From contig OZ025700.1 in assembly GCA_964019335.1 (NCBI GenBank), forward strand, positions 459,046-523,045: DNA of 64,000 bases, in the 5' to 3' direction. The notes beneath the pieces were generated by a model. The model did not search any database and was not told where the DNA came from. It saw only the letters and a list, made by a program, of their open reading frames with translations. This document shows positions 1 to 64,000 of this stretch, piece after piece; the stretch's first letter is position 1; each line of letters begins with the position of its first letter. Position numbers and translations under genes: made by a program. This DNA is from Diplonema japonicum. Lineage: Eukaryota > Protista > Euglenozoa: Diplonemea.

Positions 1-202
1 GGGGTGGGGGTATTTTGACTATTTTTGGCCATCTGAGGCCATTCCAGCCCTTAAAAGTGGGAATAAGTGCCTTACTTCCCCTTTAAATGCCACGGCGAAA
101 TAGCTACCCTGTATTACCTTAGGAAAATCCCCAAAAAGCTGACCTGCGTGAAAAAAAACAGCAGTGAAAGCAGCGAAGAGTGAGTGACTCAAATGACGAA
201 AA

Positions 203-355
203 GTGAAATAAAACGACTTACTTGCCGCCAAATGAGCCATTATTTAACACTCGTTACCCGTTTTTTTGCACTCGGGCCCTGCGGGCCCTCGTGCAAAAAA
301 TTCGGGAACTCGAGTTAAATAATGACTCATTATTTGTTGGCAATAAATAGTTATT
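203..355. repeat. Long imperfect palindrome (hairpin element), copy 1
   Basis: Arms aatgagccattatttaac / gttaaataatgactcatt and ttttttgcac / gtgcaaaaaa surround the core ctcgggccctgcgggccctcg (271-291). Core and flanks recur at 50830-50982. Confidence 0.8.
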
Positions 356-1591
356 TTTTTTTCCATCGCTCCTGAGGGAGAAGCCTCACTGGTGCCAATG
401 TGCGTCACCAGAACCTCCCATTCGCTCTCCCCCCCCCCTTTTTTTTGAAAAAAAGAAAAAAAGGGGGAAAAACAGATGGAAAAAAAAGAGGGGAAAAAAA
501 AAAGAAAATTAAAAACTTATGACTAATCCCAGTATTTTTTTTTTAAAGAGGGGTGGGGAGAGGGGGGAAACGAATGGAAAATAGAAGGGAAAAAAAAAGA
601 AAAAAAAAAGAAAAAAAAAACAATAGTCGTTTTTCTCTCTAGTGCGCATTGGCCTCGCGCAGCTTCTGAAATAAAAAAAAAATAGATATTTTATCCACCG
701 CCGAATAGTGAAATTTGTGTCACTTTCTTGAATCATAAAAAAGAAAAAAAGTTTTTTTTTTTTTTTTTTTTTCCTTCTTTATATTTCAAAGAGAGTTGAC
801 ATAATTCCTTTGGGCACAGTGCATAAAGATGGGTTTTTTTATTTCCCCCCTCCCCACCCTCAAGAAAAAAATTTTTTCAACTTCATTTAGTAAAGGACCC
901 GATGGTGTGAATGTCCTCCAGACCTTGGCATAATCCTTACAAACAAGCCATGCGACTCGAAGGGGATCAACCAGGTTTCTTGTCACTGCTATCCCCGATG
1001 GTTTACCGAGGTGTCCCATCATGAAATATGTGAGAAGACCCTAAGAGGGGGTTGGTAAAGAGAAAAAAAATTTGGGAGGCGGGTGGATGAAGATAAAAAA
1101 ATTAGAGGGAGGGGGGGGTGAGATAAAAATAAATTTCAAAGAAAGAAAAGGTTTTGTGGAGTTGTGTGTGTATAAAGAGAAAAAAAAAGAGGGGAAAAAA
1201 AAAAGGTGGAAGGGGAAATCACATAGCTCAGACAAGAGAAAATAAAAAAGTCCTTTTGAAAAAAGCATACCTCTGTGAGGCTCTCTCTATTGTCTGCTAG
1301 CGGACAAAACCAAAATAAAAAAGGAGGGGGGACAGTGTGTGTGTGGGGGGGGGGGGGGTATAAAGAGAAGTTAAAGATAAGTACTTTGGTGCTTTGGTTT
1401 GTATTCTGTACAAGCGATTTTGTTTGGTCCAATATTTTTTTTTTTCTCTCTCTTTTTTTGTTTTTTGTTTTGTTTGACATATAAAAAAAATGATCTGTTT
1501 AGCTGTTGCACCTTTAAAAGGCATCAGTTTTTTTTTTTCTTTTTTTTTTTTTTAAGTGGGCACGAGAAAGAAACCGGGGGAAAGAAAAAGG

Positions 1592-1624
<33 letters not shown>

Positions 1625-3591
1625 CAGTATTGTCAATCGTTCCCAGCACCTAAATATTAGCTAAGCAGAATCATTACGATATAAGTAGGAGGTATTTTTT
1701 TTTTAAATAAAATTTAATATGGTACTTTTTTTTGTGGGGGGGGGAACACTTTTTACATAAGAACCCAAAATACTGAAATTCACTCAGTGCCCCAATAAAA
1801 AAAAGAAAGAAATCAGAGATTTTTTTTTTCCCGTTGTACTGTTTCTTTTTTTTTTTAAAAGACACTGAGTGAATTTTTTTTTTTAATTTTTGGTTTTTTT
1901 TTAAATAAATAATCAGAAGAGAAAACAAAAAAATCGAAAACGAAAAAAAAAAAATACAGATTGCGTTGTTGTGTGTGGTGTGCAGTTCCCCCCCCCCCCC
2001 CCCCCCTCCTCTCTTCAATTTTTCCTGCATGAGGAAATATAGAAATTAAAAAAAAAATCGAGGAAAAAAAAAAGAAAAGAAAAAAAGAGTCACTACACTT
2101 AGACTTGCGGTGACAAATAAATTAAAAAAAAAGGGAATAACGGAGGGGCAACGGAAAGAAAAAAAAAAGAGGAAAAAAGAGATGAGATAAAGGAGGTTCC
2201 TGTTTTTGGAGAGTCCCCCTTGTCTCTACTTATCTACCTCGAGAAAAAAAAAACGAGTGAAGTCAAGCAGGCAGTAGATTGTCCCTCAAAAAAAATCCTT
2301 TTCTTTTTTTTTAAGAAAAAGAAAAAAAGAAAACAATTAATTTGGATCGGTCGGAGGAGAAGAAAATAAAAAAGAAAAAAAAAGAGGAAGAAAAAGAAAA
2401 GGAAATAAAAAAAATAAAGTTAAAGAAGACCGGTCCGGTCCCTGCTATAGTTTACATAAATCCTTTTTAGCTTCCTCCCTTTTTAAAAATCACTTCCAGT
2501 TCTCCTCTCAATGAAGTTTTTTTTTTTTCTTTTTTTTTTTCTTCTTCCAGAGACTCGTGCCAAGCCATAAAAGATACGATTTTTTTTTTAATTTTTCTCT
2601 AAGACCCTCCAGCTTTCATCGTTAGAATAAGGAATAAAAAAAAACACAAAAAAAAAAGAATAAAGAGTTGAGTTTTTTTTCTTTTTTTTTTTCCTTTTTT
2701 ACGAACCGGACGGGGCGAAGGGGGGATAAAAAGCAAGAAGGAAAAAAAGGGGGAGAAAAAAAAATTTCAGCCCAAAGAACACAGAAGGGAAATCACCGTG
2801 AGAAATAGGAGGGGGAGAAAAAAAAAAGAAAGAAAACAGAAGGGGTGGGGAAGGGCAGGAGGACATGAAATGGAAAGGGGAGGGAAAAAAAACGGTGAAG
2901 AAAGGGAAAAAAAAAAGAGAAAAAAAAAGGTAATGCGGGAGAAGAAGAAAAAAAAAGAGTATTCCCCTTATTACTTTTTCTTTTTTTTTTTTTTTTTAGA
3001 TTTTCCCTCTTATCCTGCTTTCCGAAATTTGAGGGGAGGGGAAGACCAAAGACAACTTCATGCAACAAAGTAGAGGAACGAAAATAAAGGGCAGGCCTTG
3101 TGGGAAGGTCGAAAAAAAAGGGGGGGGAGGATAAAGTACCAATCACCCAACTGTGTAAAAAGTATATTTAGTTAATTTTTTTTCTTCATTTCTTCTTCTT
3201 TCTCTTTTTTTTTTTCTCCCCCCCAGGGAGTCTCTCTGAGTCATCAGTGGAACGGAAAAAAAACGGGATTTTTCACCAGAGTTTGGGAACTTTTTTTTTT
3301 TTTTTCCTTTTCACCTCTTCATTGATGACCCACCACATTACGTCAAAAGGTAAGTTGTAGGCAACCAGAAATGTGTAGGGAGACCCTGCCTTGGGGATTT
3401 TTTCTTTTTTTTTTTTTCCTTTTCACTTGAAAAAAAAAAGAGAACTTTCTTTCTCTGCTTTTTTTTTTTTTTTTTTTTTTTTTAGGCGTCCTGTCACATA
3501 CCGCAGGTACCCTTAAATGTCTCTTTTTTTTTTCTCCCAGTTTTTTCTTTTCTTTTCTTTTCTTTCCCCCCTCCCTTTATTCCTTTCTTAA

Positions 3592-4627
3592 CCCTTATGC
3601 GGCCGGGGGGGTCTAATTGATTTTTGGATTTTCTTGATTTTGGGCTCTTGTTGGCATGGATCGAACACACTGAAGGCTTGGGGTTATTTCTTGATTCGAG
3701 GTACGCATTTGAAAGATATTTGAAATCTGCATTCATTCCACTACCACCGTTTCGATTTAACCTCTCTTCGGAATTTGGCAAGCCCCGCATCGCAGGCACC
3801 CCCATGTGCCTATTATAGAGATCAGCAAGATACGGGCGTTCGTATGTGACCTTTCGTCCGAGGGATTATCGAAACGTGTTCTTGAAACTGCTGCTTCGTC
3901 TAGGTAAAGTAGATAAAGGCGCACGCCTCGTCGGCGACCAAGCAAGGTAGACCAGACCAGACTTGTTCTGATATGTCATGCTACCTGCTTCCATGGCACT
4001 CACGTCGGGTGGATCCCTCCGGTTTTTTCGGACCGTTCCACAGCAGTGTATTCCCACTTCTCTCATTTCGCGGAAGAGCCGAACACTGCTATACCAATTG
4101 TAATGCAATAAGTGGTAACCTTTGTCCTCATATGCAGAGAGGAGCTTTCTTACAACAGCCTTCGGTGTTTCCCCTGCAGGTGTCGACCTCTGCCTTCGTA
4201 CACCATTATGTCGAGGCAGTACCGTGATGGAGGCTTCCTCTTCTTCAATATCTTCCTCTTCCTCTTGTTCATCACCCCTCGTCAGAAGTAGGTGTCTCGT
4301 CATCGCTAAACAGGTCCAAAAAGCCTAAATGAGGCTGGGGGCTGCCCCCAATACGTTCGTTGTGTGCTGGCATGTTGATTTTAATAGGACTACAAATGGC
4401 CAAAAAAACACCCGTTTTTGGGGTGGCACCCGGTGTCTCGGTACCCCCCTTTAGGGTTGAAGTTATGAAGTTTCAGATGGATACAAATAGCGCATTTAAC
4501 GCAGATTTTAAATATCTTTCCATTCCATCTTTTTTCCATGAAAACCGGTCCAAGACTTTGGTTTGAATGGACCCGAGAACACTACACCTATTATCTACTC
4601 AAATATGAGTAGTTGGCCGCATAAGGG
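3592..4627. mobile_element. Internally deleted piggyBac DNA transposon
   Basis: TTAA at 3588-3591 and 4628-4631 flank 13-bp TIRs cccttatgcggcc / ggccgcataaggg. Contains a transposase fragment. Confidence 0.9.
3866..4303 (-). pseudogene. piggyBac (PGBD-type) transposase fragment
   Basis: VVRKLL..KGYHLLHYNWYSSVRLF..GIHCCGTVRKNR matches the PGBD DNxYTS / GTVRxNR region. The catalytic Asp position reads Y and the rest is missing. Confidence 0.8.
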
Positions 4628-6040
4628 TTAAGTGAAAGGCAGAAAAAAAGGCAAGAATTTTTCTAAGAGAGAAACCCATCACCCCTAGTGTTAAGAAAAA
4701 AAATAACCCCCCTCCTTTTTTTAAAAAAAAGTGGTTCTCAGAGGACTAAAAACCCCCCTCCCCCGATTTGTAAATCACTTTTAAAGGCTTTGCAACTGTT
4801 GTTGAAGAATGTTTTTTTTTTTGTTTTTTTTTTTGTTTTACTTTATTTTTTAAAATACTTTTTTCCTCTGCAAATAACGAGGGGAAAAGGTGGGCAAATG
4901 GTGGACGGTGGGGGGGGTGGGGGGTTTCTGTTCATTTTCTTTCGGTCCACACGCTAGAATAAGTTAAAACAGCACAGAAGAGAAAAAGGGGGACTTGAGA
5001 AGGGGGTAAAAAAAAAAAGAACAGTAATGTACCCTATTTGGCTGGTTTTACATTCCCCAAACAGAAAAAAAAAAAAAGGAGGGGTAAAAAAACTCGATTA
5101 AATTTCAGTGTGCATGGGGGGTGCTCACTGGAAAAAAAAAAAAAAAAATACCAAGCGGTGGACAAGTGGGGAAGGATGTGTTTTTTTTTCTTTTTTTTTT
5201 TCCTCTTCTTTTTTTTTCTCTCCCTATTTCAGAAGGGCTGGCATCACCAGGTGGCAGGTTCAGGTTTTCTTTTTTTTTTCCTTTTTTTTTTCTTTTTTTT
5301 TAATTCGGTGCAGCTGAGTTTCCGAAGCACGTATCGGTTTCTTTTCTTTCTTCCCCCTTCTTCTTGATGACAGGAAAATTTAGAAGGGCATTTCGTATTT
5401 CGATAACAAGAGAGACACAGGTTACTTCTGCCAACATGTTACCCCCTCTCATGTTTTTTTTTTTCTTTCTTTTTTTTTTTTCCTTCAAAACCAAACCCTG
5501 TTCATCATATTAAAGAGAGAGAAAAAAAAGTGGGTACTTTGCCCGCTTTTCTCTTTTTTTTTTCCGTACTTCCCCTTCAGCTCTATGTGTAGCTTTATTT
5601 TATTTTTTTTATTTTTTTATCCTCTCCATGTTTTCTTTTTCATTTTTAATAAGACCCTCTCTAACTTTCTTTTTTTCTTCCAGCAAAAAAAAGGGGAGGG
5701 GGGGTGAAAAACGTAAATAACATACCAGCAGGGATAACCATGTGGGCAATGAAATCAGGTTTTTTTTTATTCGCTTTCAAAAAAAAAAGAGGGGTGTTTT
5801 TATGTTTTTTTTCCCTTTTTTTCTTTCTCCCTTTCCTTTCCTCCATTTCTTTTTTTTTTCATTCTCTAGTTTCAATCTCCTCACATTTCTTTTCTTTTCT
5901 TTTTATTCCCCTCCCCTTGCTTCACCGCAGAACCCAGCAAAAAAAAAAAGTTTGCAAGTTACTGTGTTAAAATATTGCCGGGACGGTCAAGAGGGAAGAT
6001 AGAAATTAAAAAGAAAAAAAACAAAAAAGAGGAGAGAAGG

Positions 6041-6086
<46 letters not shown>

Positions 6087-6376
6087 TGGAATTTTGTGTA
6101 AGTGACTTTTTTCTTTTTCTTTTTTTTTTCCCATCCATTTTCGTTCAGAAAAAAAAAAGGAAAAAAAAAAAAAAAAGAAAATAACCTTTCGGGTGTGGTT
6201 GTTTTGCACCCAGCAGTACTTTTATTGGCCTTAATCGGGGTAACATAAAAATCTGCCTGTGCACTCACCCAGCGATGCAGGTTTGCATTCTATGGACCTA
6301 GGCAGTCCGATAACTAGGAAGGGCTCTGTGATGAGGGCGTGAAGTGTCAGCAACTCAACCTCGCCACAGAGCGAGG

Positions 6377-6438
<62 letters not shown>

Positions 6439-7439
6439 ACCTTGAGGCACGTTGTACAAGAAGGACTGTTTGTCCTTCCACGGTGTACCTGGGCATTTGT
6501 GGTATTCAGAAAAAAAAAGAAGAAAAAAATCGAGAAGTAAGGGGAGCGAAATCTTGTTCATGAGGTTAAGTCCCGCCTTAAATCTTTCATTTTTTTTCTT
6601 TTTTTTTTTCGCAAGCCGCAGAGAGGGAAGGAAAAAAAAAAGAGGAAGGGGGGGAGGAAATTTTGAAAGAGATATTAGAGCGTGGCAAAAGAAAAAAAAG
6701 AGGGGGGGGGAAGAAACAAACAAATTTAAGAAATGGAAATTCTTTGAGAGTTTAGTGTCTAAGTTACATTGCTGGGGACTACCTTGTGGACATTTTTTTT
6801 TTAAAGAAAAAAAGATTCTTCGTTTAGTTAGTTTAAAGTCATTCTCAAGAGAGTGACAGAAAGTTTATTTTACTCTCCTTAAGTTTACTTCGTTCACTTC
6901 CTCTCACATTTTGGCACCAAATTTAAACGAAAAATCAGGTCAACGGCCAACTTTAAAAAGCAAAATGGGCCCGGAGTGGAATAAAATTGGGGTGCAGTGA
7001 TTGATATTAAGAGTGCAATAAACCATAGGAAAAAAAAATGTGCTCCACATTCCCTCTTTGCTTCGCGCAAGCGCGGCTTTTATTGAAAGCCTTTTGTTTA
7101 ATTTGTTTTTTTTTTTTTAATTTTAAAATCTCTCGCTTGTATCTTATTCTAGCTGACATGAAGGTGAGAGTAGACCAAAAAAGAAGAAAAGAAAAAAGAA
7201 AAAAAAAAGGAGGGGAGAAAAAAAAAAAAACCTCACTTGGTCTAGAGAATGCTCTTACAATTACGAACCCCCACCCCTCCTCCGGCCTTCAAAAAAAAAA
7301 AAGAGAGGGGGGTAAAAAAAATAAAATAAAGGGAAGAGTGTTTTGAAAAAACTTTTGTTGCAGTTGTCAATGGGGGTGGGGGGAGAAAAAAAAAACACAA
7401 AAAAAAAAACTAACTGAATAAGGGGGAAAAAAAAAATCA

Positions 7440-8141
7440 TCAATAACAGTAGTTACTGTTGACCACAGAAGAGGAGTACCAAATGTTGACGGGAGGCGAA
7501 GTAGGGTATGCGGTGTTGGGGTAGTGGCCTGGGTAGCTGTGGGAGGTTTCATATGAGGTATTTGAGTACTGGGAGATGGCATCGTCGTGCTGCTGCTGCT
7601 GCTGCAGGCAGTAGTATTGTTGCTGTTTGAGCTGCTCAGCTGTTTGGAGGGAGAGCGGGGCGGGGGGCGGGGTGCTGATGTAGAACTGAGCGTCAACGGC
7701 GGCGTAGAAGGTGTCGTAGTCTTCGACTTCAATGTAGACATCGAACTCTATCATGTTGAGGAACAACCTCTCCAGCTCGTTGAACTGCTTGAGGTCGACG
7801 CCCCCCGCCTGTGCGTAGTAACTGTTTGCGTAGTAGAAGTCGCTCCTCGTCTTCACCGACACCACCAACGCGACCAGGAACATCCGGTGGAAGCTCGTCT
7901 TGCTCAGCCTGCACTCCGGGTACCTATACACCAACCTGTCCAACAGCATCACAGCCATCACCACGTCCTCCTCCTGCGTCGCACAGTACTTCAACAACCT
8001 CAACGTGTACTCCCTCACCGTAATCGCCGCGTTCCCCTCAAACGGGTTCTGCACATTCCCCTCCACCCCCTCGCTGTACATCTCCATCATCGCCACCATG
8101 CCCTTCGCGAAGCGCGGACACACAGTCGATTTTGCCGTCAT
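7440..8141 (-). CDS. PHO80/U-type (CYC2-like) cyclin, copy 1
   Basis: Cyclin box ITVREYTLRLLKY..HRMFLVALVVSVK..DFYYANSYYAQAGGV..NELERLFL. Start taken at MTAKSTV. Confidence 0.85.
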   Translation of the reverse strand: MTAKSTVCPRFAKGMVAMMEMYSEGVEGNVQNPFEGNAAITVREYTLRLLKYCATQEEDVVMAVMLLDRLVYRYPECRLSKTSFHRMFLVALVVSVKTRSDFYYANSYYAQAGGVDLKQFNELERLFLNMIEFDVYIEVEDYDTFYAAVDAQFYISTPPPAPLSLQTAEQLKQQQYYCLQQQQQHDDAISQYSNTSYETSHSYPGHYPNTAYPTSPPVNIWYSSSVVNSNYCY

Positions 8142-8377
8142 TTTTTTTTTTGTTTTTTTTTTTTTCCCTGATTTTTTTTTCTCCGGGTGTTGGAGGGTGG
8201 AAAAGAATAGAAGGTAAGAATCAGTAAAAAAGAAACGAGTGGGGGGGGGGGGGGGGGGGGATGAGCAGCCTCGGAAGCGCTTCCAATGGTAAAAGGGATA
8301 TGATGCCAAAGGTATGTATTAGGGGGGGGGGGGGGGGGGAACACTGAAGTGTTGTTGTTGTACATATTCAAACTATC

Positions 8378-10004
8378 TCACAACTTGGAAGCGAAAAGTG
8401 TCTGTTGTTAGTTTAGTATTTGGGGGAAGGGAGGGAGGGAGGGAGGGAGGGAGGGAGGGAGGAGAAACACATACTTTATCGTAAGAATGCATGCCATGCA
8501 CGCCTCCTTCCTGTTGAGCGGAGGCAGTCCTCCTCTCGAACCTGACAACGCCCTCCTCGACCTTTGCCCTGACAGTGTCGAAGGAGGTGAAGCCGATGTC
8601 CTGTGCCGCCTGCTGCAGACCTGTGGTAGCATGTTAAGTGTTTACGAGCATACCTTTGTAGAGGTAAGGGACGTATTTGGCGATGCTGCCCTTGTCGACG
8701 ACGGACCCGGACACGCCCTGCGCCACTTGGATGGCTTGTGTCTCTGAGAGGTACCTCTTTCCAGACTCGCCGCCCTGCTGCATCGCATCAATGGACCCCA
8801 TCCCCCTGAACTTCTTCAGACGTGTGCCGTTGCTGTAAAAGTACTCGCCAGGCGTCTCTGCCGTCCCCGCCAGCAGCGACCCCAGCATCACAGCAGAGGC
8901 CCCCAGCGTCAACGCCTTTGCAATGTGGCCTATGTTTTGGATGCCCCCGTCAGCGATGATGGGGACGCCCCTCGTCCACGCGTACTTCGCCACCTGGTAC
9001 ACTGCCGTTGCTTGCGGTCTCCCCACTGCCATCACCTCTTGTGTGATGCAAATGCTGCCGGACCCCATCCCTACCCGCAGCCCGTCGGCGCCAGCGTCGA
9101 TCAGGTTCCGTGCCTGTCCCTGCGTCACCACGTTGCCCGCAATCACCTGAAGCGACGGGTACATGTCCTTCATGTACTTCAGGAACTCCACCTGGTACAT
9201 CGAATTGCCCTGAGAGCTGTCCAGCACCACCACATCGACGCCTGCCTTCACCAAGAGCGCCAGGCGGTGCTTGTCGTCTTCTCTTGTCCCAATGGCCGCA
9301 CCGCACAGCAGCTGCTGCTTCGCGTCCAAAGAGGCGAGAGGGAAGTCACGTGATTTCTGAGAGTCGATCCTGGAGCAGAGCATGGCAAGGTCACCCTTGT
9401 CGTCCACGATGGGAAGGTACCCCACACGGCCCTCGTGCAGGACGTACCTCGCCCTCTCCAGAGTGATGGGTGCTGTGCCTGTGATCAGGTCCTTGCGCTT
9501 CTTCATGATTGTACCTAGCTTGACGCTCCGGTCAGTAAGAAAGTCGATGTCCTTGTTGCACACTAAACCTAAGAGCTGCCCGTTTTGCTTGCCCCCCTCT
9601 GTGATAGGGATGCCGCAGAAGCCCATCGTGTTCTTGATCTCGTCGACGTCGTGCACAGTGTGGTCCGGCGAGAGCACTTTGGGAGTGAGAATGAACCCAT
9701 TCCTCCACCTTTTCACGATCGCTACCTTCTCTGCTTGGTCGGGCGGTGGCATATTGTTGTGGATGATACCCAGCCCGCCATTCAGTGCCATCCCCACTGC
9801 CATTGTGTCCTCTGTCACCGTGTCCATCGGCGACGACACGAACGGGGCGCGCAACTTCACCCCCCTCGTCACCCTGCACTCCAGGTCCACTTCATTAGCT
9901 GCAAAGTCAATATAGTTAGGCAGCACAAGGATATCGTTGTACGTGAGGCCCTGCCCCATGCCCATCAGCTCCACTGCTGACAGCCCATCTCCCTTGTATG
10001 TCAT
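8378..10004 (-). CDS. IMPDH: Inosine-5'-monophosphate dehydrogenase with CBS domains and PTS1; join(8378..8401,8475..8620,8654..10004)
   Basis: [18 protein letters not shown] (catalytic Cys), IADGG and RGMGS motifs. Removing GT-AG introns 8621-8653 and 8402-8474 restores the ending YDKTLFASKL*. Confidence 0.95.
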
Positions 10005-10355
10005 ATTCCTGTAGGCGTGACTGGATTGGTATGTATGATCAACGAATAAGAAGAGGTCCCCTCGGGTGGGCAGAGGGGTAGAGTCGGTACAAACAAACAA
10101 AGTTGCAACGATAAGGAAGTCCTCCTAGCTAAAGGAGCGCCCCCTACCGTCGCTGTGTCATGTGGTGTGGGGGGAGGGTGTCGAATTGTTTAAAGGGTGC
10201 TACTTTGCACCTGCTTTCTTCGTTTTCTTTTTTTTTTTTTTCCATGTATTCTTCCATGTATTTTCCTGATTCGCATGTTCGGTTATAAAAAAAACCCCAC
10301 ATCCTGTTATAAGGTGTTCAGGAAGTGGTTGTCTGTGAAACTATCCCCCTTGCCT

Positions 10356-10685
10356 TCAGTAGTAGTACGCCCTGGGGCTCACGACAGTGTCGTAGTAGCG
10401 CGGAGAGGCCAAGGCGTCGTAGTAACGAGGGGAGGTCGCCGAGGTGTAGTAAGCATCACGGATGCGCCTCGCAGAGGCATCGGCCTCCACACGAGCCGTC
10501 GCTGCAGCCACATCAGCAGCCACACTGTAGGTGGTGCTGTAGGCAGAGCTGTAGTAAGGTGCGTAGGCCAAGGAAGAGGTGTAGGGGACGGTGGCACGTG
10601 CAACAGCAAGGTCGGCCTCAGCACGAGCAACAGCAACATCAACAGAGGTCACCCTCGGGGACACAGGTGCGACGTAGTAGACCAT
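10356..10685 (-). CDS. Small Tyr/Ala/Ser-rich SPRYY-motif protein, copy 1 (109 aa)
   Basis: MVYYVAPVSPR...SPRAYYY. ORF kept intact across five copies. Confidence 0.8.
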   Translation of the reverse strand: MVYYVAPVSPRVTSVDVAVARAEADLAVARATVPYTSSLAYAPYYSSAYSTTYSVAADVAAATARVEADASARRIRDAYYTSATSPRYYDALASPRYYDTVVSPRAYYY

Positions 10686-11187
10686 TTTATTGGAGTGAAA
10701 AAGAAGGCGTGTGTGGAAAACTGTGAATAAATGTCTTCAAGTTGCAAAGGCTGAATCGACGACAGCTCTTTCTCCCAAGCACCGGGAATACCACCTGTTG
10801 GTCATGGAGACTGTGACCACGGCAGCTACTAAGGTGTGGTGGTGGATATGCAGATCAAGAAAGTACAACATAAAAATAAAAAAAGAAATACTATGCGGAA
10901 CACCCCTCGGGTGGGCAGAGGGGTGTAGAGTCGGTACAAACAAACAAAGTTGCAACGAAAAGGAAGTCCTCCTAGCTAAAGGAGGGCCCCTACAGTCGCT
11001 GTGTCATGTGGTGTGGGGGGAGGGTGTCGAATTGTTTAAAGGGTGCTACTTTGCACCTGTTTCTTTTTTTTAAAAAAAGAACTTTTTTTTATATCTTCGC
11101 ATGTTTGGTTTAATACAAGAATAAACAACCACACCCTGTTATAAGGTGTTCAGGAAGTGGTTGTCTGTGAAACTATCCCCCTTGCCT

Positions 11188-11517
11188 TCAGTAGTAGTAC
11201 GCCCTGGGGCTCACGACAGTGTCGTAGTAGCGCGGAGAGGCCAAGGCGTCGTAGTAACGAGGGGAGGTCGCCGAGGTGTAGTAAACATCACGGATGCGCC
11301 TCGCAGAGGCATCGGCCTCCACACGAGCCGTCGCTGCAGCCACATCAGCAGCCACGCCGTAGGTGGTGCTGTAGGCAGAGCTGTAGTAAGGTGCGTAGGC
11401 CAAAGAAGTGGTGTAGGGGACGGTGGCACGTGCAACAGCAAGGTCGGCCTCAGCACGAGCAACAGCAACATCAACAGAGGTCACCCTCGGGGACACAGGT
11501 GCGACGTAGTAGACCAT
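11188..11517 (-). CDS. Small Tyr-rich SPRYY-motif protein, copy 2
   Basis: Near-identical to copy 1. Confidence 0.8.
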   Translation of the reverse strand: MVYYVAPVSPRVTSVDVAVARAEADLAVARATVPYTTSLAYAPYYSSAYSTTYGVAADVAAATARVEADASARRIRDVYYTSATSPRYYDALASPRYYDTVVSPRAYYY

Positions 11518-11858
11518 TTTGTGTTGTGTTTTGAAAGGTGTGGAAACTGTGGTGGTGAGTCGTGAGAAGAACATGTGAGTCGACTAAAAAAAGAAAAAAC
11601 GGGCCATTGCGGCACCAAAAGAGACTTGAGAGGAAGGGATAATGTGTGTATGGTAAATACTCGTGGGGGGCTACGAGGGGGGATACAAACAAAGATTATA
11701 CTTTTTGTTGGTTTTTGAAGAGAGGGGCGCCCATGCTTCAATAAAAAAGCTCTACCTCTGTGTTATAGGACCACAGAGGGAGGACGGCTCTCCTGTGCAC
11801 TGTGTGTGGGTGTTGTGTCTTGGTATTGCTAACTTGCTTTCTTCATGTCCCCTTGCCT

Positions 11859-12176
11859 TCAGTAGTAGTACGCCCTGGGGCTCACGACAGTGTCGTAGTA
11901 GCGCGGAGAGGCCAAGGCGTCGTAGTAACGAGGGGAGGTCGCCGAGGTGTAGTAAACATCACGGATGCGCCTCGCAGAAGCATCGGCCTCGGCACGAGCC
12001 GTCGCTGCAGCCACGCTGTATGAGGGGCTGTACGCGGAGCTGTAGTAAGGTGCATAGGCCAAGGAAGAAGTGTAGGGGACGGTGGCACGTGCAACAGCAA
12101 GGTCGGCCTCAGCACGAGCAACAGCAACATCAACAGAGGTCACCCTCGGGGACACAGGTGCGACGTAGTAGACCAT
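11859..12176 (-). CDS. Small Tyr-rich SPRYY-motif protein, copy 3 (105 aa variant, different 3' flank)
   Basis: In-frame 12-nt shorter variant; same protein as 37216-37533. Confidence 0.8.
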   Translation of the reverse strand: MVYYVAPVSPRVTSVDVAVARAEADLAVARATVPYTSSLAYAPYYSSAYSPSYSVAAATARAEADASARRIRDVYYTSATSPRYYDALASPRYYDTVVSPRAYYY

Positions 12177-12542
12177 TTTTATTTTTGAGTTTTTTGAAAT
12201 GTAAGTGTGGAAAGCTGTAGGTGTTCTAACATCAAGGAATTGTGGGAAAGAATAATAACGGAACACCCCCTCGGGTGGGCAGAGGGGTGTAGAGTCGGTA
12301 CAAACAAACAAAGTTGCAACGATAAGGAAGTCCTCCTAGCTAAAGGAGCGCCCCCTACCGTCGCTGTGTCATGTGGTGTGGGGGGAGGGTGTCGAATTGT
12401 TTAAAGGGTGCTACTTTGCACCTGTTTCTTTTTCATCTTTTTTTTATTGTATCTTCTTGGTTCGCATGTTTGGCTTAACACAACCACACCCTGTTATAAG
12501 GTGTTCAGGAAGTGGTTGTCTGTGAAACTATCCCCCTTGCCT

Positions 12543-12872
12543 TCAGTAGTAGTACGCCCTGGGGCTCACGACAGTGTCGTAGTAGCGCGGAGAGGCCAAG
12601 GCGTCGTAGTAACGAGGGGAGGTCGCCGAGGTGTAGTAAGCATCACGGATGCGCCTCGCAGAGGCATCGGCCTCCACACGAGCCGTCGCTGCAGCCACAT
12701 CAGCAGCCACACTGTAGGTGGTGCTGTAGGCAGAGCTGTAGTAAGGTGCATAGGCCAAGGAAGAGGTGTAGGGGACGGTGGCACGTGCAACAGCAAGGTC
12801 GGCCTCAGCACGAGCAACAGCAACATCAACAGAGGTCACCCTCGGGGACACAGGTGCGACGTAGTAGACCAT
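12543..12872 (-). CDS. Small Tyr-rich SPRYY-motif protein, copy 4
   Basis: Same protein as copy 1. Confidence 0.8.
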   Translation of the reverse strand: MVYYVAPVSPRVTSVDVAVARAEADLAVARATVPYTSSLAYAPYYSSAYSTTYSVAADVAAATARVEADASARRIRDAYYTSATSPRYYDALASPRYYDTVVSPRAYYY

Positions 12873-15800
12873 TTTGTGTTGTGTTTTGAAAGGTGTGGAA
12901 ACTGTGGTGGGTAAGTTTCGTGTAAAGATGATAAAAGAAAATAAGGATTAGTAAATAAAAAAAAAAGTAAAAACAAGACGGTGAGTGGGAGGGGGGAATT
13001 CCTTTTAAAAAGTGTTACCAATTGAAACGAAGCACGAAGAAGAAAGAAATCAGGTGATTTGCTTAAGGGAAAGAAAAAAAAAACGGTGGGAGGGGAGGCG
13101 AGAATATAATAGCAAGGCAAAAAAAAAATATATATTTAAAAAAAAAATGCATACTTTCTCTCTGAGATGTTGCGCGGTCCTCCTCCTCCCTTTTTTTCTA
13201 TTCTTTTGTATTCTCTTCCCTCCCTCCCTTCCCCTTTTTATTACCTGACAATATCATCAAGCAAACACTCTAACAAAGACGGGGACGGTGGGATGTTCAC
13301 TGGGGGGGAAAGGGGGGAGACAAAAAAAAATAGAAGTATGGCCCTTTAGACACCGAATAGCCCCCTTATTGTGGAACAGGAACATAAATAGAAGGCGAGT
13401 TTTTTGTTATTTAAATAAAGAAGAGAAAGGGGGTAAGAAATCAAGGAGGGGGTTCGATGAACCAGCGAAGGGTCACTTTCCTTTTATAGTTCCCTCGCAC
13501 TCCCTCCCTTTTCTCCCCAAACCCTGTCGTTTCTTAAGAAAATAAAAGAAAAAAGAGGGGAGAAACGGCAAAAGAAGGGCACACCACAAGGTTCTTACAT
13601 TAATCTCAACATCCTTCTTATAATTTCTACTTTTTGTTTCTTCTTCCCAAAGTAGTGATCCGCGTACCGGAACGAGATATGAAGAATAGGGACACACAGG
13701 AATATGACACAACAAGAAAAAATACCCCCTTTTTTTTTACTTCTTCTTTCCCTCTGTCAATAGACAGCCAACAACAGTCAGTTTTTACAGGACATTCAAA
13801 GCTACGATTATCTTTTTTTTCTTTTTTTTTTTTCTATTCAAATCTGACTGAGCTCGGCTTTGTGAATATAAAAAGAAAAGGAAGAAAGAAAGAAAGAAAA
13901 AAGAAGAAAGAAGAGTACCCTAATTGATTACACAGATAGCAGCACACGGAGCAGGGGGAGTGGAGTTCCACCAGCGGGAGGGGAGGTATCAAACAGCAAC
14001 TCCTCATTACAAAAAAGGACAAAACTGCCTTCTTTCTTCTTCTTTTTTTTTTGTTGAACCTATTTACCTCGAACCTCAACCAATCACAGATGGTAATCTA
14101 AAAAACCCCTTTTTTTCGGCTGAAAAAAAAAAAAAAAAACAGCGGCTTTTTTTTATGGATTAAAAAAAAGAGGGGAACGGAAAGAAAAACACCTGTGGGG
14201 GGGGGTCAAAAAACCGGAAACTAACCACTTTTTCTGATCTTTTTTCTTGTGGTACTTCTATGGTAACACAACGGACGGCTCATTGGCGGCAAGGTAAAGA
14301 CGTTTTACTACACCCTTTTGTTCATTTTGAGTCCCACTTGCGACATTTACTAAGGTCGATTTTTTTTTTTTTTGAATTTCTGCATTGTAAAAAAAAAAGA
14401 AAAAAAAAAAAAAAAAAGCAATCTTGACCTAAAGTGAGTGAGGAAAATGACAAAAGGGTGTACGGATAATAATTTATTTTTTTAAAAAAAATGCGTACCC
14501 GGCTTCAAAGTTAGCCCGACACTTCCTTTTCTGACTTATATTTTGGGCCTTTTTTTTTTACTTTAAAGCTCAGGCTCAATAACGCATTCGTGATGAAGCA
14601 CTTGTTTGTAATATAGATAGGGTTGAGCTAAGAAAAGAAATTCTCACATAAAGAAACCTGGGTCCGCAAGTGCCGGTTTATCTAGGCTAGGCAGTTTTTT
14701 TTTTTTTTTTCGGAAAAAAAAAAAAGACTCATGCAGCCCGACACTGCCGGTTTAAACCGCATCTTGTTCGTTCGGCATTTTCTTCTTCTTCTTTTTTTTT
14801 TTCCCTTCCGAGAGCTAATGTAACCCACATAGGACACCTTGCGTAAAGCATTCCAAGGATTTTTTTTTTCACTTTTTTCTTTATAAAAGAAAGGGGGGAG
14901 AAGGAGAAAAGGAGAAATAAAAACCCCGGTAACACGGAAGAAAATTGGAAGAGGAGGGGAGGGGGGGAAACGGAATAAAGCAACAAAACTGAATGAAGAA
15001 AAATAAAGAAGTTTTTTTTTTAACCCCTCCTTTTTTTTTTGTGAGGGTGTACTTTTTAGACTCACACTGAACCTCTTCGGAACCACTGCCCTGGCATTCA
15101 CTGCCACTGCACTTGGTAGCTGCCCAGCACATACATTGCACAATGGACCCATGTATTAATGAACTTGAACCTTTCTGGTTTTTTTTTTCTTTCCTTTTTC
15201 TATTTCTTGGCAAACTAATATCACCTTACTCATCATATCAGCTATCAGACTGATAGCCAAAAGAATGGGAGGATTCACAAGACATTCACGAGAGAGAAAA
15301 GAAATTGGGGAAAGTTCAAAAGAAAAAAAAAAGGAAAAAGGTGTCTCTTTCCTATCTGGGACCCCTTTTAAATAATATACTTTCCCATTCCTTAAAGCAC
15401 CTAATCCCACCTCCTTTTTCTCTCGGGCTGTCAGCCATTCCATCAGCCGGGAAAAGAGAATGAGTGGTGAAGCCCTTCTCAGTCGTGGTAAGTACGAAGA
15501 GGGGGGTGGGGGTGGGGGGGGGTCGTCACGTTACAAATCCAGTACCTTTTTTCATCCCCTGATTTGACTTTAATTAAAAACAACAATAAAACGAGAAATC
15601 AAAACGTTTTCAGATACAAAAAAAAAAAAAAAAAAAGTGGGAAAGTGAAGAAAAAAAAAAACGAAAAAGCGCTCACAATGATGGGGTGGGGAGAGTAGCA
15701 ATGACCCACCGCAGTTGCGTGTACCTTACGATGTCCCTTGTCCCTTGTGCCATGTCCCTTGTGCCAAGCTGACGTTTGTATCTTCGGATCCCTTCTTTTC

Positions 15801-15892
15801 GGAAATATTCTTCAGTCCGATGCGAGACTATCGAAGCCGAGGTCACAAAGAAGGGGTTGGGGTGAACAACACGTAGCTTCATGCCTAGCTGT

Positions 15893-18800
15893 CTACTCCG
15901 CCACAACAGGAGGAGGGGAGGGGGGGCACCAGATACTATCGTCGTCGGAAGAAGAAGCTATTTCGCTCTGCGGGTCAGGGGTGGACCTGACGATGCCGCG
16001 GAGTAGGCCAGGAGGCACAACGTTAGCTGTGGGAGGTGCTTGCACAGGCGCGGGCGGCGGGAAGAATGGAGGCTTTGGGCCAGTCGGTGCCCCCCCACCA
16101 CCACCGCCTTGGATGGATGGAGTCTGGAAGGAGGGGGCGTGGACGGAAGGGGCCGGAACGCTTCCTGCACTTGAGTCGAAGCTCTCTCCCGTATGCGTGT
16201 GTGTGTTGAGGGAGTGCTTGTTCGACTGTGGCGCGTGCAGCAGCTCGTTGCTCTGCTCGTCTGAGTGCGACAGCGAAGAGTGCGACGTCCCCAACCTCAG
16301 CGGGGGCGGTGCGTCAGCACCCAACCGGAACAGCACCTCCTCCGCCGACGGCCGTGCATGCCTGTTCGCCTGTAATGTCTGCCGCACTAAATCTACGACT
16401 AAGGGGCTGTACCCACGTGCCGAGATGCTGTCGGCCACCTCCTGGTGGAACCCCCTCCGCCCTACATGAACACACATCACTCTGCAGTTTCTGGACCGCT
16501 TTAAGCACATTGAGTAGATGATGCACCCCAAAGACCACAAGTCGATCTTCGTGTCGTACGGCCCGTCGAAGGACTCAGGCGCCATGAAGGCCATTGTCCC
16601 TGCGTGCGTGTGCATGTACGTCTTGTCCACCATCCGCGAGAGTCCGAAGTCCGCCACCACAATACGCTGCCTGTCGGACGTCATCAATATGTTCTCAGGC
16701 TTCAGGTCTCTGTGCACGACAGGGGGCGTCTGCTTGTGGAGGTGTAGCAGCACATCAGCAATCTGCCTTCCGAAAGACACGACAGTGACCTCTGGGATGA
16801 TGGGGTCAGGGTAAGTCTGGATGTAGTTAGCAAGATCGCCCTGTAGGGTTGTCGTTGTGTGCAAAACATACCTGCTCATAGTAAGGCAACACCATGAAGA
16901 CGGCATTGTCTGCGTTGAAGGACTCGATAATCTTCATCAGACCAGGGTGCTTCGGGAGGCACGTAAGGATGCTCACCTCCCGCTTAGCAATCTTCAGCTC
17001 CCTGTCACATCTGCAGTCGATCCTTTTCAGCGAGTAGAGGTGTCCATTAGACTTTTTCTTCACGAGGTACACGTGGCCAAAGCCGCCCCGCCCTAGTTGC
17101 TTCAGGATTTCATACCCGTGGTCTTCCTCAGGGGAGCGAGAGTCGGAGTAGCCCGAGCGCGACAGACTATCGTACCCACTCCCTGGGGGCGACCTGCGGG
17201 GCCGCTTGACTAAGAAGTCCTCGCTTTCACTACTCTCGCACATCTTATTCGCCGCAACAGCAACGATGATGATTGTCGCAAGCCCGCAGCTCGCAGCAGC
17301 CACAGGGGCCATCCAGTCACTGGACGAGGCGCTGCCTGGTTCACCGCGTGCCGAGACATCAAGCGACACGATGCTCGACAAGGAAGTGTAGATGAGAGTG
17401 GTGCCGTCCTTGTTCACGTCGAAGGAGTTCCATGGGATGAAAGACAGCACCCCCTGCAGCACATTGGGCCAGCCCATCATGTGCTTTGTCAGCTCTGCAC
17501 TGATGAAATTCTTCTTGAGCTCTTCCACACCCTCCTCGGACAGGCTGTCCCTCAGCGTGTCGTAGTCGTCAACAGACCGCAGCACTTCATCCATGTTGCC
17601 ACTGGTTACCTTGCCCTCATAGACTGGCGTCTTCCACAGCAGCCGCCCATCACTCACGCGCAAGGCTAAGAGGAAGGGATCTTCGAACCCAGGGAAGTTG
17701 TCGGTGTGGGTGCAGTTTGGTAGTGGTTGTGTTGGGGGCCACACACAGTAAGGCCATGTGCCATTGATGAAGGTGGCACCGCCCAGGAACACAGCATCAT
17801 TACCTACCTTCGGAGGCGACAAGGCCACCGACGAGTCTAAGGCGTATCTCCACAGGACTGAGTCATGGATGTCGGAGCTTGCCACCTGGGTGTCGATAGC
17901 CCACACAGTACAACCAACCCACCATACGGGGGGCATCCCTTCAATAGGCGCAGTGTCGCACGCAGTGAACACCGCAATAGGGGCCTCACCTTCTACAGTT
18001 GCCAAGACAGGCTGGCTGATAGAGGCGGCGATGCTGAGTTTCTGCTTCCATTTTGGCAGACCATGGGTGGGATCAAAGGCAATGATAGCACCATCGGGCT
18101 GTCCAACAGGGAAGGGCTTGTACTCGTCAAAGAAAGTAGTCGTCACGAGCGCTAGTTCTGTATTCGCTACCACACGCACCATCCACGGGTCTACCCTGAC
18201 CTTGACAGGCCATGACAGGACCAGGTCAAAAGATAGTGCAAAAATAAAATTTCCGGCATTGCTGGGATCTGTGCTTTTCCCGCTTTTGAAGACATGGTTG
18301 CCCTGCACCATAGGTGGGGTGAGCTGCCCTGTGTCGCCAGTTGCGAAGCCCCCTATGACGGTCCCGTTCTCGGCGCTACTCTTGTTGAGGATGCCGTCGT
18401 AGGTGACGAAATAAACACCGCCGCTGCCAGCAGCAACGCCCGTGGGGAAGACTCGCTCGCCGAAGCTGATGTTCCATTTCGGTTGCCCATTGTCAAGCTG
18501 CACAGCATAGAGGGAAGGGCCGTAAATGAAGTTGTCGATCTGCACATAGACGTTACCGTCGGCCACCACAGGAGGGAGGGAGAAGTGTACTAGCGAGTCA
18601 GTATAATTGAGATTGTTCATGAGAACAGTCCTGTTCCACAAGGGATTCCCCGTTGTGATATCTAGCCTCTCGAGCCAACCGACAGTTTCATTGCTGATGG
18701 AGAGACCACCTGCCACGAGATAGACGTTGGTCGCATCCACCACGGGGGGGCCTAGGAGGTCGTCGTACGACCTGTTCCAGTTAACTAGGGGCACTGACAA

Positions 18801-19058
18801 CAGAGGGGTTTGAGGCGCAGCAGGAGGGACAAACGGGGGTGGATCTCCTCGCTTCCACAGGCCGTCACACTCCGATGAACACGCAGTAGGGCTGTTGCAT
18901 ATTGAGTTCAAACTCCAACACCCGTAGCAGCTCCCAGAAGTGCTGTCTGCTTCACACAAATAACAACACTGTCCTTGAGCATCGGCCCGTAGAGTGATGT
19001 CCTCGCTCACGGTGCCTACTGTGCTGAATAATAGCAGCAATGCGCCTATTTCTCGCAT
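15893..19058 (-). CDS. Receptor-like transmembrane Ser/Thr kinase (signal peptide, PQQ-like beta-propeller, TM helix, NEK-like kinase); intron 16841-16871
   Basis: Signal MREIGALLLLFSTV; propeller repeats (GNPLWN, GQPKWN, GLPKWK, GRLLWK); TM AAASCGLATIIIVAVAA; GRGGFG, HRDLKPEN, DFG and APE motifs. The 31-nt intron joins the two listed ORFs in frame (YYEQ|GDLAN). Confidence 0.85.
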
Positions 19059-19366
19059 TTGGTATTTGGTGCGCGTATGCCACCCACCTGTCGTGTCTTT
19101 GAAGAAGAAAAGAAAAGAAGAAGAAAAGAAGAAAAAGCGAAAAAGGAAAAGGAGAGAAATTGCACCGAACAAACACGGGAAAAGAAAAGAAAAAACGAGG
19201 GGGGGGGGGGGGGGGAGCTCACAGATCGCCAGTGTTGAGAGCTCGAAACAAGTGCGTAATAATAATTGTTGTGCCTTCAAAGCATCATGTCTTGGTGAAC
19301 ATGTGAAAAGACGAACACACGTGTACCTTGGTAGGTACGGCACAGCACACGCAAAGCACGCCCACC

Positions 19367-20896
19367 CTACAGCTTGGCCTCCTTGGAGATCCCCTTCGTT
19401 GCCGTGCGAATGGCGAAGTCTGCCATGACTTCTTCGGAGCCACCCAGGATGGCAGAGAATTTGTAGTTCCTGATGAACTGTTCCACTTTGTAGCCCATGC
19501 CGCTTTTCGTCACAGCACGGCCTCCGAAGATTTGTGCAGCGTTGTCAGCAATCTTGCAGGACACACGTGTCGAATGGTACTTCAGAAGGGACATGGGTCC
19601 CCCGAGCCTCTTGGTCTGCTGCTGAAGAGACATCTGTGTCATCTGGAACGTGATGGCGTCCAGCCAGTGCTGCAGTGACTCGGCGCCCGCTGCCATTTCA
19701 GCCAACTTCTGCCTGACCACAGCCTGGGTAATGAGAGGTTTGCCGAAAACCTTCCTCTGCACAGCCCACTTGAAGCACTCCTCGATGACAACCCTACATC
19801 TCTCAGCAAGTGCCACCACCATGCCCCACCTCTCGTGGTTGAAATTGGCCATGATGCACATGAAGCCTTTGTTCTCTTTCCCGAGCAAGTTCTCAACAGG
19901 CACCTTGACATCTGTGAACATCACATAGGCTGTGCCTGCGCTCTGGGAGTAGGTGGTCTGGATCTGCTTCGTTCTCACTCCCTCGCTCCTAGGTACTACG
20001 AGCATTGAGATACCACCCATTCCAGCCCCTCCCGTCCTCACAGCAGTTACAAAGTAGTCCGCAAAAACTCCGCCTGTGATCCACTTTTTCTCACCATTCA
20101 CGATGTAGTACTTTCCACAGGGCGTCTTTTCCGCAGTGCACTTGATCTGCGCAACGTCACTTCCCACGTACGGCTCCGAGATGGCCAAGCAGATCCTTTT
20201 GTCACCAGACAGCACTTCAGTGAGCACACGCTTCTTCAAAACCGGAGGCGCGAAGTAAGCCACAGGTGGGAGGCCGATACCAAGACCTCCTCCCAAACCA
20301 TCTGTGAACCCCTGAGAGCCCATCCTCGCCACTTCCTGCTGGAATATCATCTCATGGAAGGTGTTAAAGTCTTCGCCCTTAATACCACCGATGGTGTGCC
20401 CATTCAACCAAGGACCGGGCCCTAGACAGGAGATCAGGACACCTGTGGACGCGATCCTCTTGTACAATTCGGGCGTGGGGTACTTTCCAGCAACATCGAG
20501 CGCCTGGCATTCAGCACTGTATTTCTCAGTAAGCTCCTGCCTGAGGTGCTTCTTCATCTCTATGTGAGAGGGGCTGAAGTACGGAGACTTGTAACCCTGG
20601 AGTGCAATCATCTCAGCATAAGGCACAGTGCTCATGAGCTGCGGTTTCTCGGGCAACTTAACGCCAGCAACCTTTGCCACCACCAACCTCTGGTACCTGT
20701 CCAGAACGTCCCTTCTGTGTAGCTCCCAGAAGGCCTCTGAAGCATCTTTTCCAGCGTGGTTCTTCATGACCCTCTCGCCACCAGGGTGCATGGCTGCGAA
20801 CTTGCTGATGTCGTAAACCAACCCATCAACCACCACCCACATGTCACCCGATTGGGTGTGCTTCTTTACCTCATCCATGGTGACTGTCTTGGCCAT
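19367..20896 (-). CDS. Cytochrome b5-fused acyl-CoA dehydrogenase with PTS1 (-AKL)
   Basis: HPGG b5 motif, then CLAISEPYVGSD, NGEKKWITGG, RKVFGK, QIFGG and ILGGSEEVM. Confidence 0.92.
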   Translation of the reverse strand: MAKTVTMDEVKKHTQSGDMWVVVDGLVYDISKFAAMHPGGERVMKNHAGKDASEAFWELHRRDVLDRYQRLVVAKVAGVKLPEKPQLMSTVPYAEMIALQGYKSPYFSPSHIEMKKHLRQELTEKYSAECQALDVAGKYPTPELYKRIASTGVLISCLGPGPWLNGHTIGGIKGEDFNTFHEMIFQQEVARMGSQGFTDGLGGGLGIGLPPVAYFAPPVLKKRVLTEVLSGDKRICLAISEPYVGSDVAQIKCTAEKTPCGKYYIVNGEKKWITGGVFADYFVTAVRTGGAGMGGISMLVVPRSEGVRTKQIQTTYSQSAGTAYVMFTDVKVPVENLLGKENKGFMCIMANFNHERWGMVVALAERCRVVIEECFKWAVQRKVFGKPLITQAVVRQKLAEMAAGAESLQHWLDAITFQMTQMSLQQQTKRLGGPMSLLKYHSTRVSCKIADNAAQIFGGRAVTKSGMGYKVEQFIRNYKFSAILGGSEEVMADFAIRTATKGISKEAKL

Positions 20897-20998
20897 TTTA
20901 AATCTCTTCTGTGGAGTGTGGAGTGTTGAAAACAATGGACCCTTTTTATTGCAGTAATAAAAGGATTTGGGGAAAGAAATATCAACGCCCAGCAAGGC

Positions 20999-21410
20999 CT
21001 AGTAGAGTTTTAGCAGCTCAACATCAAAGGTGAGCTCGGAGTTGGGGGGAATGGGGCCGATCCCGCGTGGCCCATAAGCAACCTGTGCTGAGTTGTTCTG
21101 ACGTGTGATGTCATACCTCTGGTGCGCAAGTCAGGCGCGCTTTCTCTCCGAGGCTCATGGCAGCCACACCCTTGTCCCAACATTTAATAACTTGCCCTGC
21201 GCCAACCGCGAATTGGAACGGCTCATTTCTGTGGTGAGACGAGTCAAACACTGTCCCATTGTCAAGGGTGCCAGTGTAATGCACATTCACGTTTTGATAC
21301 TCTCTTGCATAGGTCTTACCGTCACCTTCTTTAAGCGTCTCGACTGTCACACCAGGCGCCACCTGGCGCACTTTGGGAGCTTCTTCCTCCTTGCTTGACT
21401 TACCGCCCAT
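20999..21410 (-). CDS. FKBP-type peptidyl-prolyl isomerase; intron 21083-21116
   Basis: VHYTGTL..FDSS..GQVIKCWD..LTCAPE|VAYGPRGIGPIPPNSELTFDVELLKLY*. Confidence 0.92.
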
Positions 21411-21803
21411 TTGCAATGAGTCCTGTAATGCTTATTGGCTTGTACAAAGGCAGTCATAATAAACATATGTGTGTGGAGGTATCTGGCAACGATCTCAAGA
21501 AGTTCTAAGGGGTGAAAAAGGGCGGCTTCTTCTAAGCCGTGCATGCAAAGTATAATTGCAGCATTACAAAGCGCTTGTGTTGCTGGTACAATTTGGTGTA
21601 CTTCACATGGCGCTGTGCCGCGAGGGAATGTACATGAGATGACGGGTCTTGGGATTAGACCACATCGTCGGTGCCGTGATGTAGTAGCATAGTGAGCTCA
21701 TCACGGCAGCGAAGGGGGTGCTTAAAATTCACTCTAACAACGGTCGATGTTTACAAGGACATGTGTCCGCAGAGCAGAAGAGTTGATCTAAATAGATGGT
21801 GTA

Positions 21804-22799
21804 TTATGTGTGTTTCACGTGGCAACCTGGGCTGCATTTTCGCAAGGTGGCGCCCCGTTTGATGAGTCGCTTGCGGGAGTCTGACCTCACGGGCTGCTTC
21901 TTCGGTGTGCCATAAGTAGGTGTTGGTGCACGGGGAGTGCTAAACACTGCGGAGGTATGCCTCCTGATACGCGGCGAGGGGGGTTGGTGGGTCTGTGATA
22001 TAATATGATGTCTGTTGCGCTCTCTTTTCTGTTTGTAAACAAGAACGTCTATGTCCGACTGGCACTTCACAATCAGCTGGTTTAGCTCGTGCCACAGGTT
22101 CTGTTGCAGTTTTGTGCGAGCTGTCTGCTCTGCCGTCTGCAGCTTACGCCTGTCTCCCGAGCCAGCAGGTTGCTTCTTGACCGATGTCCTCCTTCCCGGC
22201 CTCGGGGCGGACCTCGACCTGTACGGCATGCCTGACATGGTGCGGGCTGCCTGTGCTTTGGCGGCTGTTGTAAGCTTCTTGTACTTCAAGCCTCCAAAGC
22301 TCGGGCTAGCAAGCTCATCTCTCTCGCCAAGACAGAAACCCTGGTTCTTGCTACCATTCTTCCACCAGTACACAAAGCAGTCGAACATCCCAATGATGAC
22401 CCCGATCTCTCCCTTGTTTGTCTCGATCTGATCACCGTGCCTCAGAGGCATCTTGAACGCTGATTCGTGTGTATCGACAGTCCTCCGCCTCCCGTCCTTG
22501 CAGTCTATGATCAGTGCTTGCTTCACAGGAGCCATGGGTGTCAGGTGGATGACCTTCTTCTTCTTCTTTCCGGCCCCTGTACTAAGCGTCCTGTTATACG
22601 ATGCCCTAGACCCTATGTCCTTTAGCACATCGTAAGCTTCTTGGATTTCCCGAAAGGTATCCGCATCCCCTTTGGACCTATCCGGGTGGTGCACCAGTGC
22701 CTCACGGCGATAAGCCTCCTTCACATCTTTCAGTGACGCGGTGAGGTTCAGACCTAACCTGGAGTACAGGCTGTCCTCCAGGGGGTCCTTGGCCACCAT
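21804..22799 (-). CDS. DnaJ-domain protein
   Basis: N-terminal J domain with HPD motif and IQEAYDVL. Confidence 0.85.
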   Translation of the reverse strand: MVAKDPLEDSLYSRLGLNLTASLKDVKEAYRREALVHHPDRSKGDADTFREIQEAYDVLKDIGSRASYNRTLSTGAGKKKKKVIHLTPMAPVKQALIIDCKDGRRRTVDTHESAFKMPLRHGDQIETNKGEIGVIIGMFDCFVYWWKNGSKNQGFCLGERDELASPSFGGLKYKKLTTAAKAQAARTMSGMPYRSRSAPRPGRRTSVKKQPAGSGDRRKLQTAEQTARTKLQQNLWHELNQLIVKCQSDIDVLVYKQKRERNRHHIISQTHQPPSPRIRRHTSAVFSTPRAPTPTYGTPKKQPVRSDSRKRLIKRGATLRKCSPGCHVKHT

Positions 22800-22924
22800 T
22801 TTGTAATGTTCCTTTTTTTAATTTGATTTTTTTTTTTTTTTTTCGTTTTGTTTTCACGAGAAGAAACTCAAGACTAAAATAAGAATAACAGCGCAGCATT
22901 ATTAAATGCTGCTCACGCATGGTG

Positions 22925-25510
22925 TTAATTATTAACAAGCTGAATAGAAAAGTTGGCGTTCGACCATACCTTTAGTGCAAAGGTTTCGGTTGACTTAGTG
23001 GTACCAATGTCGGGGATGAGGATGTAGAGGCCGCTTTGCAAGTGGGTGTTGAGATGCACTGTGGGGTGTGCTTTTGCGTCTTCGTCGTCGATAAGGTCAA
23101 TCATGTTCGATGTGAACAGCTGCAGACAGCGGGACCCTTTGGGTAGTGGCTCGTCTGGCGACTTCGCGCGAAACAAGTGCAGCTGTAGCCTGACACCATC
23201 GGGCATCTTATGTTTCACGAACCTCCTGTCCATCAGAGACAACTCGCACGTGATGAAACTGTTGTGGAACAGGCGCAACGCGTACTGGTTGTTGTCGAAG
23301 AACTGTTCCTCATTCGAGAACAGCGACCCTCCGCAGTGCTCTTCAAAAGAACCGTACACGGCACACTTCTGGTAACTACTGAAGTGCCAGCACGTCAGAA
23401 GGTATTCATGGTACTTCATATAGTCACAGAAGGTCAGCCATGTACCATGCTTCTTGGGGTCTTCAAGCACTTGGAGGGTGCTCAGTTTGTTCACAACATC
23501 TTCTGGAACTGACTCCGGCAGCGATGCAGGCGTGGGCCCGTTGAAGGGGTTAGCGCACAGCACAAAGTGCTTCATCCCCTCTCCATACTCAAAAGAAGCG
23601 ATGGTCCGCAGATAGCTATGTGCACCCATCGTGAGGCCCATTCTTGCGAAGTCGCGTTCATTAGCAACACCACGAAGCAACACTTTCCCTTCTTCGCCAT
23701 GTGTTTTGGATATCATCACACACAATGATTTCTCGTCGTCTCTTGCCCTCAGGTTCTCGATCCACCCACCCCTGTCTGTGAGAAGTGTGTACAGCGATGT
23801 TTCGGACAGGCCACCGCTTAGCATCTCCCATGCTCTGCAGGGGACATGTTTGCCTTTTGCATGTTGGAGGTCGGAATATGATCCTTCTAGCTTGGCGAGC
23901 ACCTTCTCTACCAATATAGGATAGATTTCGGTCTCGTTCCTGCTACACAAAGATGCAATGGCACCACTGTCTTTGTAGACGGGCACAAAGTCATCGACGA
24001 GAACGTACAGCCACTCGGTGTTCACGAACACTTTCACCGCATAACAACCATAGAAGTCAGTGCCATCAGAAGGGCTGAAAGCATACTCAAACTCACTAGC
24101 CTCCGGCAGAGATGCCACAACGAACGGGAGCCATGGGGTATCGAAGTGGCCGGGTTTTAACCCCCATGAATTGGTGCTTGCTGCTGTAATGCATGTGTAG
24201 TGCAGCATCTCACTAAGGCGCCTCCATTCTAATGTGTCATCGGAAGGTGGTTCCGTTGTGCGCGCACCGTACAAAGAGTACCGAGAGGGGGGGAAGTCAG
24301 GGTCAATGAACATGGAGTCAGATTGGAAGCACTGCGTGCATGTGTCTAACACAGGGTTGGATGTGTACAGAAGACGGGTACCTTCGTACCGTTCATGCTT
24401 CGACAGGTCGATGCCAAAACCCACCCCGCTCTGCGTTCGCTGGCATATGGGATGACAGGGGATCACGTGCTCGTTGCTCCCGAACGGTGTGTCGCCATAT
24501 ACACGGATGAAGTCAGCGAATGTCCTCACGTGGCTCATCTTTGTGTCTACATCAAGAGGCGGATACCTGCCGAAGCCCTTGATGTGCGTCTTCATCAAGT
24601 AGCGCTCACCATCCGTGATGCATTTTTGGGCAGCCGCTTTCCGCGACTCGAACGTTTCGTTGGTCTGCAAGCTTGCTGACTTCTCTTCCACACGTGCCGA
24701 GCGGTCCTTCGCCCCCTGGCCTATTTCAAACGTAGCACCTGAGATATGAAGTTTCGTTCTTACGTTAGCAGCATTCGCGGCGTCCTGACTCCTTTGATCC
24801 ATGATGTACCTGGGGTGTTGTATCGTGCGGATGTCAGCACTGCCCTTTGTTGCTGTTGCCCCTGTACTGCCAAACTCGACAACGTACTGCTCGTTGCTCA
24901 GGATTTCGACGATGGTCGCCTCCTGGTATGCATCACGCAGGGTGTCCACGGCGGCTATCACAGCTGTCCCAAACACCACGCATTCGGGTTTCAGGAAAAT
25001 ATCGGCGACAACACCTTTGTGTCCTTCTGGAAGCCACAAAGGCTGTCCCCATTCACCGTTGCTGTCCATAAATCTCACTTTGATAGGGTCACCATGCCGC
25101 GATTTATCTACCTCAAGAATTGGGACATGCAGGTATGTGAAGTCGCCAGCATAGGCATACACCCCTTGTTCTTCAACCCACAGGCTGTCTTTCTCTGCTT
25201 CAAAGTTGAAATACTCGTCAGGTTCTTCGTCTTTGTGATCCTGCACTTTCTCTAGTTCGCCGTTCAAGAACGCTAGGCACAACGCTGGGTTCTTGTTTCC
25301 CAGCACTTCTTCAAGCACCTTTTCTATCTCGCTGCTTACAAGGTCTTTATGTTTTAAGAAATTGACTTTCGTCATAATATCACTGTCACCCAAAACTCTC
25401 AAGAACTCCGTCCCCAATCCCACCCGTCTCTGACTCTCGGCCGTATCATGGTATTTCCCAATCTTGCTGTAGGCTTCGTACTCGTGAAGCCATGCCTGTG
25501 CCGTTGTCAT
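22925..25510 (-). CDS. Calpain-like protein, probably non-catalytic
   Basis: FIDPDFPP, WRRL, VLVDDFVP, LVEKVLAKLEGSY and a domain-III-like C-terminus. The QGxxGDCW motif is replaced by PGHFDTPW. Start uncertain. Confidence 0.8.
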   Translation of the reverse strand: MTTAQAWLHEYEAYSKIGKYHDTAESQRRVGLGTEFLRVLGDSDIMTKVNFLKHKDLVSSEIEKVLEEVLGNKNPALCLAFLNGELEKVQDHKDEEPDEYFNFEAEKDSLWVEEQGVYAYAGDFTYLHVPILEVDKSRHGDPIKVRFMDSNGEWGQPLWLPEGHKGVVADIFLKPECVVFGTAVIAAVDTLRDAYQEATIVEILSNEQYVVEFGSTGATATKGSADIRTIQHPRYIMDQRSQDAANAANVRTKLHISGATFEIGQGAKDRSARVEEKSASLQTNETFESRKAAAQKCITDGERYLMKTHIKGFGRYPPLDVDTKMSHVRTFADFIRVYGDTPFGSNEHVIPCHPICQRTQSGVGFGIDLSKHERYEGTRLLYTSNPVLDTCTQCFQSDSMFIDPDFPPSRYSLYGARTTEPPSDDTLEWRRLSEMLHYTCITAASTNSWGLKPGHFDTPWLPFVVASLPEASEFEYAFSPSDGTDFYGCYAVKVFVNTEWLYVLVDDFVPVYKDSGAIASLCSRNETEIYPILVEKVLAKLEGSYSDLQHAKGKHVPCRAWEMLSGGLSETSLYTLLTDRGGWIENLRARDDEKSLCVMISKTHGEEGKVLLRGVANERDFARMGLTMGAHSYLRTIASFEYGEGMKHFVLCANPFNGPTPASLPESVPEDVVNKLSTLQVLEDPKKHGTWLTFCDYMKYHEYLLTCWHFSSYQKCAVYGSFEEHCGGSLFSNEEQFFDNNQYALRLFHNSFITCELSLMDRRFVKHKMPDGVRLQLHLFRAKSPDEPLPKGSRCLQLFTSNMIDLIDDEDAKAHPTVHLNTHLQSGLYILIPDIGTTKSTETFALKVWSNANFSIQLVNN

Positions 25511-25581
25511 GTGTACCTGTGTGACTTGTGGTGGAAAGCGGACACAGATCAGAGTTGAGTTAGGTATGACTGTGTTAACAA

Positions 25582-27489
25582 TCATGGTGCAGTACAGTCC
25601 ACACTGTAGTACTCTTCAGGCAAGTGGTGCAGCAAGTCGTCCAGTGTAGTCGCAGCAGATAAGCTTTCACGCCTCTTCTCGATAGCAGTGTCGTCTGCAT
25701 GTGTCAGTCGCTTTCGACGCATTCTCTGTGCCTCCACATCGACCTCGGCATTGGCAAAGCGTTGACGTACTTCATGTTGTACGCATCTCTGCACTTGAAG
25801 AGGGACCATTTGGGAGGCATCCGTTCTTTTCATTTGATTGGCCGTGAGACGGTGGTCCATAGTAACTATCCTACTCTTAATAGGGTAAAACGGGCGAGCT
25901 GAGGTTGGTTTCACCTTCGGTCTGACAGGTCTTGCAGCAAGTTGTTTTACTTTCACAGGCGAAGCCGTAACAGTGGCAACAATAATACACAACACAGCGA
26001 CCAAGTACTTTTCTTTGGGCCTCTTGAAGTAGTGTGTTATGGCGTGTTTTGCATCTTCCTCATATCTCCGCAAGCAGTACATCTGGCTCCTTAAAGTCGG
26101 CTTGAAAACAGCTGAAGCGTCAAATTTTTCAATATTGTCGAGCACAGATGCCCACCCTTCCTTCTGCACACCAAGGAGCCGTAGCTTTGCTTCGTCCCAC
26201 GTTCCCTGTCTCGTTTTCGTCAGTGCTTCCATGCGCCTTACGCACCTCTTGATGGCATCCTTTGTGTCCGATCGGTGGTGCTTCATTGTCTTTTTCTCCC
26301 ACCCATTTATGTCGGTGACTCTCTTCCTGATAAGCTTCAACGTGGTATATACTTCTTCCAAGTGGCGCAGGGGATTGTTCTCCGCCGTCACAAGGGTAAC
26401 GCGCTCGATGCAGTTATTGGTCTTCCACGCGAGGGTGTCCCGCATGTCGAGCAGGGGGTTGCGTTTCTTCCGCTCGTTGGCCACTGCCATTAGATTTTCG
26501 AGCTTTGTAGTGAGATCATCCACAGTAGGGGTGGGGTGCAGGATGGCGTGTGTGATCTTCAGGGCCTCCTCCACTGGTGTGGGGTCGTACGACAGCACTT
26601 TCTCGTCTAAATGGCATATCGAACTTATGACATCCTGCAGAGCAGACGTCTTACCAACGAAGTCACTCCAGGTGCCTTCTTCACTATTCATGGATACAAG
26701 AGTGTCAACACAAACGCTGCTTGTGTCCCACAGCAGTTGGTCACTCGAGTCCCCGCCCCTGTGTGATTCGAGCCGTGCACCGACATCACGTTGTACCGTT
26801 TTTATAATATCTGTGATCTTTTTGAGCTCGAGTTTACGCTGCTTGAATTCCTGCTCTTTCGACTCCATGGTGCTGCCCAGTATATTGACACAGTGCGCGG
26901 TGCCCTCCCTAATCTCCATGTTTGTCATTTTAGCCTTGTGTTTCCCCGATAGGATTAGTGCCTCAACGTTCCGCATGGTGTGCATGATATCGTTCAGGTT
27001 TGCTGTCACACTGTGATAGATGCGCTCCCTGTCTCGTGCTAGCTGGTTACGTGTTGTTATGTTCTTCTCTGCGTACTTCGACAGCAGTGCAAACCTATTT
27101 TCGAAAAGCTGCTTCATTTCCTCATGACGTTGCAAGGATTCTGCCTCTTTCCTATCCATTATCTCCTTTTGCTTCAGGAGGTCAAAGTACAGCTGTGTCA
27201 GCAACTTCACTTGCCCCTCGTGTGTGTTCTCGTCCTGCAGCACAACGCTAAATATAAATCTCTCGAAGTTTCTTGTGCTGCTGCCTTCGAAGATGCCCTT
27301 CGTTGTCTCTACCAACTCATGGATCAGTAGTGTAAGCATGCTAAGCGAGTCCCCATGCTTTGCCCTTAGGTCACCCAGTGTCAGGCCCTCATCAACCCAC
27401 TTTTGCAACTTGCCCAACAAGTTCAGTCTCAGATTTGTCTTTGAAGCCTCTGAGGGTTCCTCCGGCGCATCTGAACAAAAGTCTTCCAT
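25582..27489 (-). CDS. Hypothetical coiled-coil protein
   Basis: 635-aa helical ORF on the cluster strand; no recognised domain. Confidence 0.7.
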   Translation of the reverse strand: MEDFCSDAPEEPSEASKTNLRLNLLGKLQKWVDEGLTLGDLRAKHGDSLSMLTLLIHELVETTKGIFEGSSTRNFERFIFSVVLQDENTHEGQVKLLTQLYFDLLKQKEIMDRKEAESLQRHEEMKQLFENRFALLSKYAEKNITTRNQLARDRERIYHSVTANLNDIMHTMRNVEALILSGKHKAKMTNMEIREGTAHCVNILGSTMESKEQEFKQRKLELKKITDIIKTVQRDVGARLESHRGGDSSDQLLWDTSSVCVDTLVSMNSEEGTWSDFVGKTSALQDVISSICHLDEKVLSYDPTPVEEALKITHAILHPTPTVDDLTTKLENLMAVANERKKRNPLLDMRDTLAWKTNNCIERVTLVTAENNPLRHLEEVYTTLKLIRKRVTDINGWEKKTMKHHRSDTKDAIKRCVRRMEALTKTRQGTWDEAKLRLLGVQKEGWASVLDNIEKFDASAVFKPTLRSQMYCLRRYEEDAKHAITHYFKRPKEKYLVAVLCIIVATVTASPVKVKQLAARPVRPKVKPTSARPFYPIKSRIVTMDHRLTANQMKRTDASQMVPLQVQRCVQHEVRQRFANAEVDVEAQRMRRKRLTHADDTAIEKRRESLSAATTLDDLLHHLPEEYYSVDCTAP

Positions 27490-27711
27490 CTGTGGTGCTT
27501 GGAGTGGTACGGTGACATAAGTTAAGGTTTAAATAGGGTGGGGTACGTATGGGTTACAAACAAGGGGGGGGGGGGGGGGGGGTACAATTGGTATCTTACT
27601 TTGCTATGCTTAGAGCAGCTCAGCTAGACGTTGAGAATAAACAAGATGCCCATACTTGGCTTGGGGGACATCAGGGGATGTGGTTTGGTGTAGGGTGAAG
27701 ACGTTAGTCAG

Positions 27712-28651
27712 TTAGTAGTTGATGTACCCGTACCTCGGGCTGTAGGGACGGTAGTACAAGGCAGCGTCTCTGGCAGCCTGGCGCTGGCGGTACTCGGCAT
27801 CAAGCCTGGCCCTCTCAGCGTTATAAGAAGTGTAGTAGCTGCGGATCTCAGTTTCACGCTTGGCACGCGCAGATGCTAGATCGGCCTGAACCAGGGCACT
27901 ATAGTAGGGTTTGTCGGTGTAGGCACCACGGTTACGGTAGTACAAGCTGTCGACAACTGACGGGTACAGGCTGGAGAAGCGTACCCACTCGTCGTAGCTA
28001 TAAGGCGTTGTTGTCGAATGCAGTGCATACCTCATGTTGCCTGTGCGGTTGTAGTAGTCACCGATGTAAGCATGGGTGTACGGGATGTCGTACCTGTTGA
28101 AGTGGTCCTTGAGCGTGTCATAAGTGATGTATCTCTGTATATAATATATTGTGCAGCTAGCGACATACGTTGTGCGCGGTGTCCATTGAATAGAACACGC
28201 TTCGAAGTTTCTCAGACATGACAGGGTCACGGATGCCCGCCTCCTCCACGGCACGGGCACGGGCAGGGGAGCCCAACCAAGACTCAGGAGAGTACTTGGG
28301 TTGGGGAATGCTACCTGGAGCCTCGCTGTGGCTTAGGGACTCGGGCTGGAAGCACCAAATCTGTAGTAGAGTAATTTAAGTTGCACATTAGCACACCTGA
28401 CCGCCGTTGCGCAGCTGGCTGGAGCTGTAGAGGTCGACCCAGCGAAGGAGCACGTCGTCATAGACCTGCACGGTTTGGAGCTTGTAGGACACATCAGGGA
28501 CACCAGCTGGCCTGCGAATGCGCTGCTCCTTGTCAAAGTGAGCTTCGGCAGTGGTAATAAGCTCAGACATGGTAGGGCAGCTCACGAACTCCAGACGGGT
28601 GTTCTGCTTTACGCCGAACAAGTCAGTTCCGACATCAAGGAAGAAGGCCAT
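27712..28651 (-). CDS. BILBO1-like protein; join(27712..28134,28169..28360,28397..28651)
   Basis: MAFFLDVGTDLFGVK..PTMSEL..RRPAGVP..YDDVLLRWVDL..Q|IWCFQP resembles the BILBO1 N-terminal domain. EKLRSVFYSMD and YPSVVDSLYYR resemble its EF-hand region. Two in-frame introns of 36 and 34 nt. Confidence 0.8.
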
Positions 28652-28764
28652 TGTTAAAGCTGAAGTAACATTTTAGGGCAGTAGGTAGTAAATAAAACAA
28701 AAACACCAGCCCGAAACAAAAACACTGGTTTGTTTAATACAGATGAAAGAACGGATGGGGAAGC

Positions 28765-29436
28765 CTACATGGTGGGAGCTGCAGTGGGGAGTTTAGAACC
28801 ATTTTGAACCATAGTGAAGGCATCGTCACCCCTACCACGGTTGAAAGCACCAAAGCGTTGGGGCCTGGCCCGCCCCGGTCTGTCGAATGCCTCCTTATCA
28901 GTTGGTGCAACGCCCCCAATCCTGGGGTCGGTATCTCTTCTGCCCACGACATGTGATCTGATAGTGTTCCCAAAGCCGCTGTAGTAGTGATATTTTGAAT
29001 ACTGACATACAACGTGGCCGGTGAATAGCTGACGACATTCGGCTCATGAGTGAGGTTGTCAGCGCCGCCTCTCGGTGCGTAGTTCATGCCATACTCTACA
29101 AGTGTCTTCATAGCAGTCTCAACCTCTTCCTCCGAGGCATTGTACAAAGCGATGGACCTTGTGTGGCCCTGGGCTGTGTTCGATGTCTGTTGCGCCTCTC
29201 AGCATACCATAGGTCATCGACACATGTGGGTTGTTGGTCAGCACTTCCCTGCACGTGAATTTCCATCCAGGGTTCAGCTGCACCACATCATGGAAGTTGC
29301 TTTTGAGCCATGACCTGTGTAATTATTGCATTGTCTTTTCTGCATACGTCATCCCATGGCTGTGCGCCTCATTGGGATGGAATAAGAATTTCGCCCCTTG
29401 AGGGACTGAATGAGAGCAGAAGGCTCTCCAAGACAT
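28765..29436 (-). CDS. NDUFA2: Complex I subunit B8/NDUFA2-like; introns 29315-29347, 29174-29207, 28979-29010
   Basis: Spliced translation MSWRAFCSHSVPQGAKFLFHPNEAHSHGMTSWLKSNFHDVVQLNPGWKFTCREVLTNNPHVSMTYAQGHTRSIALYNASEEEVETAMKTLVEYGMN fits the L51/S25/CI-B8 pattern. Confidence 0.75.
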
Positions 29437-29513
29437 CTTCAAGCACTGTAATGTGATAAGCAAAGTGACACTGAAAAAAGATGAGATATACAACTCTAAG
29501 TTAACATTAGCTT

Positions 29514-31877
29514 CTATCTCGCAGGAGTGCGAAAGGGGGAAAAGGGAACTGTACTATCTGCTCTGATAGGTTCAGGAGAGCCCAAGTGGCGTGGAGAAAG
29601 GCCCCTGTATTGTTTGGACGGTGTCACCTGTTTCAGTTTTGTCAGCAGCTTGTCACCTACTACCTGCGGCCTGTTGGTGTCTGGGTAGTAATGGTACGAG
29701 GAAATCCCCAGATGAAGCTTCTCGTACTCTGTGAAGTAGTTAGCTACGATGTAGACCGCCTTATCATCTAAAAGCTGCAAAGATTCTTGCACTGCACGAA
29801 TAAGTACAGGTTCTTTGTCCTGTTGCTTGTTCTTCAGGCTATCTGTGAGCTGTTTCAGGTCCTGCTTGACCCTCTTTACCTGATCATTGAGAAACCAAAT
29901 GGCAGTCACGAGCTCACCTCTACTACTGATCACAAACTGGAATATTGTATACTGGTCCTCAAGTGTTTTGTTGTTCATCCTCTCACCTTCTAAAGCTTCA
30001 TGCAGCTGTGAGAGCTGTCCCTTCAATTTCATCACCATCTCCTCACTATCCATTCCGTACGACCTCTCGTAAGTGGCCCTGTTCATCAGCTCCTCACGTT
30101 CCCTTCGCAGTAGCTCCACTTCGTTTCGCGCTAGCACGGCAGCATCAGCCACCGATCGCTTGTCTGCAGCTTCTGTTTCGATGACCTTGATAGCCGTCTC
30201 CAAGTCGCCTGTTACTTTGTTTGCCTTTGACTTCTGCGTGTCCCTTGAGGTTGTCAGCTCAGTTATCTCATTCGTCTTCACCAACAGTGTCTCTTTCAGA
30301 TTCTTAACGTTTCCCTCAAGCATGGCCACTTGGTTTTCCAGCTTTGCAGTTGTCGCCTTATGTGTGGTCAGTGTTTTGTCCATCTCCTTCTTCTCCGAAT
30401 CAATCTTTTTCAGCTGGACGTCCTTGCGCAGCACCTCATCCTTGCTGTCTGTGAGCTGTTTTGTGAATGATTGTACGGATTTCGTCTTGTCCGCGAGGCG
30501 CTGATCCAGCTGTTTCACCTTTGAGTTTAGTACCTCCACCTCTTTTACTCTTTTTTCACATTCTAGTTTCAAAGTTTTGAACTTCTTCTCATCTTCACTC
30601 AACGTTGTTTCCTTTCTTCTAATCTCCTGTTCGGCTTCGAGCAACTTGACTTCAAGAGCACCATTTTTTTCTAAAAGCGTCCTATTGGCTGCCTCTGCCT
30701 CCGCCAGTCTCGTCTTCATTGCTGATAGTTCCTTCTGAATGAGGCTCTTCTCGCCCGCTATGTCTTCTTTCTCCTTTCTGGCAGTCATGGTGCGTTCTTC
30801 TGCAATATTCGTTTTTTCTCTTGCCTCTTTCATCATAAATTCCACACGTGCAGCATGTGCACTTGCTTCCTTGTTGTTATTCTCAGCCTCTACTACCTTT
30901 CTACCTAGATTGTCTGCATCCTGCAGTGCTCTACTAAGAACCTCTGGGGCTTCATCCAGAAACCCGTTTAGCTCCAATAACACCGCGCACCTGTCTGCAC
31001 TATAGCTCCATAATTTAGCCGTCGTCGACTGCACGCCCTGCAGCAGCCTGACGGGTGCTGCGTGTTGTGGGAGATGTGCCAACATCCCATGCATAGGGGG
31101 GGCAAATGCTTTTTCAGCTGCATTCCAGACAATGATGTCACCATTCGCACCCCCCGATAAGATGCATCCACTGGACCCTGTGAGTGACACAGAACTGTCA
31201 CCGCTCCTCTCAGGAGCATAGTGTTGCGTCAATGTAGCGAGTGGTTCCAACTTGGCAGCACTGGCATCCAACACAGTGACCCTGCCATCACCCGCCCCCA
31301 CCCACATTGTGTTCGCCTTCCATGACCACAGCAGTGACGACACGCGCGTCTTGTGCACTTTCTGTACTATCATTCCGTGCGGACAATCAACAGGAACACT
31401 CGCAACATGTCCTGCCTCGGTCCCTAGGTAGAGAACACCTGGCCTTGCGGCGAGGCACGTGACAGGCGACGCAGCAGAACACAAAGAAGAGATGTTGTTA
31501 CCTATGAGATACACTTGACCGCTTTCACACCCAGCAAACAGATCGACGCCGTACTTGATGGCGCACGTCACGCTGTCGCTGGTTAAGGTTTGATTCAGGT
31601 CGTACTCACGCTTCAGTGCGAAGGTGGCTTTGCAGTAAAGACGCAGTCTGCCGTCAGTGCATGCGACGCACATGCAGTCATCCGACAGAACAAGTGAGTT
31701 CGCAAACACGCCACTACCCAGCTTCAGTGTGCAGACCGCCTTGCCTGTGTGTGGGTCCCGTACTGTAATAGTACTGCTCCTATCGCCGGCCCACAAGTGT
31801 GTTCCCGACGAACCTAAACATCTAAAGTCGTATTTGCCAAGTTTGCAGAGAGGCGTCACGTGGCAAGGATCATTCAT
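29514..31877 (-). CDS. WD40-repeat plus long coiled-coil protein
   Basis: N-terminal WD-like repeats (LWAGDR, MWVGAGDG, ILSGGANGDIIVWN), then heptad-rich C-terminal half. Confidence 0.8.
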   Translation of the reverse strand: MNDPCHVTPLCKLGKYDFRCLGSSGTHLWAGDRSSTITVRDPHTGKAVCTLKLGSGVFANSLVLSDDCMCVACTDGRLRLYCKATFALKREYDLNQTLTSDSVTCAIKYGVDLFAGCESGQVYLIGNNISSLCSAASPVTCLAARPGVLYLGTEAGHVASVPVDCPHGMIVQKVHKTRVSSLLWSWKANTMWVGAGDGRVTVLDASAAKLEPLATLTQHYAPERSGDSSVSLTGSSGCILSGGANGDIIVWNAAEKAFAPPMHGMLAHLPQHAAPVRLLQGVQSTTAKLWSYSADRCAVLLELNGFLDEAPEVLSRALQDADNLGRKVVEAENNNKEASAHAARVEFMMKEAREKTNIAEERTMTARKEKEDIAGEKSLIQKELSAMKTRLAEAEAANRTLLEKNGALEVKLLEAEQEIRRKETTLSEDEKKFKTLKLECEKRVKEVEVLNSKVKQLDQRLADKTKSVQSFTKQLTDSKDEVLRKDVQLKKIDSEKKEMDKTLTTHKATTAKLENQVAMLEGNVKNLKETLLVKTNEITELTTSRDTQKSKANKVTGDLETAIKVIETEAADKRSVADAAVLARNEVELLRREREELMNRATYERSYGMDSEEMVMKLKGQLSQLHEALEGERMNNKTLEDQYTIFQFVISSRGELVTAIWFLNDQVKRVKQDLKQLTDSLKNKQQDKEPVLIRAVQESLQLLDDKAVYIVANYFTEYEKLHLGISSYHYYPDTNRPQVVGDKLLTKLKQVTPSKQYRGLSPRHLGSPEPIRADSTVPFSPFRTPAR

Positions 31878-31928
31878 GGTGTCTGTGAAGGTGAATATGG
31901 ATAAACGTGCAATATGGATAAAACGCAA

Positions 31929-32579
31929 CTATAAAACATTGCAGCAGTGCGATTTTGCACGCTCTCTCTCCTCCATGGTGTGTATATACCAGAAAGTGAC
32001 TGCGGATTCAAATTCTTTAACATCTAGGAAGCCGTGCTGCTTTGTATCGGCAAACCACATAACATGTTGCACCTCTTGGTCCGTAGGGTAAATGCCTGAG
32101 TTGAGGTCAGCCATCATCTCTCGCAGCTCCTCAGACCGTATGACACCCTCGTCTGCTTTGTCATATCGAGCGAAGGTTTCAAAAACGAGCTGCTTCTCTT
32201 TCGTATCCAGTTGGTTTGCTGCTGTCGAGAGACAGCGCTTTGTTGCTTTTACTGCCTGCATGCGACGCTCGGACACTTCAGAAGGAAACATGAGAATTGT
32301 GGTGCGAGTGTTAATATACCAGTGCTGCACACACCGGAAGAACATCGCGAGGTCTAGCGTCTTCCCTCCCGGAGCTAGGCTCTCAAAGTACTCCATCACC
32401 AGTTTCTCATCTTCCTTCTTCGGTGCGATGCCAGAGTTCACTTCGCACATCAAAGCAGAGACATGCGAAGTGTCGATGGCCTTGTCCTCCCCCTCCATCT
32501 GTTGAAAAACAGTTCTGAGGAATTCCTTTTCTTGTTCGCTTAAGGAACCCGATTTTTGCGTTTCCGTAGCGGCCTCCAT
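31929..32579 (-). CDS. EF-hand (calmodulin/centrin-like) protein ending CCNVL; probable extra upstream exon
   Basis: DKADEGVIRSEEL and DTKQHGFLDVKEF loops in a two-lobe repeat. A ~30-nt GTATGC..GCAG intron just upstream links to the ORF ending GISARR. Confidence 0.8.
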   Translation of the reverse strand: MEAATETQKSGSLSEQEKEFLRTVFQQMEGEDKAIDTSHVSALMCEVNSGIAPKKEDEKLVMEYFESLAPGGKTLDLAMFFRCVQHWYINTRTTILMFPSEVSERRMQAVKATKRCLSTAANQLDTKEKQLVFETFARYDKADEGVIRSEELREMMADLNSGIYPTDQEVQHVMWFADTKQHGFLDVKEFESAVTFWYIHTMEERERAKSHCCNVL

Positions 32580-32987
32580 TCTGCAAGCAGTTTAACAGAA
32601 CTCAGCATACCTTCTCGCAGAAATTCCATTGCCAAAGGTTTCATCTTCAGCCTGACATTTCCTCTCCGCAGTATGCGTCTGTGATTGTTCATGTTGCCGC
32701 TTTTCCATACTTCTGTTCCGTTCATGTTTGCGCTGTTTATCTCCATGACATCTTTTGACAAAGCCTGTGATGCTATGGCGCCAAGCAACAGCAACAGTAA
32801 AAAATACGACTACAGTGTAGGCCTCAGGACGAGCTCCAACATACGGTCGAGTGTGTAGACAGCAAATAAAAAAAAGACACGAGTAGTGGTGCGATCGCAG
32901 CGAGTAATGTATAAAACATGCAGTGCATTGTGGTCTGCAATTACTTTCAAAAGTAACTATTAAGCTACTCTCGCTGGAAGCTGTTTG

Positions 32988-33028
<41 letters not shown>

Positions 33029-33030
<2 letters not shown>

Positions 33031-33168
33031 CTTACGCCCTGGGGCTCACAACAGTTTCGTAATGCGGGGAAGTCGCCGAGGTAGCAAACATCACGGATGC
33101 GCCTCGCAGAGGCATCGGCCTCCACACGAGCCGTCGACCCCAGTTTATCACAGGTGCGTGATACCATT
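33029..33168 (-). pseudogene. Deleted copy of the Tyr-rich gene followed by a poly(A) tract
   Basis: Keeps TARVEADASARRIRDV and degraded ends. About 42 T on the + strand (~32987-33028) abut its 3' end. Confidence 0.7.
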
Positions 33169-33424
33169 TCACTCGTGTGGAGTTCCTAGTCTTTTAAAGT
33201 GACTGTTACATTCAACAAAAGAAGCTAGACAGCTTATGTGGATAGGGTTATGCTGCTAGGTTTAGAAGTGATGTTCACCAAGGTGTCCTCAGGAACGGCA
33301 TCGTGCTTCACGGGTGCCGTCACAAGAGAGGTAGGCATGCTAGTTTGCAAAGAGCTTAGATAAGGCTATACAGCAGCATGGCGGCGCTAATGTTACAAGG
33401 CTAGACTGCAGCAGCAGTTATTAC

Positions 33425-34069
33425 TTACTCCAGAAAGGAGTACCACATGCCAAGAGGCAAGATGGTATGGTTAATAGTGTTTTTAGTAGTAACAAAGATA
33501 GAGGCGGATGGATCATTGGGAGATAGATGGTAGGTTAGTGTACAAACGGGCAAGGGCTGTTGTTTGAGCTGCTCAGCTGTTTGGAGGGAGAGCGGAGCGG
33601 GGGGCGGGGTGCTGATGTAGAACTGAGCGTCAACGGCGGCGTAGAAGGTGTCGTAGTCTTCGACTTCAATGTAGACATCGAACTCTATCATGTTGAGGAA
33701 CAACCTCTCCAGCTCGTTGAACTGCTTGAGGTCGACGCCCCCCGCCTGTGCGTAGTAACTGTTTGCGTAGTAGAAGTCGCTCCTCGTCTTCACCGACACC
33801 ACCAACGCGACCAGGAACATCCGGTGGAAGCTCGTCTTGCTCAGCCTGCACTCCGGGTACCTATACACCAACCTGTCCAACAGCATCACAGCCATCACCA
33901 CGTCCTCCTCCTGCGTCGCACAGTACTTCAACAACCTCAACGTGTACTCCCTCACCGTAATCGCCGCGTTCCCCTCAAACGGGTTCTGCACATTCCCCTC
34001 CACCCCCTCGCTGTACATCTCCATCATCGCCACCATGCCCTTCGCGAAGCGCGGACACACAGCCATCAT
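33425..34069 (-). CDS. PHO80/U-type cyclin, copy 2
   Basis: Nearly nucleotide-identical to copy 1 from VCPRF to LKQQ; different N- and C-termini. 3' end uncertain. Confidence 0.8.
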   Translation of the reverse strand: MMAVCPRFAKGMVAMMEMYSEGVEGNVQNPFEGNAAITVREYTLRLLKYCATQEEDVVMAVMLLDRLVYRYPECRLSKTSFHRMFLVALVVSVKTRSDFYYANSYYAQAGGVDLKQFNELERLFLNMIEFDVYIEVEDYDTFYAAVDAQFYISTPPPAPLSLQTAEQLKQQPLPVCTLTYHLSPNDPSASIFVTTKNTINHTILPLGMWYSFLE

Positions 34070-35165
34070 GAATGACCACCCAAGTGTAACCCGATCTAGA
34101 AATAGTAATGTGAATACTGTTTTCTGTCATTCAGTTAACTTCAATAAAACTACTAACTTTTCTTTTCTTTTATTGTTTAGCACCCTTCAATCGAGGCAAG
34201 TAAGCTCCTTATCCTAAAAGGCCATTGTTTGTGAACTCCATTTATGTTTTTTTTCTTCTTCTTTCTTTCTTTTTTGTTTCCTTTCTTTTTTTAAGATTTC
34301 AATATCAAAGAGATTTTCTAACTGCAAACGAGAGCCATGTTTGCCAGTAGCAAAATTGTTTTTTTTTTTTTTTTCCCTTTTCCTTTACCCTTTCCCTTTT
34401 TTTCGTTGTCTAAATAAAAAAAAATATAAAAAGAAACGACCGGAACAAAAACACCACAAAAAAAAGAGAACGTTATTCTTTATTGTGCGAAATAGTTACA
34501 AATTTTACCTAATAAAGAAATAATTTGTAACATGTAACACTGCCTACATTCTTTTTCGATAGCCACAATATTTTGATCATCAAAAAAACAGGGGGGGGGG
34601 AGGGGGGGGGGGGGCGTTTTGTGGGGAGTTTTGTTGCAGTGACGAATGAGCGATTGAGTGAACGGACGGCCGAAGATGAACGCCAATCAGATGAATCAAA
34701 ACAAGGACAAGGGCCCTGAAAAAACTCGCCAGTGTGTTTTATGCGTTGTCGGGGAAAGCACGTGCAAACCTTTGCTTCTGCGAACCAAGTAAAGTTTGCT
34801 TTGTCAGGTGTGCTTCAAGGAGTCCAAAATAGATCCACAAAAACCCCAGCCGACGAGCAGGAGAAAAAAAACACCAATAGGTATTTATTCACATGGCTCC
34901 CCTCAACTGGGAATAGAGCAACCATATGTACTATAACATGCTTCGAAGATGTTTAATTTCTTTTCTTCTGATGGGCCGTCTCGCAACAGGCATTCCTGTG
35001 ATGCCGCAGTACCACACAGCGTGTTGCCATTTCTTTGCATTTAGCTTTGTCAGGCATAACTAAAAGAAACAGGCACGCACGTCTGATTTATGTCTAAACA
35101 CGCAAAGCGTAACAGGGTTCCGTAACAGGGTTAGAGTGGTAGAAAGTGTTGTTAGAAGTTGACGC

Positions 35166-36914
35166 CTATTTAAAGACGAGGTCTTTTACCTCGGGGAGCA
35201 TGCTGAGCCCATCCCAGGCGTCCTCCGTGTGGATAAGGGTGTCGACTGCGCTGACGTTGCCATCGATGCTCTGTGCAAAGCGGATAATCTGCACGTCGTG
35301 AAGTGAGGACAGTTGGAGGGAGAAGAGGTTAAGAAGGGAAGCGCTGATGAACAGGTGGTAGACTTTGGTTGGTGCCGAAAACAACACATCCCAAATCAAT
35401 AGCACTTCATTAAAAGAAAACTCGCGCTTGAAGAGAAGGAACACCCATCTGAACGCAAACATCGAGACTGGATCTTCTCTGTCCAAGTGCTCGGACAGAG
35501 TGGGGTTCACCGCAGCTACTATCTTCCGCAACAGTCCCCTCTCCTTCTCACCGTTGTCGTTGAAGGACTCCAGACACCTCCCCATCACCTTGCAGAAAGC
35601 GCTGAAGCCATCCACTTCATTCTCAAACACGTAGTAGCACACAGCAGCGATGTCGCTCATACCTTGCACATATCCAAGGTCTTTGTTGAACATGGCATAT
35701 GCTATGAGTATGTTACGCATCGCCAGCATGCCCTCACCATTCTCGTCGCTGAACGTGCTCAGGTCCCTGTCCGTACGGTGTATGTCTTTGTCAATAGCAA
35801 CTATCTGCCGTGTCACACACTCGCAGTGCACGAGTTGCTCTTCAGTAAGATCCGTGTACTGTTTATAATATCTGTCGTAACTTTGTTTCCTTGCTTCGTG
35901 GGTTGCCTCAGGTATGTTTAATGTGAGCCTCCACAGCATCGGGCGTGCTTCTGCGGTACACGATCCACGGAATGCTAAGTTCTTGATCGCGTCAATGTTT
36001 CCCTGCTCCAGAAACAAATTGAGCTTCTCTAAGCCTAAAGGCTCCAAGCGTTGTCTAGTAGGCGGGGGGATGCGCGGCTTGGCGACCGATGAGCGGCACG
36101 GACCATCTGCATGCACTTTTGGATTCTCAGTGCTGGTGCATGGTTTTTGGTTCTGCTCTTCCGCCGCTGTCTGTGCCATATGAGACAAAGACGAAACCCC
36201 CTTGGAAAGGAGACCCATGACCTCGGTCATCTTCTGCTTGATGTTGGTGACGCTCCCCCTATCATATAGCCAGTCTTTGTATTCAGAACTGGTTTTGCCC
36301 GACGGTGCTGCCACCCACAAGTTTCCCTCCTTCTGGTGCAAGGACTTGAGTTCACAAAGTAACTTGCGGAAGTCCTTACAGCCACTTTCAAATGCCAAGG
36401 AAATACTCTTCACAGAGCGGTTGTCAAGCACATTCAAAATCATCACCTTCCCTTCTGTCTTCATGGAGTACACACTGTCCAGCAGTATTTTGATGCTGTA
36501 CTTGGCTTCTGCGGCAAACGCTGATGGATCCTTCTCCGCCGCCTCGACTACAGTCTCGATGTCTTTCTTAGAAAGTAACTCCGGGTTTACCTTCATCATC
36601 GCAGAGTAAGGCAGCCAAAACAGAATGACCCTCCCACTGCAGTTTTCCTTAAGGAGTAGCAGTACACCGCTGATGTCTATCTTCCTGCCCCTTGGCTGTT
36701 TCACCTTATTAGTGTATATCACATCAAACCTGGAACCCATTTGCTCCTGTTGAAGCTCCATGAATATCTCCGCCGACACATCTCCTCCTTCTTTCCCCTC
36801 ATCGTCTTCTTCCTCGCTTTCTAGAATCCATGTGTCCTCTCTGCTAGACATTGTGTCAACCCGCACTTTCATTCTCTTCTCAGTTTCATCTGCAAGACCA
36901 GTCTCCAGCGTCAT
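35166..36914 (-). CDS. TBC-domain Rab-GAP (TBC1D15/Gyp7-like)
   Basis: IDKDIHRTDR, GYVQGMSD and FAFRWVFLLFKREF. Start taken at MTLETG. Confidence 0.9.
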   Translation of the reverse strand: MTLETGLADETEKRMKVRVDTMSSREDTWILESEEEDDEGKEGGDVSAEIFMELQQEQMGSRFDVIYTNKVKQPRGRKIDISGVLLLLKENCSGRVILFWLPYSAMMKVNPELLSKKDIETVVEAAEKDPSAFAAEAKYSIKILLDSVYSMKTEGKVMILNVLDNRSVKSISLAFESGCKDFRKLLCELKSLHQKEGNLWVAAPSGKTSSEYKDWLYDRGSVTNIKQKMTEVMGLLSKGVSSLSHMAQTAAEEQNQKPCTSTENPKVHADGPCRSSVAKPRIPPPTRQRLEPLGLEKLNLFLEQGNIDAIKNLAFRGSCTAEARPMLWRLTLNIPEATHEARKQSYDRYYKQYTDLTEEQLVHCECVTRQIVAIDKDIHRTDRDLSTFSDENGEGMLAMRNILIAYAMFNKDLGYVQGMSDIAAVCYYVFENEVDGFSAFCKVMGRCLESFNDNGEKERGLLRKIVAAVNPTLSEHLDREDPVSMFAFRWVFLLFKREFSFNEVLLIWDVLFSAPTKVYHLFISASLLNLFSLQLSSLHDVQIIRFAQSIDGNVSAVDTLIHTEDAWDGLSMLPEVKDLVFK

Positions 36915-37215
36915 ATGAGCACTCTTGTTATATATATGAGACAGCAGTGGTGACAACGAAAGAAAAAGAAAAAAAGAGCGACTTGAGAGGAAGGGATAAT
37001 GTGTGTATGGTAAATACTCGTGGGGGGCTACGAGGGGGGATACAAACAAAGATTATACTTTTTGTTGGTTTTTGAAGAGAGGGGCGCCCATGCTTCAATA
37101 AAAAAGCTCTACCTCTGTGTTATAGGACCACAGAGGGAGGACGGCTCTCCTGTGCACTGTGTGTGGGTGTTGTGTCTTGGTATTGCTAACTTGCTTTCTT
37201 CATGTCCCCTTGCCT

Positions 37216-37533
37216 TCAGTAGTAGTACGCCCTGGGGCTCACGACAGTGTCGTAGTAGCGCGGAGAGGCCAAGGCGTCGTAGTAACGAGGGGAGGTCGCC
37301 GAGGTGTAGTAAACATCACGGATGCGCCTCGCAGAAGCATCGGCCTCGGCACGAGCCGTCGCTGCAGCCACGCTGTATGAGGGGCTGTACGCGGAGCTGT
37401 AGTAAGGTGCATAGGCCAAGGAAGAAGTGTAGGGGACGGTGGCACGTGCAACAGCAAGGTCGGCCTCAGCACGAGCAACAGCAACATCAACAGAGGTCAC
37501 CCTCGGGGACACAGGTGCGACGTAGTAGACCAT
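37216..37533 (-). CDS. Small Tyr-rich SPRYY-motif protein, copy 5
   Basis: Matches copy 3, including ~235 bp of 3' flank (~36980-37215 vs ~11622-11858). Confidence 0.8.
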   Translation of the reverse strand: MVYYVAPVSPRVTSVDVAVARAEADLAVARATVPYTSSLAYAPYYSSAYSPSYSVAAATARAEADASARRIRDVYYTSATSPRYYDALASPRYYDTVVSPRAYYY

Positions 37534-38269
37534 TTTTTTTAAAGGTTTTTTTAACTTGTGGAATAGAAAGCTGTGATGGGTGTGCTGAAACCGTGTCATT
37601 TAGCGAGGGGACGATGGTGGGAACCCCGGACGGACAAGGGAAGTCGGTGGAGGTCCAAAAGTTTTTTTTTTTTTAAAAAGGGGGACTTGAGAAAATAAAT
37701 AAAAAGGGGGACTTGAGAATGTTTTTTTTTTTCTTCAAAAGACACACAAGATAAACCTTAAGAGAAAATAAAAATATTCCAAAACAGACAATCAAGTTCC
37801 AACCTGGGAGGAAGGCATGGGTTTCTCTTTTTCTTTATGGGAGGGAGAGGGGAAGAAGAAGAGGCAACTCCAAATGATAAAAATTCAAAAATAAAAATTT
37901 CAAAAAAGTCTTAAAAATAAAAAGTTGTGACACAACAAGTCCACCGATGAAAAATGAAACCCGAGAGGAAGGAGTGGGTCTCTTCTTTTCTTTTTTTTTT
38001 GGGAGGGGAAGGGAAGGAGAAGAAGAGGCAAATTCTAAAACATACTAGGGAGGAATGAGTGGGGCAGGGGGGTAAAATTTAGGAGGGGGAAAGAGGGAGA
38101 AATCAAAAAAGGGGAAAGGGGCAGAGTGACCAATGTCCATGCGAAAAAGCATAGAGCGGGGGAAGAAGAAAATCAAAAACAGGAAAAACACATCACCACA
38201 TAAGAAAAAAGAAAAAAAAAAAAAACGTCGACCGAGATGGTTCCACTCCAAAAAGAAAAAGAAAAAGAA

Positions 38270-38278
38270 AAACAGAAG

Positions 38279-38310
<32 letters not shown>

Positions 38311-38430
38311 AAAAACAAAAAGAAAAAAAAAAAAAAAAGGAAAAAAAAAAAATCTAAGTGGTTCTATCTAGCCTGGCCGTTGTAGCACCTGTTCCCTATT
38401 CTTTTATTTTTCCCTTTTTTTTTTTCTCAG

Positions 38431-38461
<31 letters not shown>

Positions 38462-41400
38462 ATCTTCCTATGGCGGGGGGGGACCAGCCCCCCACACCCC
38501 TGCTGGCCTATCTGGCCAGCGAGCCTTTGGACCTCTTCTTGTGGGGTATGGGCCCCACCCGCGCCCTCCCCGACTCGAGCTGCAGCCAAGCCACCGCACT
38601 GTTCACCGGGGCCCAGTTCTCCTTGTTGCGCACCTTGACCATGTCCCGCACCAGGTCGTCGCTCCCCAGCTCTTCCATCAACCTGTGCTCCGCCAAGAAC
38701 TTGAACTGGGGCCCGGTCATCCCCTTGAGCTCACCCCTGCATATGTTGGCTTCGACCACGGTGCCATCCGCCCCCGTACCCTTCAGATAGATGTAGCCAC
38801 CCTCCACACAATCCGAGTCAGTACTGGCCGATCGGGCCCGGGCCCGCTTCTTGTCCTTCTTGCTCCACTTCAGCTCTTCCAGGGTGGGGAGGTCCGTGGC
38901 AACCACCTCAGGCCGCCTCTCCCTGTCTTCCTCCTTCTTCCGGGCCAACAGCCCAAGGTACCTCTCAAAGGAGACGTCCTCGAACAACCCCGGGACCGTC
39001 ACCACCGCTGACTGCAGGTCGACCTCTTCAACACCCATCTTCCGCAGATGGTCCTGGACAGTGCGCCTCGTCTCCTTCTCGCAGGGCCCCCTCCCCTCGT
39101 AGACGTCGAGGGTGACCTTCCTTCCATCCCTCACCCACGCCTTCACTTTGATCAGGTCCTTGACCTTTCCCACTGGGGCCCTTATCCTTGCGTCGCACCT
39201 CTCCAAGAACTCACGTAGTGTCACCTTGGTAGCGCCGGCTCCCGCCGCAATGTCCACTACCCCTTCCTTCCCCGGTGTCGGGTGGTGTCTGCACCCCCGG
39301 GTCTGCAACTTGACCACCCTCCATGCCGTTTCCAGAGTCCCCTTGAGCACGCCACCCTTGAAACGAACAGGTTGCACCGCCGAACACCCACATGCGTACG
39401 TGATCTGGAAATCCTGGACCGTCCTCGGGAACTCGAACTCGCGGTATGTTTCCGACTTCTGCACCTCACAACCCACAATGCGGCTGCGGCGCTCTCCGTC
39501 CGACCCACCCTCCAAGCTTGCGAAGTACTGCTTTACCATCATGTATCCAAGTCCAGCAATACCAATCTGGCCAGCCATAGCCACCTCCAGCGGAACACCC
39601 AGCGACTCGGCCTTCGCAAGAAGCATCTCCTCAGTCCTCTCCCTTCCAGGGTCCGTTCCTTCTTCAAGGATGATCTCCACCCGGCCCTCGAACTGGATGA
39701 TGAACTTGAGCAGTCGGTCCCCCGGCCTCGCCCTCAGTGGCACCATCGCTCTCGGAATTGGGATGCCCATCACCACATCAATCGGGTCAAGCTGAACGAA
39801 GTCTCCCCCTACTTCCACCTGCTGTTCCCTTTCCGGTGCCCCGACTCCCATCAGCTGATCTCCCTCCGGCGTCTGGATCCCACCCCTAGGTGTGTCAGGC
39901 CCCGACTGGCTGCCTCCGCTCGGTGCGTTCCCGCCCTCTTTGGTCCCTTCGGGGGCATCATCCGCCTGTGGCTTCAGAGTCCTCCCACCGCCCTGTCTCT
40001 TCGCAGCTTGTTCCCTACAGAACTCGCTCACGGTCATCTTCCTCGTAGCAGTTGTCGCACTCTGGTCCCCCTTGTTCGAGTCCCTCTGGGCCTCCGTATC
40101 CCCCTTAGGACACTGGTCCAAGGTCCGGTTCACCGCAGCGTCAGTCGCCCCTTGTCTCTTCCCATCTTCCTGGGCCTTCGGGTCAAGCTCCCCTCCCTGC
40201 CCAGCCCTCTCGCTGGATCCTGTTCCGGCCATCTCCGTGTCTTCTCCTCCCGGTGAGGCTGCTTCGAGTCCTGCTCCCGCTTTCCCTTGTGTTCCACCCT
40301 CCACCGGTTCCGCCTTTCGCTGCTGCTGCATTCGGGCGTCCAGGTCCTTCTTCGTCTGCTCCAGAAGGGCATCCAGCTGGTGGGCCACCGTGATTGGGGG
40401 TCCGCCTCCCTGTCCCTTCACTTCCCTCTCGGACGACTCCTCAGCTTCGGTGGTTTTTTCATTGCCGAAGGAGTCCTCTGTGAGGTCAGTGTTGGATTCA
40501 GTGTTGGGTTCGTTGTTCGCTTCCTCGTTGTCCTTTTTTTCCTCTTCGCCGTCCAGTACCGGGGGCCCGGGATCCAACTGTACAGGCCCTTTGACTAACA
40601 GCGCCCCTGCTATCGATCTCATCATGGCCGTTGACACCTCTTGGACCACACGCCTGTGTATCGAGACTCTGTCCCCGTGGGCCCGCACAGCTATGCTCCT
40701 GGACAGTTTCTTCGTGAGGTAGACCGCTGCCTCCCTGAACCCCCCGAAGGTCTCCATCGCGAAAGGTACAAAGGCCACGCGTGTCTTGGCGAGCTCCGCC
40801 TCATACTTCTGGCGCTTGTAGTGTTCCGCCTTCGCCGCTGCATACCCCGCAGTCTTCGCCGCCTGGTTGACACAAGACTCGTTCCTCGGGTGGACGATGA
40901 CCACGTCCATAGCCATTGGGCGGGAACCCCCCACCCCACCTGGGAAGAACACGTCCGCCGGGCGCTGGGACGACCCCGGGATCAGCCCCGTCTTCTCCAT
41001 CGTTGCGCTCACCCCGGCCCACTGACAGTGTCTGTGGATGGTCTCCTTCACCCGGTCGTGCCTCGCAATCCTGGCGTTGCCGCATCCCTGGGCATGGTCA
41101 CCCCATACGTCCATCCCCTCAGTCTTGCACCTCGGGTCGTGGCAGCTCTCACCCTGCTTGTAGACCGGAGCCCCCAACCACCACTTGATCAGAGCCCCAA
41201 ACTCGTTGTCCGACAGCTGGTTGTAGAAGTCAGGCGTCGCCGTCAACCACGCCCCCGCATAGTGCATTGACTCCGACATCAACCTCGCTCTCGAGCGCGC
41301 ATCTGCTTTCGCCAAGAGGTCCTCCAGCGCCTTCTCATCAAGCACCCTAGAGAGCCACCTCTGGCTGCAGATGTGGGGGGCCTTGGCCACCATGTCGGGT

Positions 41401-42892
41401 GTAATCTGCATGCCGCCTTTCGTCCTGTTGAACCACTCGAGCCAGCTCCCCCATACACCCCCTTCCAGCCCATGTTCGTATTTGGGATCCAGCTCCTTGC
41501 ACAGCTTCATCGTCGACGCCCTCGAAGCCATGTTGGCCGCGCGCAGGTGCTCCTGGCAGCTCCTCATCCCAAGCCCACCGACTTTTACGGACAGTTTCGC
41601 CTGCTGCCATTCTTTCGACCCGCTCTCGAACTGCATGCCGCACACCTTCGACATCGTCTTCCGCACCATCTCGTCGAACCTGTGCATGACCCCTCCCACA
41701 TGCGAGTCTGGGACCACTCTCATGTAAAACACCAGTTTGCTGTATGAGCTGCAATACCGGAGAAGTGTGTACCCTGTCTGCCTCCCCACCTTGGTCAGCA
41801 TGTCGAAGTTCTCTTCCAGCGCGTCCAAGCGTTTGTTCAGAAAGGCTTGCGTGTACTCTGGCGATCCTATCGGCGCCCCCAGGAGCATGAAGTTCCTCTC
41901 TTTGTGGAAATTCTCTTCTGTCAGGCCATCGAAGCCTGTGTCCTCCACTGTCTGGGGGAGGTCGCCACTAACCCATATGAGCTCACACTTCTGGGGTTTC
42001 ACTTTCAGCCCTATCATTCCACTCAGCTCACACAAGATGTTGTACGCCTTTCTCACTTCATCCACATTCCCCACAAGGACGCCATCGTCCAGGTAGAACT
42101 GGAGGATGTCCAGGTTGCAGTCTTCACTTATCTTGTTCACCAGGGGTTGGATGGCCAGAGAGAACAGCAGTGGTCCCATCGGGTCCCCCTGTTGCACCCC
42201 TTCCTGGGAGGCCTGTGAGCACAGCTGCCTCCAACAAACACTGTTGAAGGCATTGGCGTAGTCGATCTTGAGGATCACCTTGTTTTCCTGCTTGTTGCCC
42301 CGTTCCCTGTCCACATACTGCCTGATGGTGTGTATAGCCGCCTCCATTCCAGCAGGGACCAATACCCCCACCTGGCCGCCTTTCTTCAGGTACGAAGAGG
42401 CCACTTCTGGAGCGATCTTCTTCACAAGGGATTTCCCCACCAGCCGACACAGCACATCCCCAACGGCTATGGGCTGCACGTCCCTGTCGTTCTTCTTGAG
42501 GGCCACAAGGTTCGCCCCTGCCATCAGCAGAGCCACCTCCCTAGGGGCCATGCCTCTAGCTAATGCATTGACTGCCCTCATCACCAACATCAAGCAGCCA
42601 TGTAATTTCCCTTCTCCCACTCCTCCAATCTGGCCTGGACACTCAGCTACGTCTCCTTGTCCCACTTCTTCCCTCCCCTCTTCTTCCACAGGCAGGCTTT
42701 GGGGAGCATCACCACCAGCAGCCAAGCCTCCTCTGTGTTGTCCTTCACCGCCCGGCCCAGAGTGTGCTTAAGGGTAGGCCCCCACAGTCTTTGAAGGCTC
42801 GTCAGGATCGACCCCATGGTCATGACGTTCATGGCGGCTATGGCTTCCAGGCTGGGTAACTCAGTCCTCATCAGGGCCAGTGGGGGGGGTCG
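38270..42892 (-). mobile_element. CRE-like non-LTR retrotransposon, copy A (5'-truncated, internally deleted)
   Basis: RT and REL motifs. Homology to copy C starts at ~42892; the 3' 1.4 kb matches copy B. Lacks segments equal to ~61341-61700 and ~62090-62176. Confidence 0.9.
38508..42725 (-). pseudogene. RT + restriction-like endonuclease + C-terminal extension ORF of copy A
   Basis: KIDYANAFNSV, GVQQGDPMGP, YLDD, CCHC-like knuckle, RHD, RPAD, D-VVIVHP, KRQKY and FVPFAMETFG. A deletion lies inside the RT. Confidence 0.85.
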
Positions 42893-43399
42893 TAAAACAA
42901 AAAAAAAGGTAAGGAATTCCCTGTTCCACCAAGTTCCAGTTCTGCCATTCTGCCAAGTTCTGACTTTCAGTTTGGCAGAAGGGAATGGAACAACCCAATC
43001 CTGCACAAGCAGAATCTTGGTTACCCAGGACCCTGGCTGGGGTTGAGCTGAACACCACACACATTAAGGACACAACACGGAACACAGAAGAAGCTACAAC
43101 TCGGCTGTGGTGTACCCCCTGTAATCAAGTAGTCTTGTGCAGGTCCTTTAACTCATATATCTCTCACCGCGGCCGGGTTGTAGCTTCTTCTGTGTTCCAC
43201 ATTGATCACCACAGCCGGGTTGTATTACATCCAAATACAACATTTCTGGACATATGTACATACCTGCAGCTGCAGTGCACTGGAGTAGATAGGTGCAAAT
43301 GGCTTGATGGAGCTGTGCATGTCTGTGGTATGAAGAAGAAGAAAAAATCATTGTCCAAAAATATTTGAAAAAAAAGTGTTTGCAGGTGTGTCAAAAATT

Positions 43400-43480
43400 G
43401 CAGAAAATTTTCAGTCAGTCTGGCTGATCTGGTCAGTCTGGCCAATCCGGTCAGTCTGGTCAGTCTGGTCAGTCTGGTAA
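43400..43480. repeat. (GGTCAGTCT)n 9-bp tandem repeat
   Basis: About 7 degenerate units visible. Confidence 0.7.
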
Positions 43481-43647
43481 AATGGGTACACCAGACTGGA
43501 CTGGATTCACCCATCACTGGGTGGGGCAGTGTTGGTGAGTCCCATCCCATCCCCTAAAACGGAATACAGGCCTGGATGGGACTCATGGGACTCCACAGGA
43601 TAGACTGTACCCTTTTTTCACTCCTCTTCACTTTCACCCACCCAGGC

Positions 43648-43770
43648 CAGTGTTGGTCAGTCCTGTCCCATCCCCTAAAACAGAATATGGGCCTGGACAG
43701 GACTCATGGGACTCCATGGGATGGGACTCAATGGGACTCACAGGACTCATGGGACTCTCCCCAACACTGT
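43648..43770. mobile_element. MITE-like unit with CAGTGTTGG...CCAACACTG ends and GGGACTCAT repeats
   Basis: Related copies at ~43527-43596 and 44867-44949. A (GAGTCCCCT)n block at 47227-47368 also ends in ccaacactg. Confidence 0.55.
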
Positions 43771-43898
43771 CATTATTTTTGATAGTTTTGCAACTTTTTT
43801 TTTGGGAATCCTTGATTTTTTTTTTGACATACATGATGTGTTTACCTTTTTTTTTTCCCCCTTCTTTTTTTCTTGTCTTCTCACATTTTATCACACAC

Positions 43899-44835
43899 CT
43901 AAGCCAAGCTGTTGTTTCTGCTTTTCACATCAAATGTTGTATTTGGATGTAATAGAAAAGGGGGGAAATAATAAATAATATGTACAAGAGGAGGGTATGT
44001 GTAGGGGAGTATGAAATTCTGTATTTTGATTTCTTGATAGTCATTGCTCACGTATACCTTACCATTATGACTAGCAAAGTACATCTCTCCCTTTGATAAA
44101 GTGTAAGTGAGCATAGGATCATGTTCCAATGATAGCTGTAAAAAGATTGTTTCTTCATCTTGTGTCACAGGAAGGTATTGGTAGTTATTACTTATTCTTA
44201 TGTAGTATGGATGGTGATACTCCACTTCTCCAGGTGCAAATGTTAAAATGAGTGACCCTATCTTTTCAGGATAAAGGTTGACAATCTTCTGCTTGCCTCC
44301 AGCACCTGCAACAAGGGTATTCAAAGACGAAGGTATGAAGGGTGATGTTGCTATTGAAGTAGTAGTGACAGTTGGAACTAAGTCAACATTAGAGGGTAGG
44401 ATTGCTTTGGGAGGTGATTTTCTTACAGGAATAGGGGACACTGCACTACTTGTTGTCACCACTGGGTTGGTAGAGGTTGAAGAAGTAGACTGCTTGATGG
44501 GTGATGTTGATATTGCTGTTGTTTTTGGAGGATCTGTAGTGGTTGCAGAAGATCTCACCTTTGTTTAAATTGGGGAGCTTGCAGTAGATAAGAGAGATCT
44601 TGGAGGAGGTGGTGGGAATGGTGATGTTGCTATTGTTTTTGCTTGTGGCTTGCATGCAGGAGTGTGAACTAGACCAGGTGCATGTGTTGGTGCTGGAGTG
44701 CATAGGTGCATGTGTTGGTGCTGGAGCAGGCATAGGTGCAGCTGAGAGCGGCGTAGGTGCATGCGTTGCTGCTGGAGCAGGCATAGGTGTGGCTGAGAGC
44801 GGCATTGGTGCAGAGCGGGCTAGTGCTTCTGTCAA
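43899..44835 (-). pseudogene. Degraded Ser/Thr/Pro-rich ORF(s), possibly part of the viral remnant
   Basis: Two overlapping ORFs with PMPAPA repeats and an aromatic C-terminal part; CpG-poor. Confidence 0.35.
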
Positions 44836-45139
44836 TCTGGTTTAAACTCCTTTTCCTTTTCTGTAGCAGTGTTGGTCAGTCCCATCCCCTAAAACAGAAT
44901 ACAGGCCTGGATGGGACTCACGGGACTCACGGGACTCTCCCCAACACTGTCATTATTGATGTGTGCGATGTACAGCTCAACCCCTGCATTGCACTGCCTG
45001 TTTGTTGCACATATTTTCATGTTATCCCCCCCCACCTGAAAATAATAGAAAGGAGATAAATATATGAGTTAAAGGAGGCTGGTGTTGGCAGCACCCTGCA
45101 CAAGAACTGTCTACTTGATTACAGGGGGTGCACCACAGC

Positions 45140-45435
45140 CAAGTTGTAGCTTCTTCTGCGTTCTGCATCGTTTCCTTAATCACCGTGGCTGGGATGTAGC
45201 TTCTTCTGCATTCCACATCATGCCCTTAATCACTGCAGCCAGGTTGTAACTTCTTGCATTCTGTGTCATTTCCTTAACCACCACGGCCGGGTTGTAGCTT
45301 CTTCTGCGTTCTGCATCGTGTCCTTAATCACCACAACCGAGTTGTAGCTTTTTGTGTTCTGTGTCATTTCCTTAATCACGATGGCCGGACGGCTGGGTTG
45401 TAGCTTCTTCTGCATTCTGTGTCATGTCCTTAATG
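45140..45435. repeat. ~50-60 bp tandem repeat (gttgtagcttcttctg..tccttaatcac), ~6 units
   Basis: Units directly visible. An inverted single-unit version with the same flanks lies at ~43010-43131. Confidence 0.75.
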
Positions 45436-46644
45436 TGTGTGGTGTTCAGCTCAACCCCAGCCAGGGCACCCCAGGTAACCAAGATTCTGTGCTCATGTGG
45501 TTTGCTCAGTGATGACAGATGAGGAGGTCAACAGTGAACAACACATCTGTTTTTCTTATATTTTCATGTTATCCCCACCACCTGAATCCAAACCCCCTGA
45601 CATTTTTTTTAATTTTTTTTTTTTTTTTTTTCCCACACCCAAAAGGGGTGCCAAAATGGGGCTGGACAGACACAGATGCCTACAGGGGGTTTTTGTAAGT
45701 TTGAAAACCGAAAATTCTGGATGCAAATTTGGCTCCACGGTGTTCTTGGTGTTCAGGCTCCCTGTCTGCCAGGGCTGGCCCACCATGGCTGTTTTCACCA
45801 CCTTCTTTGGGGCTGTAGGTCTTTCAATTACTCCCTAAACTCCTTCTCCTTGGCTTTTTTTCTTGGTGTCCACTGTAAAAATGGTGATATTTTGATAAAC
45901 GAGAGAGGTATGTATGGGGAAAAAGTGCATGCACAGTGTTGGGGGGGGGGTCTGGAATAGTGATTTTATCCGCCTCTTTTCACCCATGGGACGGAAAAGC
46001 CCCCGCCTTGCCAATCGCGATGGAAGACACGGTTTATGGTTCCCATGCCCCCCACCGGATTGTCTTCTACTCCTCGTTTCACTTTTTTTATTTTTTTATT
46101 AGTAAATTAAAACTTCTCTAACAAGGTGGGAGAAAAAAAAAAATCTGGCATGCACAAAAAAGTGGTGATAAAGATTCGAGTTCATGAATCATAGAGGAGA
46201 AAAAGGTCTCTTTCTTCTCTTTAATTTTTCTCTTTTTCAAACCTCCTTTGATGATAAAATAAAAATTTAAAATTTGGTTGCTGTTCTCTTTCTTTGTTTT
46301 TCCTTTTTATTTTCTCGGCAAACCTGATGCAAAATATAATAAACTAGGGAGGAATGAATCTTTTCTTTTCTTTTCTTTTTTTTTTGAGGGGGGGTAGGGT
46401 TGGGAGAAAGAAAATAAAGAAAAGAAAAATAAAAAGAAAATAAAAGATATATGAATTGAAGGGAGTCTTTGTGAGACGCCCTCTCATCCTCTTCGTCTTC
46501 CTGCACCTTTCCCCTTTCTGCAGCGGTTTCTCCTCCATTGGTGGTCTTGCCGTCCTTCCCCAGCCCGGCCTGAAAAAAAGAAAAAAATTGGGAAGGCTTC
46601 CATAGATCACCAGCTATGGAAGCCCGCCTGATAAACCCACCCGT

Positions 46645-46910
46645 CAGCGAACAAGCTGTAGAAGGAAAACTTCTAGTTAAACCAAAAATAAAAATAAAAA
46701 AGAGTCAACTTAAAGCCATCAGCAAACAAGCTGTAGGAAAACTTCTAGTTAAACCAAAAATAAAAATAAAAATAAAAGAGAATCAACTTAAAACCATGCA
46801 TGTAGAAGGAAAACTTCTAGTTAAACCATAAGATAAAAAATAAAAAAGAATCAACTCAAAACCATCAGCAAACAAGCTGTAGAAGGAAAACTCCTAGTTA
46901 AACCAAAAAG
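46645..46910. repeat. ~70 bp tandem repeat (tgtagaaggaaaacttctagttaaaccaaaa), 4 units
   Basis: Directly visible. Confidence 0.8.
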
Positions 46911-47747
46911 AAAAGAAACAGAAACCCAACAGCAAACATGTTATAACTAGGAACTTCAGGGGGAAAACTCCCGGTCCCCTTTTTTTTTCTTTTGCTATCT
47001 TTCTTTTTTTTTTTTCCCCATTGTCGTTTTGTTGTAATGGAAAAAAAAAAAAAAAAAAAAAAATTACATAGCCATAACAAGGTAGTATGAGCCTTGCCTC
47101 ACATCCCACCCAAACCTTGGACCTCTTTTTTTGAACTTTTGAAACCAAAAGTACCAAAAAAATGCAAGCCCCAGCCTAAATTTGGGTCTTTGTGACACAA
47201 AAAACACAAAGAAATTTTTTGGTCCCAAGAGTCCCCTGAGTCCCCTCCAGACCCCTGAGTCCCTTGAGTCCCCTGAGTCCCCTGAGTCCCCTCCAGACCC
47301 CTGAAAATTTCAGGGGACTCCTGTCCTGTGGAGTCCCCTGAGTCCCTCAAGGGTCTGGACCAACACTGGCTTCTTTTTGTGCTCTTTCTCTTCTTTGCTT
47401 CCTCAGCTCCTGGTAGGTGGGAGGGAGATGTTTTTTACACTTGTGAGGGGTTCCAATTAAAGGAGTGAGCAACACCTGGTCTGCCTTGGCAGTGCCTAAG
47501 TGTTGATGTTGGGTGGTACTCAAGCTTGGATCTGCAATGTAGGGTTATTCCATGCTTTGGGATCAGCTTGGAGGGCTTGTTCCCTACCCCTGTGTCACTC
47601 TTGCATGTTTCTTTTCCCTTTCATCTGCTTCTCCTCCCTTCAGGAGCTCCCTACCCTTCTCCTTCCTTCCTTTTCCAACAGCCTCCAAAGCCTTGATCAA
47701 TTCCTTCATATTATTTGTATTGGGTAGCATCTTCTTTTTAAAAGACA

Positions 47748-48453
47748 ATGGTTACTATTATTAACTATGACAATCAGGTGAAAAAGACAAAACATTGTAA
47801 CAGCTCTCTTTTGATGCCGCAGTGGCCCTTCAGGATGGTGCATCAGGAAGCGGGAAGACAAACCTTGTGATGAATCTGCTGCTTGGGAAGGACATGCTAA
47901 CTTATGACAAGCTTTATGTAGTCTCTCCCTCACTTGATTAGGACAAGTATGTTGCACTCATAGAACACTTTGAGAAGTATGATGACAAGCTTGCAGAAGA
48001 GATTAGGAAGAGAGAAAGGTATTGAACAAGAACCCGAACTCACACCTACAGCTTACTTTCACGACACGATCGATGAATTGGATATAAACACGTTTGACAA
48101 GAGCAAGCAGAACCTTGTGGTACTTGATGACATCATGTTAGATAAGAACCAAAGTGAATATATCAACCTCTTCTCTCGAGGTCGACACTTCAACGTGTCT
48201 GTAATCTACCTTTCACAAGCATACTTCCGTGTGCCAAAGACTATTCGTGATAATAGTAGTTCTTTTATTCTTTTTTCAATGTCCCCTCGTGAAATAAACG
48301 AAATCCATAGTCGTCTCTGCACCGACTCACCGTTCAAAGTCAGAGTTTCAAGACATGTTCTTGAAGCTTGATCGCTATGGGTTCGTCTTCATAGATGATC
48401 AGTGTGTTCAGCCTGAGATGAGATATCGGAAGGGGTTTGGTGAGATCTTGTAG
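47748..48453 (+). pseudogene. Polinton/adintovirus A32/FtsK-like packaging ATPase, disrupted
   Basis: PQWPFRM..GASGSGKTN (Walker A, ~47838), VVLDD, SRGRHFNVSVIYLSQAYFRVPKTIRDN. Has an in-frame TAG and frameshifts. Confidence 0.85.
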
Positions 48454-48627
48454 AGAGAGAGAAAGCAAGAGTTGCAAAAATGCGCACTTTTTGCGCACTT
48501 TTTCTGTCTCCCATAAAAACCTGAAGTGCGCAAAAAGTGCGCAAAGCAGGTTTCACCAACCACATTTATTTTTACTTCTTCCTCACTTCATATTCTTTAC
48601 AGTTCTCTTAATACACAAAACAGAAGA

Positions 48628-50052
48628 ATGGCTCGAAAAGTTCTGGAAACGGTCACAAGCTGGTGGAGAAAGCAGTCACCTGAAACCAAGAGCATCGTCA
48701 AGTGGGGTGGAAGTGTTGCAGGCAGTCTTTTCACATACGAAGTAAACAAATTTCTCCACGTCCGTAGCCTTGTGAGTCCGGATATGCTGGCATCCACCCC
48801 AGAGCTTAAGCACGTTCGCAAAGACGTTGACACAACTGTACAGAGTTTGAAAGACTACCGCAAGAACTTTAAGCGTGAAGAGAGGCAAGCCTTTGTCATA
48901 CTTGTGGGTCCGAAGGCTGCTGGAAAAACCACTTCGATCGAGCGTGCTTTTGGTGGTTCGAAAGTGTTGTTTTTGGAGACAACATTGCAAGATGAAGATG
49001 CGACCGCCAACCTCAAAACCGTTATCGAGAACGCATTTCGGCCCTACTTTTCTTTTCTGTATAACGAAACGGCAAGGTCTATTCTGAGATATGCCGACTG
49101 GATGTCCCGCTCCAGGATATTCGGGACTGGGGAACCTCTGGTCATATACTGGTCGCTGTCCGCTAAAAAGGGTGCTGATGAGATGCACAGTCTCCGAACG
49201 ATCGCTGAGGTTGCTGCGACTAGTGCACGACAGCTCTCGTTCGACCATCCTGGTGGGAACATTGCTGTCGTCATTGAGACCTCAAACCCAACGGTATTGA
49301 TACCTTTTCTTTAACTTTTACTTTTTTTTATCCCACAGCTTGGTGCGTTAATCCCAACAGTCCACCAGACATGCGAAACCCTGTTCCTTGACCACATGTC
49401 CTACACCGACTTTGTGAAGGCCTTCGATGCAGACCCCTTTGCCAAGAATTTCACAGCGAGGCTTGGTGGAAAAGACAAGTATAAGGACCACCTGAAGGAG
49501 TATTACTCCTGCTTCAGCGGGAACCTCCGTGGGTTGAAGCTAGACTTCCTGAAGCCTTGTATGTCACACAATGTGAAAACCATAAAAATACATTCACAGT
49601 GATGGCCGTAAAGGATGCAAAGGATTTCCAGAAGGAGTTTGCAGGGCGTATGTCAAAAAACAAACAAATGAATAATGTTAATTATTACAGAGGTTGAGGA
49701 AGAGAACAAGAGTCTCAAAAAACGCTTCAGGCATGCTTGGTTGACATCTGGCCAAGAAGAGCTTTGCTTGGAGATAGCCAAACAGGGACCTGTTGGATTG
49801 AAGTACAAGGATACCGACGCTGTGCTAGACATGGTTGATAGCATCAGAGAGAAGAAAGAAGCACTTGGCCTCCTCAGGGTACAGCAGAGAAACACGATCC
49901 GCCTGCACTACATGGCGCATGTGCGCTACCTGTTAGGAAGGATGTACGACGAAGAGAAGAAAGAGTGGAAGGACAAGACACCTGAGGAGACAATGGCAGC
50001 TTTGGAAGAGCATGGCTGGCTACCCAAGACAGTCAAGGCAGGGAGTGCATGA
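48628..50052 (+). CDS. Spliced P-loop NTPase-like protein with N-terminal hydrophobic segment; three ~41-46 nt introns
   Basis: ILVGPKAAGKTT. GT..CAG introns at about 49294-49338, 49559-49599 and 49648-49690 link the three listed ORFs. Confidence 0.7.
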
Positions 50053-50829
50053 TCCTTGGTGTTTTTTTTTTTTTTTTTTCGTTCTTCCCCCCCTTGAAAA
50101 CCTTCTGATAGCTCAGCATTGACATAATAATGGGTTTGACAAGCTTCTTCTTTTCTTCTTCTTCTTCTACTTTTCCTCTTAGAGCTGCAGCATCTGAAAT
50201 CTATGCAGCATCCTTTTTATTGAATGTCTTTTTTTATTTTTATTTCACTCTTCAGAAATTACTTCACACACTGGGGGGCCCATTACTTCACGCTAAATCT
50301 CATTACTTCACGGTGAAATAATGGCCTGTTTTCCGTGAAGTAATAGGGGGTTTCTGGTAAATAATATGCCTTGGTAGGCCAATTTTTGCCTCGGTTCGGT
50401 TCCCAGCGGGGCTACTTTTTCCTCTCAGTTTGCTAATTTCCCCCAGGTTCAGTTCAATTGGCCAACTTTTGCCTCGGCTCAGTTCCAAGTTGGACTACTT
50501 TTTCCTCCCAATTTGCCCACTTTTGGCTAGGCCTTGTTCCCAGTTTCTGTGGGTAACTCTTCTGTGGGTAAGGGTAACTTAGTCAGCTTACCCAAGCTCC
50601 CCAAAAGACTTCAAAATACCGAAGCAGCAGAAAAAAAGGAGCCAGCGGCCGCGCTAGGTATGGGAAGGCCTGATTAGAGATGGTGACAGTGGCAATGCCA
50701 GCGACAGCGGCAGCTCTTAGTCAACAAAAGGAGGAAAAACAACTTGTATTGTAACCTTTGTAACCCCTCTCTTGTTGTACCCCTTGTCACCCTGTTGTGC
50801 CCCTCGTGGTGAAGTAATTTCAGAGTGTC

Positions 50830-50982
50830 GTGAAATAAAACCACTTACCTACCGCCAAGTAATGCTTTACCGACCTCTTGGTTCCGCATTTTACCATCTC
50901 GGGCCCTGTGGGCCCTCGACGGTAAAATGCGGAACCTCGAGGTAACGGTAAAGTCATTACTTGTTGGCAGTAAATAGCTATT
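50830..50982. repeat. Long imperfect palindrome (hairpin element), copy 2
   Basis: aagtaatgctttaccg / cggtaaagtcattactt and gttccgcattttacc / ggtaaaatgcggaac surround ctcgggccctgtgggccctcg. Confidence 0.8.
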
Positions 50983-51090
50983 ATTTTATTTTCTTGCCCA
51001 AAGCTTCTTCTTGTTATTGCCACCTAATAAAGAAAACATACAGGGAATAGGGATACCAAAATATATAAATACACATTAAACCAATGTGCA

Positions 51091-51687
51091 TCATTCTCTC
51101 ACCTTCTCATAAGCAATCTTTGCTGCAAACACAGGTATGCTTGCTAAATTAGTTAACTTATCTACAGGGTTTGTGTTCAATGGGTTCATGACGTTGACAG
51201 CATTGTCCTTCATAAGATAAAGGTCTGCCTTTTGTTTCATTTTCAACAACTCCTTTTTAGATTTAGCAACACGTCCTGCGTGGTGGTAACGTAGATCATG
51301 GTACATTGCTGCTTCATCCATAGTACTCTTTGGCGGTGTTTTTATTGCTTTTGAGTTTACTTTCTCCCCTTCCCATGCTCTTTTAGCGTTCGCATCCATG
51401 TTATTTATTCTCTCCTCCAACTTAGTTCCCGGACCTGCAAACGCTGCTTTTTCAACCCCTTTTGAGGTGACGACTGGTAAGTGCAACTCTGTGTTTGGGA
51501 ACGTGTCTGTGATAAACTTCTGAAGGTCTCCACCTTTCTTTCTTTTCATTGGTATAAAGGTAAACTACTTTGTTCCACACGACTTGCAGATGCTCTTTAT
51601 TGCTCGTCGCTTGTTTTTAGTTTCCACTTCCTCCCTATTTTCTGATAAAGTTCTTGCTCTACATTTAACACAATATGAAGTGCTCAT
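51091..51687 (-). pseudogene. Zn-ribbon + parvovirus-PLA2-like protein of Polinton/adintovirus type
   Basis: MSTSYCVKCR..CKSCGTK* lies in frame before ELHLP..FAGPGTKL..DEAAMYHDLRY; one premature TAG. Confidence 0.75.
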
Positions 51688-52134
51688 CTTTTATTACGAA
51701 TCTCACCAATTAGTTTCTCTTCATTCTCTTTTTGGTTTATTGAGAAGACCTTGTGAACAAAATCATAAAACCCATCCACAGGACCCTTTGAACAGTAATA
51801 TGTGTAGTACATGAAGTAGCAGCACCAGTGACCACAGAGTTTACTCATAGGGTGTTGAAGTGGGTATGTGTTGGCAAGGACATTGAGAGGAATCACCTCC
51901 TCAAGAACCGGGGTAGCAAGGCTGTCAAAGTAGAGGTTCTGGGTTTTGTTCATGTAGAGGCAGACCCAATGTGTTCCTGGTCATTAGAATCGTCAAAGTT
52001 GATAACGTAGAATCCTGTTTGCAAACCATGAGGGAGTTCATCTCACATGAAGACACCATGTAGGGGGATCTTATAGAAGCTACACCACTCAACAATGTCA
52101 GAATCATATAACCCGTCTATCTCATGCACCATCA
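51684..52134 (-). pseudogene. Adenain-like maturation cysteine protease, disrupted
   Basis: GVFM*DELP..VINFDDS..[frameshift]GTHWV..YFDS..LQHPMSKLCGHWC supplies the His, Asp, Gln and Cys motif residues. Confidence 0.8.
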
Positions 52135-52137
52135 TTT

Positions 52138-52430
52138 TTAAAGAGAACGAGGTAGAGTCTTACCTGGGATGTACAATCCTTTTCCAAACATCTTCTGTCC
52201 TAACTTCTTCCCTCCATGAGCCGCTAGAGCACTCAGACCTGCAACAATAGGTGCCAGGAATTGCAAGAAGCCACCCTGCTTCCTCATGTGCAAGAGTTGC
52301 GTTTTTGAGAGCTTCAACATCACACTAGTCTTTGAATTTACTGCTTTCATCAACTTGTTCTTTTGAGTCATTGTGATAGCTAGCTTATCACTCCCTGCCA
52401 TTGAGGGATCAATCTTAAGGGTAACACGGG
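52138..52430 (-). pseudogene. Polinton/adintovirus GGFL-motif virion protein, 5' part lost
   Basis: DKLAITMTQKNKL..MLKLSKTQL..QGGFLQFLAPIVAGL..GKGLYI; directly adjacent to the protease gene. Confidence 0.6.
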
Positions 52431-53146
52431 GGACAAAATCCAACTCACAGCCTTCACGTGGCGTCCCCTGTAAGTAAGCTTCGGCTGAAACTAATGTGAG
52501 AGGTACCCAAACTGTGGTGTGTGTGTGTGTGTGTGCGAACCTTGCCGGGGCTAGATTTAGAGCGGGCCCTGTTACCCATTCGCCCTGTCCTTGGTAAGCC
52601 TTGATGGTCGGAGGGGGTAAGGTAGCTGGTGTGTGCATGGTTCCCCCCTGTGCTGTGTATCCGCTTTCGTTGTGACCGTTGCTGAATACGAAGTAGAAAA
52701 AAAAAAGTAAACAAAACAAAAAAAAGAAAGCAACAACAAAAAAATGAAAAGAGGTTTTTTTTTAATTCAAAGTATCTTTTTGTTTTTGATGTTGGCAGGC
52801 ACTAAAACAACCTTCATACGCTAACCACATCAAAATCAAAATCTATATCTTGGACTAAAAAAAAAACACCCACTCTTCGGAGTTAAGAGAGCTTTTTGTG
52901 CGACTCCCCCTCTTTTTTGGGCAGCACCTATCTATACCTTACCAACGATTCTAAAGCTACAGTTTCTGTACTTTATTGGTCGTTCGTGTTCTGCTGGTGC
53001 CCGCCGCCTCTGCTTGGGTTTGCTGCTGCGTCCGTCGTCCATCGTCGCCGTCGTCCGGGGGGGTTGTTTTGCCCGTCGGCCTGCCCGCTGCTTACCGAAA
53101 GGATCCCCTCCCCCAACACACACTTTAAAAAAAAAAAAAATAAAAA

Positions 53147-54556
53147 ATGGATCCAAGACGGAACGCAAGAGGAGGTGACTGCACAAACCGCAGGGAGAAG
53201 GAACCCCAACAGGCCGCCAGGCTGCACACGACGCCAGGGCCGACCCAACCAGACTATCTGGTTGGGCAGTATGAATCCCCACCCCCACCCCCTAGATCCC
53301 CCCACCCCCCTTTAGAAAAACAAAATAAACTAAAAAAATCACTAGCAGAGACCGCGGTTTTGACCGCCGCTGCTACAGCCACGGCCGCCCCAGCCGCCCT
53401 GAACGCCGCAGCCGACCCTGCCGCCCTGATCGCCGCAACTGAGACCGCCGCAGCCGCCCCTGCCGCAGCCACGACCGCCGCGACCACGACCCCTGCAGCC
53501 GACCCTGCTATTGTTGAAGAGGGAAGAAAAGAGGGAGAAAAAAAGGGGTGGGTACTGGTGTATGGTGAACACCCTCCCGGGTTGAGGATGGGCCCGGCCC
53601 CTGCCTTCCCGAAAGCCCTGCTTTCAGGAAAGTGGGAGGCCCTGTCTGGGAACTCAGGGAGGGAGACCCTCCAATACGGGTACCGGTGGGAGGGGACGAA
53701 CGCCAAGGTGTGCCCCACCACGGGGATCCCAGGGGGGGCGGAGGGGTGGGTGAGGGAGGTGGCCGCCGCCGCAGGGCTCAAGGTGGTCCCCAACCAGGTA
53801 CTTGTCAACAAGTACAAGTCTGGTTGTGGGATTGCCGCCCACAAGGACGACGCAAGGCTGGGACCGATTGTCCTAGTCCTCTCGTATGGAGCCGAGACCA
53901 CAATGGTCATGAGGAGGGGGGATAGGGTGGCGAGATACCTGGTGCCCCCCTTCTCATGGGCATTGTTGGAAGGTGAAGCGAGACACCAGTGGACGCACCA
54001 CATCCCGTCCAGGATGTCCACTGGTGTCAGGGTGTCGATCACCCTGTGTGCGGTAGGCCCCAAGCTCACCTGCACACCCCAGGAAGACCCATCCCCTGGG
54101 TTAACAGACGAACCCCCTTCTTTTTTAGATCCCCTTTTTTGTGGGCAAGGGGGGGTGGCACTCCCGAGAGAGGATAGTGCCCCACCCGCCCCCTTTTTTT
54201 TTTTAGAACCCTCTTCGGAGGAAAACAGACCCTCTTCGGAGGAAAATAGAGAGAAAGGGGAAGAGGTGGCACTCCCGAGAGAGGGTGGTGCTCCTCCCCC
54301 CCATTTGTCCCCCCCTTTTTCATTTTTAGAGCCCTCTCCAGAGGAACCCTCCACGGAGGTAAAAAACAGACCCTCTTCGGAGGAAAACAGAGAGAGAGGG
54401 GAAGAGGTGGCACTCCCGAGAGAGGGTAGTGTTCCTCCCCCCCATTTGTCCCCCCCTTTTTCTTTTATAGAGCCCTCTCCAGAGGGACCCTCCACGGAGG
54501 TGAAAAACAGACCCTCTTCGGAGGAAAAAAGGCAGAGGGAGAGACAGTGTGCCTGA
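53147..54556 (+). CDS. AlkB-family 2OG-Fe(II) dioxygenase ORF1 of copy B (last Arg changed to Cys)
   Basis: NQVLVNKY, HKD, WTHHI and RVSITLC. Confidence 0.75.
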   Translation: MDPRRNARGGDCTNRREKEPQQAARLHTTPGPTQPDYLVGQYESPPPPPRSPHPPLEKQNKLKKSLAETAVLTAAATATAAPAALNAAADPAALIAATETAAAAPAAATTAATTTPAADPAIVEEGRKEGEKKGWVLVYGEHPPGLRMGPAPAFPKALLSGKWEALSGNSGRETLQYGYRWEGTNAKVCPTTGIPGGAEGWVREVAAAAGLKVVPNQVLVNKYKSGCGIAAHKDDARLGPIVLVLSYGAETTMVMRRGDRVARYLVPPFSWALLEGEARHQWTHHIPSRMSTGVRVSITLCAVGPKLTCTPQEDPSPGLTDEPPSFLDPLFCGQGGVALPREDSAPPAPFFFLEPSSEENRPSSEENREKGEEVALPREGGAPPPHLSPPFSFLEPSPEEPSTEVKNRPSSEENRERGEEVALPREGSVPPPHLSPPFSFIEPSPEGPSTEVKNRPSSEEKRQRERQCA

Positions 54557-54833
54557 GAGAAGGTAGTGCTCCTCCCTCTCTGCCCCCCATTTTTTCTGGA
54601 CGCTCTACAGAGGTGTACACCCTGGTCCCCAAGGGCCAGGGGCTTTTTTTGAGAAGGGAAAGAAAAAAAAAAAAACAAACAAGGAGAAACCTTTTTTCTT
54701 TTCAAACAACCAGGGGGACCCAGCACCCGCCCCCGCCGCCTGCCAAGGTGTGGTTGGGGCGGAGGCTGTGAGCGACGTGAGAGCACCACTGCACACCCTT
54801 GTGAGAAGACAGAAAAGAGCCCCCTGGATTGCC

Positions 54834-56366
54834 ATGGGTGGCAGGGAACCTAAGCCAGCGCCCAAGCGGAAGAAGAACAGGAGGAGGCACAGGAGCGAAA
54901 CGGCCCTTCAGAAGAGGACCAAGGCGAGGGAGGGGGCGAGGGAGGCTGCCAGACAGGAGAAGAAAAGGCACCGTCGTGCGAGGAAAGAAGGGAGGAGGAG
55001 GGCCCGCAGAGAGGAACACGAGGCCGCCCTGGAACAGAAGCCAGATGACCCTGCAATGGGGCTGAAGCGGACCGAGGTGGGAACGCCTGGAGCCCAACCC
55101 CTGGCACCCAGAATCCCGGCACCTGGGGCTGCAACCGGTGCAAGGAGGCACCGCAGACGGACGGGACACGGCAAGGAAGGGTTCGAGGGCCGGGTGGAGA
55201 TCATCCTTGAAGAAGGAACGGACCCTGGAAGGGAGAGGACTGAGGAGATGCTTCTTGCGAAGGCCGAGTCGCTGGGTGTTCCGCTGGAGGTGGCTATGGC
55301 TGGCCAGATTGGTATTGCTGGACTTGGATACATGATGGTAAAGCAGTACTTCGCAAGCTTGGAGGGTGGGTCGGACGGAGAGCGCCGCAGCCGCATTGTG
55401 GGTTGTGAGGTGCAGAAGTCGGAAACATACCGCGAGTTCGAGTTCCCGAGGACGGTCCAGGATTTCCAGATCACGTACGCATGTGGGTGTTCGGCGGTGC
55501 AACCTGTTCGTTTCAAGGGTGGCGTGCTCAAGGGGACTCTGGAAACGGCATGGAGGGTGGTCAAGTTGCAGACCCGGGGGTGCAGACACCACCCGACACC
55601 GGGGAAGGAAGGGGTAGTGGACATTGCGGCGGGAGCCGGCGCTACCAAGGTGACACTACGTGAGTTCTTGGAGAGGTGCGACGCAAGGATAAGGGCCCCA
55701 GTGGGAAAGGTCAAGGACCTGATCAAAGTGAAGGCGTGGGTGAGGGATGGAAGGAAGGTCACCCTCGACGTCTACGAGGGGAGGGGGCCCTGCGAGAAGG
55801 AGACGAGGCGCACTGTCCAGGACCATCTGCGGAAGATGGGTGTTGAAGAGGTCGACCTGCAGTCAGCGGTGGTGACGGTCCCGGGGTTGTTCGAGGACGT
55901 CTCCTTTGAGAGGTACCTTGGGCTGTTGGCCCGGAAGAAGGAGGAAGACAGGGAGAGGCGGCCTGAGGTGGTTGCCACGGACCTCCCCACCCTGGAAGAG
56001 CTGAAGTGGAGCAAGAAGGACAAGAAGCGGGCCCGGGCCCGATCGGCCAGTACTGACTCGGATTGTGTGGAGGGTGGCTACATCTATCTGAAGGGTACGG
56101 GGGCGGATGGCACCGTGGTCGAAGCCAACATATGCAGGGGTGAGCTCAAGGGGATGACCGGGCCCCAGTTCAAGTTCTTGGCGGAGCACAGGTTGATGGA
56201 AGAGCTGGGGAGCGACGACCTGGTGCGGGACATGGTCAAGGTGCGCAACAAGGAGAACTGGGCCCCGGTGAACAGTGCGGTGGCTTGGCTGCAGCTCGAG
56301 TCGGGGAGGGCGCGGGTGGGGCCCATACCCCACAAGAAGAGGTCCAAAGGCTCGCTGGCCAGATAG
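54834..56366 (+). CDS. In-frame fusion of the ORF2 basic N-terminus and the C-terminal extension (copy B)
   Basis: ..GHGKEG|FEGRVEII.. is open across the deletion junction. Confidence 0.6.
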   Translation: MGGREPKPAPKRKKNRRRHRSETALQKRTKAREGAREAARQEKKRHRRARKEGRRRARREEHEAALEQKPDDPAMGLKRTEVGTPGAQPLAPRIPAPGAATGARRHRRRTGHGKEGFEGRVEIILEEGTDPGRERTEEMLLAKAESLGVPLEVAMAGQIGIAGLGYMMVKQYFASLEGGSDGERRSRIVGCEVQKSETYREFEFPRTVQDFQITYACGCSAVQPVRFKGGVLKGTLETAWRVVKLQTRGCRHHPTPGKEGVVDIAAGAGATKVTLREFLERCDARIRAPVGKVKDLIKVKAWVRDGRKVTLDVYEGRGPCEKETRRTVQDHLRKMGVEEVDLQSAVVTVPGLFEDVSFERYLGLLARKKEEDRERRPEVVATDLPTLEELKWSKKDKKRARARSASTDSDCVEGGYIYLKGTGADGTVVEANICRGELKGMTGPQFKFLAEHRLMEELGSDDLVRDMVKVRNKENWAPVNSAVAWLQLESGRARVGPIPHKKRSKGSLAR

Positions 56367-56412
56367 GCCAGCAGGGGTGTGGGGGGCTGGTCCCCCCCCG
56401 CCATAGGAAGAT

Positions 56413-56443
<31 letters not shown>

Positions 56444-56563
56444 CTGAGAAAAAAAAAAAGGGAAAAATAAAAGAATAGGGAACAGGTGCTACAACGGCCA
56501 GGCTAGATAGAACCACTTAGATTTTTTTTTTTTCCTTTTTTTTTTTTTTTTCTTTTTGTTTTT

Positions 56564-56595
<32 letters not shown>

Positions 56596-57007
56596 CTTCT
56601 GTTTTTCTTTTTTTTTTTTTGGCAAATAACAATGGACCCACCCGTGCGAAACTAGGGGGAAGAAACTAAAGGGAGGAGGATATCGGGGTGCACGGCGGAG
56701 TGAAGAAGGGACGGGAAAGGCTTTTTTTATTTACTTTCGTTCTTTCTCGTTCACTGGGAACCAAGGAGAGGTAGGGGGGGAAAAAGGTGAAAAGAAGTTC
56801 AAGAAAGTTGGGGGGGGTGGGAGGGCTATCGAAACTTGAGAGGAAGAGATGGAGGAGGGAAAAAGAATTAATTAATTTTTTTTTTTTTTAAAACCTAGAA
56901 CCCATATCAAACAATCTTTTTCATTTTCTTTCTTTTAAACTTTTAAACTAGGAAGATTAAAAATTTTAAGATAGAAAGAAAAATAAGAAAAAGAAACAAC
57001 AAAAAAA

Positions 57008-57039
<32 letters not shown>

Positions 57040-57317
57040 ATTAATTAATTAAAAATAAAACTAAAAATAAAAATAAAACACAATTTAAGACTAAAACTAA
57101 AATTAAAAATAAAAATAAAAATAAGCTCGATGATTTAAAGGAAGCTGGTTGGGGCACCCTTTGACTAAAATAAATAAAAATAAAAGTAAAAATAGAGAGG
57201 GAGAAGAGAAGCAGACAATCAATTGCTTTCTTCTCTTTCTTTTTATCCCTTTTTTTTTTTTTTTTTTTTTTTTTTTCCCTTCCCTAAAGAACGTTTGTTA
57301 AATAAAAAAAATAAAAA

Positions 57318-59024
57318 ATGGATCCAAGACGGAACGCAAGAGGAGGTGACCGCGCAAACCGCAGGGAGAAGGAACCCCGACAGGCCGCCAGGCTGCACAC
57401 GACGCCAGGGCCGACCCAACCAGACTATCTGGTTGGGCAGTATGAATCCCCACCCCCACCCCCTAGATCCCCCCACCCCCCTTTAGAAAAAAAAAATAAA
57501 ATAAAAAAATCACTAGCAGAGACCGCGGTTTTGACCGCCGCTGCTACAGCCACGGCCGCCCCAGCCGCCCTGAACGCCGCAGCCGACCCTGCCGCCCTGA
57601 TCGCCGCAACTGAGACCGCCGCAGCCGCCCCTGCCGCAGCCACGACCGCCGCGACCACGACCCCTGCAGCCGACCCTGCTATTGTTGAAGAGGGAAGAAA
57701 AGAGGGAGAAAAAAAGGGGTGGGTACTGGTGTATGGTGAACACCCTCCCGGGTTGAGGACGGGCCCGGCCCCTGCCTTCCCGAAAGCCCTGCTTTCAGGA
57801 AAGTGGGAGGCCCTGTCTGGGAACTCAGGGAGGGAGACCCTCCAATACGGGTACCGGTGGGAGGGGACGAACGCCAAGGTGCGCCCCACCACGGGGATCC
57901 CAGGGGGGGCGGAGGGGTGGGTGAGGGAGGTGGCCGCCGCCGCAGGGCTCGAGGTGGTCCCCAACCAGGTACTTGTCAACAAGTACAAGTCTGGTTGTGG
58001 GATTGCCGCCCACAAGGACGACGCGAGGCTGGGACCGATTGTCCTAGTCCTCTCGTATGGAGCCGAGACCACAATGGTCATGAGGAGGGGGGACAGGGTG
58101 GCGAAATACCTGGTGCCCCCCTTCTCATGGGCATTGTTGGAAGGTGAAGCGAGACACCAGTGGACGCACCACATCCCGTCCGGGATGTCCACTGGTGTCA
58201 GGGTGTCGATCACCCTGCGTGCGGTAGGCCCCAAGCTCACCCGCACACCCCAGGAAGACCCATCCCCTGGGTTAACAGACGAACCCCCTTTTTTAGATCC
58301 CCTTTTTTGTGGGCAAGGGGGGGTGGCACTCCCAAGAGAGGATAGTGCCCCACCCGCCCCCCTTTTTTTTTTAGAACCCTCTTCGGAGGAAAACAGACCC
58401 TCTTCGGAGGAAAATAGAGAGAAAGGGGAAGAGGTGGCACTCCCGAGAGAGGGTGGTGCTCCTCCCCCCCATTTGTCCCCCCCTTTTTCATTTTTAGAGC
58501 CCTCTCCAGAGGAACCCTCCACGGAGGTAAAAAACAGACCCTCTTCGGAGGAAAACAGAGAGAGAGGGGAAGAGGTGGCACTCCCGAGAGAGGGTAGTGT
58601 TCCTCCCCCCCATTCGTCCCCCCCTTTTTCTTTTATAGAGCCCTCTCCAGAGGGACCCTCCACGGAGGTGAAAAACAGACCCTCTTCGGAGGAAAAAAAG
58701 GCAGAGGGAGAGACAGCACGCCCGAGAGAAGGTAGTGCCCCTCCCTCTCTGCCCCCCATTTTTTCTGGACCCTCTACGGAGGTGTACACCCTGGTCCCCA
58801 AGGGCCGGGGGCTTTTTTTGAGGGTGGAAGGGAAAGAAAAAAAAAACAAACAAGGAGGAACCTTTTTTCTTTTCAAACAACCAGGGGGACCCAGCACCCA
58901 CCCCCACCGCCCGCCAAGGTGTGGTTGGGGCGGAGGCTGCGAGCGACGTGAGAGCACCACTGCACACCCTTGTGAGAAGACAGAAAAGAGCCCCCTGGAT
59001 TGCCATGGGTGGCAGGGAACCTAA
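57318..59024 (+). CDS. AlkB-family 2OG-Fe(II) dioxygenase ORF1 with Ala-rich and Pro/Glu-repeat flanks
   Basis: RETLQYGYRW, PNQVLVNKY, HKD (58011-58019), EARHQWTHHIP and RVSITLR give a complete HxD..H..RxxxxxR set. Confidence 0.85.
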   Translation: MDPRRNARGGDRANRREKEPRQAARLHTTPGPTQPDYLVGQYESPPPPPRSPHPPLEKKNKIKKSLAETAVLTAAATATAAPAALNAAADPAALIAATETAAAAPAAATTAATTTPAADPAIVEEGRKEGEKKGWVLVYGEHPPGLRTGPAPAFPKALLSGKWEALSGNSGRETLQYGYRWEGTNAKVRPTTGIPGGAEGWVREVAAAAGLEVVPNQVLVNKYKSGCGIAAHKDDARLGPIVLVLSYGAETTMVMRRGDRVAKYLVPPFSWALLEGEARHQWTHHIPSGMSTGVRVSITLRAVGPKLTRTPQEDPSPGLTDEPPFLDPLFCGQGGVALPREDSAPPAPLFFLEPSSEENRPSSEENREKGEEVALPREGGAPPPHLSPPFSFLEPSPEEPSTEVKNRPSSEENRERGEEVALPREGSVPPPHSSPPFSFIEPSPEGPSTEVKNRPSSEEKKAEGETARPREGSAPPSLPPIFSGPSTEVYTLVPKGRGLFLRVEGKEKKNKQGGTFFLFKQPGGPSTHPHRPPRCGWGGGCERRESTTAHPCEKTEKSPLDCHGWQGT

Positions 59025-62000
59025 GCCAGCGCCCAAGCGGAAGAAGAACAGGAGGAGGCACAGGAGCGAAGCGGCCCTTCAGAGGCGTCGGGAGAAGAGG
59101 ACCAAGGCGAGGGAGGGGGCGAGGGAGGCTGCCAGACAGGAGAAGAAAAGGCACCGTCGTGCGAGGAAAGAAGGGAGGAGGAGGGCCCGCAGAGAGGAAC
59201 ACGAGGCCGCCCTGGAACAGAAGCCAGATGACCCTGCAATGGGGCTGAAGCGGACCGAGGTGGGAACGCCTGGAGCCCAACCCCTGGCACCCAGAATCCC
59301 GGCACCTGGGGCTGCAACCGGCACAAGGAGGCACCGCAGACGGACGGGACACAGCAAGGAAGGGGTGAGATGGGAGCACCTGGGGGCGTGGGCCTGGGTC
59401 GCCCTGTTCTCCCTCTTGCTGATCCCAGGGGTGAGGCAGGTGCTGGGGGCGGGCATCGGGATGGCCCCCTCCTTCCTGCATGCGGCAGTGTTGTGGAAGA
59501 GGCCGGGGAGCGACAGGAGGACCACCCGCAGGTCAAGGGTACAGGTGGGGCCCCGAGGGGATGAATGGTCCGCCGGGGAGCTCGCTTGGCTAGCGGTAGG
59601 GGGCACTCTGGTGGGAAGCACTTCAGTTTGGATAGGGGGGCTGATGTCGCTCTGGGCCATGGTGGAAGTGATGGTGGGGAAAGCTGGTGCTGGCCCGACC
59701 CAGAGATTCGGACCGGTAAAGCTGAAGAAGACAAGACGCGGATCGAGAGGTCACTACCGGCCGGTGTACTTGGGCCCGCCTAGAAGCTCAAGACGCAGAA
59801 AAAAGAAGGAGGACGCCAAGCAAGCGGCGAAGGAACGAGCTGAGACGGAGGATAAGCTCTTTCAGGCCGAACACCTGGACCCCTTTGCGGACTTGACGCT
59901 GGCAGGGGACGCGTTGCAAGGAGGTGGTGACCCTCCCCCCATGGATTTGGATGATGAGCACATGGAGGCGCAGAAGGAGGGGGAAAAAGAAGGATCAGAC
60001 AAACATCAATGCCGGATGGAAGACTGCTCTTTCCGCACCAGTGTGGCAAGCTGTCTAGTTAAACACCTCAATGCGGTCCACCATCATTTTGTGAAACAAG
60101 AGCAGGCGAGGAGCATGAAGGTGAACCTCTGTGGAACGTGTGCTGCGGCGTGCTCGTCGAACCAGACGCACTGTGCACTACACAGGCAGCGGAATCTGTG
60201 GAACCCCGACAAACAACCCAGGGCCGGCAAGTCAGTGGACGAGATCATGAAGAGCTTCAAGCTGACGAGGAGATCGACGGAGAAGGACGGGAACTGCATG
60301 TTCCACGCCCTGGCCGGTTCGCTCGGGGAAGCCTACGGCGACCACACCCACATCAGGAGCGAGGTTGTAGAATGGATGAAACACCGGGAGGAGCACTATG
60401 CCCCGTTTTGCAGTGAGGGTTGGGACCGGTACTTGGAAGGGATGGGCACAGCAGCGACGTGGGGAGACCACTTGTGCCTGGCAGCCGCAGCACAAGCGTT
60501 TGGCCGCACGATACTCGTGGTTGCTGGGGGGAACAACCCAGTCCTGATGATAGGGGAGTACAACTCCGACCACGAGAAGGTGGTGGTGCTGGCGTACAAC
60601 GGCAACCACTACGAGTATGCAGTCGGAGAGGAGGAGTCGATGATGATGCTCCTTGATGAGTCCCAATCGGTAGCTCTACAAAAGGCAGGTAAGCAACCCT
60701 CCGAGGCCCCGGGTGAGGACATCGGGGAGTGGGACATAATAGACCGTGCGATCCCTGGATACGGGAAGGCAGGGGTGTTGGACCAGATGGGGGCAAGGAA
60801 CCAGCAATTCCTGTACTGTCCGGTGGCGAACTGCGCTAGGTCGAAGTGCAAAAGCACGACCCCGTTCAACTCGACAAGGGTATGGAAGTGTCACCTGGAT
60901 GGGCACCTGGAGAGTGATGAGATCCCGGAGAGCGTTCTGAGGAGACTGGACCTCGAGAGGTGCCTGGTGTGCAGGGGCTGTGTGTGGAAGGGTCAGGGGT
61001 GCCACGACGAGTGCAAAAAGGCGGTGCGAAGGGAAGGGGAATACACGACCCCCCCGCCGGCCCCGACGAGGACCGAGTTACCCAGCCTGGAAGCCATAGC
61101 CGCCATGAACGTCACGACCATGGGGTCGATCCCGACGAGCCTTCAAAGACTGTGGGGGCTTACCCTTAAGCACACTCTGGGCCGAGCGGTGAAGGACAAC
61201 ACAGAGGAGGCTTGGCTGCTGGTGGCGATGCTCCCCAAAGCCTGCCTGTGGAAGAAGAGGGGAGGGAAGAAGCGGGACAAGGAGACGGAGCTGAGTGTCC
61301 AGGCCAGATTGGAGGAGTGGGAGAAGGGAAATTACATGGCCCTCTGGAATAAGCTGGAATCAGGTGAGAAGGGGGAACCTAAGAACGACGAGGTCTCTAA
61401 GGTCGCCAGGGCCACGGAACTGTGCAGCAAAGGGAGGTTCTCGGCAGGAAACGCGGCGCTTGTAGCCCAGGGGCTGGCGGAAGACAATGAGGATTGCTGG
61501 AGAGCGCTGCAGAGCAAACATCCAGAGCCACTACACCCCCAATGGGGCAACCCGGCGAAGACGAAGGAAGCGGTAGAAGTCTTGCCAGAAGAAGTGCTGG
61601 ACGCAATCAGGGGCTTCCCGAGGGGGACTGCTGCGGGACCGACTGGTCTGAGAGCCCAGCACATCAAGGACGCGGTGGACGGAGCTTTTGAGTCTCAAGG
61701 CTGTTTGATGTCGGTGACGAGGGCAGTCAACGCATTAGCTAGAGGCACGGCCCCTAGGGAGGTGGCTCCGCTGATGGCAGGGGCGAACCTTGTGGCCCTC
61801 AAGAAGAACGACAGGGACGTGCGGCCCATAGCCGTTGGGGATGTGCTGCGTCGGCTGGTGGGGAAATCCCTTGTGAAGAAGATCGCTCCGGAAGTGGCCT
61901 CTTCGTACCTGAAGAAAGGCGGCCAGGTGGGGGTATCGGTCCCTGCTGGAATGGAGGCGGCTATACACACCATCAGGCAGTATGTGGACAGGGAACGGGG

Positions 62001-63764
62001 CAACAAGCAGGAAAACAAGGTGATCCTCAAGATCGGCTACGCCAACGCCTTCAACAGTGTTTGTCGGAGGCAGCTGTGCTCACAGGCCTATGAGCAAGCG
62101 TCGGGGCTGTATGCGTGGGCCGATTGGTGCTACAGGGTGCCCTCCCAATTATACTACAACGGAAAGGTGATTAAGTCCCAGGAAGGGGTGCAACAGGGGG
62201 ACCCGATGGGACCGCTGCTGTTCTCTCTGGCCATCCAACCCCTGGTGAACAAGATAAGTGAAGACTGCAACCTGGACATCCTCCAGTTCTACCTGGACGA
62301 TGGCGTCCTTGTGGGGAATGTGGATGAAGTGAGAAAGGCGTACAACATCTTGTGTGAGCTGAGCGGAATGATAGGGCTGAAAGTGAAACCCCAGAAGTGC
62401 GAGCTCATATGGGTTAGTGGCGACCTCCCCCAGACAGTGGAGGACACAGGCTTCGATGGCCTGACAGAAGAGAATTTCCACAAAGAGAGGAACTTCATGC
62501 TCCTGGGGGCGCCGATAGGATCGCCGGAGTACACGCAAGCCTTTCTGAACAAACGCTTGGACGCGCTGGAAGAGAACTTCGACATGCTGACCAAGGTGGG
62601 GGGGCAGACAGGGTACACACTTCTCCGGTATTGCAGCTCATACAGCAAACTGGTGTTTTACATGAGGGTGGTCCCAGACTCGCATGTGGGAGGGGTCATG
62701 CACAGGTTCGACGAGATGGTGCGGAAGACGATGTCGAAGGTGTGCGGCATGCAGTTCGAGAACGGGTCGAAAGAATGGCAGCAGGCGAAACTGTCCGTAA
62801 AAGTCGGTGGGCTTGGGATGAGGAGCTGCCAGGAGCACCTGCGCGCGGCCAACATGGCTTCGAGGGCGTCGACGATGAAGCTGTGCAAGGAGCTGGATCC
62901 CAAATACGAACATGGGCTGGAAGGGGGTGTATGGGGGAGCTGGCTCGAGTGGTTCAACAGGACGAAGGGCGGCATGCAGATTACACCCGACATGGTGGCC
63001 AAGGCCCCCCACATCTGCAGCCAGAGGTGGCTCTCTAGGGTGCTTGATGAGAAGGCGCTGGAGGACCTCTTGGCGAAAGCAGATGCACGCTCGAGAGCGA
63101 GGTTGATGTCGGAGTCAATGCACTATGCGGGAGCGTGGTTGACGGCGACGCCTGACTTCTACAACCAGCTGTCGGACAACGAGTTTGGGGCTCTGATCAA
63201 GTGGTGGTTGGGGGCTCCGGTCTACAAGCAGGGTGAGAGCTGCCACGACCCGAGGTGCAAGACTGAGGGGATGGACGTATGGGGTGACCATGCCCAGGGA
63301 TGCGGCAACGCCAGGATTGCGAGGCACGGCCGGGTGAAGGAGACCATCCACAGACACTGTCAGTGGGCCGGGGTGAGCGCAACGATGGAGAAGACGGGGC
63401 TGATCCCGGGGTCGTCCCAGCGCCCGGCGGACGTGTTCTTCCCAGGTGGGGTGGGGGGTTCCCGCCCAATGGCTATGGACGTGGTCATCGTGCACCCGAG
63501 GAACGAGTCTTGTGTCAACCAGGCGGCGAAGACTGCGGGATACGCAGCGGCGAAGGCGGAACACTACAAGCGCCAGAAGTATGAGGCGGAGCTCGCCAAG
63601 ACACGCGTGGCCTTTGTACCTTTCGCGATGGAGACCTTTGGGGGGTTCGGGGAGGCAGCAGTCTACCTCACGAAGAAACTGTCCAGGAGCATAGCTGCGC
63701 GGGCTCACGGGGACAGAGTCTCGATACACAGGCGTGTGGTCCAAGAGGTGTCAACGGCCATGAT
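59005..63764 (+). CDS. ORF2 polyprotein: basic region, two hydrophobic segments, C2H2 fingers, OTU protease, RT, REL endonuclease
   Basis: Manually translated frame opening at 58822, apparently absent from the ORF track because no stop occurs before the window end. Motifs: CRMEDC..HLNAVH; DGNCMFHAL (60286), WGDHLCL, NHY (~60604); CPVANC..HLDGH; AAGPTGLR; RPIAVG; QGDP; YLDD; RPAD; KRQKY. RT motif A reads KIGY here. Confidence 0.88.
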
Positions 63765-64000
63765 CCCGCAAACCCGCAAACCCGCAAACCCGCAAACCCG
63801 CAAACCCGCAAACCCGCAAACCCGCAAACCCGCAAACCCGCAAACCCGCAAACCCGCAAACCCGCAAACCCGCAAACCCGCAAACCCGCAAACCCGCAAA
63901 CCCGCAAACCCGCAAACCCGCAAACCCGCAACCCGCAAACCCGCAAACCCGCAAACCCGCAAACCCGCAAACCCGCAAACCCGCAAACCCGCAAACCCGG
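63765..64000. repeat. (CCCGCAAA)n array, ~29 units
   Basis: Nearly perfect 8-mer array with one 7-nt unit; the window ends in cccgg. Confidence 0.95.

What the first reader, a model, noticed from the sequence alone, without database searches (positions are those of the whole stretch)
57318..63764. Non-LTR retrotransposon carrying an AlkB dioxygenase and an OTU protease
Seen: an intact AlkB motif set in ORF1, and OTU (DGNC..WG..HY), zinc fingers, RT and REL endonuclease in ORF2. AlkB is joined to element sequence in two copies (B and C), so it belongs to the element rather than being a neighbour. Combining copies A and C gives ~8.8 kb with an ORF2 of ~2290 aa. Known: CRE/SLACS-type elements normally encode ZnF-RT-REL, while the AlkB + OTU pair is typical of Tymovirales RNA virus replicases. 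Inference: the element carries its own counter-defence kit, removing methyl marks or lesions (m1A, m3C, m6A) from its RNA or cDNA and deubiquitinating or self-processing its polyprotein. I do not know of a described LINE with this combination.
Basis: partly seen in the sequence, partly recalled or inferred. Interest (0 to 1): 0.92.

Follow-up and report, generated by a model that had tools for sequence, protein, structure and literature searches.

The report
Telomere-end LINE carrying AlkB and OTU
The last 6.5 kb of this chromosome is a broken copy of a jumping gene (a LINE-type retrotransposon of a diplonemid protist) whose protein carries, ahead of the reverse transcriptase, an AlkB-type nucleic-acid demethylase and an OTU protease, a combination I found in no paper on LINE elements; the family sits at most chromosome ends.

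Summary
Observation confirmed. Window 57300-63764 is the terminal copy, cut at both ends, of a ~9.6-kb non-LTR retrotransposon. Pfam finds 2OG-FeII_Oxy_2 (AlkB), OTU and RVT_1. Zinc fingers and a CCHC/restriction-like endonuclease (RLE) are present by motif.

The two-ORF layout is specific to this copy: an A10 tract splits the frame. Copies with A12 encode one 2,826-2,967-residue open frame, AlkB-ZnF-OTU-ZnF-RT-RLE.

Three element families (39-42% ORF2 identity) keep AlkB, OTU and RT. AlkB dN/dS is 0.21-0.35 and its catalytic residues are intact, so AlkB is a maintained element gene and not a passenger.

- The host is a diplonemid, probably Diplonema japonicum.
- Full-length copies begin with the 39-nt spliced leader, so the intermediate is a trans-spliced mRNA.
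- Nearly all copies lie at contig ends with the 3' end pointing outward. They abut a non-canonical (CCCGCAAA)n terminal repeat.

The proposed functions are inference: AlkB clearing RT-blocking methyl bases from the template, and OTU processing the polyprotein or deubiquitinating. No RNA evidence was obtained.

I found no paper describing an AlkB-bearing LINE; Repbase and Dfam could not be checked. The scan reported this element before on other DNA of this genome (s1-864444).

The parts
57300..63764 (+). Copy C: the terminal element copy on this chromosome end. It is 5'-truncated (no spliced leader) and 3'-truncated at 63764.
   Evidence: Self-BLAST. Alignment to natural full-length copy L003, ref 115-6581, 99.6% identity.
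57318..59024 (+). ORF1 of this copy (568 aa plus stop). In intact copies this is the N-terminal part of the polyprotein.
57819..58220 (+). AlkB-type Fe(II)/2OG dioxygenase domain. Motifs: VNKY 57975-57986, HKD 58011-58019, WTHH 58161-58172, RVSITLR 58200-58220.
   Evidence: Pfam PF13532 at 6.3e-14. Motifs. AlphaFold2 model with pLDDT 92.8; best fold matches are ALKBH6, ALKBH8, NMAD-1 and ALKBH5.
58322..58765 (+). Four imperfect 111-nt (37-aa) tandem repeats, Pro/Ser/Glu-rich, downstream of AlkB. Copy number varies between copies.
   Evidence: Self-BLAST. Translation. dN/dS about 0.85-0.96 here.
58837..58846 (+). A10 homopolymer that puts the RT-bearing frame out of register with AlkB in this copy. 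A12 in other copies fuses the frames.
   Evidence: Copy comparison. '+AA' at 58836 in public runs X2, X4 and X8. One ORF of 2,880 codons in L013.
58822..63764 (+). ORF2 frame (first ATG at 59005). It stays open into the terminal repeat.
60010..60084 (+). C2H2-like zinc finger. A second one lies at 60832-60906.
   Evidence: Motif scan.
60286..60612 (+). OTU cysteine-protease/deubiquitinase domain. Motifs: DGNC 60286-60297, WGDH 60460-60471, NGNHY 60598-60612.
   Evidence: Pfam PF02338 at 3.1e-12. PDB sequence matches to OTUD5 and OTUD3 at 1e-4. Cys and His are conserved in three families.
61801..62412 (+). Reverse transcriptase (YLDD at 62290-62301).
   Evidence: Pfam RVT_1 at 1.6e-14. Best PDB sequence matches are R2 proteins at 3e-7, against LINE-1 ORF2p at 0.044.
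63241..63576 (+). CCHC finger plus restriction-like (PD-(D/E)xK-type) endonuclease motifs. This copy reads RHG where copy A and other copies read RHD.
63765..64000 (+). (CCCGCAAA)n terminal repeat running to the contig end (window end = end of contig C53).
52940..56618 (+). Copy B: spliced leader at 52940-52978, an ORF1 with two stops at 53147-54850, and an internal deletion joining ref about 2184 to about 7509 at 55181.
37662..42893 (-). Copy A: 5'-truncated and inverted relative to the usual polarity. It holds RT-RLE-C-terminal ORF 38511-42767, a T-rich 3' UTR, 26-bp repeats and an A13 tail.

Best explanation
This is a recently active family of restriction-like-endonuclease (RLE) non-LTR retrotransposons in a diplonemid flagellate, probably Diplonema japonicum. 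The family lives at chromosome ends.

Shown:
- The intact element is about 9.6 kb. It comprises a 39-nt host spliced leader, a ~170-nt 5' UTR, one open frame of about 2,800-2,970 residues (AlkB, low-complexity repeats, C2H2 finger, OTU, fingers, RT, CCHC/RLE, and a ~750-aa orphan tail), then a T-rich 3' UTR with 26-bp repeats and poly(A).
- The spliced leader at the 5' end is joined at several different 5' UTR positions. It also occurs as relic tandems, where a new leader is spliced to the AG inside an old one. The transposition intermediate is therefore a trans-spliced, polyadenylated mRNA that has been recycled repeatedly.
- Copies form head-to-tail arrays at contig ends with the 5' end proximal and the 3' end distal. 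The outermost copy is often eroded from its 3' side and capped by (CCCGCAAA)n. Window copy C is such a copy.

Inferred:
- New copies enter at or within the terminal repeat by target-primed reverse transcription after the RLE nicks the G-rich (TTTGCGGG) strand. Arrays therefore grow outward.
- The AlkB domain is an active Fe(II)/2-oxoglutarate dioxygenase acting in cis on the element's own RNA. It would remove base methylations that stall reverse transcription: m1A/m3C-type lesions, or methylated bases near the cap of the spliced leader.
- The OTU domain cleaves the giant polyprotein and/or removes ubiquitin-like marks.
- The A-tract between AlkB and the rest toggles between one-ORF and two-ORF copies.
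For: Domains.

Single ORF: L013:1359-9998:- is 2,880 codons holding AlkB, OTU and RT. Open frames of 2,826-2,967 residues (main family) and 3,005 residues (family 2) contain the AlkB domain.

Linkage: at least 15 copies have the 5' (AlkB) block and the RT block at the canonical spacing of about 4.25-4.40 kb.

Selection: the AlkB domain has dN/dS 0.21-0.35 between families, against about 0.75-1.0 in flanking low-complexity parts and in dead copy B. HxD, H and RxSxTxR are kept in three families. OTU Cys/His and the RLE motifs are kept as well. Host AlkB-like loci are only 26-36% identical.

Fold: pLDDT 92.8, and the top structural matches are all AlkB-family members.

Spliced leader. It is 37/39 identical to a published euglenozoan leader (PMC3795323).

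Telomere association: in 8 of the 15 unbiased contig starts that begin with the repeat, the element abuts it, always with the 3' end distal and at variable truncation points. For the 3' block, 24 minus-strand and 0 plus-strand matches lie within 10 kb of contig starts. Poly(A) tails of 2-50 nt are followed by the repeat tract or by the next copy. Telomere units sit directly upstream of the leader in 3 of 12 5' junctions.

Other support: the RT is closest to R2 proteins. Relatives in other assemblies and in D. papillatum also carry OTU. The element is present at 99% identity or more in public runs from at least 3 studies. The nearest AlkB sequence relatives include fusions to mRNA cap methyltransferases.
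Against: - No enzymatic or expression evidence exists. No run on record as RNA holds the element, and only contigs could be laid.
- The AlkB substrate cannot be read from the sequence. Its closest solved relatives, ALKBH8 and ALKBH6, are not classical repair demethylases.
- Only some junctions carry telomere repeats on both sides. Several 5' ends join directly to a poly(A) tail or to an eroded copy. This fits end-attachment, or template switching, as well as nick-primed insertion.
- High identity between ends could partly reflect subtelomeric recombination.
- Exceptions to the polarity exist: window copy A, and family 2 at the C12 left end.
- The window copy itself is dead. It is truncated at both ends, frame-split, and reads RHG for RHD.
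Confidence: 0.6

Rival explanations
1. AlkB and OTU are passenger fragments: host sequence picked up once by a LINE and carried along without any function for the element.
For: LINEs do transduce host sequence. The window copy has AlkB in a separate ORF followed by low-complexity repeats evolving almost neutrally.
Against: Three families with only 39-42% ORF2 identity keep AlkB at 50-76% identity, with dN/dS 0.21-0.35 and all catalytic residues. AlkB lies in-frame in open frames of 2,826-3,005 residues in several copies. Host AlkB-like loci are only 26-36% identical. The best hit among 1.84 billion representatives is 35% identical.
Confidence: 0.04
2. The element is real, but its spread among chromosome ends is mainly by subtelomeric recombination or break-induced replication of dead arrays, not by ongoing telomere-targeted retrotransposition.
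For: Copies at different ends are 97-100% identical. Many are rearranged or internally deleted. There are tandem arrays with fixed spacing: C99 at 6,021 bp and C24 at 10,659 bp.
Against: Junctions differ from end to end. Poly(A) tails vary from 2 to 50 nt, 5' truncation points vary, and the leader is joined at different UTR positions with relic leaders. Several copies keep intact giant ORFs.
Confidence: 0.15
3. AlkB acts on DNA or chromatin at the insertion site, not on the RNA template. For example it might remove 6mA or another base mark from telomeric DNA, or hydroxylate a protein. OTU would act on host ubiquitin signalling in DNA repair and would not process the polyprotein.
For: Structural neighbours include the 6mA-linked NMAD-1/ALKBH4 type and the DNA repair enzymes ALKBH2/3. 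Authors have proposed that OTU/Ulp1 domains in DNA transposons act on repair signalling (PMC2836005). Euglenozoan telomeres are known to be heavily base-modified with base J (my own knowledge).
Against: The best sequence and fold matches are the RNA-linked ALKBH8 and ALKBH6. Near relatives are fused to mRNA cap and RNA methyltransferases. AlkB chemistry does not remove glucosylated hydroxymethyluracil (established knowledge). A single 2,800-residue ORF makes a cis-protease role plausible.
Confidence: 0.2

Closest known systems
MoTeR1 (Magnaporthe oryzae telomeric retrotransposon; cited in PMC4640811 as Starnes et al. 2012) and other RLE LINEs that target repeats
   Same: RLE-type non-LTR element found in head-to-tail arrays at chromosome ends next to telomere repeats. 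Truncated and internally deleted derivatives are present.
   Different: This element carries AlkB and OTU, has one giant ORF, a spliced-leader 5' end and a poly(A) tail. Its 3' end points outward. From memory, MoTeR has its 5' side toward the end; I did not check this. Clade relationship was not tested.
SLACS/CZAR/CRE1-2 of trypanosomatids (CRE clade)
   Same: Euglenozoan host, ZnF-RT-CCHC/RLE core, and an association with the spliced leader sequence.
   Different: Those elements insert inside spliced-leader RNA genes. Here the complete 39-nt leader is the 5' end of the retro-copy, acquired by trans-splicing, and copies lie at telomeres. None of those is known to carry AlkB or OTU.
[quoted passage not shown]
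   Same: A cysteine protease of the ubiquitin-like-modifier type sits upstream of RT in a single-ORF RLE LINE.
   Different: OTU fold instead of Ulp1, there is an additional AlkB domain, and the target differs.
Orchid Ty3/Gypsy elements encoding an active m6A RNA demethylase (PMC9289625)
   Same: A retrotransposon that has fixed an AlkB-family dioxygenase, proposed there to act on the element's own RNA.
   Different: That element is an LTR element with an ALKBH5-like extra ORF in plants. This one is a non-LTR element with an ALKBH6/8-like domain in the RT polyprotein of a protist.
Tymovirales (for example Betaflexiviridae) replicase polyproteins with AlkB plus an OTU-like protease
   Same: The same pair of accessory domains sits in one polyprotein next to an RNA-templated polymerase. 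Viral AlkB repairs methylated RNA (my own knowledge; not checked here).
   Different: Those are RNA viruses with an RdRp, not a reverse transcriptase. No sequence relationship was found: the AlkB here has no relative above 35% identity.
HeT-A/TART (Drosophila), Giardia GilM/GilT, Chlorella Zepp: end-primed telomeric LINEs
   Same: Head-to-tail LINE arrays form the ends of chromosomes. Terminal copies are eroded and capped.
   Different: Those have the 3' end toward the centromere and erode from the 5' side (my own knowledge). Here the polarity is the opposite, the element carries an RLE, and a TERT candidate is present.

Membership tests
RLE-type (R2/CRE supergroup) non-LTR retrotransposon | Non-LTR reverse transcriptase domain | tested here: met
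   RVT_1 at 1.6e-14 to 2e-16. YLDD motif. Best PDB sequence matches are R2 proteins at 3e-7.
RLE-type (R2/CRE supergroup) non-LTR retrotransposon | CCHC finger plus PD-(D/E)xK-like endonuclease downstream of RT, and no APE domain | tested here: met
   C-x4-C..H-x3-C, RHD, E, RPADV and MDVV..K motifs are conserved in three families. Pfam finds no Exo_endo_phos or RNase H at E<=1. This is motif-level evidence only, with no profile or structure match.
RLE-type (R2/CRE supergroup) non-LTR retrotransposon | Hallmarks of target-primed reverse transcription: poly(A) or other defined 3' end, variable 5' truncation | tested here: met
   Poly(A) of 2-50 nt follows a constant 3' end. 5'-truncated copies are joined at variable points.
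CRE clade (SLACS/CZAR/CRE/MoTeR) | RT groups with CRE-clade references in a phylogeny | not tested
   No reference CRE, R2, R4, NeSL or Hero sequences could be obtained with the tools. Only named relatives: D. papillatum hypothetical proteins at 41% identity over a third of the query.
CRE clade (SLACS/CZAR/CRE/MoTeR) | Insertion inside the spliced-leader RNA gene (the SLACS/CZAR/CRE subset) | tested here: not met
   The whole 39-nt leader precedes the 5' UTR, and copies lie at contig ends, not in SL RNA genes.
AlkB family of Fe(II)/2OG dioxygenases | Profile match above the curated cut-off, HxD...H iron triad, RxxxxxR 2OG/substrate arginines | tested here: met
   PF13532 at 53 bits against a cut-off of 31. 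H, D, H, R and R are invariant in a 60-sequence alignment.
AlkB family of Fe(II)/2OG dioxygenases | Double-stranded beta-helix fold like solved AlkB homologues | tested here: met
   AlphaFold2 pLDDT 92.8. Foldseek matches ALKBH6 at 1e-11, then ALKBH8, NMAD-1, ALKBH5, ALKBH2/3 and E. coli AlkB.
AlkB family of Fe(II)/2OG dioxygenases | Oxidative demethylase or hydroxylase activity and its substrate | not testable with these tools
   Needs enzyme assays.
OTU cysteine proteases/deubiquitinases | Profile match above the cut-off with catalytic Cys and His | tested here: met
   PF02338 at 47.5 bits against a cut-off of 23.3. DGNC/GGDC Cys and (N/S/E)HY His are conserved in three families. Matches OTUD5 and OTUD3 in the PDB.
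Telomere-repeat-targeted LINEs (MoTeR, SART/TRAS type) | Insertion into the telomere repeat array in a fixed orientation, with repeats on both flanks | tested here: inconclusive
   Fixed orientation and terminal location are clear. Repeats flank only 3 of 12 5' ends and about 5 of 13 3' ends. Other junctions are copy-to-copy.
End-primed telomeric LINEs (HeT-A/TART type) | 3' end toward the centromere, 5' end eroding at the tip | tested here: not met
   The 3' end is distal and it is the 3' side that is eroded and capped.

The most novel reading that the evidence does not exclude
These elements are part of how this diplonemid builds and heals its chromosome ends. Spliced-leader-capped cDNAs would be attached outward onto eroded termini, with a polarity opposite to Drosophila HeT-A/TART. 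The terminal octamer array has its C-rich strand running 5'->3' to the end. The element's AlkB would exist to strip RT-blocking base methylations from the hypermodified spliced-leader cap region, or elsewhere on the RNA, so that full-length copies can be made.
Probability: 0.15. Interest if true: 0.95.

Novelty: new variant of a known kind. Interest (0 to 1): 0.78.

Why it matters
- It would be the first LINE-type element I can find shown to carry a nucleic-acid demethylase-type enzyme under selection. It would be the second retrotransposon class to do so, after an orchid Gypsy lineage. That points to base methylation of RNA as a general barrier to reverse transcription or a host control that retroelements counter.
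- The AlkB+OTU pair recurs independently in plant RNA virus replicases, which suggests convergent solutions for RNA-templated replicators.
- The family offers a tractable system for three questions, because a close relative, D. papillatum, is transformable (gene replacement reported in PMC10161547):
  - telomere-associated retrotransposition outside animals and fungi;
  - retrotransposition of trans-spliced mRNAs with relic spliced leaders;
  - an unusual telomere repeat of apparently inverted strand polarity.

Tried and rejected
- Word-indexed homologue search with the AlkB region found nothing. The exhaustive HMMER search found only distant relatives at 35% identity or less, mostly stand-alone proteins of 170-200 aa. 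The source of the AlkB domain therefore stays unknown.
I could not see whether relatives in other assemblies (P0001-P0030) have an upstream AlkB ORF. The earlier agent's claim of the layout 'in another genus' is untested here.
The census of ends therefore rests on 20 unbiased contig starts plus coordinate tables.
- Cluster look-up gave no names or accessions.
- The protein atlas was uninformative for RT-RLE and blank for the C-terminal 453 aa. The ~750-aa tail has no Pfam match and is not conserved between families.
- Rfam found nothing in the window.
- Sequencing runs are coded and none is on record as RNA. Only contigs could be laid, so expression, transcript ends and strand are unknown.
- Literature search for the octamer found no telomere paper.
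- Rejected: a bacterial or viral origin of the region. Neighbouring genes are eukaryotic, and IMPDH is 79% identical to D. papillatum.
- Rejected: HeT-A-type end priming, because the polarity is opposite.
- Rejected: insertion into SL RNA genes.
- I built no consensus. All protein work used natural copies.
Full report
**1. What is at the coordinates**

The window is G000:C53:459046-523045, and its last base is the end of the contig. A standard-code scan shows an ATG ORF at 57318-59024 (568 aa). It also shows a frame open from 58822 to the window end.

Pfam results:
- ORF1: 2OG-FeII_Oxy_2 at E 6.3e-14.
- Long frame: OTU at 3.1e-12 and RVT_1 at 1.6e-14.

Motif positions were checked directly:
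- AlkB: HKD, WTHH and RVSITLR.
- OTU: DGNC, WGDH and NGNHY.
- Two C2H2-like fingers, and YLDD in the RT.
- A CCHC finger followed by RH(G)..E..RPADV..MDVV.

- Copy C is at 57300-63764(+).
- Copy B is at about 52940-56618(+), with its 5' 2 kb joined at 55181 to a 3' 1.4 kb.
- Copy A is at 42893-about 37662(-) and is 5'-truncated.

After 63764, copy C runs into (CCCGCAAA)n, which continues to the contig end.

**2. The host**

Neighbouring ORFs are ordinary eukaryotic genes: IMPDH, calpain, RabGAP and an acyl-CoA dehydrogenase fusion. IMPDH is 79% identical to Diplonema papillatum and 72% to a transcriptome protein prefixed Hpha, which I read as Hemistasia. Unnamed relatives score slightly higher.

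The assembly has 62.5 Mb in 132 contigs. A published genome note on Diplonema japonicum YPF1604 reports 62.3 Mb and 118 pseudomolecules, from PacBio HiFi plus Hi-C (PMC13598402). The species assignment is an inference from size and kinship. That note says nothing about telomeres or transposons.

**3. The intact element has one ORF**

Own-genome DNA searches with the 5' (AlkB), RT and 3' blocks each find 40 or more places. At least 15 copies have the AlkB block and the RT block at the expected spacing of about 4.25-4.40 kb.

A natural full-length copy (L003, C75) gave a stop-free 2,352-residue RT frame.

An A-tract at window 58837-58846 is A10 in copy C. It is A11 to A13 elsewhere, most often A12. 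Contigs of public runs show '+AA' at this site: nearly all depth in X2 and X8, and about a quarter in X4. With A12 the two frames fuse:
- L013 (C9) has a single ORF of 2,880 codons. It holds AlkB (242-375), OTU (1018-1123) and RVT_1 (1523-1726).
- A protein search of the genome with the AlkB domain finds it inside open frames of 2,884, 2,967 and 2,826 residues. It also sits in many shorter, broken frames.

Whether A-tract slippage is used biologically is unknown.

**4. AlkB and OTU are maintained element genes**

The same genome holds diverged sister families:
- Family 2 has AlkB 70-72% identical. It includes tandem copies in C24 spaced 10,659 bp apart, with open frames of 3,005 residues.
- Family 3 has AlkB 50-55% identical.

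Their ORF2 is only 39-42% identical to the main family, yet Pfam finds AlkB, OTU and RT again. In L022 all three lie in one frame.

Nei-Gojobori dN/dS for the AlkB domain between families is 0.21-0.35. It is about 0.75-1.0 for the flanking low-complexity parts and for dead copy B. The iron triad and both arginines are invariant. The OTU Cys/His and the RLE motifs are also conserved.

Only four weak internal matches (26-36% identity) look like host AlkB genes. In 1.84 billion representative proteins the best relative is 35% identical. This is therefore not a recent capture of a host gene.

An AlphaFold2 model of the domain is confident (pLDDT 92.8). Its nearest solved folds are ALKBH6, ALKBH8, NMAD-1, ALKBH5 and ALKBH2/3. 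By sequence, ALKBH8 is the best PDB match at 1.3e-8. Some of the nearest sequence relatives are fused to mRNA cap or RNA methyltransferases.

**5. Class of element**

The RT matches R2 proteins best among solved structures: 3e-7, against 0.044 for LINE-1 ORF2p. A CCHC/PD-(D/E)xK-like block follows the RT, and no APE or RNase H domain is detected. This is an RLE-type LINE.

CRE-clade membership could not be tested because no reference sequences were available.

Relatives at 31-41% identity exist in unnamed eukaryote assemblies and in D. papillatum. Three of the four examined (two of them from one cluster) carry an OTU domain too, but C-terminal of the RT.

**6. Spliced leader at the 5' end**

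Full-length copies start with (N)ACCAACGATTCTAAAGCTACAGTTTCTGTACTTTATTG. This is 37/39 identical to a published euglenozoan leader (PMC3795323).

Genome-wide, the 3' half of the leader is followed by many different sequences:
- Likely SL RNA genes.
- Element 5' UTRs, joined at about seven different positions.
- Relic tandems in which a new leader follows the AG inside an old one.

This is the signature described for dinoflagellate retrogenes (PMC6050394). It shows that trans-spliced mRNA is the template and that copies have gone through repeated cycles. The first leader nucleotide varies between copies.

**7. Chromosome-end location and polarity**

The octamer repeat sits at contig ends throughout the genome.

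Of 20 unbiased contig starts, 15 begin with it. In 8 of those 15 the main family abuts the tract. The 3' side is always distal, and the junctions fall at different element positions.

For the 3' block, 24 minus-strand and no plus-strand matches lie within 10 kb of contig starts. Plus-strand matches lie at high coordinates, and they are within 10 kb of the end wherever the contig length is known.

The true 3' end is a set of 26-bp repeats followed by poly(A) of 2-50 nt. After that comes one of three things: the terminal tract, a few repeat units plus the next leader, or a 5'-truncated next copy. In L002 the distal truncated copy cannot have been split by the proximal one, so distal copies appear to be the younger.

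Nick-primed insertion into the G-rich strand of the terminal repeat explains the polarity. Direct attachment to eroded ends is an alternative that I could not exclude.

Exceptions to the polarity exist: window copy A, and family 2 at the C12 start.

**8. Function**

Nothing here measures activity or expression. No run on record as RNA holds the element, and only contigs could be laid. Those contigs do show the element at 99% identity or more in at least three studies, including contigs that bridge the ORF1/ORF2 boundary.

My preferred reading is that AlkB cleans the long RNA template of methylated bases that stall reverse transcription. The cap-proximal leader nucleotides may be among its targets. 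OTU would process the polyprotein and/or deubiquitinate. This rests on four things:
- analogy with viral AlkB;
- the orchid Gypsy demethylase (PMC9289625);
- the protease-bearing NeSL/Utopia LINEs (PMC4640811);
- the methyltransferase fusions of AlkB relatives.

**9. Novelty**

Full-text searches found AlkB only in an LTR element, OTU only in Helitrons and Ginger1, and Ulp1 in RLE LINEs. The D. papillatum genome paper mentions SLACS-like RTs and 'a dozen AlkB-type genes' without linking them. Repbase and Dfam could not be searched.

The scan itself reported the same element on other DNA of this genome. Entry s1-864444 has a follow-up, and other notes cover the leader-headed chains and the inverted repeat polarity. 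I reached the same points independently before that look-up.

**10. Limits**

- I made no consensus and mended no frame. All analyses used natural copies.

Noticed in passing
window 63765-64000; contig ends genome-wide (L001, L005-L023): The terminal repeat is an octamer. It reads (CCCGCAAA)n on the strand running 5'->3' toward the end, and GGGTTTGC at contig starts. The 3'-ending strand is therefore C-rich, the opposite of canonical telomeres, in a HiFi-based assembly. A single TERT candidate exists at G000:C41:533974-534300 (PF12009, 28.4 bits, 1,086-aa open frame).
   Followed up: partly
genome-wide: At least 128 genomic copies of the 3' half of the spliced leader are followed by many different sequences. 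These include other repeated families (for example ...GTCGCTCCCCGTGGCTGAT and ...GTGGTGGGGATAACATGGA) and unique sequences. This suggests widespread retroposition of trans-spliced RNAs and dispersed SL RNA genes (...GTGTCCGACCGTGCCAATA).
   Followed up: no
L016 (G000:C12:1-10000), 343-6661 +: A family-2 element lies in the opposite orientation at a chromosome start. It is 5'-truncated inside OTU, directly after the terminal repeat tract.
   Followed up: partly
G000:C99:344796-358838 and G000:C24:6251-28102: Tandem arrays of element copies have fixed spacing: three RT blocks 6,021 bp apart, and three family-2 AlkB blocks 10,659 bp apart.
   Followed up: no
P0184, P0189, P0172: Among the nearest AlkB relatives are fusions with an FtsJ 2'-O-methyltransferase, an mRNA guanine-N7 cap methyltransferase and a class-I methyltransferase. 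Their sources are unknown.
   Followed up: no
window 10058-12910 and 36972-37550: A ~630-bp unit is repeated four times in tandem at 90-94% identity. A further 99%-identical copy lies just beyond the 3' end of element copy A.
   Followed up: no
window 7621-8125 and 33558-34062: A 505-bp direct repeat at 99.6% identity, 26 kb apart.
   Followed up: no
L003:1310-3565:- (last ~750 aa of the polyprotein; window copy A 38511-about 40760): A long C-terminal extension follows the endonuclease. It has an acidic low-complexity part and a ~450-aa apparently structured part. It has no Pfam, atlas or inter-family similarity.
   Followed up: partly
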